This document shows positions 1 to 32,000 of a DNA stretch of 32,000 nucleotides, one piece after another. Position 1 is the stretch's first letter. Every line of letters begins with the position of its first letter. The notes beneath the pieces were generated by a model. That model worked only from the letters and a program-made list of their open reading frames with translations, searched no databases and was not told the origin of the DNA. Origin of the DNA: an uncultured Nitrososphaerota archaeon (GTDB lineage Archaea > Korarchaeota > Korarchaeia > Korarchaeales > Korarchaeaceae); NCBI GenBank assembly GCA_964480775.1, contig CAYZRF010000011.1, positions 1-32,000 on the forward strand, in the 5' to 3' direction. A program made the position numbers and the translations under genes.

Positions 1-1
1 A

Positions 2-796
2 AAGGACAGCTCAGGAAAAACTAGAGCTTCTTGGGCTGGAGATAGCGTGCCAAGCAGTTACACAATACCATCAAGCGGGCCCGATGGTACTTGGATTATA
101 TCTCCAGCCGAGGCTACAGGGGTTGAGGTCAGAGGAGACACCTTTAAAGTGACTGGAAGCGATTCTCCATCACAAGATGAGGACTGGATAAGGCTGAGGA
201 TGGATTCATCAGAGGTTTACGTTGGGCAATCTGTCACTCTAAGTTCAAAATACAGGTATTCTGGATCGGAGACAATCAGAATCAAGTATTTAGCAAAGTT
301 AGGATCCAAACAAGTAGAGCTCTTGGTTAATAATCCACGATATGGGACTTCTAAACGATTTGAGCCATCTTCTCCAGGGGTCTGGACAGTAAAAGCTTAC
401 TTACAGGAAAAGATGTGGAGCCCTACAAAAGGCTACTATTGGTCTTCAATTGCTTCAGATGTCAAAAACCTTACAGTTAAAGCCAAAATGGCAACAAAGC
501 TCGTGTTAGAATTCCCCAAAAAGGTTCATGTTGGGGACACGATAACGATAGCAGTTCGGCTTATATGCAACAATGCTCAGATCCCTGCGAAGATAAGGCT
601 ATTCGTGGATCAAGCAGAACACATCGTGCAATCTGGTCAATCCCTTTCTATACAAGCAAAAAAGACTGGAACGATCGATGTCAGCGCGTGCTATGATGGA
701 GACGAGTCACATGAGTCAAGCAAGAATGGAGGGGGGCTAATAGAGGTCTGGACAAAGCCAACGATAATGGTGGAGGCAATAGGACCCAAGTGCTAA
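2..796 (+). CDS. secreted beta-sandwich (Ig-like) repeat protein, probably 5'-partial at window edge
   Basis: The frame is open from nt 2 with no stop upstream of the GTG at 47, so the gene probably continues upstream. Composition is beta-rich (S/T/G/V). The internal module KLVLEFPKKVHVGDTITIAV and the C-terminal EVWTKPTIMVEA are both echoed in the next ORF. The next gene starts 9 nt downstream. Confidence 0.5.
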   Translation, partial: KDSSGKTRASWAGDSVPSSYTIPSSGPDGTWIISPAEATGVEVRGDTFKVTGSDSPSQDEDWIRLRMDSSEVYVGQSVTLSSKYRYSGSETIRIKYLAKLGSKQVELLVNNPRYGTSKRFEPSSPGVWTVKAYLQEKMWSPTKGYYWSSIASDVKNLTVKAKMATKLVLEFPKKVHVGDTITIAVRLICNNAQIPAKIRLFVDQAEHIVQSGQSLSIQAKKTGTIDVSACYDGDESHESSKNGGGLIEVWTKPTIMVEAIGPKC

Positions 797-805
797 GGTG
801 GTTTC

Positions 806-1498
806 ATGAGCCTTAGGACAAAGGTCTCTACATGCTGCACCCTTTCTCTTTTACTTTCAACGGTTGCAATAGGAGTGTACGCGCAGAACAAGGTTTACAG
901 AGGACAGTTGGTTGATATCACAGGAAAGGTTGTAGATGAACTTGGACAGGGAGTTCCTGGAGCCACGATCCAGCTTAGAGATGGTACAAACGTCCTAGCA
1001 TCTACAACATCTGGATCTGAGGGTAGTTTTACAATAAATTGGAATGTCCCTACATCATATCCTCTTGGTTCGAAGACTCTTACCCTATATGTCCCCGAAC
1101 AGCCTTCAATTTATGTAGAAGAATCATCAACATACATAGAAATAGAGGTTTGGGATGGAACAGTCCTTGAACTCGATTCCCTCCCACAAAGGATACACAG
1201 AGGAGAGTTAATCTCTGTCTCTGGAAGCTTGATGATGCTTGGATCAGGAAATCCAGTTTCAGAAGCAATGGTAGTTATTTTTTGTGGTCAAAATAAAATA
1301 GGCTCCACGGAGACTGGATTAAACGGGCGTTTTTCTCTCTCATTTACGGTGCCCAGCAGCTGGAGAAGAGGACCAATAGCTATAACTGCTGAGTTTTTGG
1401 GATCCCCCGCCACATACTTAGATGGCTCTGAAGACTTAGGAAATACTGCTTTATGGGTAAAACCAACTATAGAAGTCAGGAGCGTGGCCTCCGGTTAG
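806..1498 (+). CDS. secreted protein with carboxypeptidase-regulatory-like / Ig-like beta-sandwich modules
   Basis: ATG is preceded by GGTGG (797-801). There is an N-terminal hydrophobic signal (CCTLSLLLSTVAIGVYAQN). GQLVDITGKVVDELGQGVPGATIQL is typical of CarboxypepD_reg-like domains. The C-terminal LWVKPTIEVRS is paralogous to the ORF1 tail. Confidence 0.6.
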   Translation: MSLRTKVSTCCTLSLLLSTVAIGVYAQNKVYRGQLVDITGKVVDELGQGVPGATIQLRDGTNVLASTTSGSEGSFTINWNVPTSYPLGSKTLTLYVPEQPSIYVEESSTYIEIEVWDGTVLELDSLPQRIHRGELISVSGSLMMLGSGNPVSEAMVVIFCGQNKIGSTETGLNGRFSLSFTVPSSWRRGPIAITAEFLGSPATYLDGSEDLGNTALWVKPTIEVRSVASG

Positions 1499-1519
1499 GG
1501 CTGTTTGTCTCAAGGAAGG

Positions 1520-2770
1520 ATGAAATTGAAGAAAGCAGCCATCCTTTTATTCTTATCCTTTCTTCTCCCCATCTTTTTCACACCAATCGTAGCACAGCCA
1601 GCTTACGTTGTTGGGCAATCAATCCTTCTTTATGCAACTATGCTGGATGACTTGGGTAACTCTATTTCTGGAGTAGTTTTACAGTTTGAAGACCTGACAG
1701 ATGGTGTTTACATAGGATCTGACGAAACGGATGCAAGGGGCACAGCATGCGTAATGTGGGACACCTCTTCAGCCTCGCCTGGCTTACATACCATCCACGT
1801 TTGGAACGCTGAGAACAAAGATCTTTATGTGGAGGAGAGTCACGCTTACATTCAGCTTAAGATATTAGCTCCAGCAACGATTTCGTACTATATTCAGGCC
1901 CCCAGCGTAGTAAAGCCTATGGAGAAGTTCGTAGTGGTAGTTACGATAAGTAATTTAGGAGAAGCCAACGTTGAAGACGTAGTTGTCACTTTAGGCAATC
2001 AAGATCACAAACTTGGAACGATAAAAGGAGGAGAGAGTACTGAGACGAGCTTCACATTCATAGCCCCAGAACATAGTGGAAACCACACAATTCAAGGTTC
2101 CGTATGTGGAAAGGAAGAAAGTACAGGAAAATTCGTACAGGAGAACTTTCAAGTTACATATAGAGTCAAAATGGAGGGCTTCGGAATCTCGATAAGCGCA
2201 CCTTCTACTGTAGAAGAGAATGAGCAATTCGACTTCTCAATTACGCTAAACAATCTTGGAGAGGATGACTTGAAGATTGACGTTCAAGTTGTCTTAAGCG
2301 GAGCAGAGCCAACAAACTTCTCCAAAACCCTCAAAGTTCCCTCTAAGAGGTCAAAAAGAATTGATCTTTCAGCCATTGCTGGAACTGATGATGTAATAAC
2401 CATTACAGCTAAAGCAACCTCTGCTGGTCTTCGAGAGTCAGATCGAGTCAGTATAAAGGTATTACATATGTCTAAACGCCAAAGTTCTCCTTCAGCCTTA
2501 AGACCTACTCTAACGCCTTCACAAACAAAAAACCCCTCTTTACCCCCCGTTACAACCCAAATACCTTCATGGTCTCCAAATCCATCGGAAGAGCCGCTTT
2601 CTTCAGCACCTCAAGCAACCCCGCCTTTAGAAGAAACAATATCCGAACGAACTGAGTCAAAACCTGAACCAACTGAAAAGCCAGCCTCTTTCATCGTAAT
2701 GCTTGCAGTAGCCAGCGTGTTGGTAATGTTCTCCTTTGTAAGGAAGATTTGGAGAGTAGAAGAGCCTTAA
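1520..2770 (+). CDS. CARDB-domain cell-surface protein with S/T/P-rich stalk and C-terminal membrane anchor
   Basis: The ORF track starts at TTG 1505, but ATG 1520 after GGAAGG gives a classic signal peptide (MKLKKAAILLFLSFLLPIFFTPIVAQP). There are two CARDB-like modules (VVVVTISNLGEANVEDVVVTL; DFSITLNNLGEDDLKIDVQVVL). An S/P/T-rich linker spans about 2468-2680, followed by the TM helix FIVMLAVASVLVMFSFV and a basic tail. Confidence 0.7.
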   Translation: MKLKKAAILLFLSFLLPIFFTPIVAQPAYVVGQSILLYATMLDDLGNSISGVVLQFEDLTDGVYIGSDETDARGTACVMWDTSSASPGLHTIHVWNAENKDLYVEESHAYIQLKILAPATISYYIQAPSVVKPMEKFVVVVTISNLGEANVEDVVVTLGNQDHKLGTIKGGESTETSFTFIAPEHSGNHTIQGSVCGKEESTGKFVQENFQVTYRVKMEGFGISISAPSTVEENEQFDFSITLNNLGEDDLKIDVQVVLSGAEPTNFSKTLKVPSKRSKRIDLSAIAGTDDVITITAKATSAGLRESDRVSIKVLHMSKRQSSPSALRPTLTPSQTKNPSLPPVTTQIPSWSPNPSEEPLSSAPQATPPLEETISERTESKPEPTEKPASFIVMLAVASVLVMFSFVRKIWRVEEP

Positions 2771-2840
2771 ATAGATCCTGTTACAGCTATGAATTCAATC
2801 AAATTTTTAAGTCTCCTCCAAAAGGAGAGAGGCGATTCCC

Positions 2841-3050
2841 ATGACTGAAAAGGTAACTATTGAAATACCAAAGGAGCTTTATGATAGGATAAAGAAGGAA
2901 TATGTCGATAACGGGGAGTTCAAAAGCGTAGGAGAATTCGTTAAGTTTGTGCTAAAAGAGGTGCTATCCGAAGAAGAGGGTGAAAGCGTTTACACTCCAG
3001 AGGAAGAAGAGGAGATAAAGAAGAGATTGCGTTCACTAGGTTATCTCTAG
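2841..3050 (+). CDS. ribbon-helix-helix (CopG/Arc-MetJ-like) small DNA-binding protein
   Basis: RHH pattern: N-terminal beta-strand VTIEIPKELYDRI, then a helix-turn-helix segment FKSVGEFVKFVLKEVL, an acidic linker and a C-terminal RLRSLGYL. It is a paralog of the ORF at 8440-8667. Confidence 0.65.
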   Translation: MTEKVTIEIPKELYDRIKKEYVDNGEFKSVGEFVKFVLKEVLSEEEGESVYTPEEEEEIKKRLRSLGYL

Positions 3051-3195
3051 CAAACTACTTATTTCTCCTATATTTCCTAGTGAAAATCTTTCTAAGAAGA
3101 TCCTATGTTTTCATTTAAGTCATTCCAATACCTAAATCTTTATTGAGTTCTTTATAACATGTAAAACACGAGACCTCAAATCTCGCTCAAACAAT

Positions 3196-4626
3196 ATGCT
3201 ATCAAACGAGGTGATGCTTACGAGGAAAATCTCTTTAATTCTGGCAGGAGGATGTGGAACGCGTCTCTGGCCTTTAAGCAGGGAGCTCTATCCAAAACAA
3301 TTTGCAAAAACATTGGATGAAAACTCGACCTTTCAAAATGCGCTTCTCAGAGCTGTTACAACATCCGAAAACTTGTCAAATGTGTATGTTGTGACTAACA
3401 AAGACTATATCTTCCATGTTTTAGGACAGGCAGAAGAGATTGGCTTCAAATTAAGTGAGGAAAACGTGTTAACTGAACCTCTAAAAAGAAATACGGCTCC
3501 AGCCATCTATTATGGCGTTAAATATGCAGTACCTGAAGGCGAAGATGCCCTTGTATCAGTTTTACCAGCAGATCATGTGGTTCCAACCCTGTGCAGATAT
3601 GAAAAGATGATGGAGGCTGGGCTAGAAGTAGCAGAGAAGGGATATCTGGTTACTTTTGGAATAAAACCCAACAGACCTGAAACGGGATATGGATACATTA
3701 AAGCTGGAGAAAGAGTATATGACTCAGCCTATGTAGTAGAACGATTCGTAGAAAAACCCGATCTGAGAAAAGCTAAACAATTCTTAAAGGAGGGTGGTTA
3801 TTACTGGAATAGCGGAATGTTTGCGTTTAAAGCAAGTGTCTTTAAGGAGGAAGTCAAAAAACATCTACCAGAGGTCTATGAAGCCTTCACAAGGGACGAC
3901 TGGAAGGAACATCTAGAGGAGATATACGAAAGGCTGCCTGAGATCTCAGTAGATTACGGGGTCATGGAGAGATCAGATAGGGTTGCGGTAGTTCCTGCAG
4001 ACATAGAATGGAGTGATATAGGAAGTTTTGATTCATTGTACGATATTTTGGAGAAGGATTCCGAAGGAAATGCCGTTATGGGGCGGTGCTATTTACTGGA
4101 TTCTCGAGGAAACTTAGTCATAGGAGAGAGACTTGTAGCTCTAATTGGAATACAAAATCTGATGGTTTTGGATACTGGAGATGCTCTTCTGGTATGTCCG
4201 AGAGGGAGGGGCCAAGATGTTAAGGTGCTCTTCAAGAAATTGAAAGAAAACGGAGATAGTGAGGCTATAGTTCATAGAACAGTCTATAGACCGTGGGGAT
4301 CCTACACGGTTCTCGAAGAGGGCCCTGGCTACAAAGTTAAGAGGCTAACTGTATTACCTCACAAAAGGCTAAGCCTTCAGATGCATTATCACAGAAGTGA
4401 GCACTGGGTGGTCATAAGAGGTATGGCAAAGGTTACAAAAGGGGACAAAACTTTCTTCTTAAGACCTCAGGAAAGCACTTTTGTACCGCCCGGAGTCATT
4501 CATAGGCTCGAAAATCCAGGAAGAATACCTTTAGAGGTAATAGAAGTTCAAAACGGAGAGTACATAAGAGAAGACGATATTGTAAGGATACAGGATGACT
4601 TCAAAAGAGATGAAAAGGGCTTATGA
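3196..4626 (+). CDS. manC: bifunctional mannose-1-phosphate guanylyltransferase / mannose-6-phosphate isomerase (type II PMI, cupin C-terminus)
   Basis: N-terminal nucleotidyltransferase motif LILAGGCGTRLWPLSRELYPKQF. C-terminal cupin signature HRSEHWVVIRG...FVPPGVIHRLENPG...EVQNGEYIREDDIVRIQDDF. An alternative start ATG lies at 3214. Confidence 0.9.
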   Translation: MLSNEVMLTRKISLILAGGCGTRLWPLSRELYPKQFAKTLDENSTFQNALLRAVTTSENLSNVYVVTNKDYIFHVLGQAEEIGFKLSEENVLTEPLKRNTAPAIYYGVKYAVPEGEDALVSVLPADHVVPTLCRYEKMMEAGLEVAEKGYLVTFGIKPNRPETGYGYIKAGERVYDSAYVVERFVEKPDLRKAKQFLKEGGYYWNSGMFAFKASVFKEEVKKHLPEVYEAFTRDDWKEHLEEIYERLPEISVDYGVMERSDRVAVVPADIEWSDIGSFDSLYDILEKDSEGNAVMGRCYLLDSRGNLVIGERLVALIGIQNLMVLDTGDALLVCPRGRGQDVKVLFKKLKENGDSEAIVHRTVYRPWGSYTVLEEGPGYKVKRLTVLPHKRLSLQMHYHRSEHWVVIRGMAKVTKGDKTFFLRPQESTFVPPGVIHRLENPGRIPLEVIEVQNGEYIREDDIVRIQDDFKRDEKGL

Positions 4627-4781
4627 CACAGAAAAATTGGGCTAAACGGCTGAGAGCTATCGAGATTGGTTCACTTTAATTCTTTCCCGATAAAACGTTA
4701 CCAAATAAAGTAGTTAGTTTTAAGATACTTAACTGATTGATCAAATTTTTAATATTACACGCTATGCGAATAGAGATCTAA

Positions 4782-5054
4782 ATGAACAAGGATCAGGCAA
4801 TTGGTGGCGTAATTCTTGTTGTTTCCATAGTGGTCTGTGTGCTCTATGTCTATGCTATGTTTCTATCCAGCCCGGAAATAGCCATGCTGGTGCTAAAACT
4901 GACTGGCACGGTGGCTGTACTAGGTGTATTTGGTATCTTAGGTTGGATAGGCTATACTTTAGCAACGACCCCGCCCCCACCTCCAATAGAGGAGTTGGAA
5001 AAAGAGATTGAGAAGGAGTTAGAAGAAATAAAGGAAGAAGAAGAAAAAGCATAG
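4782..5054 (+). CDS. small two-TM membrane protein with poly-Pro hinge and acidic C-terminal tail
   Basis: Two hydrophobic helices (GGVILVVSIVVCVLYVYAMF; VAVLGVFGILGWIGYTLA), then TPPPPP and EELEKEIEKELEEIKEEEEKA. I recognise no family. Confidence 0.45.
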   Translation: MNKDQAIGGVILVVSIVVCVLYVYAMFLSSPEIAMLVLKLTGTVAVLGVFGILGWIGYTLATTPPPPPIEELEKEIEKELEEIKEEEEKA

Positions 5055-5075
5055 TAGCTTTAATGTGATGATTTC

Positions 5076-5346
5076 ATGAAGAAGGTGGCTATCACAGGAG
5101 GAGCTGGTTTCATAGGATATTGGACCGCAAAGCGTCTCGTAGGGGAGGGCTTCGAGGTAAAAATCTTAGATAACCTTCATACTGCCAGTATGATAGAGAA
5201 AGTAAGAGAGCTCGGTCTCCAAGTTATGAAGGTCGATGTTAGGAATTTAGATGCCTTGGAAAAGACATTACAAGGTTCAAACTGTGTTATACACCTGGCT
5301 GCTCTATTGGGTGTCGAAGAATCTCTGAAAAAAATCCTAAGCTCTA
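5076..5346 (+). pseudogene. 5' remnant of an NAD-dependent sugar epimerase/dehydratase (SDR) gene
   Basis: Rossmann start MKKVAITGGAGFIGYW...ILDNL...VIHLAALLGVEES matches only the first ~88 aa of ~310-aa epimerases. The rest of the 137-aa ORF (5347-5489) is antisense to the cysC 3' end and shows no SDR motifs (no YxxxK). Confidence 0.6.
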
Positions 5347-5883
5347 TCAGCTCTTTAGATAACCTAGCTCAACTAACTTGTTTAATATTCTCTTTGCACA
5401 CTCTTCAGGGCTATTTTTCTCGCTGTCGACTACGATCTCAGGGTTTTGAGGTTCCTCGTATACGTCCTGAATACCGGTCATATCCTTGATCTCCCCAGAA
5501 AGGGCTTTTTTGTAGAGACCTTTTGGATCCCTCTCTATGCATGTCTTTAGGGAACACTTAACGTATACCTCCACGAAATCACCAATTAGCTTGCGAGCAA
5601 ACTCCCTAGTTGATCGGTATGGAGATACAAAAGAAGCTATTACAACAACACCGTTCTTGGCTAGAAGATGGCTGACGTACGCTACTCTCTTGAGGTGGCG
5701 TTCTCTGTCCTCTTGACTGAATCCGGCCTCTGGACTAAGCCACTTTCGCACCTCATCCCCATCCAAGACCTCAACCTTAAGACCTCGCATCCTAAGCTCT
5801 CTTTCAAGCTCTCTTGCCACCGTAGTCTTTCCTGAAGCAGGAAGTCCAGTTAACCAAACCACAAAACCCTTCTCCTCAGGCAT
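5347..5883 (-). CDS. cysC: adenylylsulfate (APS) kinase
   Basis: GFVVWLTGLPASGKTT P-loop, FSQEDRERHLKRV and VIASFVSPY are APS-kinase hallmarks. The ORF track starts at TTG 5886. The ATG at 5883 overlaps the upstream stop as TGATG, which suggests translational coupling. Confidence 0.9.
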   Translation of the reverse strand: MPEEKGFVVWLTGLPASGKTTVARELERELRMRGLKVEVLDGDEVRKWLSPEAGFSQEDRERHLKRVAYVSHLLAKNGVVVIASFVSPYRSTREFARKLIGDFVEVYVKCSLKTCIERDPKGLYKKALSGEIKDMTGIQDVYEEPQNPEIVVDSEKNSPEECAKRILNKLVELGYLKS

Positions 5884-7277
5884 CAAAGCACCTCCGCTAA
5901 AGCCCTGCCTCTCATGTTCTCTGCTGGCTTAATCCCCATCAAGGCTAAGATTGTTGGAGCTATGTCGTAGATGGAAGCCTCAGCCTTTTCCGATTGAAAT
6001 CTTTCCTCGGGATCATAAATCAGGTATATGCCGTTCCAGTCGTGTACTGCATCATCGGGACCAGTGTCATTTTCTGGCAAGTACCAAGTACCGTGGCCAA
6101 CGGTGCCTGCGGACCTCCAGTTTAAGTCGTCGAAATAAACGATCATGTCTGGGGCATCTCCTCTAACCACTGGATAAAGATCAGTAGGTCTGAAAGTCAT
6201 GGTCTTCATTCTTCTTCCTTCAGGGTCCTTTACAGACTTCAGATCGTCTGCCAACTGCTCCAAAGTGGCTTCAAAGTCATCCTTACTAATCCTTCCCATG
6301 GGCTCTCTTCCTTTGAGATTGATGAAGATCCTCGCGTAGTAGCCTCCCCAACCCCAAGCTATCGTCTTTTCCCAGTTTATCCTTACCTTCTTAAGTTCGA
6401 TCTGCTGTTTAGGTCTATCCTCAAAGGAAAGATATCCGTTGTCAGCCAGCCATTCGTTAACAGCAAAAGCCCCTGTCATTGCCTTAGCTCCGTGATCCGA
6501 AACCACAAACACGGAAGCATTGCCAGCAGCCCTAACAAGTCTTCCAATCCCTTCGTCAAGTAGCCTGTAATAACGCTCAGCTACGTCCTCGAACTCGCTG
6601 TTTGGAACGTGTCTTGGATGGTTGGGATCGAAGAACTTCCAAAAAGCGTGGTGAAGCCTATCAAGACCTATCTCTACGTACCAGAAAAGGTCCCAAGCCT
6701 TTACCTTCACCAGATGTTCTGCAACCCTTAGGTGCTGCCTTGTCATTTCGAAAAGCCTTTTCACAAGGGGTCCCCTTTCTTCAATCCTAAACTCGACATC
6801 ATGGGTAAAAGACCCCTCTATTATCCTCTCAATCTCAAGACGAAGCCAAGGAGGATATGTGTAGCTCTTTGCGGTGCTTGGTGTGTGAAAGTCGCTTATC
6901 ATCCAACCGCTTATCTTTCTAGGGGGATATGATGGAGGAAAGGCTATGAGGAGGGACTTCTTCCCACCCTTAGCTATTATATCCCAGACAGCTGGCTCTT
7001 TAAGCTCTCTCGACGTAACTAAGTAGAACTCCCTATACTCTCCTGGCTTTCTATGCCTGAACCCGTACATCCCTAACTCTCCTGGTGTCTTGCTCGTGGC
7101 CATAACAGCCCATGCTGGAACAGTAATTGGTGGATGACAGCTCCTAAGAGAACCGTACTTAGCCCCCTCCATGAGCCTAGAAAGGTTTGGCATCTCCGAT
7201 AGGAATCTTTCGAAGGCAAGGGACGGGGGAGCTGAGTCTAAACCTATTACCATTACTCTATTCCTACCTTTTCCCAT
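5883..7277 (-). CDS. alkaline-phosphatase-superfamily enzyme, type I phosphodiesterase/nucleotide pyrophosphatase (NPP, PF01663-like)
   Basis: Metal and nucleophile motifs: VMVIGLDS (Asp), PPITVPAW...TSKTPGELG (Thr nucleophile region), VFVVSDHGA (Asp-His), DDAVHDWNGI (His). There is no sulfatase C/S-x-P-x-R motif (CHPPI). It sits between sat and cysC with a 4-nt gap and a 1-nt overlap. Confidence 0.7.
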   Translation of the reverse strand: MGKGRNRVMVIGLDSAPPSLAFERFLSEMPNLSRLMEGAKYGSLRSCHPPITVPAWAVMATSKTPGELGMYGFRHRKPGEYREFYLVTSRELKEPAVWDIIAKGGKKSLLIAFPPSYPPRKISGWMISDFHTPSTAKSYTYPPWLRLEIERIIEGSFTHDVEFRIEERGPLVKRLFEMTRQHLRVAEHLVKVKAWDLFWYVEIGLDRLHHAFWKFFDPNHPRHVPNSEFEDVAERYYRLLDEGIGRLVRAAGNASVFVVSDHGAKAMTGAFAVNEWLADNGYLSFEDRPKQQIELKKVRINWEKTIAWGWGGYYARIFINLKGREPMGRISKDDFEATLEQLADDLKSVKDPEGRRMKTMTFRPTDLYPVVRGDAPDMIVYFDDLNWRSAGTVGHGTWYLPENDTGPDDAVHDWNGIYLIYDPEERFQSEKAEASIYDIAPTILALMGIKPAENMRGRALAEVL

Positions 7278-7281
7278 CAGA

Positions 7282-8430
7282 TCACCTTACAAAAGGATCT
7301 TCGAAGCTTAAGATCACTTCAGCAATCTCTGGCCTCATCACCTCGGGAGGAGGCTTTTTCCTCTGCATAATAAGCTCCCTTATTTTGGTTCCGCTGAACC
7401 TTATCCTATCCGATTCTGAGTGAGGACACGTCTTCTCGTTAACTAAGCCCTCGCACTTATGGCAGTAGAAGAACTCTCTGAAGAAAAGAGGAGATATTCC
7501 AAGATCAGGGAACTCCTTAAAGATCTCTTGGGCTGCATATGGCGGGTAAAAGTTGCCAACCCCTGCGTGATCCCTTCCAACGATAAAGTGGGTGCATCCA
7601 AAGTTCTTCCTCATTATGGCGTGGTGAATTGCTTCTCTAGGCCCTGCATAACGCATCTCATAACGAAGAATCGCAAGGACAGCAGTATCCCTTGGATAGT
7701 AGTTTTCTATGAGCACGCGGTAGGCTTCCAATATTACATCATCCCTGAAATCTCCTGGTTTTTTCTTACCTATTACTGGATTGACGAAGAGGCCATCAAC
7801 AAGCGCTAGAGCTGTCTTTTGAATGGCTTCATGCCCTCTATGCGGCGCATTTCTTGTTTGAAAGCCAACAACAGTCTTCCAGCCTTTTTCCTTGAAGAGA
7901 ACCCTGGTCTCCTTCGGCCAGAGGGTATACCTCTCGTGCGGGTTCGGAGCAGAGTTTAACAGAGTTATTCTCCCCCCCAAGAGCATGTCTTTCATCTCCT
8001 CGATCTTCCTAACGCCCGGATGTCTTTTGTCCTCAGTACCAAACACTGCTTTGGCAAACTTCTTCTTATCATATTGGTAAATCTCCTCAGCTTCAATTGT
8101 GGCAATTGGAACTTCATGGAGCTTAAGCAGCACCTCTTCACCCTCTACTATGTTCCTTGTCTCCTCTTTCTTAATGTCAAGTAGTATCGGCATGGTCCAG
8201 GGCACATCATTACTTAGCCTCATCTCCTTCAAACAGCTCTCCAGATCTTCTCTAAGCATGAACCCTTCTAAAGGGCTGTACACTCCCTTTGCAATGTTTT
8301 CTACTTCTACAGCCTTCTCTAGGTTTATCGCTATACTTTGAAACTCCGATGCTTCAGCAAATATTCTATCCCTCTTTGCTTCGCTTGCAACTCTGCTCAC
8401 GAGTCTGCCTCCATGAGGTCGGGAAACCAT
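7282..8430 (-). CDS. sat: sulfate adenylyltransferase (ATP sulfurylase)
   Basis: N-terminal RPHGGRL, the active-site motif GFQTRNAPHRGHE, and VGRDHAGVG. Confidence 0.9.
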   Translation of the reverse strand: MVSRPHGGRLVSRVASEAKRDRIFAEASEFQSIAINLEKAVEVENIAKGVYSPLEGFMLREDLESCLKEMRLSNDVPWTMPILLDIKKEETRNIVEGEEVLLKLHEVPIATIEAEEIYQYDKKKFAKAVFGTEDKRHPGVRKIEEMKDMLLGGRITLLNSAPNPHERYTLWPKETRVLFKEKGWKTVVGFQTRNAPHRGHEAIQKTALALVDGLFVNPVIGKKKPGDFRDDVILEAYRVLIENYYPRDTAVLAILRYEMRYAGPREAIHHAIMRKNFGCTHFIVGRDHAGVGNFYPPYAAQEIFKEFPDLGISPLFFREFFYCHKCEGLVNEKTCPHSESDRIRFSGTKIRELIMQRKKPPPEVMRPEIAEVILSFEDPFVR

Positions 8431-8439
8431 AAAACCACC

Positions 8440-8667
8440 CTACTCAAGGTAACCCAGGGCTCTTAGTTTGCGCAATATGCGCTCTTTGTCATTCTTAGTG
8501 AAGTCGAGCTTTGAGTCCTCGTAGGAGGAAATAAGTTCTCTGAGGACATATGTGACGTAGTCGCTGACAGAAGAGAAGCCCGTACCTTCAATCATCTTCT
8601 TGGCCCTTTCGTAGAGAGTGGCTGGGATGGATACCGTAGTATAACGTCCTTTTCTATTGGATCCCAT
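8440..8667 (-). CDS. ribbon-helix-helix (CopG-like) small DNA-binding protein, first gene of the sat operon
   Basis: TTVSIPATLYERAKKMIEGTGFSSVSDYVTYVLRELIS aligns with the ORF at 2841-3050. C-terminal KLRALGYLE. It lies 9 nt upstream of sat. Confidence 0.65.
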   Translation of the reverse strand: MGSNRKGRYTTVSIPATLYERAKKMIEGTGFSSVSDYVTYVLRELISSYEDSKLDFTKNDKERILRKLRALGYLE

Positions 8668-8688
8668 CGCTAGGAATGTGCTTTGTTA

Positions 8689-8708
8689 GGATAATTAAAA
8701 TATATTTC
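8689..8708 (-). promoter_or_regulatory. candidate TATA box/BRE for the RHH-sat-NPP-cysC operon
   Basis: The minus strand reads AATATATTTTAATTAT, centred about 25-35 nt upstream of ATG 8667. This is consistent with a leaderless or short-leader archaeal mRNA. Confidence 0.35.
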
Positions 8709-8874
8709 TTCGTAATTAAGGACTCTAAGCAGGAGAACCAGAAGATTCATTGAATCTTTTTTTTGAGAGCAAATATATCACGGAAGGACGTGGTTACTAA
8801 CAGGACAGCGAATATTGGGCTCATAGAATATGAAAGTCCTACTTATTTTTGCTCGAAAAATACAATGCAAAAAT

Positions 8875-9969
8875 TCAAACAATTTTCCTCATAAAATCGT
8901 CGTGCACGATGATAACACCACCATCTAACTGTCTAACGAGCTTCCAACCCGCAGGAAACAGATCTAGCTTTGGTAAATCTTCAAGTACTTCATCATATCC
9001 CAGCTTGACATAATTGTATGCCAAATTGTATCTAATATCGCTGAAAACAAGACTAAAGGCGTATCCCCATAGTGGCGCCGTAGTGTGCCATTTTGCGTCT
9101 ACTTCTGTTACCTTTGGATTCCCAGAAGAATCCTCCCTTAAGTCCACAGAATAAAAACCGTGAGGATTGTCGTCTAGCGCTTTTACTGCGTTGATACCAA
9201 CTTCATTAACCTTCTTATCATTAACTATCTTTGCTATCGATGGCGTGCCAGTGATTCCGCTAAGAGTTATGTGCTTGAAAGGATACTCGATTCTCTCTCT
9301 TGCATAAGAAGTAATCAGCTTTCCCTGATACCAAAGGGAATCAAAAGCCAAATCTCTACCTGGAAGAAATTCCTGAATGATGAAATGGTTAACATTAGCC
9401 CGGCCTTGCAGGACATTTAGCCTTATCCAAAGCTTAGCCTCCTCTGGAGAATTAACTTTAAGCGAAAGTCTTCCTCCAGCCCCTGTCTTGGCCCTTATCC
9501 ACAAAGGCATACCAAGTTTTGAAAAAGCAGCGTCAACATCCTCTAAAGAACTAATCTCAAAAGTTTCTGGAGCAGGAACGCTTTTGAAGATCAGTTTTTT
9601 GTTAATGGTTGCCTTATCTGGTCCTATTACTTCTGGTCGAGGAAGGTAAAGTCTAATACCCATTGATTCCAACCTATCCTTCTCAAGAGCAATCCTGTGA
9701 GCTTCTACAGTGGGATGCGGGTGCAAGAATTCTATGCTCTGCATCTTGACTATTTTTATGATCCTGTTAATGAATTCTGGATCTGAGTGCTTCGGTGTTT
9801 TGTATCGGACATCTACCTCGGGAAACCTTAGATGATCTTGATTGTAATCTGTTCCGACTAAGAACATCTTCTCCTTGTCTTTCAGTCTTTCCGCCAGCCT
9901 TAGAGCCCTGATAAAGTTTACGCCCCCTATTCCTCCTGCTCCAGTGATTAATATCCTCCTCTCAACCAC
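8875..9969 (-). CDS. ATP-grasp family carboxylate-amine/thiol ligase (uncharacterised specificity)
   Basis: N-terminal Rossmann-like ILITGAGGIGGVNFIRAL, a central ATP-grasp body (PLWIRAKTGAGGR...IIQEFLPGRDLAFDSLW) and a C-terminal EVD-containing Mg-binding region. T-rich tracts follow the stop. Confidence 0.6.
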   Translation of the reverse strand: MVERRILITGAGGIGGVNFIRALRLAERLKDKEKMFLVGTDYNQDHLRFPEVDVRYKTPKHSDPEFINRIIKIVKMQSIEFLHPHPTVEAHRIALEKDRLESMGIRLYLPRPEVIGPDKATINKKLIFKSVPAPETFEISSLEDVDAAFSKLGMPLWIRAKTGAGGRLSLKVNSPEEAKLWIRLNVLQGRANVNHFIIQEFLPGRDLAFDSLWYQGKLITSYARERIEYPFKHITLSGITGTPSIAKIVNDKKVNEVGINAVKALDDNPHGFYSVDLREDSSGNPKVTEVDAKWHTTAPLWGYAFSLVFSDIRYNLAYNYVKLGYDEVLEDLPKLDLFPAGWKLVRQLDGGVIIVHDDFMRKIV

Positions 9970-10778
9970 TACACTTCACCTTTTTCTATGAGCTTTACCA
10001 AATCAGCACCCCTAACCGCGCTTATCCAATCCAAAGATGCGATATATTCAACTACATCTTTGTACTTCCTTCCACCTTTCATCTTTAACGAGGAGTCATG
10101 CCATAATATGGTAATAATGCTTTTGCGGGATTGCAGCGAAATCCTGAGGGCCTTTCTTATGACATCTAAAACGTCTTCTTCGCGGATCCTCATGTAAGTA
10201 AACATATACGCATCCATTAAGGTAATTGGAAACTCAATCAATCCTGAAATTTTTAAGAAGCCCATATTTTCGGAGGTTACTTCCTTTTTTGAGAATGATA
10301 GAGATGAATCATAGGTAAAACCAGCCTCTCTCAACAATGGTAAATCCTCAAATTTCACCCGTAGATAGTGCACTCTGGCACCGATGACCCCTGTGCCAAT
10401 CACTTTCTCTATTTGTTGCTTTTCTTCCTTAATTTCGTTTAAATTGTCGGCTCGATTTAAGTGAACTCCAATTTCCCAGCCTTTTCTCCAAAGTTCCTTC
10501 ATTATCTCAGAGTAGCAATCGATTTCAGTACCATCATCGTAAACTGGCCTAAAAAAGAACGTAGATTTGAGTCCGTAAGAAGTCTCAAGGTCCATAATTT
10601 CGGGAATATTGTAATACGGATTATAGCCCTCCTTTAATACCTTAGCAATTATCTCTTCACTAAACCTTTCTCTCCTAGCAAGTATGTGATCTTTGCCAGG
10701 ACCCTGTAAGGGCCAGTCGACGTCATGCGTTAAGAAAATGAAAATTTGCTGACTCTCACTCGAATCACCGAGCGACAA
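9969..10778 (-). CDS. polysaccharide deacetylase-like (CE4-type) protein
   Basis: FLTHDVDWP metal motif, GWEIGVHL and ARVHYLR histidine motifs. The only possible start is TTG 10778, 6 nt after GGGTGAT. It has a 1-nt overlap with the downstream ATP-grasp gene. Confidence 0.6.
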   Translation of the reverse strand: MSLGDSSESQQIFIFLTHDVDWPLQGPGKDHILARRERFSEEIIAKVLKEGYNPYYNIPEIMDLETSYGLKSTFFFRPVYDDGTEIDCYSEIMKELWRKGWEIGVHLNRADNLNEIKEEKQQIEKVIGTGVIGARVHYLRVKFEDLPLLREAGFTYDSSLSFSKKEVTSENMGFLKISGLIEFPITLMDAYMFTYMRIREEDVLDVIRKALRISLQSRKSIITILWHDSSLKMKGGRKYKDVVEYIASLDWISAVRGADLVKLIEKGEV

Positions 10779-10992
10779 GATTATATCACCCTTCTAGATG
10801 CTCTCTCCCCGAAATTCCTTGTTTCTATTGTTTGTTCTGATCAATCTTTCACTCATATCCCTTAAACTTGAGTTATTCTATTAAATTCCCAATAGATTTG
10901 TGGTTGTTGAATGCGTCAATGAGAGGTCTTTATACGTACAATCTTGCTCCCTACTCATTCCGTTAAGACGATGGGATCAAACAGAACTTCCC

Positions 10993-11778
10993 TTAAATCC
11001 TCCCAAGGCTCTTGTATACCTCGCTCTCTAGTTCATCTAAGATCATTTCTCTTATTTTCAGGAATTTTTCGCCTGTATAGCTTCTAGGTCTTGGTATTTC
11101 GATTGAAAACTCTTTTTTGACCCTTCCTGGTCGAGCTGTCATCACGCAGACTCTGTCTGCAAGATAGGTCGCCTCAATTACTGAGTGAGTCACGAACACG
11201 ACGGTTTTCTTCTCCCTTTCCCATATCTTCAATAATTCTCCCTGCATGACCTTCCTTGTCTGTGCGTCTAAGGCTCCAAATGGCTCGTCCATCAGTAGGA
11301 TCTCCGGATTATTCACAAGAGCTCTGGCCAGAGCTACCCTTTGCTTCATTCCACCCGAAAGTTCATGGGGATATCTGTCTTCAAAACCTGCCAAGCCAAC
11401 TAGTTCAATGTACCTCATCGCTTTGTCGATCCTCTCCTCTTTTGGTGTCCCCTTGAGTTCCAACCCAAAAGTTACGTTCTGAAGCACGGTTCTCCAAGGA
11501 AACAGGGCGTACTCTTGAAAGATCATGCATCTTTCTGGGCCGGGACCCCGTATCGCCTCTCCATCAAGATAGACAACACCCTTTGTTGGCTTTTCCAGCC
11601 CAGCGACTATCCTAAGGAAAGTCGATTTTCCACACCCACTCGGACCAACAAGACATAAAAACTCATTTGGATATACCTTAAGGCTCATATCTTTCAAGGC
11701 AATTATTTTTGCTGATTCGCTTCCATAGATCTTAGTTACAGAATCAGCAACAAGTTTCGGTTTTACCATTGACCACAC
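10993..11778 (-). CDS. ABC transporter ATP-binding protein, NitT/TauT (SsuB/TauB/ThiZ-like) family
   Basis: Walker [28 protein letters not shown], signature [15 protein letters not shown], Walker [12 protein letters not shown]. The start is GTG 11778 or ATG 11769. Confidence 0.85.
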
Positions 11779-11779
11779 C

Positions 11780-12595
11780 TTACACCGTAGAGACTTTTAG
11801 CCCCTTTCTCCACTTCAAGAGCCTTTCTTCGATCTTACCAAAGACGAACTTCTCTATGAAAAGCATAGTTGCCGAGAGCGTCACAATTGTGGCGAAAACG
11901 ATATCAGTTCTTGCAATCCCTCTGGCCATGATTAGTTGATATCCCAAACCACCCCTTACTCCAACCATCTCGGCTGCGAGGTCCACTCTCCAAGAAAATC
12001 CCACAGCTAGCCTGAATCCAGTTAGAATGCTGGGAAAAGCCCCAGGAAGTATTACTTTCAAGAAGACATCCTTTTTTCTTGCACCTAAAGTCTGAGCTGC
12101 TTGGATTAAAGTTAGATCAACACTTCTTACTCCTTCCATCGTATTTAGGAGTATGGGAACAACGGCGGAGACTGTTATTATGAATATCGACGATCTATTA
12201 CCGGAACCAAACCATATCAGAGCTAATGGTATCCAAGCCACTCCGGGAATTGGCTGTATGATCCTTATCCAAGGACTTATAACCCGATTCAGACCAGACG
12301 ACAGTTCGGCTAATATTCCTAAAGGAACTCCAATTATGGCTGCAATGCAAAAACCAACGATGATCCTGTAAAAACTCAATGAAAGCGTGTAGAAGAGGTT
12401 GTGGAATATCGAAACTTCCTTCATCGTGGTTAGGTAATACAAAGTCTTTAGAACATCAATGGGGGAAGGTAAAATGAGTTTGGCTGTTTTTGGAGGTAAT
12501 TGATAGAATAGGTTGGTCATAGAAGCTAGTTGCCATATTCCAAGGCCAGCCAGCACAGAAATCATGCCTAACGTTCGATCTCTCCACTTTTTCAT
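11780..12595 (-). CDS. ABC transporter permease, NitT/TauT (SsuC/TauC-like) family
   Basis: Six predicted hydrophobic spans. EAA-loop [28 protein letters not shown]. Confidence 0.8.
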
Positions 12596-12641
12596 GAGCT
12601 ACACCCACATAATATTAGAAACGGAAAGCGATGCTTTATCA

Positions 12642-13634
12642 TCACCCTTTGATAAACGATAAATCGAATAACTCATCTTCCTCTGGGAGCTCTTCTATTA
12701 TTCCGAGCTGCTTTGCGAACTGAAGGATTTCATAGCAATCCTGAACGTTCACATTATAGTTGAATTCAATCCTTCTACGGGCACTTTCTACTATGGATAC
12801 GTCTAGATTCATTATCTGAGCTATGAGCTCATTTGCCTCTTTTGGGTTCTCATTTATCCAGTCTACTGTATCAATGTAGACCTCAAGGAATTTTCTAAGG
12901 AGATCTGGGTGGTTTTCTATGAAAGAGGTTCTGGCCACCACAACATTCACAGGATATATTCTTCCTTCATGATTTTCTCTCCACCATTGTGCTACATCGA
13001 AAACTATCACGTATTTACCTGGGTAGTTTATTTCTGCTTGAGACGCAAAGGGTTCCCAAGTCATCATTGCATCGAATTCCTTAGACACGAACACGAGTTG
13101 AGGCATATCAGCTGGCGCTATCCCAACCCTTGTGTCGATATCTTTTTGCCAGTCTAGCGGAGGATTCGCCACAACTTTCGTTAACAGTGTCGAGTAAAGC
13201 GTGTGGGTGACTGATCCAATTCGAGGAGTACAAACCGACTTCCCCTTTAGGTCATTAACTGTCTCTATACCCGAATCAGCTCTCGCAATAAGCACGTGTC
13301 CGCCTCCGTTAGCCCCTGCAACGACCTTGAGATCTATTCCTGAAGCAAACCACTTTGTCGAAGGTACTATCCCTAAAAGAGCAATTTGGATCTCTTCTCC
13401 TGAAAAGGCTTCCATTAGCGTTGGACCATCTGGATAAACAATTATCTCCACATTTAGCCCCGCTTGTTCGAAGGATCCTTTGAATTCAGCAATTTTTGGC
13501 GTTATAGTTCCTAAGGCAAGTATCATCCCCACTTTTATAGGCTTTTCCTCCTTAGTGCGCCTTTGAGTTGCTATGAATGCTCCGAGTAAGAGCAAAAGGA
13601 TAATAATTGCCGAAAATACTGCTTTTTTCTCCAT
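12642..13634 (-). CDS. ABC transporter substrate-binding protein, NMT1/THI5-like (SsuA/TauA/ThiY-type)
   Basis: N-terminal membrane anchor/signal (AVFSAIIILLLLLGAFIA), a type-II periplasmic-binding-protein-like body, and the first position in the ABC operon. Confidence 0.65.
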   Translation of the reverse strand: MEKKAVFSAIIILLLLLGAFIATQRRTKEEKPIKVGMILALGTITPKIAEFKGSFEQAGLNVEIIVYPDGPTLMEAFSGEEIQIALLGIVPSTKWFASGIDLKVVAGANGGGHVLIARADSGIETVNDLKGKSVCTPRIGSVTHTLYSTLLTKVVANPPLDWQKDIDTRVGIAPADMPQLVFVSKEFDAMMTWEPFASQAEINYPGKYVIVFDVAQWWRENHEGRIYPVNVVVARTSFIENHPDLLRKFLEVYIDTVDWINENPKEANELIAQIMNLDVSIVESARRRIEFNYNVNVQDCYEILQFAKQLGIIEELPEEDELFDLSFIKG

Positions 13635-13800
13635 CTTTAGATCAAACCTTTTTTCATCAATTACTTAATAATCCTTTCCGTCAAAGAACTTTTTCGTAAC
13701 CATATATGGAAATATAGGGAAGCAATTATTCCATGAAAGGTTATTAATTTTCAAAATAGTATAATTTTATATTGAGATTTGCCTTATTTGGTGATGGAAT

Positions 13801-14328
13801 ATGATGAGCGAAGGAGAGTCGATATTACGTAAGATTGTAGAATCGGATAGGGCGTTTTGTCAAGCATTTTTGGAGTATTTGAAGAAAAATGGAATAAGTA
13901 TAAAGGACTTCAGCAGAATGGCCAATCTACCAACTAGCACGCTGTATAAAATCACCTCTGGGAGGGTTAAGACGATAAGATCAAACACTCTTAGAAAGAT
14001 CATCAAAACGATAAGAGAATTAGAGGAAAAGGAAATAAGAAAGGATGCTATTGCCATAATAACTACCAGAACCGCAATCGAGCTAACGGAAAAAGAGATA
14101 AGCATTGATGGCAAGAAGTACGTGATCCTCGAATATCCAGCAGATTCAATAGAAGAAGAAATAATTCAAGGAATAAGGGCAGAAAAAGCCGGAGCTAAGG
14201 GCATAATTTGCGGTCCAATTGCGGCTACAACGCTGGAAAAGGTTGTTTCCATTCCTATCGCAACGATAAGGTTTGAAGAAGGACCTCTAAGGAACGCCAT
14301 CGATAGGCTCCTAAAAAGGATCACGTAG
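13801..14328 (+). CDS. HTH (XRE-like) transcriptional regulator with uncharacterised C-terminal alpha/beta domain
   Basis: HTH segment ISIKDFSRMANLPTSTLYKITSG. GGTGAT SD at 13790-13795. It is the only plus-strand gene between 5347 and 23868, it is divergent from the ABC operon, and its 3' end overlaps the convergent decarboxylase gene by 8 nt. Confidence 0.55.
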   Translation: MMSEGESILRKIVESDRAFCQAFLEYLKKNGISIKDFSRMANLPTSTLYKITSGRVKTIRSNTLRKIIKTIRELEEKEIRKDAIAIITTRTAIELTEKEISIDGKKYVILEYPADSIEEEIIQGIRAEKAGAKGIICGPIAATTLEKVVSIPIATIRFEEGPLRNAIDRLLKRIT

Positions 14329-15520
14329 TGACGAGCTGTCCTCTTGCTTTTTTGATTGCTTTCATAAATCTTTCCTTAATTTCCGTATTTTCCATAGGAA
14401 TCGTTGGAACCTTTTCGTTTCCAGGTTTTAGTATGGTATGAATGAAGAATGGCCCGTCGTTGTTCAAGCTATGATCCAACGCTTCAATTAGCTTGTCCTG
14501 GTTCTCAGCAATGAGAATGTTTGATCTTGGAATGCCATATGAAACGGCAAGGGCGCTTAAGTTTAGTCCTTCAAATGTATAGATGGGATAGTTTCGTGTC
14601 GATCCATAGACACCATTATCGAGCACTATCAAAATTAAGTTCTTCGGCCTTTGGTCTGCAACAATGGTCAGAGAACCTGGATTCATAAGCAGCCCTCCAT
14701 CTCCCTCAAAACATACAATTTTTTCGCCTATGTCCTCGGTAGTTAGGGCCAAACCAAGTGCTAACATATATGTTTGACCGAGAGACGAAGTCAGGTAGAA
14801 GTTTCGCTCCCTATCCCTTATCTGATAAAGTTCTCTGCTTGGAAGACCTATGTTCGAAACGACGAACTCATCCTTTATCCTCTTCATTACAGTTGATATG
14901 GCCTCATATCTTCTCATTTCTGCTTTAACTTTAATTTCAGGGAAAAAAGTGCCGTTTAATTGTCTAATAATGCTTTTCCACTTTTTCTCCTCAGTCATCA
15001 TCCTTCCAAATTCTGGTCTTATCGTTAATGCAACAGTGTAGCCTTTTTCATATTCTTTCAATAAGTCATCTGCCCTCTCAAGATCAGATCTTTTTTCTAT
15101 GGAACACTGCTTAATTCCAGGCATATCTAAGATTTTTTTCGTTTGTCTTCCCATCGGCTTCTGTGCTCTTATCTTCTCGCCCTCTATCCCTCTGTGGGTA
15201 ATGATGTATAGATTTGGAAACCTGTATGAACCCTCTAGGTGACTGTTTAACACAAGTAGTTGTCCTACCATATTGCCTAGGCCTTGATTCTGAATTATCA
15301 TTGCCGTTTTTCTTCCACCCAAGTAAGCCCCAGCACTTAGTGCTACTCCACTTTCTTCTCTTACAAGAGGTACATGGGTTAGTTCGCCAAAACTTCTAAT
15401 TCTTCTAATCAAATCAACGTTATACGAGCCTGGAAGAGTGGAAAAGAAGCTAAAACCATGTTTTATACACAGTTCAAAGATCTCTTCGTAGATTTCGTGC
15501 AATTTATTCACCTTAAACAA
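14321..15520 (-). CDS. fused ThDP-dependent decarboxylase, sulfopyruvate (ComDE)/phosphonopyruvate decarboxylase family
   Basis: The N-half is ComD-like: REESGVALSAGAYLGGRKTAMIIQNQGLGN and THRGIEGEKIRAQKPMG. The C-half is ComE-like, with the ThDP motif GDGGLLMNPGSL...LDNGVYGSTRN. The start is TTG 15520 or GTG 15511. Confidence 0.7.
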   Translation of the reverse strand: MFKVNKLHEIYEEIFELCIKHGFSFFSTLPGSYNVDLIRRIRSFGELTHVPLVREESGVALSAGAYLGGRKTAMIIQNQGLGNMVGQLLVLNSHLEGSYRFPNLYIITHRGIEGEKIRAQKPMGRQTKKILDMPGIKQCSIEKRSDLERADDLLKEYEKGYTVALTIRPEFGRMMTEEKKWKSIIRQLNGTFFPEIKVKAEMRRYEAISTVMKRIKDEFVVSNIGLPSRELYQIRDRERNFYLTSSLGQTYMLALGLALTTEDIGEKIVCFEGDGGLLMNPGSLTIVADQRPKNLILIVLDNGVYGSTRNYPIYTFEGLNLSALAVSYGIPRSNILIAENQDKLIEALDHSLNNDGPFFIHTILKPGNEKVPTIPMENTEIKERFMKAIKKARGQLVTT

Positions 15521-15558
15521 TAAGTCGCCATTTATCCGACGAACTACTCAGCTTGGGC

Positions 15559-16710
15559 CTATAGGAACAAGTCCATTATAAAAGCACTTATTTTCACCAT
15601 CTCAGGTCCAGGATCTATTAATGAAATGTCAGTTACTGTCTTTTTACTAAAGAATAGCTTGATGAAGCGTTTGAAATTGTCAAGTTTTCCTGGAGCTTCT
15701 AAAATATAATTCATATCATATGGAAAGACCCAAAGGAAGGTTAGGTTCTTTTCATAGTCAAAAACTGGGTCGACATCTCCTTCTAGCGCCATCTTGTATA
15801 ATAGGTAAGGAAAATCTATCCCTGCCTTTATTGAAAGCTCTAAAGTTCCCCAGAATTTTGGATTAATTTCCATTAACCTAGGCTTACCTTCGGCATCCAA
15901 TTTGAACTCTACTTGGGCTAAACCATGCCAATTCAGTTTCTTCATAAGTTTTATAGCCATCTCCCTTAGCTTCTCATCACTTATAGTTTCATTAACGATA
16001 CCGACTCCTCCTCTCGGAGGCCATGTCCAAACTCTTCTTTGAACAAGCGCCGCTCTAGGTTCTCCCTGATTAAAAAGAACGCAAACATCTCTAATTTCTC
16101 CAGGTATGTATTCTTGTATCATAGGAAGCTTTTGTTCTTCAATGAGCGAGTCGCAAGGTAGACTTTCTATCTCCTTGTATTTTTCCAAGAGTTCAGTCTT
16201 TGATCTAACAAGTCTGACCCCCTTATCAACCCCTGAACCTTTCCTTCTCTTTATTATAACGGGATAACTCACTTTCTCGGAGATTTCGAGGACATCCTCT
16301 TTAGACTTTGGAAAATAAGTTTTTGGAACTGGAACACCAACTTCTTCCGCTATTCTCAGTGCTTGTGATTTATCATGTGCCTTTACCAAGGTGTCATAAT
16401 CAGCTACTGGAACGTTTGTGAAGTTCAAGAGTTTATCTTTGTAATAGGAGACTGGCACAGTAGTATCAACGCCCACGGGAAATAACAAGTCGATTTTTTC
16501 CTCTTTGATTATTTTCAGCAGACTATTGACAAATTTAATTGCGTTTTTTTTGGGAGGATAGTATATCCTTCGACTCCTGCAATATCTTGAATAAAACGAT
16601 AGAGCAACCTTTTTGTGCGAAGCCGTCGTGATTTTGATACCCCTTTTCCCTAAGGACCGGACAGCTGCTAGAGTGTTCTTGTAACTAGCATTTGTGATCA
16701 GTACGCTCAT
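15559..16710 (-). CDS. ATP-grasp family ligase (uncharacterised specificity)
   Basis: Pre-ATP-grasp N-domain, then YPVIIKRRKGSGVDKGVRLV, MIQEYIPGEIRDVCVL and AQVEFKLDAEGKPRLMEINPKFWG (Mg/ATP-binding E-x-N). It lies 38 nt upstream of the decarboxylase. Confidence 0.65.
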   Translation of the reverse strand: MSVLITNASYKNTLAAVRSLGKRGIKITTASHKKVALSFYSRYCRSRRIYYPPKKNAIKFVNSLLKIIKEEKIDLLFPVGVDTTVPVSYYKDKLLNFTNVPVADYDTLVKAHDKSQALRIAEEVGVPVPKTYFPKSKEDVLEISEKVSYPVIIKRRKGSGVDKGVRLVRSKTELLEKYKEIESLPCDSLIEEQKLPMIQEYIPGEIRDVCVLFNQGEPRAALVQRRVWTWPPRGGVGIVNETISDEKLREMAIKLMKKLNWHGLAQVEFKLDAEGKPRLMEINPKFWGTLELSIKAGIDFPYLLYKMALEGDVDPVFDYEKNLTFLWVFPYDMNYILEAPGKLDNFKRFIKLFFSKKTVTDISLIDPGPEMVKISAFIMDLFL

Positions 16711-16916
16711 ACAAAGCCTATTCGAGACATTGTTAAAATAAATTTTCTCATATTTTATCGAGTTTTTAAGAACTAAAGGCGCGTTAAGAAGCTCGTTCCC
16801 TTATTGAATTGTAAATTTAAAGACAAACCCTTTATTTATGGAACCCATAAAATAGCGACCAATCAATAAATGAAGCTGGTGGTTTTCCCCTTTTGCTGAG
16901 AAAAAACATGAATCCT

Positions 16917-17897
16917 TCAGTCTTTTAATGAGAAGATTGAAAGTGCCGTTTTCCAAATCTGATTGGCTCTATCCACCGCAGCATAATACAACCAAAGCTC
17001 ATCCTCCCTTAGAAGAGGGGAAGGGGTGTCTAAACCAATCTCGCTTTTTATATCTGGCATAATTTTCTTCTTCTCTAAAGGACCGTTAATAAGGATTCTT
17101 TTTTGGGCAATCTTCTCAAAAAATGGAGAAAAAGCTTCTACTATGCCAATATATTGTTTGTAGGGGAAACCCACCGAATACATTGAGGCAGCGGGTAAAA
17201 GATAGTGTCTGTCATCTAACCTGAAATAGCCAGGACAGAAAAGAGATTCGTTCCAAGTGCCCTTTCTACCGTTCAAGTGGCTGAGAGGATTTCTTTCCCA
17301 TCTCTTAACCCTAATTTCATCTTTCGATAAGATTTTTAGCCTCAATATGGATATACGTCTTCGTAGAAATCTTGATCCGCTTATGAAACGCAGGAGACGA
17401 TAAATCTTCCCCTTGTTTGAGGCGTTGCTGTAGTAAATTAAGTATTCCTCCTCATTCAGCTTAACTACTGATGGTCCAATATCTATGTCATTTCCCTCCC
17501 AATCATATGTCGGTCTAATTAGTTCCTTGACATACTTCCATGGGCCCAATGGATCCTCTGCGAAAGCTAAGCCCAACCTTCTGCCTTGTTCTTTGTTAGG
17601 TTTAAATGCAAAAACCATCCAGTATGTGTCTTTTACCTTGAACACTACTGGTGTTACAGTTTGCAGGCCAACGGATATTAGAGGATTTTCGTGACTCTTA
17701 GTGAAATTCACTCCATCAGAACTAGTAGCTACACCAATCGATGCCCTCTTGCGCTCAATGTCGGATGAACCAGAATAATAAAAGTAATAGGTGCCATCTT
17801 CATAAAAAATAGATCCAAAAGTAGAAGCCTTACTATCGAAATCCTCCTTTGAAGAAGGTTCTAAGATGACTCCCAAATGTTTCTTTAATTTGATCAT
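16917..17897 (-). CDS. five-bladed beta-propeller glycosidase/phosphorylase-like protein (GH43/GH130/DUF377-like)
   Basis: Repeated blade pattern: GTYYFYYSG...ASIGVATSSDGVNFTK..NPLI; YWMVFAF...LGLAFAEDPLGPWKY; EYLIYYSNAS; LWLYYAAVD. Confidence 0.5.
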   Translation of the reverse strand: MIKLKKHLGVILEPSSKEDFDSKASTFGSIFYEDGTYYFYYSGSSDIERKRASIGVATSSDGVNFTKSHENPLISVGLQTVTPVVFKVKDTYWMVFAFKPNKEQGRRLGLAFAEDPLGPWKYVKELIRPTYDWEGNDIDIGPSVVKLNEEEYLIYYSNASNKGKIYRLLRFISGSRFLRRRISILRLKILSKDEIRVKRWERNPLSHLNGRKGTWNESLFCPGYFRLDDRHYLLPAASMYSVGFPYKQYIGIVEAFSPFFEKIAQKRILINGPLEKKKIMPDIKSEIGLDTPSPLLREDELWLYYAAVDRANQIWKTALSIFSLKD

Positions 17898-18103
17898 GCT
17901 GTTCAGGGGGATCCCTCATACTATATAAAAACTCTATATGGAGTTTAAATTTTGCTTAAAATTTTAACAAAGAGTATAAGCTTAAACGTTCTTATGTACT
18001 CAGATGAGCGACTTTTTAGGAGCGATAGAAAAGGACGAAAATGAATCTAACTAAAACTCTTGAGAGATGTGTTGATTACAAGACTGTTTTAACAGAAGAT
18101 CAG

Positions 18104-18928
18104 TCAGAATCCCAATTGATTTCTAACTTTTTCCCAAAACCTCTTTTTCTGCATCTTGCTGACCCAATTGGCAATTTCCAAGCGCTCTACATCTTTGTGT
18201 CTCGCCCACCCCCAAAACATACTTAATCCAGCTCTTGGTGATCTTAGAAACGTTAACAGACACCTTCCCAAGGCATACTTCCAATCATACCCAAGCGCAT
18301 ACATTGCTTTGCCCAAATAACCGGCTTTTCTAAGAGAAGTGGTTCTCTTAACCTCAGTTACTATGTCTCCAAAGCACCTTGTTTCATATCCTCTCTCAAG
18401 GGCCTTTAAGTAGAGCCACGCCTCCCACCCCCAAGCAACTGGATACTGCATGTTGCTTTCTTTTTTCCAAAAAGAAGCTCTTACAATTCTTCCAGATCCT
18501 CTTGGAACCTGCTCGTCATATGGTTCACCCTTTATCCTTCCACTTGCTACAACAAGTTTGGGGTTTGCTTCCATTCTTGAGACTATTTTTCTAACGTAAT
18601 CTGGAGGTAATGGATGATCTGCTCCGACAATTAGAACATAGTCGTAATCTTCTTCTCTCGCTACCTTCAGTCCTACATTTACTCTTTCTGCGAGTTCAGG
18701 TCTTCCAACGTAACTTTCTTCATGGTATGGTAGGTCGATGACGAAACACCCCATCTCTCTTGCAATGTCTCCAGTCCCATCTGTTGACCCATCATCAACT
18801 AATATTATGTCAACAGGCATTGTTTGGCTCTTAAGAGAAGTTATAGTATCTCTAATGTAATTTTTTTCGTTTCTAGCAAAGATTATAGCTACTACTCTGG
18901 CTCTTCCTTTGATTTTTTTATAATTCAA
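18104..18928 (-). CDS. family 2 glycosyltransferase (GT-A fold)
   Basis: VVAIIFARNEKNYIRDTITSL...ILVDDGSTDGT and a GADHPLP region. The only possible start is TTG 18928, 5 nt after GGAGGGT. Confidence 0.75.
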   Translation of the reverse strand: MNYKKIKGRARVVAIIFARNEKNYIRDTITSLKSQTMPVDIILVDDGSTDGTGDIAREMGCFVIDLPYHEESYVGRPELAERVNVGLKVAREEDYDYVLIVGADHPLPPDYVRKIVSRMEANPKLVVASGRIKGEPYDEQVPRGSGRIVRASFWKKESNMQYPVAWGWEAWLYLKALERGYETRCFGDIVTEVKRTTSLRKAGYLGKAMYALGYDWKYALGRCLLTFLRSPRAGLSMFWGWARHKDVERLEIANWVSKMQKKRFWEKVRNQLGF

Positions 18929-19093
18929 TCTTGACCCTCCTTCAAGATCCTCAACAAAGCCCTTCTTATGACTTTTGAGTATTCAAGGCCTTTTTGTTTG
19001 CAGACTTCATTGATTTCATATCGTATATCTTTTTAATGGTTGGCTTGCTTGGAAATAAGAAAAAGGCACGCAGATACGTTAATTTGACCTTCA

Positions 19094-19140
19094 CTTCTAT
19101 TTCAATGGATTTAAGCTAAGTTTTACCTTCTAAATAGAAG
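19094..19140 (-). terminator. inverted repeat just downstream of the MPE stop (possible terminator/RNA-stabilising hairpin)
   Basis: 9-bp arms CTTCTATTT (19094-19102) and AAATAGAAG (19132-19140) with a 29-nt loop. A T5 tract follows on the minus strand (CCTTTTTCTT). Confidence 0.3.
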
Positions 19141-19141
19141 T

Positions 19142-19900
19142 TTAGATGTTTAACATAAAAAATCTCCTTAAATCTTTCAATAAACCGAAATCATAAGCTC
19201 CTCCTCTTTCATCGACAACAACAACTCTAAAGGAAGAGAGCTCAATGCCTTTCAGTAGGGGAGAAAAGGGAAGAGGCTTAATGCTAACATCGGCTCCTGG
19301 TGCGAGAGGTGAAATAGCTGGTATGATGATGAAGTGCGAGTTTCCCACTTTTCCAGCTAAATGACATTTGAATTTGGTTTTAGCACCTATTTCATCCCTA
19401 AAAGTTACCGCTGGATGCTCATGTCCCATGATTATAACCCTTGCTCTTTTGAGAACCTCATTTGGAACTTCTTTGTGGCCATGAGCAAAAAAATAATCCT
19501 TGATGAGAAGGTAAGGATCATAAAAAGGTACTTCCCTTCTTTTTAGTATGGGAATTAGGTAATTATCATGGTTTCCTCTGACAACGCGAAGTTCTACTCT
19601 CTCTTGAAGTGTATCGAGTAGGTCAAGCACCTCCACCCATTCTTGCCTACTTGCTCCACCAAACTCGTGTTTCACGTCTCCAACGATGATTAAAAGCTCA
19701 GGATCGAGCTCCTCCAAAAGATATAGTATCTTTTGCTTTATTTTTGGATATTGGCTCTTGGGAAGGTGTATTCCCGATTCAAGAAGAGCCTCCTCATAGC
19801 CAATATGAAGATCAGCTATCGCCAAGGCGTTGATTTCATTAATGAAAACCCCGTAGGGAACTGCTTCAACCCCTTCTACTATTTCCATCCTATGTAGCAT
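19142..19900 (-). CDS. calcineurin-like metallophosphoesterase, Lhr-associated MPE type
   Basis: Motifs IADLHIGYE, VGDVKHEF, GNHDN, GHEHP. The start overlaps the Lhr 3' end by 11 nt. Confidence 0.8.
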   Translation of the reverse strand: MLHRMEIVEGVEAVPYGVFINEINALAIADLHIGYEEALLESGIHLPKSQYPKIKQKILYLLEELDPELLIIVGDVKHEFGGASRQEWVEVLDLLDTLQERVELRVVRGNHDNYLIPILKRREVPFYDPYLLIKDYFFAHGHKEVPNEVLKRARVIIMGHEHPAVTFRDEIGAKTKFKCHLAGKVGNSHFIIIPAISPLAPGADVSIKPLPFSPLLKGIELSSFRVVVVDERGGAYDFGLLKDLRRFFMLNI

Positions 19901-22538
19901 AAGATCTCCTCTCTATAATCTTCATAACCATGTGATGAAGCCTTGCAAGCATCTCCCTCTTACTCTCCATTAGGACGATGTCACTCATGCCCTGAAGCAC
20001 TATGTTATGGGAGAAGGGAGACGGAACAGTTGTTGGCCTAAGCATGACTACTTGTATATCTCCTTTGCGTATCTTCCTAAGCACTTCCATAGCGTTCCTT
20101 ACATCCATAAAGTCCTCCAAGATCTCCCTAAATGTCTCCTTTACCATCGGGAACTCCCTTAATTCCCTAACTGCTCCTAAGATCTTCTTTGAGTTAAACT
20201 GCCTCCTTCTTATACTCGTTTCTATTCCTTTGTAACGTCTGAGAAGCATCAAACCCCTTGTTGCCACATGTCTGAACCTTCTTTCAAAGAGTTCAGTCCT
20301 CTCTATGGCTTTCTTAAGTATAGAAGGTAAGTCTTCTGGCTTTATATCCATTAAGTAGGAGTGAGAAACCTGAACGCCAGGAGGATATACGACGGCAAAT
20401 CCATGGTCTCCAACGATTATCCCTAAGTTCCTCCTCACCCTCCTTCCAGCTAGATAGGCAACGGCTCTTGAGAGGGCATCGTTAACCCGTCTCCCGAAGA
20501 GAGCGTGATAGACCACATACTTCTTGCCATCTTCATCAACGAAGACCTCAACCAAAAGTACCCTATCTGAAGGATATTTTCTTACCCCTCTGGATTTCAG
20601 GTACAGCCACTCCTCTGTAAAGTATTGGAGAATTGCGTTTGCTATGTTATGATCTGCTTTGCAATTCTTCATTATCCAATTCACAGTTTTATGGCCCTTA
20701 ACTCCCTTCTCCAGCCACTCGAACATCTTTCCCCTGAACCTTGAGATCTCCAGGGCCAGATCGTAGCTTAAAGGCAGCATCTCGCTGAACCAGCTGGGAA
20801 CAGTTGGTTTCTCATCGTAGGCAGGCATGACCACAGCTGTAAAGCCCCTCACCGTCTTGACGAACTCGTAAACCTTTCCTCCAAGGACAAACCTATCTCC
20901 AGGCATCAATCGCTCAAGGAACTCCTCCTCTATGCTGCCAAGCTTCTTACCACCCAGGGTTCTTACCCTTACCCTTACCTCATCAGGAATCGTACCGACG
21001 TTTTGGGAGTAAATGGCCCTTGCAAGCTTGCCCCTCCTTCCGAAAACCCCCTCCTCGGGGTCATACCATATCTTCCCGTAAACCTTGTACATCTCCATCT
21101 GGGAGTAGGCGCCAGACAGGTATCTGAGCACTCTTTCAAAGTCCTTCCTATCGAGATCTTTGTATGGATATGCCCTTCTAACGAGTTCATATGCTTCTTC
21201 TACGTTCCACTTCTGCTCAATTGCCATGCCAGCTATATGCTGTGCCAGAACGTCTAGGGCATTTCTTGGCATGTGGGCCCTGTCCAAGTGCCCTGACATC
21301 GCCTCCTTCAGCATTATTGCGACTTCAACAGCATCGTCCCTATCTGAGCAGATGAAGACTCCTTTGCTCACCTCCCCAAGCCTGTGACCAGCCCTCCCAA
21401 CCCTCTGTATCGCTCGAGTTACCGATTTGGGGGAGCCAAGCTGAACAACGAGATCTATGTAACCTATGTCTATCCCTAGTTCCAAGCTTGTTGAGCTCAC
21501 GATTGCCCTCAACTCTCCGCTCTTAAGCTTCTCCTCCACGTCATGCCTTACGCCCCTTGAAAGCGAGCCATGATGGGCAGCAACATCGTCCTTCTCTATC
21601 TCCTCCACGTAAAGTGGGAGGAGCTGTCTCAGCCTAAATGCAACCCTTTCAGCCCCGCTTCTGGTGTTGGTGAAGATGAGAGTTGTCCTGTGTTTCCTAA
21701 TTAGGTCGCAGAGGAACTTGTACATCTCCTCGTTTATCACATTAAAAGGGGTGTAAATCAGATCCGAGACAGGAGCCATCACCTGCAGATCCATTTTCTT
21801 GGCGTAGGTCGTGTCGACGATGAGGCAATCCCTTGGTTTCCCGTCTTTATAGCCAACTAAGAATTTTGCAACCTCTTCAAGCGGGTTTATCGTTGCAGAA
21901 AGGCCTATCCTTACGAAAGGTCTGCCTACAAGGTGCTCCAGTCTCTCTAGAGAGAGACTAAGGTGAACGCCCCTCTTGCTTTCTACCAAGCTGTGTATCT
22001 CGTCCACTATGACCCATCTAAGATTCCTGAACTTCTCCCTAAACTTAGGAGCTACTAACGTTATGGCTAGGGTTTCTGGGGTGGTGATGAGTATGTGAGG
22101 GGGCTTCCTCAGCATCTTCTGCCTCTCACTCGTGCTAGTATCCCCCGTCCTCACAGCATGCCTTATCTCAGGAATTTCAATCCCCTTCTTCTTCGCAAGC
22201 TCACGTATCTCTTCCAACGGCACCTTCAGGTTTCTGTAGATGTCATTGTCCAGAGCTCTTAGAGGGGAGACGTAGACGGCATACACGAAATCTTCCAGCT
22301 CACCTTTCCGAGCCATAGAAAGGAGCTCGCTTATTATTCCGATAAAAGCGGTCAGAGTTTTTCCTGAGCCAGTAGGGCTTGAGACAAGCACATTATTCCC
22401 TTCATGTATCGGAATTACTGCATACCTCTGAGGGGGAGTCAAGTCCTTGAAGTGGGATTCGAACCACTCGGAGACGAGCGGATCGAGCACAGAGAGCACT
22501 TCTTCCTTAGTATACTGTCTGGTTGCCCTCCTTATCAA
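19890..22538 (-). CDS. lhr: Lhr-type (Lhr-core) SF2 DEAD/DEAH-box helicase
   Basis: Motif I SSPTGSGKT, motif II VIVDEIHSL, motif III GLSATI, motif VI QRVGRAGH, then the long WH/DEAD_assoc-like C-terminal half typical of Lhr. The start is TTG 22538 (stop two codons upstream), with an alternative GTG 13 codons in. Confidence 0.85.
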   Translation of the reverse strand: MIRRATRQYTKEEVLSVLDPLVSEWFESHFKDLTPPQRYAVIPIHEGNNVLVSSPTGSGKTLTAFIGIISELLSMARKGELEDFVYAVYVSPLRALDNDIYRNLKVPLEEIRELAKKKGIEIPEIRHAVRTGDTSTSERQKMLRKPPHILITTPETLAITLVAPKFREKFRNLRWVIVDEIHSLVESKRGVHLSLSLERLEHLVGRPFVRIGLSATINPLEEVAKFLVGYKDGKPRDCLIVDTTYAKKMDLQVMAPVSDLIYTPFNVINEEMYKFLCDLIRKHRTTLIFTNTRSGAERVAFRLRQLLPLYVEEIEKDDVAAHHGSLSRGVRHDVEEKLKSGELRAIVSSTSLELGIDIGYIDLVVQLGSPKSVTRAIQRVGRAGHRLGEVSKGVFICSDRDDAVEVAIMLKEAMSGHLDRAHMPRNALDVLAQHIAGMAIEQKWNVEEAYELVRRAYPYKDLDRKDFERVLRYLSGAYSQMEMYKVYGKIWYDPEEGVFGRRGKLARAIYSQNVGTIPDEVRVRVRTLGGKKLGSIEEEFLERLMPGDRFVLGGKVYEFVKTVRGFTAVVMPAYDEKPTVPSWFSEMLPLSYDLALEISRFRGKMFEWLEKGVKGHKTVNWIMKNCKADHNIANAILQYFTEEWLYLKSRGVRKYPSDRVLLVEVFVDEDGKKYVVYHALFGRRVNDALSRAVAYLAGRRVRRNLGIIVGDHGFAVVYPPGVQVSHSYLMDIKPEDLPSILKKAIERTELFERRFRHVATRGLMLLRRYKGIETSIRRRQFNSKKILGAVRELREFPMVKETFREILEDFMDVRNAMEVLRKIRKGDIQVVMLRPTTVPSPFSHNIVLQGMSDIVLMESKREMLARLHHMVMKIIERRSYAT

Positions 22539-22584
22539 ATTGAATCAAGTAACCTAAGTGAGCTGGATAAAAAAGTGAAATGGG

Positions 22585-23868
22585 TCACTTTAACAGCTCG
22601 GACTCGTACTTTTTCAGGTACTCTACCGCATCAGAGATGTTTCTGAACAGGGATTTCACTTCTTCCACGTCCTTTGCCGATATCTTGTCCCTTCCCTCGG
22701 CCCTTGCCCTGACACCAGCTATACTCAATATCTGTACAGCGTGTCGGAGCGAGGTAGCACCTCCTATCTCCTTTAGAAGGGCTAAGGCCTCGTCATCAGC
22801 CTTGATATCCTCTTCCTTCATTCTTATCCTTAGAATCTCCTCTATCTCGTCCGGCTTATACTTCTCAGTGGTTATGATGACCGTCCTGTCAAGCAGGTCT
22901 AGAGGAAGTCCGAAGGGCGCCTTCTCATTTGTTCCCCTTATTGTTGTTATGCCCCTGTTCGTCGCCATGACTATTATCGGCACTAGCTCCCCTTCCATGG
23001 CCCTCGTAAGGAAGCTCAAAGCCTCGATGTCCATCATGTGGACATTGTCTATGAAAAGGACCCCTGGTATTATCTCGGCCCTCCTTTGCTCAACCCACTC
23101 CTTGACCTGCTGGTCAACGGCGGCCCTTACCTCAGGGTCGATCTCCTTCTCCGCTGTTCCTCCGAAAAGCAGTGAGAAGAATCCACCACCCCTCCTCTTC
23201 ATGAAGATCTCGTCTAGGTCTGCTAGGGTGAGGGTATAGACGAACTCCTTCTTCTTAAGGACGGGACCGCTGGGCCTTGGAACTACCTCCGCCTCTCCCA
23301 CATCGTACCTCTTTCCTACTTTCTCAGAGACGCCAACCCTAGATATCCTTCCAGTATCGGCGTCTATCTGAATTACGTCGCCTTCCCTTATCCCGTTTTG
23401 CACGACGGTGTAGGCAACTGACTGTCCAGCTTCGATTGTCTTCTTCTCATCTTTCGTCTCAAGTGTTATCCTCACGCTTTCAGGGACCTTCTGATAAGGG
23501 TTGTAGGGGTTTGAGGTCCACCTGACGTGTATATCCGTTACCTCGCCCTCATAGATATCTCTCATTTCCCTTATCCTCACGCCTATTGCCTGTCTTATTG
23601 CATCCATGAGCACATCAGTCTTCTTCCTTTCTGCGCTGTATATCTCAGAACCAGTTATAGCTATGAAAGGCACATCTCTTCCAAGCTCTCTTGCCATTGC
23701 TACCGCAATCGCAGTTTTTCCCGTTCCTGGAGGGCCAGCTAGCAAGACTGCCTTCCCTGCGAGCTTCCCCTCTTTTGCCATGTTAACTATGAGGCCAGCT
23801 GCCTCCCTAGCCCTTGTCTGTCCGACCATCCCGTCAGCTACCCTGAGTGCCTTCATGTTCTCATCCAA
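22585..23868 (-). CDS. TIP49 / RuvB-like (Pontin-Reptin family) AAA+ ATPase with OB-fold domain II insertion
   Basis: End-to-end collinearity with eukaryotic RUVBL1/2: VGQTRAREAAG, Walker A LLAGPPGTGKT, the domain II insert, Walker B region VLFIDNVHMMD, sensor 1 MATNRG, PLDLLDR and sensor 2 TSLRHAVQ. The coordinates follow the ORF track (TTG 23868). The conserved motif RRIGAHSHIRGLGLD is encoded in frame upstream, up to 23952, so the true 5' end is probably 23937-23952. Confidence 0.85.
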   Translation of the reverse strand: MDENMKALRVADGMVGQTRAREAAGLIVNMAKEGKLAGKAVLLAGPPGTGKTAIAVAMARELGRDVPFIAITGSEIYSAERKKTDVLMDAIRQAIGVRIREMRDIYEGEVTDIHVRWTSNPYNPYQKVPESVRITLETKDEKKTIEAGQSVAYTVVQNGIREGDVIQIDADTGRISRVGVSEKVGKRYDVGEAEVVPRPSGPVLKKKEFVYTLTLADLDEIFMKRRGGGFFSLLFGGTAEKEIDPEVRAAVDQQVKEWVEQRRAEIIPGVLFIDNVHMMDIEALSFLTRAMEGELVPIIVMATNRGITTIRGTNEKAPFGLPLDLLDRTVIITTEKYKPDEIEEILRIRMKEEDIKADDEALALLKEIGGATSLRHAVQILSIAGVRARAEGRDKISAKDVEEVKSLFRNISDAVEYLKKYESELLK

Positions 23869-24013
23869 ACCGAGCCCTCTTATGTGGCTGTGGGCTCCTA
23901 TTCTTCTGGAAATAACTCTGACAGCTGATTCCCCTATGTCGGACAGTTTAACTCACCCCCTTGCTCCAACACCAATTCTTCAATAAAGCTATTATGAGAA
24001 GTTGATCTGTCGC

Positions 24014-24043
24014 GTTTAAATACGTTTTTGTTACTTTTGTTAC
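24014..24043 (+). promoter_or_regulatory. candidate TATA box (GTTTAAATAC) plus tandem 9-bp direct repeat TTTTGTTAC x2 directly upstream of the HTH-MNT gene
   Basis: TTTAAATA lies at 24015-24022, about 26-33 nt before ATG 24048, consistent with a leaderless mRNA. The exact repeats at 24026-24034 and 24035-24043 lie between the TATA box and the start, a typical operator position. Confidence 0.4.
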
Positions 24044-24047
24044 CTAT

Positions 24048-24629
24048 ATGGATTATGAGGAACTTATTACTCCAAAGGAGGCAAGGGCAATACTAAGGGT
24101 TAGCAACAAGACTCTTTGGTCGTGGCATAAAAAAGGGATAATCAGGACCGTTAGACTCCCAAGTGGAAGATTGCGTTACTACAAGAGCGATATAGAAGCC
24201 ATTGTAAGGGGGAAGAAGAGGGAAAATCTGTTAGAAAAGCTAAGAAACGCTCTTGTACATGAAGAAAACGTGTTAATAGCATATCTATACGGATCAAGAG
24301 CCAGGGGAGATTTTCAAGAGGAAAGCGATGTAGACGTTGCCGTTCTAGTAAAGGATCCACCAACTCCAGAGGAAAATCCATTCTATGAGACCGAGCTTTC
24401 GCTTAGGCTAAGTAAAGCAGTTGGAAAAGATGTAGAGGTCAGACTCCTTAACGATAAGCCCCTAATTTTCCTTTGCCAAGTTCTAAAACATGGAAAACTA
24501 ATAATTTCCAAGGATGAAAAGACTAGAGTAAAATTCGAAGCATATACTTTGGACAGATGCTTTGATTTCAAGCCAATCCTCGATTCATATAACAGGATGA
24601 GAGAAAGGAGGATAGAGGCATGGAAATAG
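24048..24629 (+). CDS. MNT-type nucleotidyltransferase antitoxin fused to an N-terminal excisionase/MerR-like HTH
   Basis: N-terminus LITPKEARAILRVSNKTLWSWHKKGIIRTVRLPSGRLRYYKSDIEAIV (HTH_17-like). Minimal NTase motif LYGSRARGDFQEESDVDVAVLV. 10-nt overlap with the downstream HEPN gene. Confidence 0.8.
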   Translation: MDYEELITPKEARAILRVSNKTLWSWHKKGIIRTVRLPSGRLRYYKSDIEAIVRGKKRENLLEKLRNALVHEENVLIAYLYGSRARGDFQEESDVDVAVLVKDPPTPEENPFYETELSLRLSKAVGKDVEVRLLNDKPLIFLCQVLKHGKLIISKDEKTRVKFEAYTLDRCFDFKPILDSYNRMRERRIEAWK

Positions 24630-25045
24630 ATAGAGAACTGATTCACCTCAGGATAGACTTAATTGAGAGAAACCTGAAGTTGTTGGAAGAGATAGCATCC
24701 GAAGGATACGAAAGCTTCGAGAGGAGTTACAGGGACATAATGGCATCCAAACACGCCTTGCTAGAGTCGATAGAAGCTTGTATTGATATCGCTAACCACA
24801 TAATAGCTGTAAAGAGGTATAGAAGGCCAAAAGATTACGTCGATATATTCAAGATCTTGGAAGAAGAGAAGATAATAGACAAGGACCTTTCCGAAAGGCT
24901 ACAAAGGATGGCTAAGTTCAGAAACATCTTAGTCCACAGATATACAGAGATAGAAACTCGTAAGCTTTATACCATAATGACTAAGGATGTCAAAGACATT
25001 GTTTCCTTCGTGAAGACCATACTTGAATTGATTAGAAGAAAGTAA
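24620..25045 (+). CDS. HEPN (DUF86) toxin of a HEPN/MNT module
   Basis: R-x4-H motif in KFRNILVHRY. About 140 aa, all-helical, and cognate to the upstream MNT gene. Confidence 0.8.
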   Translation: MEIDRELIHLRIDLIERNLKLLEEIASEGYESFERSYRDIMASKHALLESIEACIDIANHIIAVKRYRRPKDYVDIFKILEEEKIIDKDLSERLQRMAKFRNILVHRYTEIETRKLYTIMTKDVKDIVSFVKTILELIRRK

Positions 25046-25238
25046 GTCCTTGAGCCTGATTATGGTCTTAAAAGCTTGCTGAGAGACCTTTTATCCGTTA
25101 ACGATTCTCCTTCTAAAGTATTATCAGCTGTACAATAACGCTCAAGTATGAACCCAAAACATACAAACACTCTTTTACCCAATTCAGATTTTCCGCACAT
25201 TTATAGCAAATACTGATCCAGAAAACGAGGAGAGGAAG

Positions 25239-26393
25239 GTGCCCAATCTTATGATAGGAAAAGATGAGTTCCAGAAAAGGGTTGGGAAGTTAAAGAAGTG
25301 GATGGAAAAGAAGGACGTAGACGCTTCTCTCTTCTTCCCAGGGTCAAACATGCTTTATCTCGGCGGAACGAAGAACGCAGGTTTGCTCGTGGTCCCAATC
25401 GATGGAGACCCAATCTTGTTGGCTAGATACGCTTTTGGAGACGCTCTTGCAGAGGAAGAATCACCTTTCGAACTGAAAGTGGTTAAACCCTATTATGGCA
25501 TTGAGAAAAAGCAAGTAAAGAGCGTAAATCTCCTAAAAGAGGCAAAGAACGTTTTAGTCAGCCATAAAATTAGGGTAAAGAGGCTTGGTGTCGAGAAATC
25601 TAGAGTTGCTACTCTAAAGGAGGTAAGGAAGGTTTTCAGGGTAAAGAGGAGGTCAGTTCCCTTTTTGGATGCTGGATCCTTTGTGGAAAACCTCAGGATG
25701 GTAAAGAGCAGCTCAGAAATAGATTTGATCAAGAAAAGCGCTGAAATATCTGCTAAAGCCCTAGAATACGTGGTAGATGACCTTAAGCCAGGGGTAATGG
25801 AAAAGACAATAGCCAACAAGCTTGAGTTCCTTATGAGGGACTTGGGTGCATCTGATCTAGCCTTCCCGTCCATTGTTGCCTTTGGAGAGAACACGTTTAA
25901 CGCCCATCATGTGCCTACTGAGAGGAAGTTAAAGGAAGGAGATTTAGTGCTTTTTGATTGGGGAGCAAAGTTCTCTGGGTATTGCAGTGATACTACGAGA
26001 ACCTTTGTCTATGGAAAACCGAGTAGTAAGATTGTTGAGAGGTTTGAGGCAGTTAGCGCGGCGCAGAACGAGGGATTAAATGCTGTAAAGGCTGGAGTTC
26101 CTTTTGAAGATCCTGATGTTGCTTCGAGGAAGGTATTGGAAAAGTACGGGTTGGTCGGGGAGTTCGTTCATTCCTTAGGTCATGGCCTAGGGCTTGATGT
26201 CCACGAGATGCCCAGGCTACTCGTAGGGGCTAAGGGAAAGCTGAAGGAAGGCATGGTAGTGACTGTGGAGCCAGGAGTATACATAAAGGGATGGGGAGGA
26301 ATAAGGATAGAGGATACAGTCGTCGTCAGAGAGGATAGGGCTGAAGTGCTAACTACAGGAATTCCCAAGGGCATGGATTTCCTGAAGCGCTAG
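25239..26393 (+). CDS. pepQ: Xaa-Pro dipeptidase/aminopeptidase (M24B prolidase)
   Basis: Metal ligand motifs DLVLFDWGAKFSGYCSDTTRT, HSLGHGLGLDVHE, VTVEPGVY, IRIEDTVVV. The start is GTG 25239 or ATG 25251. Confidence 0.85.
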   Translation: MPNLMIGKDEFQKRVGKLKKWMEKKDVDASLFFPGSNMLYLGGTKNAGLLVVPIDGDPILLARYAFGDALAEEESPFELKVVKPYYGIEKKQVKSVNLLKEAKNVLVSHKIRVKRLGVEKSRVATLKEVRKVFRVKRRSVPFLDAGSFVENLRMVKSSSEIDLIKKSAEISAKALEYVVDDLKPGVMEKTIANKLEFLMRDLGASDLAFPSIVAFGENTFNAHHVPTERKLKEGDLVLFDWGAKFSGYCSDTTRTFVYGKPSSKIVERFEAVSAAQNEGLNAVKAGVPFEDPDVASRKVLEKYGLVGEFVHSLGHGLGLDVHEMPRLLVGAKGKLKEGMVVTVEPGVYIKGWGGIRIEDTVVVREDRAEVLTTGIPKGMDFLKR

Positions 26394-26396
26394 TCG

Positions 26397-26894
26397 TTAA
26401 TCAAGGCTCAAACCCATCTTGTTTATGGCAACGTAAACGACATTTGAGAAGATTATGCCTGAGACTGCTTGGATCACGTTACCAGGTAACTCGACCGCAG
26501 CAGCCCCTACTCCGTACAAATATGACTCGACGAGGAAATAGCCGATAACCATCTCAAAAGCTCCCAAGCAAGTCCCTATCAGGATGAAAAACTTCTTCCT
26601 CTTCGATATCTCACCGGCTATAGCCCCCTCTATTCCCTTGATGATAAGGGTCCAAGGAGCCCAGTGAGGGAAGCCGCCTATGATATCTGCTAGGGCAGAG
26701 CCTATTCCACCAGCTGCTCCTCCGACTACTGGCCCGAGAAGAATCGCAAACAAGAGGACCATGGTGTCGCCCAAGTTAATATAACCCCTTGTTGGGGCTA
26801 TGGGCACTCTAATCATCAGGGTGGCAACAGCAACCAGAGCTGCTCCAACTGCTAAGGCAGCTGCCTTCTTAGATGTATCTTGTTGCATCGCCAT
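26397..26894 (-). CDS. ECF-transporter S-component-like membrane protein (PF07155-like), substrate unknown
   Basis: About five hydrophobic helices. GYINLGDTMVLLFAILLGPVVGGAAGGIGSALADIIGG..HWAPWTLIIKGIEG matches the pattern of ECF S components. No EcfA/EcfT genes are present in the window. Confidence 0.55.
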   Translation of the reverse strand: MAMQQDTSKKAAALAVGAALVAVATLMIRVPIAPTRGYINLGDTMVLLFAILLGPVVGGAAGGIGSALADIIGGFPHWAPWTLIIKGIEGAIAGEISKRKKFFILIGTCLGAFEMVIGYFLVESYLYGVGAAAVELPGNVIQAVSGIIFSNVVYVAINKMGLSLD

Positions 26895-26908
26895 TATAAC
26901 TTAGTTTT

Positions 26909-26924
26909 TACTTATATATCAGTA
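26909..26924. promoter_or_regulatory. TATA-centred imperfect palindrome TACTTATATATCAGTA in the 50-bp divergent intergenic region
   Basis: 14 of 16 positions are self-complementary. The element lies 21-36 nt from ATG 26945 (+) and 15-30 nt from ATG 26894 (-), so it would serve both promoters. It is a candidate operator for the adjacent wHTH protein. Confidence 0.3.
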
Positions 26925-26944
26925 TTTTAGCTTGAATATTTGAG

Positions 26945-28381
26945 ATGGCCTATGTAAGCGCCCTCTATTGTGAGAGATGTGGGGCATCTTACACTCCAGA
27001 AACCCTTAGAAATAAGTGCGAGAAATGCAAAGGTCCTTTAAACGTTGGATATGACATAAATAGACTTAAAGAGGCATCTGTTAAGCACAATTGGATGTCT
27101 AGAGCTGGAGGAATATGGAAATACTGGGAACTCCTGCCAAGCTCTCCAAGGGGCGCAATTTCTTTAGGAGAAGGGAACACCAGGCTTCATAGGGCCAAAA
27201 AAATCGGACTTAAAACAGGACTAAAGGATCTGTTCATAAAGGACGAGACTACAAATCCAACTGGATCCTTCTTGGATAGGGGAGCCTCGGTTCTCACAAC
27301 AAAGTTGATTGAACATGGATTTAGAGGAGTTCAAGGTCACTTCAAGGGAAATCTTGGGGCGTCATTGGCGGCTTACTCTGCCCGAGCAGGACTAAAATGC
27401 ACCATAAAACTTGATGAGAACGTGGACTTGGCTAAGCTTTATCAGATGATAGCCTATGGTGCCGAAATAATACTACCGAACAGCAAATCTTCACTTGAAT
27501 CTTCTGACCTAATTTATACAGCAGATAATGCCGATCCTTTTCTGATAGAGGGGCACAAAACGATAGCTTTTGAGGTGCTTCAAGCTCTCAACTGGAGGGA
27601 ACCGTACTGCATTGTCGTTCCAGTGGGAAGCGGAGGCTTGGTTTGGTCTCTTTGGAAGGGTCTTAAAGAACTTAAAGAGATTGGAATTCTAGAAGATAAT
27701 GATATTCGGCTCATTGGCGTCCAATCATATGCATGTTCGCCGATTGCTGACGAAATACTTGGAGAACATGAGGTTAAAGCAAACAAAAAGCCGCATATAG
27801 CAAGAGATCTAGTTTTCTACCTGCCTGAGAGGAGATTTGAGGCTATAGAAGCCATAAAAAAGAGTAAAGGATGGGCCTACGTCGTCTCCGAGGAAGATAT
27901 GTTGACAGCTGCGAGAACCCTAGCAAAAGAAGAGGGCATCTTCGCAGAACCAGCAGCAGCGTCAACCATTGCTTGCGTCGAAAAAATGGTAGAGAGTGGA
28001 AATTTGGATCCATCAGACCAGGTAGTTTGCGTAATCACAGGATCTGGTCTGAAAGATCCTGTCGTTGCTATGAGGGAATTGGAGAGGAACATAGCTTTAG
28101 AGAGATTCATAAAGGGAGAGATCCTAGGGAGGTCCTTAATTGGAAGAACAAAGAAGAGAATCCTGAATGTGCTTAAAGGTGGACCTTCTCACGCCTATGG
28201 CATATGGACTAAGCTCAAAGAGGAAGGTATCAAGGTAAGCGCCTCCGCAGTATATCAGCAGATATCAGACCTTGAGGAGAAGGGATTAATAGCTAGAACC
28301 GAGGAAGAACTAGTTTCTGGGAGGATAAGAATAATCTATTCCTTAACAGAAAAAGGGAAGGAATTGGTGGATCTTTTATAG
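26945..28381 (+). CDS. threonine-synthase-fold (PLP fold-type II) protein lacking the catalytic lysine, with N-terminal zinc ribbon and C-terminal PadR-like winged HTH
   Basis: CERCG..x15..CEKCKG zinc ribbon. ThrC-like core (LGEGNTRL, FIKDETTNPTGSFLDRGAS, PVGSGGL, EEGIFAEPAAAS, VITGSGLKDP). Leu (TTG 27272-27274) sits where the PLP Lys should be. The C-terminal ~75 aa read ILNVLKGGPSHAYGIWTKL...VYQQISDLEEKGLI...RIIYSLTEKGKELV. Confidence 0.75.
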   Translation: MAYVSALYCERCGASYTPETLRNKCEKCKGPLNVGYDINRLKEASVKHNWMSRAGGIWKYWELLPSSPRGAISLGEGNTRLHRAKKIGLKTGLKDLFIKDETTNPTGSFLDRGASVLTTKLIEHGFRGVQGHFKGNLGASLAAYSARAGLKCTIKLDENVDLAKLYQMIAYGAEIILPNSKSSLESSDLIYTADNADPFLIEGHKTIAFEVLQALNWREPYCIVVPVGSGGLVWSLWKGLKELKEIGILEDNDIRLIGVQSYACSPIADEILGEHEVKANKKPHIARDLVFYLPERRFEAIEAIKKSKGWAYVVSEEDMLTAARTLAKEEGIFAEPAAASTIACVEKMVESGNLDPSDQVVCVITGSGLKDPVVAMRELERNIALERFIKGEILGRSLIGRTKKRILNVLKGGPSHAYGIWTKLKEEGIKVSASAVYQQISDLEEKGLIARTEEELVSGRIRIIYSLTEKGKELVDLL

Positions 28382-28390
28382 GAATTCAGA

Positions 28391-28762
28391 TTAATTTGAG
28401 GGTTTTTCAAGGTCATAATCCGACCAGGGTATGAGGGGATTGAGACTACCACTCAAATAAGCCCTTATTGCATCTTTGAGGGTCTTGCAGTCTCCCTCTA
28501 AAGCTACGACCCCATTCTCAAGCATAAAAGTTACCGCATCATCATCCAACGGGTTCGCAAGGATAGCATCTGGTTGTAGCTCTAGGAACACCTCTGGCAG
28601 GAACCTCGGATGTAAGTCAGAGGTATCGACGAATCCAATTTCCTCCAAGGCACCAGTATCACCTAGCTCTATTACTGCAAGCTGTTTTATTTCCATTGTC
28701 TTGGAGGCTATTTCTGAATGGAAGCCCATTGGCCTCGATATAGGAATTATCAATCTAACCAT
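28391..28762 (-). CDS. small cytoplasmic protein, weakly NifX/NifB-C-terminal-like (MTH1175-type alpha/beta fold)
   Basis: The pattern LIIPIS....AVIEL.D.G......PEVFLELQPDAILA....DAV.FMLENGV...G.CKTLKDAIRAYLSGSL resembles the dinitrogenase FeMo-cofactor-biosynthesis domain family, but the usual HFG motif is absent. It lies 47 nt downstream of the 927-aa gene. Confidence 0.3.
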   Translation of the reverse strand: MVRLIIPISRPMGFHSEIASKTMEIKQLAVIELGDTGALEEIGFVDTSDLHPRFLPEVFLELQPDAILANPLDDDAVTFMLENGVVALEGDCKTLKDAIRAYLSGSLNPLIPWSDYDLEKPSN

Positions 28763-28809
28763 GATGCTCTTCTATCTTCTGCGACAACGACAATATAAAC
28801 CTTCTTAGC

Positions 28810-31593
28810 TTACTCCTCCAATAGTATTAACTCATCACCTTTAATTTCTAAGTTCATTTCAGGGTGAAGCTTTGCGAATCTAACCAGAGCAATGAACCTT
28901 AGGTCTTCGGGTAGTGTTGTAAGGAGAGAAGCGGGTGCTTTACCCCACAGGCTCAGCATCATCTTTATCCTCCCTTCTATCTTGCTCCACGATCCTATGA
29001 GTTCTTCGAGGGAGTCAAGGCGTCTATCAAGAGAGATCATGTTGGATTCTAAACTGTCTAAAAGCTGTTTCGCATAATCATATTTTCCATCAGAGATCTC
29101 CATCCTAACATCATATAGAAGTTTGTGCAGAGATTCCACCTTGTTAACTAAACCAGGAAATCCCTGTTCTTCGTAACTCTTTGCCCTTTGGAGTAAGGAA
29201 GCTAGTTTCCCGGCTACTTGGTTCATCCTTGCCTCAAGCTCCTTGTACACGGTAGGAGCCTCTACCGCCACTTCAGGCTTCTCTTCTTCTGCTGGAGGAG
29301 AAGGAGCAACGGGAACTATTTCTATTTCTGCTGGTTTTGGTTTAATTATTTCTATCTCTTCTGGTTTTATTTCTTCCATGACGGATGGAGGAGTTGGAGC
29401 TGGTTTCTCCTTTCTTCTTCCACTTATCACCTTAAGGACAACAGCAAGAGGAATGCCAGCCATGAGGGCTAGTACCACCAAGCGAGAGCCCCACAGCCCT
29501 ATGTACGGCTCGAAAAAGGTTGTAATTGGTGCGAGAGCCTTCCAAAAGCTCTCTATCGGGCTTACTGGGGTTGGTGTTGGAGTAGGAGAGGCAGTTGGTG
29601 AGGGAGACGTAATTCCAACCCCTACAGAAATCGATACCGACATCTGATCTAGGATTTCGTCCTCGCGGAATACCTTGACCGATATCTCGGAGGAGCCCTT
29701 TTCGAGGGCTTTAAGGGGCAAAAGAATTTCCTTATCTTCTCCAGCTTTTAGAGGCCCCACTTCAACAGAGCTCTTGTTGGTAATATCCGATGAAGCCTCT
29801 ATCTTAAGCACAGCGTTATCAACGAGTCTGTTCTTTACTCTCACCTTTAGGCTTATGGTCTCTCCCTGATTTACGCTAACCATACTTGGAGAAACGCCTT
29901 CCAACAACTCGCCTTGGACACAAGTCCCTTTGATTGCTGTCTCACCAATTTCTGTTCCGTTTAGTTTTGCGACAAGCCTAATGTTAACATCTCCTGGGAA
30001 GGTAGGGATTGTCTGAATGGAGAACGACTTTTCAACCCCAGCATCAACCCATCCAAGAGAAACGGTCTTGCTTATTATTCCCTCTCCAGACAGGACGAGT
30101 TCCAACTGTCCGCTTACGTTAGAAGATACTTTACCAGAGACTTCAAACGTCTCTCCCACTGTCAAAGTTCCTAGCTCAGATGTAGAAAATGTGGCCGAGC
30201 CTACTACCTTCGGGGTAACTGCTCCCGTTTCTTTATATGGGAGTTCAATTCTATGTACCCAAGATACGTTCCCATCCTCCATTAGAACGTTTAGTTCCAC
30301 GTAAGAGAACGGTTTAGAGAGGGTAAACTTGAAACTTGTCTTTCGGGTTCTCACTAGCGGAGTTACAGAAGGAAGTACCTCGAGCCATAGGAGATCACCT
30401 TCTGGAGATCTTACATCTATTGTCGGAACTATCGTGTCATTGGAATAAAGCGAAACAACTCCTTCTACGAACACCGTGAGGTTTTCCATGGCATTGAGTT
30501 TTTGAACGACGAAACCTACCCTGGGAAGTTTTATGCTCATTAAAGATCCGCTTGAATTGAGAAATACCAAACTCCAACGCTCTGGATCTAGTCTAACCCT
30601 AAAGAGAGGCTTAAACACCTCATATTCAGGAATATAGGAGGTTTCATCGACATTCAGGTCATATAAGATGATCCCATCTTTTCTACTCCAAAAGACGAGG
30701 GCGTTACCCGCTATCATCGGTTGGTCATAGGCGTTCTTTGCCAATCTGGGGAATCTATCGATTTCTCCTTTAGCTATGTCTATGATATTTAAGAAGCCTC
30801 CCGTAGACATAACATAGGCGAGACCTCTTCTACAGGGAATCTCTCCAGCGACAACGTTTCCTCCTCTTAGCGTTATCGATCCTGAAAGGATCTCTCCAGT
30901 CGCAGGGTTGACCAAGTATATGTCCGACTCAACACCAGCTAGAAGGTATCCTGCCCCGATTCCTAGCGCGACAACCTCTGATGAGAATTCTTGGTCCCAT
31001 ATGACTTCTCCGCCTTCTGTTCCAAGAGCCATAAGGTGCTTTCCACAGCAAACGTAAGCAACATCTTCCTCAACCAAAAAGACCTCTATAGAACCAGGCA
31101 GATCTACTGTCCAGACCTCTGCTCCATTATTTTTATCAAATGCGGTGAGCTTCCCACCTTCAACAGGCACTAATATCAGATCTCCTGCTGGAACTAAGCT
31201 GGAGGTGTAGCTTCTATCAGAATCTCCTGGTATTTGAGTGTAGTACGCCCTTCTCCCAGTCATAAGGTCAAAAGCCATGAATAAGTTGGCGGTTCTTTCG
31301 CCTGTTGTAACGTAAACTCTGCGCCAATCAGCCCAAATATCTGGAATGGCAACTCCACCAAGAGGTGTTTCCCACAGAACTTCGCCTGTGTTAGCATCAA
31401 CAGCGGCTAGTATGGTCCCACCCATTCTTATTGTGAGGATCTTGTCCCTAGCAACAAAGGGAGAGGATCTTTTGATCGTTGGAGCTAGATTTCCAACCTC
31501 TATCGGCTCTATGGTGTAGTAGTACGGCAGTGCTTGGACCAATGTTGTGAACACGAAGATAAGCATTAAGATGATAAGTAGAGGACGCTTCAT
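28810..31593 (-). CDS. type I membrane protein: signal peptide, PQQ-like beta-propeller, CARDB/Ig-like domains, T/P stalk, TM helix, ~230-aa cytoplasmic helical domain
   Basis: N-terminus MKRPLLIILMLIFVFTTLVQA. PQQ-type repeats (TGEVLWETPLGG, NGAEVWTVDLPG, GGEVIWDQEF, ATGEILSGS). CARDB-like GETISLKVRVKNRLVDNAVLKIE. Stalk SPSPTASPTPTPTPVSP. TM helix LVVLALMAGIPLAVVLKVI followed by RRKEK. The tail then has a P/E-rich repeat and predicted coiled-coil helices. Confidence 0.65.
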   Translation of the reverse strand: MKRPLLIILMLIFVFTTLVQALPYYYTIEPIEVGNLAPTIKRSSPFVARDKILTIRMGGTILAAVDANTGEVLWETPLGGVAIPDIWADWRRVYVTTGERTANLFMAFDLMTGRRAYYTQIPGDSDRSYTSSLVPAGDLILVPVEGGKLTAFDKNNGAEVWTVDLPGSIEVFLVEEDVAYVCCGKHLMALGTEGGEVIWDQEFSSEVVALGIGAGYLLAGVESDIYLVNPATGEILSGSITLRGGNVVAGEIPCRRGLAYVMSTGGFLNIIDIAKGEIDRFPRLAKNAYDQPMIAGNALVFWSRKDGIILYDLNVDETSYIPEYEVFKPLFRVRLDPERWSLVFLNSSGSLMSIKLPRVGFVVQKLNAMENLTVFVEGVVSLYSNDTIVPTIDVRSPEGDLLWLEVLPSVTPLVRTRKTSFKFTLSKPFSYVELNVLMEDGNVSWVHRIELPYKETGAVTPKVVGSATFSTSELGTLTVGETFEVSGKVSSNVSGQLELVLSGEGIISKTVSLGWVDAGVEKSFSIQTIPTFPGDVNIRLVAKLNGTEIGETAIKGTCVQGELLEGVSPSMVSVNQGETISLKVRVKNRLVDNAVLKIEASSDITNKSSVEVGPLKAGEDKEILLPLKALEKGSSEISVKVFREDEILDQMSVSISVGVGITSPSPTASPTPTPTPVSPIESFWKALAPITTFFEPYIGLWGSRLVVLALMAGIPLAVVLKVISGRRKEKPAPTPPSVMEEIKPEEIEIIKPKPAEIEIVPVAPSPPAEEEKPEVAVEAPTVYKELEARMNQVAGKLASLLQRAKSYEEQGFPGLVNKVESLHKLLYDVRMEISDGKYDYAKQLLDSLESNMISLDRRLDSLEELIGSWSKIEGRIKMMLSLWGKAPASLLTTLPEDLRFIALVRFAKLHPEMNLEIKGDELILLEE

Positions 31594-31650
31594 GTCGAAT
31601 CAAGAAACCCCGACGATATTAAAAAATACTCGGGTTAAGAGCAGAAATGG

Positions 31651-32000
31651 ATGAATAACAACACCGAGCTATTGAATGCATTTGTCTCTTGGATGGAATT
31701 GAGGGGCTACAGGCCCGGAACAATAAGACAGTACTCTTATGACGTGAAAAGATTCCTATCTTGGCTAAAGGAGGATCCAACAAAGGTTGAAGAACAAGAG
31801 ATCTCAGCATATCTACTCAAGATAAAATCCGATAGGAATTTAAGCAACACGACAATGCTGAGAAGAATAGCATCACTAAGGACGTTTTACGAGTTCTTAG
31901 TTGATCAAGGAATGATGGAAACAAATCCTGTAACGATAAGAAGACCAAGGGTTAGGAGGAAGTTACCAAGCGTTTTATCTAGGGAAGAGATAGAGAAACT
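31651..32000 (+). CDS. tyrosine recombinase (XerA/XerC/XerD-like), 3'-partial at window edge
   Basis: Not in the ORF track because it runs off the window. ATG 31651 gives MNNNTELLNAFVSWMELRGYRPGTIRQYSYDVKRFLSWL...LSNTTMLRRIASLRTFYEFLVDQGMMETNPV...LPSVLSREEIEKL. This is the N-terminal SAM-like core-binding domain of phage-integrase-family recombinases. Confidence 0.7.
   Translation, partial: MNNNTELLNAFVSWMELRGYRPGTIRQYSYDVKRFLSWLKEDPTKVEEQEISAYLLKIKSDRNLSNTTMLRRIASLRTFYEFLVDQGMMETNPVTIRRPRVRRKLPSVLSREEIEK

Follow-up and report, generated by a model that had tools for sequence, protein, structure and literature searches.

A korarchaeal PAPS-making operon encodes an alkaline phosphatase-superfamily enzyme that is probably an inorganic pyrophosphatase pulling ATP sulfurylase

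The window analysed here, a 32,000-nt stretch of contig CAYZRF010000011.1 from an uncultured korarchaeal genome (GCA_964480775.1), carries four minus-strand genes in tight packing (RHH-like, sat, a PF01663 gene and cysC; Table 1), as seen from the ORF list and from direct reading of the junctions. The TAG stop of the RHH-like gene is followed by 9 nt (ggtggtttt) and the ATG of sat, and the TGA stop of sat by 4 nt (tctg) and the ATG of the PF01663 gene, whose own stop overlaps the cysC ATG at 5883 as TGATG. These junctions agree on re-reading with the initial annotation, which had described the same four packed genes. An alternative cysC start is a TTG at 5886. The AT-rich region upstream of the operon contains a TATA-like stretch, aaatatattttaattat, at about 8707-8691, 24-40 nt ahead of the ATG of the RHH-like gene, and is a putative operon promoter.

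Table 1. Coordinates of the operon genes and of the upstream region in the window
Feature	Position	Strand	Evidence
AT-rich intergenic region, 207 nt, upstream of RHH gene	8668..8874	-	Sequence read
Putative ribbon-helix-helix (CopG-like) regulator, 75 aa, operon gene 1	8440..8667	-	ORF; homologues upstream of sat
Sat, ATP sulfurylase (sulfate + ATP -> APS + PPi), 382 aa	7282..8430	-	PF01747, PUA_2, NF003166, motif
AP/NPP-superfamily enzyme, 464 aa, TON_1705/PYCH_17550 clade	5883..7277	-	PF01663, homology, motifs, AF2 model
CysC, APS kinase (APS + ATP -> PAPS + ADP), 178 aa (179 aa from TTG)	5347..5883	-	PF01583, TIGR00455

The Sat protein matches PF01747 at 314 bits, contains a PUA_2 domain, scores 539 bits with NF003166 (cut-off 387) and carries the QTRNAPHRGHE motif in its translation. 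CysC scores 204 bits with PF01583 and 226 bits with TIGR00455 (cut-off 139). The description of the operon as a PAPS-making module is thus upheld by family models above cut-off for both enzymes. Homologues of the 75-aa protein are encoded upstream of sat in 16-21 of the 80 loci described below and also in the clusters of P. yayanosii, T. onnurineus and M. bathoardescens, with lengths of 73-75 aa in the Thermococcales and the window. Its family profile finds a weak match to the NikR RHH domain in the PDB (E=0.11), and Pfam RHH_1 matches 5 of 12 homologues, all sub-threshold (best E=0.0036). The P. yayanosii homologue has been termed a putative copG factor (PMC8268124), and the small RHH-like protein is a probable regulator of the operon.

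A family search among window ORFs of at least 110 aa yielded no PAPS/APS reductase, sulfite reductase, PF00685/PF13469 sulfotransferase or CysQ, in line with what had been annotated, and the neighbours named at that stage (ManC, GT2, a deacetylase-like protein and two ATP-grasp proteins) are all present. A truncated SDR epimerase gene abuts cysC, and its remaining part was not found elsewhere in the window. A tRNA scan of the window returned none.

The 464-aa protein matches PF01663 at 139.2 bits (cut-off 23) and gives no PF00685/PF13469 sulfotransferase match in Pfam. Its AF2 model (pLDDT 92.6) presents an NPP-type fold according to Foldseek, with ENPP1/3 and the Xanthomonas (Xac) NPP as best folds (E about 1e-17, TM 0.55-0.69, 13-16% identity); this AP/NPP fold is neither the FIG nor the DHH-DHHA1 fold of PAP phosphatases. 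A single-sequence search of PDB sequences finds nothing at E<1, and a profile search only remote NPP, sulfatase and iPGM fragments. In a 26-sequence alignment, T52, D14, D206, H210, D261, H262 and H412 show little or no variation, and T52 also matches the nucleophile Thr of Xac NPP in position, in accordance with the early observation that the Thr nucleophile and the metal ligands, here six bimetal ligands, are intact. The protein shares its fold, bimetal ligand set, Thr nucleophile and PF01663 membership with NPPs (Xanthomonas 2GSN, human ENPP1/3), but differs from them by its low identity, large insertions and Arg-rich clade-specific motifs. In addition, it is predicted to be cytoplasmic, without a signal peptide, and the reported substrate of TON_1705 is PPi rather than nucleotide diesters. 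Identity within the clade is at least 45-50% across phyla, with about 90 invariant residues in the same alignment, seven Arg among them. The window protein carries the motifs GFRHR, W[GA]WGGY[YH][AS]R and ENDxGPDD[AS]xH, as do 64-70 of 73 clade members; they were not found in the long PF01663 paralogues.

Full-length homology connects the window protein with TON_1705 of Thermococcus onnurineus (46% identity over 463 aligned residues, E=9e-156), and it is 50% identical to PYCH_17550 of Pyrococcus yayanosii. The three proteins are alike in length (464 aa in the window, 476 and 470 aa in the Thermococcales), have the motifs GFRHR, WGWGGYY[AS]R and ENDTGPDDA[VN]H in common and occupy the same slot, from sat(/DHH) to cysC on one strand and downstream of an RHH-like gene. 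ACJ17195.1 was identified as TON_1705 by synteny, sitting between the DHH and APS kinase genes, and the published gene order TON_1707/1706/1705/1704 matches the T. onnurineus locus read here (PMC4463584). According to later papers (PMC4463584; PMC9653972), TON_1705 of T. onnurineus NA1 was assigned an inorganic pyrophosphatase activity in 2009 (Lee et al. 2009, J Bacteriol 191:3415), so that the embedded enzyme, initially taken as uncharacterised, has a full-length homologue with an assigned activity. Table 1 of PMC9653972, citing Lee et al., lists a Km of 18.8 uM for PPi, a kcat of 2.1 s-1 and a pH optimum of 9.5; for Ton1914, the family-I PPase of T. onnurineus, the paper gives a Km of 1.1 mM, about 60-fold above that of TON_1705 (PMC9653972). 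This difference fits a high-affinity PPi scavenger. PYCH_17550 belongs to a published five-gene cluster of P. yayanosii and, like sat and cysC, increases at high pressure (PMC8268124). The arrangement copG-sat-DHH-"type I phosphodiesterase/nucleotide pyrophosphatase"-cysC, often followed by TauE, has been published for P. yayanosii and T. onnurineus, and the order sat(/DHH)-PF01663-cysC is also found in M. bathoardescens. Two genes of the Thermococcales clusters, those for the DHH PAP phosphatase and the TauE permease, have no counterpart in the window operon. The operon is thus largely a further occurrence, in a new lineage, of a sulfate-activation cluster already described in print and, with one member of the enzyme family characterised, the importance of the window finding on its own is modest.

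The conservation of this arrangement was assessed in a sample of 80 loci from about 60 archaeal and 20 bacterial MAGs, 48 of the loci having adequate flanks. Among these 48, sat and/or cysC lies beside the PF01663 gene on the same strand in 44 (sat in 37, cysC in 38, both in 31, neither in 4); the conservation of sat-PF01663-cysC outside this genome, proposed in the initial annotation as a test, is hence found across many archaeal and bacterial phyla. A position of the gene between sat (or DHH) and cysC holds for most of the 80 loci. Moreover, both partners occur fused to it, as an 863-aa Sat-AP ORF in three Anaerolineae genomes and a 646-aa AP-CysC ORF in one Nitrosopumilaceae genome; linkage and fusions together bear out the suggested functional tie to the PAPS module. 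The fusions known from stramenopiles and haptophytes follow a like logic, with PPi hydrolysis physically coupled to Sat/APS kinase, and use a canonical soluble family-I PPase domain, whereas the window domain is AP/NPP-fold and would be non-homologous if that assignment of the eukaryotic domain is right. The eukaryotic proteins are Sat-inorganic pyrophosphatase fusions (PMC2275785). Enzymes of the TON_1705 type account for more than 7,000 database proteins and at least 586 genome loci, spread over Asgard, Bathyarchaeia, Nitrososphaerota, Archaeoglobi, Thermoplasmata, Aminicenantes, Anaerolineae and others, and are far commoner than the Thermococcales literature suggests; the organisms concerned are mostly anaerobic. 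The gene family is not mentioned in a comparative paper on ANME sulfate assimilation.

The 464-aa enzyme is probably an inorganic pyrophosphatase that pulls ATP sulfurylase within the PAPS-making operon. Its activity, judged by that of TON_1705, is most likely that of a high-affinity PPase. In the proposed scheme, Sat forms APS and PPi in a reaction with a very unfavourable equilibrium, and the 464-aa enzyme would hydrolyse the PPi, presumably through its Thr52/bimetal site, so that the Sat reaction is pulled forward. CysC then phosphorylates APS to PAPS for use elsewhere. This use is most likely cell-surface glycan sulfation, because a glycan-gene neighbourhood is recurrent: SDR genes occur as neighbours in 29 loci, UDP-Glc dehydrogenase genes in 9 and flippase genes in 7. 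In vitro, the ATPS/APSK couple was limited by the rate of PPi removal (Jespersen et al., PMC10322725). Sequence conservation this strong between phyla would be expected for a small polyanionic substrate of universal occurrence more than for a range of acceptors. Finally, PAP clearance and sulfotransfer are held by other genes, namely DHH and the T. onnurineus PF00685 enzyme, which also supports a PPase.

Several observations stand against the PPase reading. The kcat of TON_1705 is orders of magnitude below those of dedicated PPases and, given the well-known promiscuity of AP-superfamily enzymes, its PPi hydrolysis may be a secondary reaction. A very fast family-I PPase is available to T. onnurineus in any case, and the TON_1705 type is missing from a 2024 PPase review. 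Additionally, four Archaeoglobaceae loci keep the AP gene with DHH and cysC and have no sat within 8 kb.

The last of these points, that the gene tracks cysC rather than sat in the Archaeoglobaceae, also favours an action on a sulfonucleotide, either PAP hydrolysis or APS/PAPS editing, by which the enzyme would replace CysQ or serve as a homeostatic valve. NPP-fold enzymes are equipped to act on nucleotide phosphoanhydrides and diesters, and the reported PPase kcat of TON_1705 is low (PMC9653972). Furthermore, a separate DHH phosphatase gene, homologous to the crystallised MtPAPP (8a8k, E=8e-31), adjoins the module in only about 15 of the 80 loci, between sat and the PF01663 gene; in the window and most loci it is absent from the module, and PAP removal is therefore not accounted for locally. 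On the other hand, where the DHH gene occurs, the AP gene is always present directly beside it, which argues against a redundant function, and DHH PAP phosphatases have been characterised in three archaea (PMC8268124, PMC10322725, PMC4463584), with PAP-specific activity demonstrated (PMC8268124, PMC10322725). The adjacency in about 15 loci and the MtPAPP match thus lower the weight of a PAP phosphatase, and the initial proposal of a PAP/APS-clearing hydrolase in place of CysQ gives way to a separate DHH protein in the PAP role. As far as the citing papers relate, TON_1705 was assigned as PPase and TON_1706 as PAP phosphatase in one and the same study. Hydrolysis of APS or PAPS within the operon that makes them would also be futile. 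Overall, a sulfonucleotide substrate is considered rather unlikely. A related reading, in which the slow PPi hydrolysis of TON_1705 is a side activity and the real job lies on a sulfonucleotide, for example sulfuryl transfer or relay via sulfo-Thr52, or APS/PAPS editing, is improbable; if true, it would define a new kind of AP-superfamily enzyme on which many archaea and several phyla of bacteria depend centrally for activating sulfate.

The enzyme has also been proposed to be a non-canonical sulfuryl (or adenylyl) transferase that carries a group from PAPS/APS via covalent Thr52 to a glycan or lipid acceptor. In support of this idea, the glycan genes mentioned above (SDR, UDP-Glc dehydrogenase, flippase) are frequent neighbours, and jackhmmer seeded with the T. 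onnurineus sulfotransferase detected no canonical sulfotransferase among all ORFs from the window and the 80 loci, although this single seed may miss divergent ones. Sulfatase-like AP-superfamily proteins act as glycan sulfotransferases in Hbt. salinarum, where work of 2025 identified the two N-glycan enzymes VNG1056C and VNG1057C and established sulfotransfer as their function by genetics (PMC11980604); the earlier view that archaea have no known glycan sulfotransferase is thereby outdated. These proteins have the AP superfamily, sulfate chemistry and archaeal glycans in common with the present case, and VNG1057C is cytosolic, as is predicted for the window protein. By description, however, they form an arylsulfatase/LtaS-like branch outside PF01663 and are encoded in an N-glycosylation cluster, not in a slot flanked by sat and cysC, so the idea of an AP-superfamily sulfotransferase has a precedent in a different branch of the superfamily. 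The extreme conservation of the enzyme, its fixed place in the module whatever the neighbours and its fusions are unlike acceptor-specific transferases. In T. onnurineus, it coexists with a canonical PF00685 sulfotransferase encoded a few kb from the module, and TON_1705 has a published PPase activity, as cited in the papers above. The sulfuryl/adenylyl transferase of the initial annotation is set aside as very unlikely. A better candidate is a longer PF01663 paralogue, which is absent from this window but recurs beside the module in glycan clusters, is more variable and fills the corresponding place in the glycan clusters of P. yayanosii and M. bathoardescens. Such long paralogues show only 26-30% identity, against 46% and 50% for TON_1705 and PYCH_17550. 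Jespersen et al. speculate on a non-canonical sulfotransferase in methanogens, and this paralogue offers a concrete candidate for it. That the PF01663 gene is a generic phosphodiesterase lying by chance between sat and cysC, as the generic family name given by Pfam alone would allow, is refuted by a linkage kept across archaeal and bacterial phyla and by the fusions with both Sat and CysC, and its probability is negligible.

Elsewhere in the window, a PALP-PadR fusion (26945-28381) was considered as a cysteate synthase linked to a sulfopyruvate-decarboxylase-like gene and rejected, as its best NCBIfam matches are threonine synthase models at 305 bits, with cysteate synthase at only 42. The window also encodes this sulfopyruvate/phosphonopyruvate-decarboxylase-like protein and an SsuA-type ABC transporter.

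The initial annotation described four minus-strand genes, and these are present exactly as described, which was confirmed by ORF coordinates and by reading the junctions directly from the sequence: TAG ggtggtttt ATG between the RHH-like gene and sat, TGA tctg ATG between sat and the PF01663 gene, and TGATG between the PF01663 gene and cysC. The first product has no significant match in Pfam. A profile of 12 homologues retrieves the RHH domain of NikR as its top, albeit weak, match (E=0.11) and RHH_1 is seen in five of the 12, always below threshold; its assignment as an RHH protein is plausible. PAPS/APS reductase, sulfite reductase, canonical sulfotransferase and CysQ had been noted as missing, and none was detected in the window using Pfam and NCBIfam on ORFs of at least 110 aa. 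To place the central enzyme, a member of the alkaline phosphatase (AP) superfamily, species-representative genomes were scanned for its gene, which yielded at least 586 loci. Eighty of these were fetched, about 60 archaeal (Nitrososphaerota, Bathyarchaeia, Promethearchaeota and other Asgard lineages, Archaeoglobi, Thermoplasmata, Hadarchaeota and Thermoproteota) and about 20 bacterial (Aminicenantes, Eubacteriales, Anaerolineae, Omnitrophota and Armatimonadota). In most loci, probing with the Sat and CysC of the window places both genes next to the AP gene and on its strand, arranged as sat-(X)-AP-cysC. Of 48 loci whose flanks were adequate, 37 carry sat, 38 cysC, 31 both and four neither; the trio is thus retained beyond this genome. 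Additionally, domain-level analysis revealed true fusions, namely an 863-aa Sat-AP ORF in three Anaerolineae genomes, a 646-aa AP-CysC ORF in one Nitrosopumilaceae genome and a contig-truncated AP-CysC ORF in one Desulfocucumis genome. The conserved trio and the fusions establish a solid functional tie of the central enzyme to sulfate activation, and this part of the initial interpretation holds.

Coordinates of the operon, of long PF01663 paralogues and of further genes (L numbers denote fetched genome loci carrying the AP gene)
Feature	Location	Strand	Remarks
75-aa RHH-like protein	window 8667..8440	minus	ORF
Sat, 382 aa	window 8430..7282	minus	PF01747 314 bits; PUA_2 present; NF003166 539 bits (cut-off 387)
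Central PF01663 enzyme, 464 aa	window 7277..5883	minus	PF01663 139 bits (cut-off 23)
CysC, 178/179 aa	window 5883/5886..5347	minus	PF01583 204 bits; TIGR00455 226 bits
Truncated SDR epimerase/dehydratase	window 5076-5489	plus	N-terminal 87-88 residues match family
Three-gene ABC transporter, SsuA/TauA/Sao (aliphatic sulfonate/nitrate) type	window 10993-13634	minus	all matches below equivalog cut-offs
Fused TPP enzyme, 399 aa	window 14321-15520	minus	all scores below cut-offs
Lhr-type helicase beside TIP49/RuvB-like gene, overlapping a calcineurin-like phosphoesterase (SbcD-related) gene	window 19142-22538	minus	
Archaeal TIP49/RuvB-like AAA+ protein	window 22585-23868	minus	PF06068 437 bits
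MNT-type nucleotidyltransferase (N-terminal HTH) and HepT ribonuclease, overlapping toxin-antitoxin pair	window 24048-25045	plus	
Threonine-synthase-like PLP enzyme with C-terminal PadR/HxlR winged-helix fusion, 478 aa	window 26945-28381	plus	below threonine synthase cut-offs
Long PF01663 paralogue	L081:10386-12023	minus	
Long PF01663 paralogue	L084:12271-13887	minus	
Long PF01663 paralogue	L083:1-60	minus	
Long PF01663 paralogue, further loci	L009, L031, L033, L040 (x3), L045, L046, L047, L064, L070		

The remaining neighbours were found by unbiased clustering of all neighbouring ORFs followed by annotation. They include an SDR epimerase/dehydratase (29 loci), a small RHH-like protein (16-21), UDP-glucose dehydrogenase (9), a TauE/SafE permease (7-9) and a DHH-family protein (14-15), which always lies between sat and the AP gene and is clearly homologous to the M. 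thermolithotrophicus PAP phosphatase known from a crystal structure (8a8k, E=8e-31). This sulfate-activation cluster is already described in the literature. A five-gene cluster reported in P. yayanosii encodes a putative copG factor, ATP sulfurylase, a DHH pApase, PYCH_17550 and APS kinase; it is flanked by a TauE gene and also occurs in Ferroglobus, Aciduliprofundum, Aeropyrum and Ignicoccus (Jin et al., 2021; PMC8268124). The same study characterised and crystallised the DHH pApase and proposed PPi degradation for PYCH_17550, a 'type I phosphodiesterase/nucleotide pyrophosphatase'. For T. onnurineus, PMC4463584, which cites Lee et al. (2009, J Bacteriol 191:3415), lists TON_1704 as APS kinase, TON_1705 as pyrophosphatase, TON_1706 as PAP phosphatase and TON_1707 as ATP sulfurylase. 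Both clusters can be linked directly to the window. Using an Archaeoglobi orthologue as query, the named P. yayanosii protein P0159 was retrieved, whose context (73 aa-Sat-DHH-PF01663-APSK-TauE) identifies it as PYCH_17550; its identity with the window protein is 50% over the full length (E=6e-169). A cluster look-up yielded the T. onnurineus NA1 protein P0276 (ACJ17195.1), whose context (75 aa-Sat-DHH-PF01663-APSK-TauE) matches TON_1707/1706/1705/1704. It shares 46% identity (E=9e-156) and the clade motifs with the window protein, and the 75-aa upstream proteins of both organisms are homologous. With the cluster published and the syntenic TON_1705 reported as a pyrophosphatase, the novelty initially claimed for the central enzyme is lost.

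The family of this enzyme is very large, with a lower bound of more than 7,300 proteins at E<=1e-10; the best 120 matches are all about 460 aa long, at least 49% identical and carry generic names only. An alignment of 26 sequences contains about 90 invariant positions. The conserved positions include the AP-superfamily bimetal ligands D14, D206, H210, D261, H262 and H412, the nucleophile T52 and three blocks specific to the clade, GFRHRK, WGWGGYYAR and ENDxGPDDAVH. There is no close solved structure: a single-sequence search against PDB sequences gave no match, and a profile search reached only Xanthomonas NPP (E=2e-4), with T52 aligned to its nucleophile Thr. The alignment was used to build a confident AlphaFold model (pLDDT 92.6, pTM 0.92), whose fold comes closest to those of ENPP1/3 and Xac NPP (13-16% identity, TM 0.55-0.69).

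The central enzyme is probably a high-affinity pyrophosphatase (PPase), which would remove PPi and thereby pull the unfavourable Sat reaction, with CysC taking away APS on the other side. This reading is based on the published PPase activity of TON_1705, on the occurrence of the AP domain fused to Sat and to CysC, for which eukaryotic Sat-PPase fusions provide a precedent (PMC2275785), and on PPi removal being the rate-limiting step in a reconstituted archaeal ATPS/APSK assay (PMC10322725). In addition, the extreme conservation and the numerous invariant Arg residues would suit a small universal polyanion as substrate. Some observations count against it. The kcat of TON_1705 is low (2.1 s-1, Km 18.8 uM, pH optimum 9.5, as tabulated in PMC9653972), while T. 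onnurineus also possesses a fast family-I PPase, Ton1914 (kcat 3e4 s-1, Km 1.1 mM, same source). Furthermore, four Archaeoglobaceae loci (L034, L035, L052 and L071) have the arrangement DHH-AP-cysC but lack sat within 8 kb. The AP gene of these loci goes with the PAPS branch and not with the PPi-producing enzyme, which is mildly awkward for a pure Sat-helper role. The initial annotation had instead proposed a PAP/APS-clearing hydrolase or a sulfuryl or adenylyl transferase. PAP hydrolysis and sulfotransfer have each been attributed to another gene of the same loci, which also favours the PPase reading; a sulfonucleotide hydrolase appears unlikely and a transferase very improbable.

Because the module is repeatedly located beside glycan genes, PAPS most likely serves to sulfate glycans, although it may also be consumed in assimilation via a reductase encoded elsewhere. 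In the window, these genes are ManC, the truncated SDR, a deacetylase-like gene, two ATP-grasp genes and GT2. The T. onnurineus module neighbours a flippase, a canonical PF00685 sulfotransferase, SDR and DegT, and those of the cultured species P. yayanosii and M. bathoardescens a flippase, a long PF01663 paralogue, GT2 and DegT, with the paralogue following the flippase in the slot of the canonical sulfotransferase. Such paralogues (518-558 aa, 26-30% identity to the window protein) retain the metal ligands and the Thr/Ser nucleophile. They differ from the short clade by lacking its signature motifs and by an added insertion and C-terminal extension. Roughly 10 of the 80 loci carry them beside the PAPS module, with an in-operon position at L064 and three copies at L040; none is present in the window. 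The view of the initial annotation that no sulfotransferase is known for archaeal glycans has become outdated: in 2025, two such enzymes were identified in Hbt. salinarum, VNG1056C and VNG1057C, both of them sulfatase-like AP-superfamily proteins (PMC11980604; the sulfate donor is not discussed there). Because such enzymes are now known, the long paralogue is a reasonable candidate for the non-canonical PAPS sulfotransferase about which Jespersen et al. speculated.

The nearest relative of the window is a Nitrososphaerota MAG (L001/L083), whose AP protein is 87% identical and which is syntenic on the ManC side. In this MAG, cysC is separated from an intact 304-aa SDR gene by genes for a TauE permease and an ATPase of 410-413 aa. 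In the window, the family match of the SDR ends at about residue 88, where it abuts the end of cysC, and the ORF then continues in another frame into the cysC 3' end, which implies that about 3 kb have been deleted. The four operon genes are intact despite this truncation. In L083, the pair of a 92-aa membrane protein and SDR is duplicated, one on each side of the module. The GC content of the operon is 0.44-0.48 (window 5000-8000) versus 0.40-0.42 in the flanking glycan genes; together with the patchy distribution among archaea and bacteria, this suggests that the module is laterally mobile. Among the other genes, the fused TPP enzyme scores 193 bits for phosphonopyruvate decarboxylase (cut-off 312) and 106+192 bits for sulfopyruvate decarboxylase alpha+beta (cut-offs 148/221). 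It is adjoined by an ATP-grasp gene (15559-16710), and neither PEP mutase nor ComA/B/C was found within the window. Cysteate synthase was rejected as an assignment for the PLP-PadR/HxlR fusion (42 bits only). The SsuA/TauA/Sao-type transporter is encoded 2.3 kb upstream of the operon and could play a part in sulfur supply.

Follow-up and report, generated by a model that had tools for sequence, protein, structure and literature searches.

Phosphonoglycan loci, such as those of Bacteroides fragilis and Nitrosopumilus maritimus, encode PEP mutase, Ppd and AEP transaminase. Archaeal coenzyme M (CoM) is made either by ComABC-ComDE (Methanocaldococcus, Methanococcus) or by cysteate synthase, ComDE and MMP16 (Methanosarcina acetivorans MA3297-3299; PMC12068725). 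In M. acetivorans, ssuA/ssuC, described as the CoM transporter, are induced along with cs and comDE under CoM starvation, and CoM can also form non-enzymatically from sulfide and sulfoacetaldehyde (PMC12068725). For the Wbp/Vim system of Porphyromonas gingivalis, a CE4 deacetylase is proposed to expose a sugar amine before an unusual re-acylation (PMC7468200), and in Campylobacter jejuni the ATP-grasp enzyme Cj1438 amidates capsule glucuronate with serinol- or ethanolamine-phosphate (PMC11800379). The type B flagellin of Clostridioides difficile carries a sulfonated peptidylamido-glycan with a taurinyl-Ala-Gly cap (PMC5207245).

We analysed a window of 32,000 nucleotides (the whole stretch of DNA) from a genome, G000, that is probably Korarchaeota. 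The window shares with the archaeal CoM pathways a ComDE-type decarboxylase, the regulator family and the layout of an SsuABC-type importer, and its relatives share the upstream enzymes. It differs in that no Mcr, CoM synthase or upstream synthesis genes were found, that its fused ComDE belongs to a separate clade, and that the genes sit among ligases and a deacetylase within a glycan locus. As in phosphonoglycan loci, a ThDP decarboxylase of the same superfamily lies in a surface-glycan locus and would supply a small anionic C2 substituent, but with sulfur for phosphorus, no PEP mutase or cytidylyltransferase, and a predicted ATP-grasp amide rather than an ester. The Wbp/Vim system has the same kind of CE4 deacetylase, whereas VimA is a Fem/GNAT-type enzyme adding serine or glycine and the window is predicted to join a sulfonated acid by ATP-grasp; no VimA-type transferase or Wbp genes were seen in the window, which has ATP-grasp genes instead. 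Cj1438 shares the ATP-grasp fold and the amide on a surface polysaccharide that is predicted for the window, but belongs to a TupA-like family and acts without sulfonate. The C. difficile glycan resembles the prediction in that an N-acylated amino sugar bears a C2 sulfonate, a taurine unit; it is bacterial, however, and the portion of PMC5207245 covered gives no link to ComDE or the window's ligase family. Precedents for the proposed chemistry are Wbp/Vim re-acylation, Cj1438 amidation and the taurine-capped flagellin glycan.

Layout of the cassette and its setting

5347-8667, minus strand: PAPS operon (RHH, sat, phosphodiesterase-fold gene, cysC), flanking the cassette
8875-9969, minus strand: ATP-grasp ligase 1, PRK12767-like; outside the initial annotation, counted in the cassette
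9969-10778, minus strand: CE4/VimE-like carbohydrate deacetylase (weak profile matches), predicted to release a sugar amine
10993-11778, minus strand: ABC ATPase, NitT/TauT type (NCBIfam SaoA, TauB, NtrCD, all under cut-off)
11780-12595, minus strand: ABC permease, SsuC/TauC type (PF00528; SaoP, TauC, SsuC models under cut-off)
12642-13634, minus strand: substrate-binding protein (SBP), SsuA/TauA-like, predicted ligand a C3 sulfonate
13700-13709, no strand: palindrome CCATATATGG, candidate operator of CC-W6-GG type
13731-13740: near match to the CC-W6-GG box
13782-13791: second CC-W6-GG box
13801-14328, plus strand: XRE-HTH regulator (PF13443/PF01381) with C-terminal PrpR_N-like sensor domain
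14321-15520, minus strand: fused ComDE-type sulfopyruvate decarboxylase, assigned from motifs and tree; likely start 15502
15559-16710, minus strand: ATP-grasp ligase 2, ATPgrasp_Ter family (PF15632), sulfonate-tracking subfamily
16917-17897, minus strand: five-bladed-propeller glycoside hydrolase-like protein (GH43/32/130), from a domain match
18104-18928, minus strand: GT2 glycosyltransferase, recurring with the cassette in relatives

The six ORFs named in the initial annotation (ATPase, permease, SBP, HTH, ThDP decarboxylase and ATP-grasp) are intact at their coordinates, as is the convergent 8-nt overlap of the HTH and decarboxylase genes, and we agree that the window has no PEP mutase, ComA/B/C or aminotransferase. 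The 38-nt gap given between the ATP-grasp and decarboxylase genes holds for the first possible start, but the likelier TTG start at 15502, which is preceded by a GGTGA Shine-Dalgarno and agrees with homolog N-termini, gives 56 nt. The cassette does contain the genes named but is larger (8875-18928), adding the deacetylase, a second ATP-grasp and GT2.

By sequence comparison, the cassette slot is a variable glycan locus: in the congener G002, different glycan genes replace the segment 8656-19156. The PAPS operon, present in G002 with 81-87% protein identity, had been cited in support of organosulfonate metabolism; as congeners without the cassette keep it and no cysH-type reductase was found, it is no evidence for a sulfonate reading, and it is probably unrelated to the cassette that it flanks. 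The propeller protein is probably general glycan-locus cargo; a glycan locus from an Asgard archaeon, with no sulfonate genes within 20 kb, encodes a 64% homolog of it. The host is a hot-vent archaeon that makes no methane, with a CoM-type enzyme, an importer and a regulator in a variable surface-sugar locus.

Phylogeny and context of the decarboxylase

The decarboxylase is a PYR+PP enzyme without a middle domain and has the features expected of ComDE, namely the ThDP motif GDG...DN and the catalytic Glu segment VREES, with the conserved columns of its clade present in an intact ORF. The motif that had been judged more ComE-like than Ppd-like was quoted correctly but does not discriminate, because a PEP-mutase-adjacent decarboxylase scores 191 bits on the ComE model and the window protein 192. 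The curated NCBIfam cut-offs were missed (TIGR03845, 106.5 vs 148 bits; TIGR03846, 191.9 vs 221.5 bits), and the TIGR03297 Ppd score of 193 bits is level with the ComE model. As the comABC-linked relative L151 misses the same two ComDE cut-offs (111 and 190 bits), these two models do not cover the clade.

In quick IQ-TREE runs (SH-aLRT supports), the enzyme groups with comABC-linked enzymes (97/100 for its own clade). Ppd enzymes linked to PEP mutase form a separate branch (support 99 between Com and Ppd), and the window enzyme stands 1.2 substitutions per site within the Com part of the tree; the phylogenetic check proposed earlier therefore places it outside the Ppd clade. Its nearest relatives (69-74% identity) sit in cysH-comA-comB(-comC)-comDE operons, and PEP mutase was found beside no member of the clade, which is 48-74% identical within itself and about 35% identical to the fused methanogen- and ANME-type enzymes. 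A ComDE-type assignment, with sulfopyruvate rather than phosphonopyruvate as the predicted substrate, is well supported, and the earlier preference for organosulfonate over phosphonate chemistry gains support from both the phylogeny and the recurring gene neighbourhoods.

Recurrence of the ligases, importer and regulator

The model of ligase 2 has a complete ATP-grasp fold (pLDDT 95), and a PDB search found no characterised close relative. A 59-62% homolog from another class of the same phylum adjoins HTH-comA-comB-comD-comE-AOR-deacetylase; 64-65% homologs lie in ligase-deacetylase-cysH-cysteate synthase-comDE-GT4 loci, where cysteate synthase scores above cut-off (523 bits) and no adjacent AOR was found; and a 47% homolog stands directly upstream of comD-comE, with HTH, comA and GT2. 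In the ligase tree, a group of 26 rows (support 91) holds 11 sulfonate-linked and no unlinked loci, while the neighbouring group (support 100) holds 22 unlinked loci and 1 linked. In every case where its surroundings were read, the ligase 2 subfamily has sulfonate genes nearby, belonging to the ComAB route, the cysteate-synthase route or an importer. These are glycan loci from Korarchaeota, Bathyarchaeia and Asgard archaea that lack mcr, and a deacetylase is usually adjacent. One Asgard locus (G726) unites GT2, HTH, comDE, cysteate synthase, cysH, full importer, ligase 2, deacetylase and GT4. Cassette loci with ligase 2 use three different ComDE clades, so the association of ligase and decarboxylase either persisted or was re-established in distinct lineages of the decarboxylase. 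As a control, 401 Bathyarchaeia were searched, yielding comE-like genes in 14 and related ligases in 23: all three genomes with the closest ligases have comDE beside HTH, whereas among the distant ligases only 1/20 has a comE-like gene, a Ppd adjoining PEP mutase (Fisher p ~3e-5, overstated since two of the three are kin). That the cassette's parts reappear alongside this ligase in three archaeal phyla suggests an undescribed route for sulfonating the cell coat.

Ligase 1 is 34-36% identical to ATP-grasp genes whose direct neighbours are this HTH and ABC or com genes (L146, L147/148, L282), and groups with them at support 100, together with one copy without nearby sulfonate genes; either ligase may be the one that handles the sulfonate. 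The deacetylase, which lies beside a putative amide-forming enzyme (8875-10778), has weak matches to VimE NF053580 (E 6e-11, far under cut-off) and to a WbmS-like family. It is 38-39% identical to the deacetylases adjoining the ligase 2 ortholog in G124/G138 and 34% to that in L148, and a deacetylase also lies beside ligase 2 orthologs in L139, L154, L156, L183, L184, L310-312 and L314. The earlier idea that an ATP-grasp enzyme ligates a sulfoacetaldehyde-derived unit to the envelope glycan is supported by the phylogeny and neighbourhoods. As the deacetylase is the constant partner, acylation of a sugar amine is favoured over the uronic acid amidation suggested earlier, both linkages being predictions. 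Homologs of GT2 (34-38%) directly adjoin comE or HTH in G124, G138 and G726, and one lies within the same cassette in G853. Pairs of ATP-grasp and deacetylase genes are common in glycan loci without sulfonate genes.

The importer has a NitT/TauT architecture with an SsuA-like binding protein, although all equivalog cut-offs were missed (TIGR01728 SsuA, 138 bits, cut-off 163.5). All four PDB sequence matches of the SBP are sulfonate/taurine-type binding proteins, one of them (3e4r) deposited as "nitrate transport protein", and the segments GP, GS-x-x-H and W-D/E-P align with them. Like M. acetivorans SsuABC and bacterial SsuA/TauA importers, it combines an SBP-permease-ATPase set with SsuA-like segments and the same divergent HTH family; unlike them, its SBP shares no more than 30% identity with any of the HTH-linked SBPs fetched (a set in which the M. 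acetivorans protein itself is absent by name) and stands on its own long unsupported branch, apart from methanogen SBPs. The closest fetched relatives of the ATPase (62-64%) are glycan-locus importers (L282, L146). We predict an SsuABC/TauABC-type importer of a C3 sulfonate.

In the regulator model (pLDDT 87), the part spanning residues 82-175 resembles 2q5c (Z 13.6, rmsd 1.8 over 89 aligned residues) as well as PrpR 2pju (Z 9.8). The regulator is not dedicated to this cassette, as had been proposed: its family occurs in 138/201 Halobacteriota, in most cases transcribed divergently from the gene for an SsuA-like SBP or for cysteate synthase. Nearly all Halobacteriota methanogens have it, next to SsuA-type importers and CoM genes, and the HTH protein is a candidate sulfonate/CoM-regulon regulator. 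The perfect palindrome reported in the divergent spacer is present, but alone it is not above chance (1 match in the window at up to one mismatch, 0.57 expected), and relatives do not conserve the exact 10-mer. The palindrome nevertheless conforms to a degenerate CC-W6-GG box found in 13/54 regulator-upstream regions against 1.5 in shuffles (maximum 5; kin inflate the count), with a genome-wide density of 0.1 per kb, and boxes with spacings of 4, 5, 7 and 8 are not enriched. The CC-W6-GG boxes of the spacer are candidate operators; none was found upstream of the ligase 2/comDE pair.

Proposed pathway and alternatives

Profile searches of G000 (completeness 90%; the comparison set consists mostly of incomplete MAGs) found no ComA, ComB or cysH-type reductase, a best cysteate synthase match of 108 bits (cut-off 325), only ferredoxin-domain matches for the CoM synthase MMP16/ComF, and no L-ASST domain; COG1900 CoM synthase is absent from G000, G124 and G138. 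McrA was found in none of the 10 tested genomes carrying the cassette or its ligase, G000 among them, while the search was positive in the relative G014 and in control methanogens. PEP mutase and AEP transaminase were not found in G000 either, so that PEP mutase, mcr and a full CoM pathway, named at the outset as counting against the sulfonate reading, were all looked for there and none appeared.

On genomic evidence, we consider it moderately probable that the cassette is an import-fed form of an archaeal system adding a C2 sulfonate to the envelope glycan. The ABC system would import sulfolactate, cysteate or sulfopyruvate, and ComDE would depend on this import, because no de novo sulfopyruvate source was found in G000. 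A housekeeping Ldh_2/ComC-family dehydrogenase or an aminotransferase could yield sulfopyruvate, which the fused ComDE is predicted, with good support from phylogeny and context, to convert to sulfoacetaldehyde. An aldehyde:ferredoxin oxidoreductase, such as the AOR beside comDE in relatives, could then give sulfoacetate, or a transaminase taurine. The candidate genes are unspecific, since the AOR ortholog (58-59% to comDE-linked AOR) is present in 5/5 genomes of the genus and the ComC family, whose G000 member is under cut-off, in 29/43 of the phylum. Finally, the deacetylase would free an N-acetyl sugar amine, an ATP-grasp ligase would form the amide and GT2 would build the product into the glycan: tentatively an N-sulfoacetyl sugar, more doubtfully a taurine-containing amide and, very improbably, another linkage. 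The HTH protein may sense the sulfonate and control the importer from the divergent spacer, and relatives would feed the same ligase by de novo synthesis via ComABC or cysteate synthase.

More broadly, we regard it as evenly balanced whether an undescribed sulfonated surface sugar (N-sulfoacetyl or taurine amide) is produced by archaea from three or more phyla that are not methanogens, the CoM enzymes, the importer and the regulator being exchangeable modules that supply a dedicated ATP-grasp ligase for sulfonates. If so, this sugar would be to sulfur what phosphonoglycans are to phosphorus; such genomes would not have comDE, comAB and cysteate synthase as leftovers from methanogenesis; and the shared XRE-PrpR_N regulator would act as a sulfonate sensor in archaea generally, with the methanogen CoM regulon also under its control.

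It is unlikely, in our view, that the glycan is sulfonated while the importer brings a finished C2 unit (sulfoacetate, taurine, isethionate or CoM), comDE being a substrate-less leftover of a cysH-comABC-comDE operon, or that shuffled neighbours do not act together. In L145, L146 and G365, HTH, importer and ATP-grasp do share a glycan locus that, over the DNA read, contains no com gene, com operons do decay, as the 54-aa comC fragment in the nearest relative's operon shows, other members of the decarboxylase clade stand alone amid unrelated genes, and the gene order of the window cassette is unlike that of every relative. However, the decarboxylase ORF is intact with its conserved columns, ligase 2 directly upstream of comDE recurs, and three Bathyarchaeia likewise retain comDE, HTH and ligase 2, neither comA nor cysteate synthase having been found there.

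Quite unlikely is the making or salvage of CoM or another free sulfonate (thiol antioxidant, compatible solute), with a separate glycan role for the ligase. Methanosarcinaceae-like genomes share the HTH and SsuA-type importer layout, and the M. acetivorans CoM transporter and non-enzymatic CoM formation fit this reading, but the missing McrA, MMP16/ComF and L-ASST domain and an SBP that does not group with methanogen SBPs do not, and it leaves unexplained both a ligase subfamily tracking comDE across three phyla and the placement in a variable glycan slot.

Bacteria such as Roseovarius degrade sulfolactate through ComDE plus Xsc, and an importer and decarboxylase without synthesis genes is the usual catabolic layout. 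The Promethearchaeota sister clade of the decarboxylase adjoins sulfoquinovosidase, SQ-isomerase-like and transaldolase genes, and AOR could draw electrons from sulfoacetaldehyde. Even so, degradation of imported sulfolactate or cysteate via sulfopyruvate and sulfoacetaldehyde for carbon, sulfur or electrons seems distinctly improbable: no Xsc-like or second ComDE-like enzyme was found in G000 by a motif and profile scan of ThDP enzymes, nor were SQ genes, and the decarboxylase, whose closest relatives are in biosynthetic operons, follows a ligase gene within a glycan locus.

Finally, a phosphonate glycan locus with a Ppd and a PEP mutase in the unassembled tenth of the genome is barely credible: the level Ppd score, a putative Ppd as the sole close PDB match and the Ppd genes in archaeal glycan loci L223, L225 and L226 are outweighed by the searches, which found neither PEP mutase nor AEP transaminase in G000 and no PEP mutase neighbours in the clade, and by the position of the enzyme on the Com side of the tree.

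Gene layout and genomic setting

The six genes and orientations of the initial annotation were borne out by a check of the sequence, and both the 8-nt overlap between the regulator and decarboxylase genes and the spacer palindrome are present as claimed. The reported 38-nt gap between ligase 2 and the decarboxylase holds for the first possible start, but the likelier TTG at 15502, which is preceded by a GGTGA element and agrees better with the homologs, gives 56 nt. Pfam and NCBIfam models identify a NitT/TauT-type importer, an XRE-HTH protein, a ThDP enzyme with two fused domains and a ligase of the ATPgrasp_Ter family, none of which attains an NCBIfam equivalog cut-off. A scan of the window for sigma-70 promoters and terminators gave nothing exceeding chance, and a hairpin between ligase 2 and comDE (15525-15542) was not significant. 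The features needed below are:

5347-8667, PAPS operon
8875-18928, cassette (ligase 1, deacetylase, ABC importer, regulator, fused ComDE-type decarboxylase, ligase 2, GH-like gene, GT2)
8875-9969, ligase 1, ATP-grasp
13700-13709, palindrome in the divergent spacer
13801-14328, XRE-type regulator (HTH), divergent from the importer
15559-16710, ligase 2, ATP-grasp

The source genome, G000, is an archaeal MAG of 1.82 Mb (90.5% complete), and the decarboxylase region recurs at 99% identity in metagenome Ga0190304, which we take to come from vent sediment of the Guaymas Basin. Searches of the 4 congeners and of 35 family members gave no match to the decarboxylase, HTH or ligase 2. In congener G002 the two flanks, sat-cysC and the MPE/Lhr genes, are retained, and the slot between them is occupied by different glycosyltransferases together with an epimerase, a UDP-sugar dehydrogenase and sulfatase-like genes, which marks 8.7-19.1 kb as a variable surface-glycan cassette. 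Since these flanks surround different glycan genes in G002, the PAPS operon has no specific tie to the cassette; the proposal that it supplies the sulfur was rejected, as it is conserved without the cassette and cysH was not found in G000. At 5076-5489 an epimerase gene is truncated, and the full-length 304-aa copies at the same locus in G002 support a rearrangement junction. In G014, a family member with mcrA, the search gave no match to the window decarboxylase or regulator.

Genome-wide, no PEP mutase, ComA, ComB or McrA was found in G000, nor a cysteate synthase above cut-off, and searches for MMP16/ComF and an Xsc-like enzyme were likewise negative at this completeness. Its five PALP genes were rejected as cysteate synthases, all being far under the cut-off, and the threonine-synthase-like protein fused to a PadR-type HTH at 26945-28381 was ruled out at 34.5 bits. 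A ComC-family dehydrogenase lies on another contig and is phylum-wide; this gene and an AOR ortholog were both rejected as specific cassette partners, since both are lineage-wide.

The decarboxylase and its ligase partners

The C-half motif that had been read as ComE-like does not discriminate ComE from Ppd, nor does the HMM score, because a PEP-mutase-linked Ppd scores the same. In the phylogeny (like all trees reported here, a quick tree search), the PEP-mutase-linked enzymes form a separate branch (SH-aLRT 99). The window decarboxylase is one of about 60 fused enzymes that make up a clade of their own at 48-74% identity, beyond which identity falls to about 36%. Of its nearest relatives, one (L151, 74%) lies in cysH-comA-comB-comC-comDE-AOR, a second (L147/148, 72%) in HTH/cysH-comA-comB-comC fragment-comDE-GT4 with an ATP-grasp gene and a deacetylase, and a third (L050, 69%) in cysH-comA-comB-comDE. 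Context and trees together indicate that the substrate is very probably sulfopyruvate.

Genuine phosphonate loci, with PEP mutase or AEP transaminase, a split Ppd, an NTP transferase and Fe-ADH, were seen inside glycan regions of three Bathyarchaeia (L223, L225 and L226, in G100, G464 and G262), where the HMM score alone would mis-annotate Ppd as comDE. A sister subclade of the decarboxylase in Promethearchaeota and related metagenome contigs (L052/L131:3013-11203, L022:5904-11218, L063, L064, L062) often adjoins sulfoquinovose genes: a sulfoquinovosidase (YihQ model, 798 bits, exceeding the cut-off of 553), an SftI-like SQ isomerase (241 bits, under cut-off), a transaldolase, an MFS carrier and, in one case, AOR. 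These loci may encode a sulfo-transaldolase pathway in Asgard archaea; according to a review of 2026, no archaeal route of SQ degradation has been characterised (PMC12890257).

The ATP-grasp fold of ligase 2 is complete, none of its close relatives is characterised, and a fold search returned generic ATP-grasp matches only. Within its close subfamily, every member whose surroundings can be read far enough is linked to sulfonate genes. In G040, of the same phylum and another class, HTH-comA-comB-comD-comE occurs with AOR, a deacetylase and a ligase (59-62%). Three homologs at 64-65%, one of them identical to the copy in the Asgard genome G755, start clusters of the form ligase-deacetylase-cysH-cysteate synthase-comDE-GT4, and a 47% homolog immediately precedes comD-comE, an arrangement shared with the window, in the vicinity of HTH, comA and GT2. 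Among Bathyarchaeia, the order is comE-comD-HTH-ligase in G225, and G138 and G124 carry GT2-comE-comD-HTH plus a deacetylase-ligase pair 18 kb away or on another contig. All the cassette parts stand in a single locus in Asgard G726, the ligase directly after the importer. In a control set of 401 Bathyarchaeia, comDE accompanies each of the three closest ligases and none of the 20 more distant ones, bar one case of a true Ppd, and the ligase tree gives the same split; these figures are inflated by kinship and by labelling from neighbourhood. That the ligase is paired with three ComDE clades and two synthesis routes is a stronger point than these counts. Homologs of ligase 1 directly adjoin HTH plus importer or com genes in L146, L148 and L282, and the cassette therefore takes in ligase 1 and the deacetylase. 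A third ATP-grasp type, with a PylC-like N-terminus, recurs with a PIG-L deacetylase beside GT2-comE-comD-HTH (L220, L217, L311), so some cassettes hold up to three ligases.

Proposed sulfonate supply and ligation

The simplest reading that joins these facts would be a supply-plus-ligation design, whose every chemical step is predicted from what was observed: gene content, phylogeny, co-occurrence and the absence of mcr from the ten genomes examined that carry the cassette or its ligase. The sulfonate could come from ComABC, from cysteate synthase or from import, and each route would run through ComDE wherever it is present, so that the unit used would lie downstream of sulfoacetaldehyde. An ATP-grasp enzyme requires a carboxylate and an amine; the amine may be offered by the deacetylase, which points to sulfoacetate as the acid partner. 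AOR directly adjoins comDE in L151, L139 and L063, and the G000 ortholog, found genus-wide, is 58-59% identical to the L151 enzyme. Alternatively, taurine could be the amine, joined to a uronate, as has precedent in Cj1438 chemistry and would suit the aminotransferases near HTH in two loci. Class III aminotransferases adjoining HTH in G124 and near it in G138 were considered and rejected, as their homologs in G000 reach only 29-38% identity and lie in other contexts. G000, G124, G138 and G225 have in common a comDE without detected synthesis genes, so an import-fed form of the cassette probably exists; conceivably, the window comDE is a remnant.

The cassette is real, and its parts are known: CoM enzymes, SsuABC, a Vim-type deacetylase and ATP-grasp amidoligases. 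It qualifies as neither CoM nor phosphonate biosynthesis and would function as the sulfur analogue of a phosphonoglycan locus, its attachment predicted to be an amide. A taurine-capped glycan is already known from C. difficile (PMC5207245). No literature on such a cassette or combination was found in a search that left most subscription journals outside its coverage, and nothing relevant on a sulfoacetyl glycan, an archaeal taurine glycan or a bulgecin ATP-grasp. In genomes of Bathyarchaeia, Korarchaeota and Asgard archaea, CoM-pathway genes are readily taken for traces of methane metabolism; the supply-plus-ligation design would give them another, testable role in the chemistry of the cell surface. 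Under this design both the glycan substituent and the ligase activity, which can be assayed with cheap substrates, should be new, and anoxic sediments should contain a sink for environmental C3 sulfonates.

The regulator, its box and the importer

The second half of the HTH protein is a PrpR_N-like sensor. Its family occurs, usually in single copy, in 138 of 201 Halobacteriota, where in the loci read it is mostly divergent from an SsuA-like binding protein or cysteate synthase, with unrelated neighbours in one family. Among 401 Bathyarchaeia it was found in only 11, three copies adjoining comDE and eight a NitT/TauT importer. The CoM transporter of M. acetivorans is described as ssuA and ssuC, which are upregulated with cs and comDE under CoM starvation (PMC12068725). 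Because of these neighbours and this response, the protein is best read as a putative sulfonate-regulon regulator. A CC-W6-GG box lies upstream of the regulator in 13 of 54 regions versus 1.5 in shuffles, at spacing 6 only, although five of the hits come from kin and an adjacent BRE may contribute part of the signal. The window spacer holds two such boxes, one of them the reported palindrome, for which exact conservation in relatives was not found. Together, protein and box offer a concrete candidate regulator of the Methanosarcina CoM-starvation response, in a genetically tractable genus.

The window ATPase and HTH are nearest to the glycan-locus versions, and the SBP (the importer's binding protein) is unlike all others compared, which would fit a different ligand. 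Atlas searches with HTH and SBP gave only unnamed archaeal clusters. In Halobacteriota methanogens (L243-L262, L290-L298), the XRE-PrpR_N regulator has a CC-T-W4-A-GG box; its divergent neighbour is an SsuA-type importer in the Methanosarcinaceae-like genomes and cysteate synthase in other members. HTH and a NitT/TauT importer, with no com genes or ligases nearby, also occur in Archaeoglobi-like genomes, two same-class relatives and several Bathyarchaeia (L140, L141, L142, L283-L289). A separate SBP-like clade lies by cysteate synthase or comDE, often without an adjacent permease (L218, L221, L290, L296, L219).

Follow-up and report, generated by a model that had tools for sequence, protein, structure and literature searches.

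A lysine-less threonine-synthase-like protein fused to a PadR-type winged helix is a candidate vitamin B6 regulator of archaea

The locus described here consists of two divergent genes and the short spacer that separates them, and it lies within a window, by which we mean the whole 32-kb stretch of DNA that was analysed. The gene on the plus strand encodes a 478-residue protein, hereafter the regulator, in which a Cys4 ribbon, a threonine synthase (ThrC)-like domain of the PLP fold that lacks the Schiff-base lysine, a linker, and a PadR-type winged helix-turn-helix (wHTH) domain follow one another in this order, and the gene on the minus strand encodes an ECF-transporter S component. The features to which we refer throughout are the following, with positions given in the window.

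26397..26894, minus strand: ECF-transporter S component, 165 aa, probable regulated target (PF07155, 4HZU_S)
26909..26924, no strand assigned: candidate operator, 16-bp near-palindrome TACTTATATATCAGTA over the shared TATA box
26931..26939, plus strand: second repeat unit CTTGAATAT, lying downstream of the TATA box and upstream of the regulator's start codon
26945..28381, plus strand: regulator gene, 478 aa (ORF list, Pfam, AF2, Foldseek)
26954..27052, plus strand: Cys4 zinc-ribbon-like element, residues ~4-36 (cysteine conservation and model; metal binding predicted)
27158..28042, plus strand: PALP fold-type II PLP-fold domain, residues 72-366 (PF00291)
27272..27274, plus strand: Leu110, codon TTG, in place of the Schiff-base lysine (alignment to solved ThrC)
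27341..27352, plus strand: Asn loop FKGN, equivalent to STGN, residues 133-136 (alignment, family columns)
27620..27637, plus strand: glycine-rich phosphate loop PVGSGG, residues 226-231 (family columns)
27806..27808, plus strand: Asp288, an acidic gain in the TIATAI-equivalent strand (family columns)
28037..28054, plus strand: TGSGLK motif, residues 365-370 (family columns)
28055..28144, plus strand: flexible linker, residues 371-400 (pLDDT 52-79; below 50 for residues 391-397)
28145..28375, plus strand: PadR-type wHTH, residues 401-477 (PF03551, model, Foldseek)

The full-length AF2 model of the regulator is confident (pLDDT 90.9, pTM 0.82), and the individual domains can be assigned both by profile and by structure. 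The N-terminal CxxC-12-CxxC pattern (C9, C12, C25, and C28) is modelled as two beta hairpins with a pLDDT of 92-97, and its four cysteines are kept in 88-92% of the PadR-fused and 91-94% of the unfused relatives. The central domain matches PF00291 with an E value of 4.3e-64 and 217.1 bits against a gathering threshold of 35, the profile being covered in full (1-295), and the 21 best Foldseek matches of the regulator are all ThrC structures, with E values down to 1e-27 and TM-scores (target) of 0.71-0.84; against solved ThrC the identity is 33-35% and the TM-score 0.6/0.83. The ThrC-type zinc ribbon and fold-type II core that a first-pass annotation had read from the sequence are thus borne out, as is the PadR-type tail that it had proposed for the C-terminal extension. 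PF03551 is matched by residues 406-473 (nucleotides ~28160-28363; E 1.2e-13; 51.3 bits vs a cutoff of 27; profile positions 1-71 of 75), and this part of the model has the topology H-H-H-E-E-H at a pLDDT of 93-97, or 93.9 when the domain is modelled alone. Nearly all of the best 50 Foldseek matches of the wHTH are PadR-family regulators, with TM-scores of about 0.8 (0.73-0.84) and an rmsd of 1.5-2 Å, and they include Rv3488, LmrR, CdPadR, and the Bacillus subtilis PadR-DNA complex 5X11. The PadR signature HGY.IW, VYQHL..LE..GLI, R.YY.LT.KG is likewise shared. In canonical PadR proteins, however, the wHTH is N-terminal and precedes a helix or domain that mediates dimerisation, whereas here it is C-terminal, and the regulator presumably dimerises through its ThrC-like domain instead. 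PALP and PadR are the domains of the protein, and no GntR or Aminotran_1_2 match was found in it.

The most conspicuous departure from ThrC concerns the residue that should carry the cofactor. Within the motif NPTGSF-L-DRG (residues 104-113), HMMER alignments place Leu110 exactly on the Schiff-base lysine of 2D1F, 6CGQ, and 2ZSJ, and the same alignments pair HFKGN with aSTGN and PVGSGG with PVGNAGN, so that the absence of the PLP lysine and the retention of the phosphate loop, both noted at first pass, are upheld. Leu is likewise found at this position in orthologues of 86, 80, and 79% identity, and Met in those of 76 and 68%; the TTG codon is therefore not an assembly error. The HFKGN reading of the Asn loop holds for this protein by alignment and fails as a family trait: Lys134 is clade-specific, being found in 37 of 185 family members (20%), TGN is kept in most, and a substitute for the lost lysine is missing from most of the family. 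Elsewhere the pocket combines retention with loss. Asn136 is present in 92% of the family, the phosphate loop is nearly invariant (P226 96%, G228 97%, G230 100%), and so is the TGSGLK motif (T365 98%, G366 96%, G368 98%, K370 98%), the threonine of which contacts the pyridine N1 in fold-type II enzymes. Ser133, which belongs to the loop whose serine binds the substrate carboxylate, is lost in the regulator and variable in fused proteins, as against 94% in unfused relatives; STGNT of ThrC has become FKGNL and NSVNPYR has become DNADPFL, in columns that are unconserved in the family. Position 288 is D in 83% and E in 10% of the fused proteins, where unfused relatives have G, A, or S, and judging from the alignment Asp288 probably lies near the cofactor ring. 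The family has accordingly gained L137, Y166, and D288 and given up K110 and S133, and the contacts to the PLP ring and phosphate (N136, G228/G230, T365) are conserved while catalytic residues are lost; in the regulator itself the residues that hold the cofactor phosphate, ring nitrogen, and 3'-oxygen are all retained. Compared with ThrC of the TIGR00260 or PRK08197 type, the regulator therefore has in common the fold, the domain order, the Cys4 ribbon, the phosphate loop, the Asn, and the N1-contacting Thr, but it lacks the Schiff-base Lys, the Asn-loop Ser, a conserved substrate-phosphate motif, and any threonine-pathway gene context, and it carries the additional PadR domain.

This architecture had been presented as a feature of one gene; it proves instead to define a large family, with 188 PadR-fused homologues surveyed and a range that takes in Thermoproteota, Bathyarchaeia, Nitrososphaeria, Brockarchaeota, and Methanomethylicota, together with at least one Odinarchaeia-labelled member. 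The ortholog survey that had been suggested for the co-occurrence of Leu and fusion gave a clear result: the lysine is absent from 186 of 188 fused proteins (the two that keep it being P0171 and P0185) and present in 70 of 75 unfused relatives by count (K 100% in the family-column comparison), so that fusion and lysine loss co-occur almost perfectly. A hydrophobic residue (I, L, M, or V) takes its place in 168/188 (89%) and Arg in 7/188, and the family column at position 110 reads I 46%, L 28%, and V 8%. Both domains are under purifying selection, with pN of 0.09-0.13 and pS of 0.66-0.88 for the PALP domain against orthologues, and constraint on the enzyme-like domain equals or exceeds that on the wHTH.

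Databases mislabel this family as 'threonine synthase'. The regulator itself stays below the curated cutoffs of TIGR00260 (159.1 vs 167.1 bits), PRK08197 (253.7 vs 303), and NF004170 (305 vs 421, aligned over residues 8-476, wHTH included), and the cysteate synthase model TIGR03844 gives 41.7 bits vs 324.9 in a match confined to residues 302-370; several family members nevertheless exceed curated ThrC cutoffs, and the equivalog model NF004170 assigns the Lys-less, fused P0188 a score of 799.6 bits, far over its cutoff and spanning the wHTH. The family had thus already been modelled under the wrong name (NF004170/PRK05638, 'threonine synthase'), a point beyond the first-pass annotation. Proteins of this Thermococcales type, P0188 among them, have the full-length architecture of the regulator but differ in having Arg (rarely Lys; Arg in P0188) rather than a hydrophobic residue at the lysine position, and in a gene context of aCPSF1 and an amino-acid kinase with no ECF S component. 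In the openly accessible literature we found no description of a ThrC-PadR regulator, of such a pseudoenzyme, or of an archaeal B6 regulator.

The divergent neighbour offers the most direct indication of what the regulator may control. The S component matches PF07155 (E 9e-40, 136.9 bits vs 26.7), and its sole PDB match is 4HZU_S, the HmpT/PdxU2 protein of Lactobacillus brevis (E 2e-14, residues 11-145), from which pyridoxamine was extracted as the substrate (PMC4860826); the HmpT family had first been predicted to carry hydroxymethylpyrimidine. Of the six conserved residues of the HmpT pocket (E41, H84, Q87, Y120, N140, and Q143), 21 archaeal homologues keep the last three unchanged and have D or E for E41; W76 is aromatic, and the changes H84 to K, Q87 to E, and S136 to E make the pocket of the S component more acidic than that of HmpT. 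Genes for ECF A or T components were not found in the 32-kb window, and an Rfam scan of the window returned no RNA family and no riboswitch. Of 46 informative loci across TACK archaea, about 36 have the S component adjoining the regulator head-to-head, and this divergent arrangement recurs in the five principal groups named above and down to 35% regulator identity. In two lineages (L023; L173/L174), and only in these 2 of ~46 loci, pdxS-pdxT replaces the S component as the divergent partner. Thiamine genes stand beside the pair in eight loci (HTH-ThiN/ThiR-like or ThiDN in seven, ThiT in L165), and an AIRS-family protein related to ThiL and HypE does so in at least 19; assignment of the latter as ThiL was rejected, its 66.5 bits lying below every ThiL cutoff (184), and against HypE it scores 104 bits vs a cutoff of 252. 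A radical-SAM protein was also considered as a family-wide partner and discarded, the genes in L003/L005, L168, L171, and L175-177 not being mutually homologous. Amino-acid or sulfonate genes are nowhere conserved beside the regulator in related loci. The window does contain, 11-20 kb away, genes for sulfate activation, a TPP decarboxylase, and an ABC system of the sulfonate type.

The 50-bp spacer between the two genes carries the candidate operator, a near-palindrome centred at the same distance, 28.5 nt, from the ATG of the regulator and from the second ATG of the transporter gene. Its 12-mer CYTATATATMRG occurs once in the 32-kb window, against 0.02 expected, and many related loci carry this 12-mer ahead of the regulator gene. 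The second repeat unit, CTTGAATAT, stands 20 nt downstream of CTTATATAT (26911-26919), and the resulting direct-repeat pattern has 13 matches in 655 kb searched on both strands, 12 of which are placed exactly upstream of a regulator of the window clade, genomes of 62-65% GC included. A PWM trained on 19 sites and scanned over 655 kb matches almost only the regulator-upstream sites of untrained loci and a detached ECF-S promoter (L012); the pdxS-regulator spacer carries the motif too, and the thiC, thi4, and thiD promoters in the DNA scanned do not. The distance between the motif halves is fixed and that to the start codon is variable. Since the motif is TATA-like, it may owe some of its conservation to the core promoter; the possibility that the bipartite motif merely represents two generic divergent promoters was considered and rejected, on account of the fixed spacing, of the detached ECF-S gene that also has the motif, and of pattern and PWM being almost confined to regulator or ECF-S promoters in 570-655 kb. 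On metagenome contigs the pattern ATATATAAGN7CCTAYATAT gave at least 120 AT-rich chance matches, with no regulator or S component among the matches listed. A palindromic operator, here a candidate only, would be a further trait in common with PadR regulators.

Several known systems help to place these observations. PdxR and other MocR proteins (also GabR and TauR) resemble the regulator in that the fold of a PLP enzyme serves as the effector domain of a wHTH factor. PdxR is encoded divergently from pdxST and binds the pdxST-pdxR spacer, in bacteria its regulons are made up of pdxST, pdxK, and pdxU, the S component of an ECF transporter, and MocR regulators are reported to be absent from Archaea (PMC5320631). 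The archaeal partners match this list, with an ECF S component in most loci and pdxST in two lineages, and B6 genes that are divergent with a shared motif in the spacer are a PdxR-like trait; the likeness is one of functional analogy, not homology. MocR proteins have an N-terminal GntR wHTH and a C-terminal fold-type I aminotransferase domain in which the Lys-PLP aldimine is kept, whereas the regulator is of fold-type II, ThrC-like, and Lys-less, with a C-terminal PadR wHTH, and belongs to an archaeal family. Archaea themselves provide a parallel in ThiR (HTH + ThiN) and RbkR (wHTH + riboflavin kinase), in which the fold of a vitamin enzyme joined to an HTH controls genes for the synthesis or uptake of that same vitamin. 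The logic is alike, but the folds differ, and a threonine synthase origin lies outside the regulated pathway.

Taken together, the locus is best explained if the regulator is a transcription factor derived from a threonine-synthase-like enzyme that has lost its catalytic function. The idea that a non-catalytic effector domain is coupled to DNA binding, put forward at first pass, is supported by the coupling of lysine loss to fusion, the wHTH model, purifying selection, the divergent pair, and the spacer motif. The regulator most likely switches off the neighbouring vitamin transporter gene and, in relatives, B6 synthesis genes, and we consider it rather probable that it is an archaeal analogue of PdxR, a sensor and repressor that binds a B6 vitamer non-covalently. 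The ThrC-fold domain would then offer a non-covalent pocket for a phosphorylated vitamer (PLP, PMP, or PNP), and the protein would dimerise in the manner of ThrC; binding of the vitamer would bring about a ThrC-type domain closure that sets the two wHTHs on the palindrome over the shared TATA box, and the occupied palindrome would block TBP/TFB, thereby repressing the transporter gene together with that of the regulator itself. Under B6 shortage the palindrome would be vacated and uptake induced or, where the partner is pdxS-pdxT, synthesis. A repressor of B6 uptake and synthesis of this kind would be the archaeal functional counterpart of PdxR, made of different parts. The direction of regulation drawn here is conjecture throughout, both as to repressor versus activator and as to whether the ligand acts as co-repressor or inducer.

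The identity of the ligand is where the alternatives chiefly differ. The first-pass annotation had listed a non-covalently bound B6 vitamer, which fits the gene context, along with O-phospho- and sulfo-amino acids, which do not. A spacer target and an ECF partner that point to vitamin homeostasis, and HMP-P as a serious alternative ligand, are additions to that list. HMP-P and HMP-PP are isosteric with PLP and PMP and lack the aldehyde, and the same architecture and DNA mechanism could serve one of them, the S component then importing HMP or a related pyrimidine. The HTH + ThiN (ThiR-like) or ThiDN genes and the ThiT beside the pair, the frequent AIRS-family neighbour with its similarity to ThiL, and the original naming of the S component's family (PMC4860826) all speak for such a ligand, and a 4-amino pyrimidine might suit a Lys-less pocket that has gained Asp288. 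We nevertheless regard it as unlikely: the divergent partner that shares the motif in two lineages is pdxS-pdxT rather than a thi gene, the thi promoters scanned are without the motif, the AIRS protein falls short of every ThiL cutoff, and what was extracted from the closest solved S component was pyridoxamine instead of HMP. Considerably less probable again is that the regulator senses O-phosphohomoserine, phosphoserine, threonine, or cysteate and controls amino-acid or sulfonate metabolism. The fold is derived from threonine synthase, and the window holds the distant sulfur and sulfonate genes mentioned above; these are, however, missing from related loci, the cysteate synthase model scores far below its cutoff, and the carboxylate-binding serine is lost. 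Phosphorylated or sulfonated amino acids are poor candidates because no such genes are conserved nearby and because the substrate-phosphate residues of ThrC (NSxNPxR) are unconserved.

A different kind of alternative holds that the protein is still an enzyme, or bifunctional in the manner of BirA or RbkR, with PLP carried on another lysine (Lys134) or present as an external aldimine only. The intact cofactor-binding residues, the two fused proteins that retain the canonical lysine, and, in the window's clade, the position of Lys134 within the active-site Asn loop are compatible with it, but only a fifth of the family has Lys134, most of its proteins being without any substitute, the canonical position is hydrophobic in the great majority of fused proteins, the substrate-binding residues are unconserved, and the scores lie under all curated ThrC cutoffs; we accord this explanation very little probability. 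Within the window clade Lys134 could still reach the cofactor aldehyde, and a more specific idea, improbable in our estimate, is that the Schiff-base lysine has been moved rather than lost, Lys134 approaching PLP from across the active site to form the aldimine. If so, the protein would sense PLP covalently or act as a cryptic enzyme-regulator, with transaldimination by an incoming amine such as pyridoxamine or an amino acid controlling its DNA binding, and transcription would be wired to PLP chemistry in a second, independent way. For an artefact or a decaying gene, that is, an assembly or sequencing error at the lysine codon or a chance ORF fusion, no support was found; hundreds of independent assemblies have this class of substitution together with the fusion, purifying selection acts on both domains, and the full-length model is confident, which leaves this explanation a negligible probability.

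The non-covalent B6 sensor thus remains the reading that we favour. To our knowledge no archaeal B6 regulator is known, and the family provides a testable candidate for which a protein, a candidate operator, and target genes can be named. If the proposal is true, the fold of a PLP enzyme has been recruited twice as a B6 sensor, in a case of convergent evolution that joined fold-type I to GntR in bacteria and fold-type II to PadR in archaea; the archaeal version lacks the aldimine lysine, and sensing would therefore be non-covalent. The mislabelling of the family can distort reconstructions of threonine biosynthesis in uncultured archaea. Its carriers include the Nitrososphaeria, a group of ammonia oxidisers, and two proteins encoded beside it, the ECF S component and the AIRS-family protein, may have a part in archaeal vitamin salvage.

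The open reading frame at 26945-28381 of the window encodes a 478-aa protein that joins a ThrC-like body to a C-terminal winged helix. This gene, which we call the regulator, and the DNA upstream of it comprise the following features.

Regulator and upstream region of the window
26397-26894, minus: ECF-transporter S component (ECF-S), divergent and upstream of the regulator (PF07155, 9e-40)
26909-26924: 16-bp near-palindrome TACTTATATATCAGTA, containing the first repeat unit
26911-26919 and 26931-26939: direct-repeat units
26945-28381, plus: regulator, with a full-length PALP domain (residues 72-366; Pfam, 4.3e-64) and a PadR domain (residues 406-473; Pfam, 1.2e-13, above the Pfam cutoff)

The first-pass annotation had placed a leucine (codon TTG, 27272-27274) at the site of the PLP lysine, and HMMER alignment to the solved threonine synthases 2D1F, 6CGQ and 2ZSJ (33-35% identity) bears this out: Leu110 falls on their Schiff-base lysine, with HFKGN opposite aSTGN, DNADPFL opposite NSVNPYR, and PVGSGG opposite PVGNAGN. 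The protein also has a conserved N-terminal CxxC-12-CxxC. Its close orthologues likewise have Leu or Met at position 110, which rules out an assembly error at the TTG codon. The AlphaFold2 model, built on a 104-sequence alignment (pLDDT 90.9, pTM 0.82), consists of a ThrC-like body that Foldseek matches to ThrC structures, then a disordered linker at 371-400 and, at 401-477, an H-H-H-E-E-H domain modelled with confidence. Modelled on its own, the tail reaches pLDDT 93.9 and resembles PadR regulators, the B. subtilis PadR-DNA complex among them (Foldseek, TM ~0.8), so that the PadR-like extension proposed earlier stands on the Pfam match, the model and the structural matches alike.

The combination of a lysine-less ThrC fold and a PadR tail is a trait of the family, beyond this one gene. 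All of the best 120 homologues from a search of 5.8 billion proteins are PALP-PadR fusions and none has Lys at position 110 (I/L/M/V in 113, Ser in one, Thr in one, five outside the motif scan). Whether the substitution and the fusion co-occur, as the first reading had asked, was surveyed in a table of 263 proteins, which pools these 120 with representatives, at 50% identity, of what an exhaustive HMMER search found: Lys is found in 2 of 188 PadR-tailed proteins (Arg in 7, I/L/M/V in 168) versus 70 of 75 tail-less ones, and at least three of the five tail-less exceptions are short fragments. The fused proteins that keep Lys (P0171, P0185) or carry Arg (P0160, P0161, P0175, P0183, P0184, P0188, P0243) form a side branch of the PRK05638 type, which includes a Thermococcales genome (CP015193), is found without an ECF-S neighbour, and may represent an intermediate stage or a group with a function of its own. 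Compared with their nearest unfused, Lys-bearing relatives, the fused proteins retain the phosphate loop (P226, G228, G230), Asn136, Thr365-Gly-x-Gly-Leu-Lys and the Cys4 ribbon, lack Lys110 and Ser133, and have gained Leu137, Tyr166 and Asp288. Comparison of the window gene with its orthologues at 80% and 78% shows saturation at synonymous sites (pS 0.66-0.88) and a pN of only 0.09-0.13 in the PALP domain, which is therefore under a constraint no weaker than that on the wHTH. Conserved columns, loss of Lys110 and purifying constraint together point to a functional domain that would be something other than a Lys-dependent PLP enzyme.

A scan of the genome collection gave 42 loci, 41 of them from uncultured archaea (Thermoproteota, Nitrososphaeria, Bathyarchaeia, Brockarchaeota, Methanomethylicota and Culexmicrobium), the exception (L039) being an unfused bacterial ThrC-like protein. 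An ECF-S homologue stands head-to-head with the regulator in most loci, and again in independently fetched contexts; it is divergent in about 36 of the 46 loci having I/L/V/M-type regulators and enough upstream DNA, a tally that is descriptive only because the loci are phylogenetically related. The only PDB relative of the window S component is chain S of 4HZU (E 2e-14), the L. brevis 'HmpT' since renamed PdxU2, the substrate extracted from it being pyridoxamine (PMC4860826). The archaeal S component shares Y120, N140 and Q143 of the PdxU2 pocket, whereas E41 is Asp/Glu, W76 aromatic, H84 Lys, Q87 Glu and S136 Glu. In two separate lineages, one at L023 (SOR_SNZ 320 bits, SNO 165 bits) and the other at L173/L174, the PLP synthase operon pdxS-pdxT replaces ECF-S as the divergent partner. 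An AIRS/AIRS_C protein of ~330-350 aa, under all NCBIfam cutoffs (HypE 104 bits, ThiL 66 bits), adjoins the pair of ECF-S and regulator genes in at least 19 loci, including L014, where its gene is the divergent partner of the regulator, L016, L031 (e.g. 5914-6951), L165, L167 and L178. An HTH+ThiN (ThiR-like, ~310 aa) or ThiDN (~450-470 aa) protein lies beside the pair in seven loci (L004, L012, L014, L016, L025, L035, L041), a ThiT (Thia_YuaJ) S component in one (L165, 6527-7042), and PLP-dependent aminotransferases neighbour the regulator in several. In several lineages, at L166 (3974-4918), L170 (4047-4886) and L175 (3011-3919), gene calls for the S component run to 280-314 aa, versus ~165-175 aa; no Pfam domain matches the ~120 added residues, which may be genuine or may stem from a start codon called too far upstream. 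At L166, ECF T (CbiQ) and duplicated ABC ATPase genes lie 2 kb from the S component.

The spacer between the divergent genes holds a specific element, which in Nitrososphaeria, Bathyarchaeia and Brockarchaeota reads ATATATAAG-N7-CCTAYATAT(A/C)GG. Searched as a regular expression, the right half has 23 matches in 570 kb, 19 of them immediately upstream of the regulator and a further one preceding an ECF-S gene that is separated from the regulator (L012). A PWM built from 19 sites and scanned over 655 kb at a score of at least 14 matched, outside its training set, the regulator-upstream sites of L165, L167, L170, L015, L019, L025, L034 and L041 and the L012 site, and no further site. Both pdxS-regulator spacers contain the motif. 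In L175-L177 a second full bipartite copy, TATATTTAAG-N6-CCTATATATAGG (~6596-6626), precedes a radical SAM gene (319 aa; 5606-6562, minus) 1.1 kb downstream of the regulator; in that lineage this gene may be a further member of the regulon. The element of the window's clade is a direct repeat, CTTAWATAT-N11-CTTRWATAT, of whose 13 matches 12 lie exactly upstream of the regulator, including in genomes with 62-65% GC. The 12-mer consensus CYTATATATMRG, common to the window and to the CCTATATATAGG palindrome of other clades, has a single occurrence in the 32-kb window, where 0.02 would be expected. The regulator ATG and the second ATG of the transporter ORF each lie 28.5 nt from the centre of the palindrome, as would be expected for one shared TATA box serving two leaderless transcripts. 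Because the element is TATA-like, promoter and operator function are inseparable by computation; its exclusivity to these loci, its fixed internal spacing and its travelling with the ECF-S gene nevertheless argue for a bound protein.

The rest of the window contains the following features.

Other features of the window
5347-5886 and 7282-8430, minus: APS kinase and ATP sulfurylase, of sulfate activation, together with a nucleotide pyrophosphatase (minus)
10993-13634, minus: ABC system with an NMT1/THI5-like binding protein
14321-15520, minus: TPP enzyme, 398 aa
15559-16710, minus: ATP-grasp protein
19890-22538: Lhr-type helicase, adjoining the next gene
22585-23868, minus: TIP49/RuvBL-like AAA+ ATPase (PF06068, 436 bits)
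24048-24629 and 24620-25045, plus: MNT/HepT-type toxin-antitoxin pair, ORFs overlapping by 10 nt
28810-31593, minus: 927-aa protein with PQQ-like beta-propeller and CARDB domains

The minus-strand genes at 5347-8430 and 10993-16710 may constitute an island for sulfonate metabolism; they lie 11-20 kb from the regulator and are missing from related loci. The TIP49/RuvBL family is best known in eukaryotes. The toxin-antitoxin pair, an HTH_17 and Pol-beta nucleotidyltransferase protein followed by a HepT-like RNase, is conserved in L001, L002 and L038. The 927-aa protein, probably a surface protein, is conserved at 64-69% in L001 and L002, along with a 123-aa ORF (28391-28762) that has no Pfam match.

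A lysine-less ThrC fold with its cofactor site preserved and a bona fide PadR wHTH is thus found in conserved divergent pairing with a PdxU2-like transporter or pdxST, across a specific spacer element. We propose that the regulator would dimerise as ThrC does and hold a phosphorylated B6 vitamer without a covalent bond, in a pocket whose C4' side would be reshaped by the hydrophobic residue 110 and the gained Asp288. The latter would lie near the ring, since the TIATAI strand, to which its own strand is equivalent, packs on the cofactor in ThrC structures. The ligand-bound closed state would sit on the TATA-overlapping palindrome and repress the uptake or synthesis genes together with the regulator's own gene. 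A close parallel is the bacterial PdxR system, in which PdxR binds the pdxST-pdxR spacer and regulons hold pdxST, pdxK, pdxU and PLP enzymes; Archaea are reported to lack MocR regulators (PMC5320631).

In the main rival reading the mechanism is the same and the ligand would be HMP-P or HMP-PP, isosteres of PLP/PMP, which would suit the thiamine-gene neighbours and the history of the HmpT family; against this reading, pdxST has the motif and, in the 655 kb scanned, no thi gene does. Behind it, and progressively less likely, come a sensor of amino acids or sulfonates, residual enzymatic activity through Lys134 of FKGN, a residue present in just 20% of the family, and an artefact.

That a vitamin-responsive transcription factor can arise from an enzyme fold is already known, for example from PdxR, and ThiR and RbkR are further cases. 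What is new here is that fold-type II ThrC is used with a C-terminal PadR domain, that the aldimine lysine has been lost, and that the family is archaeal; the openly available literature that was searched yielded no description of the PALP-PadR family or of any archaeal B6 regulator. The source names of the homologues are 'threonine synthase' throughout. The best NCBIfam model for the window protein, NF004170 (PRK05638, 'threonine synthase'), scores 305 bits against a cutoff of 421 and aligns over residues 8-476, wHTH included; the Thermococcales protein P0188, which carries Arg in place of the lysine and lies among different neighbouring genes, matches it at 799.6 bits. The TIGR00260 thrC cutoff of 167.1 is passed by P0038 (240 bits), P0075 (214) and P0008 (177), and P0038 passes that of PRK08197 too. 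The finding corrects this widespread annotation of the family as threonine synthase, and through the regulator family archaeal B6 regulation becomes directly testable.
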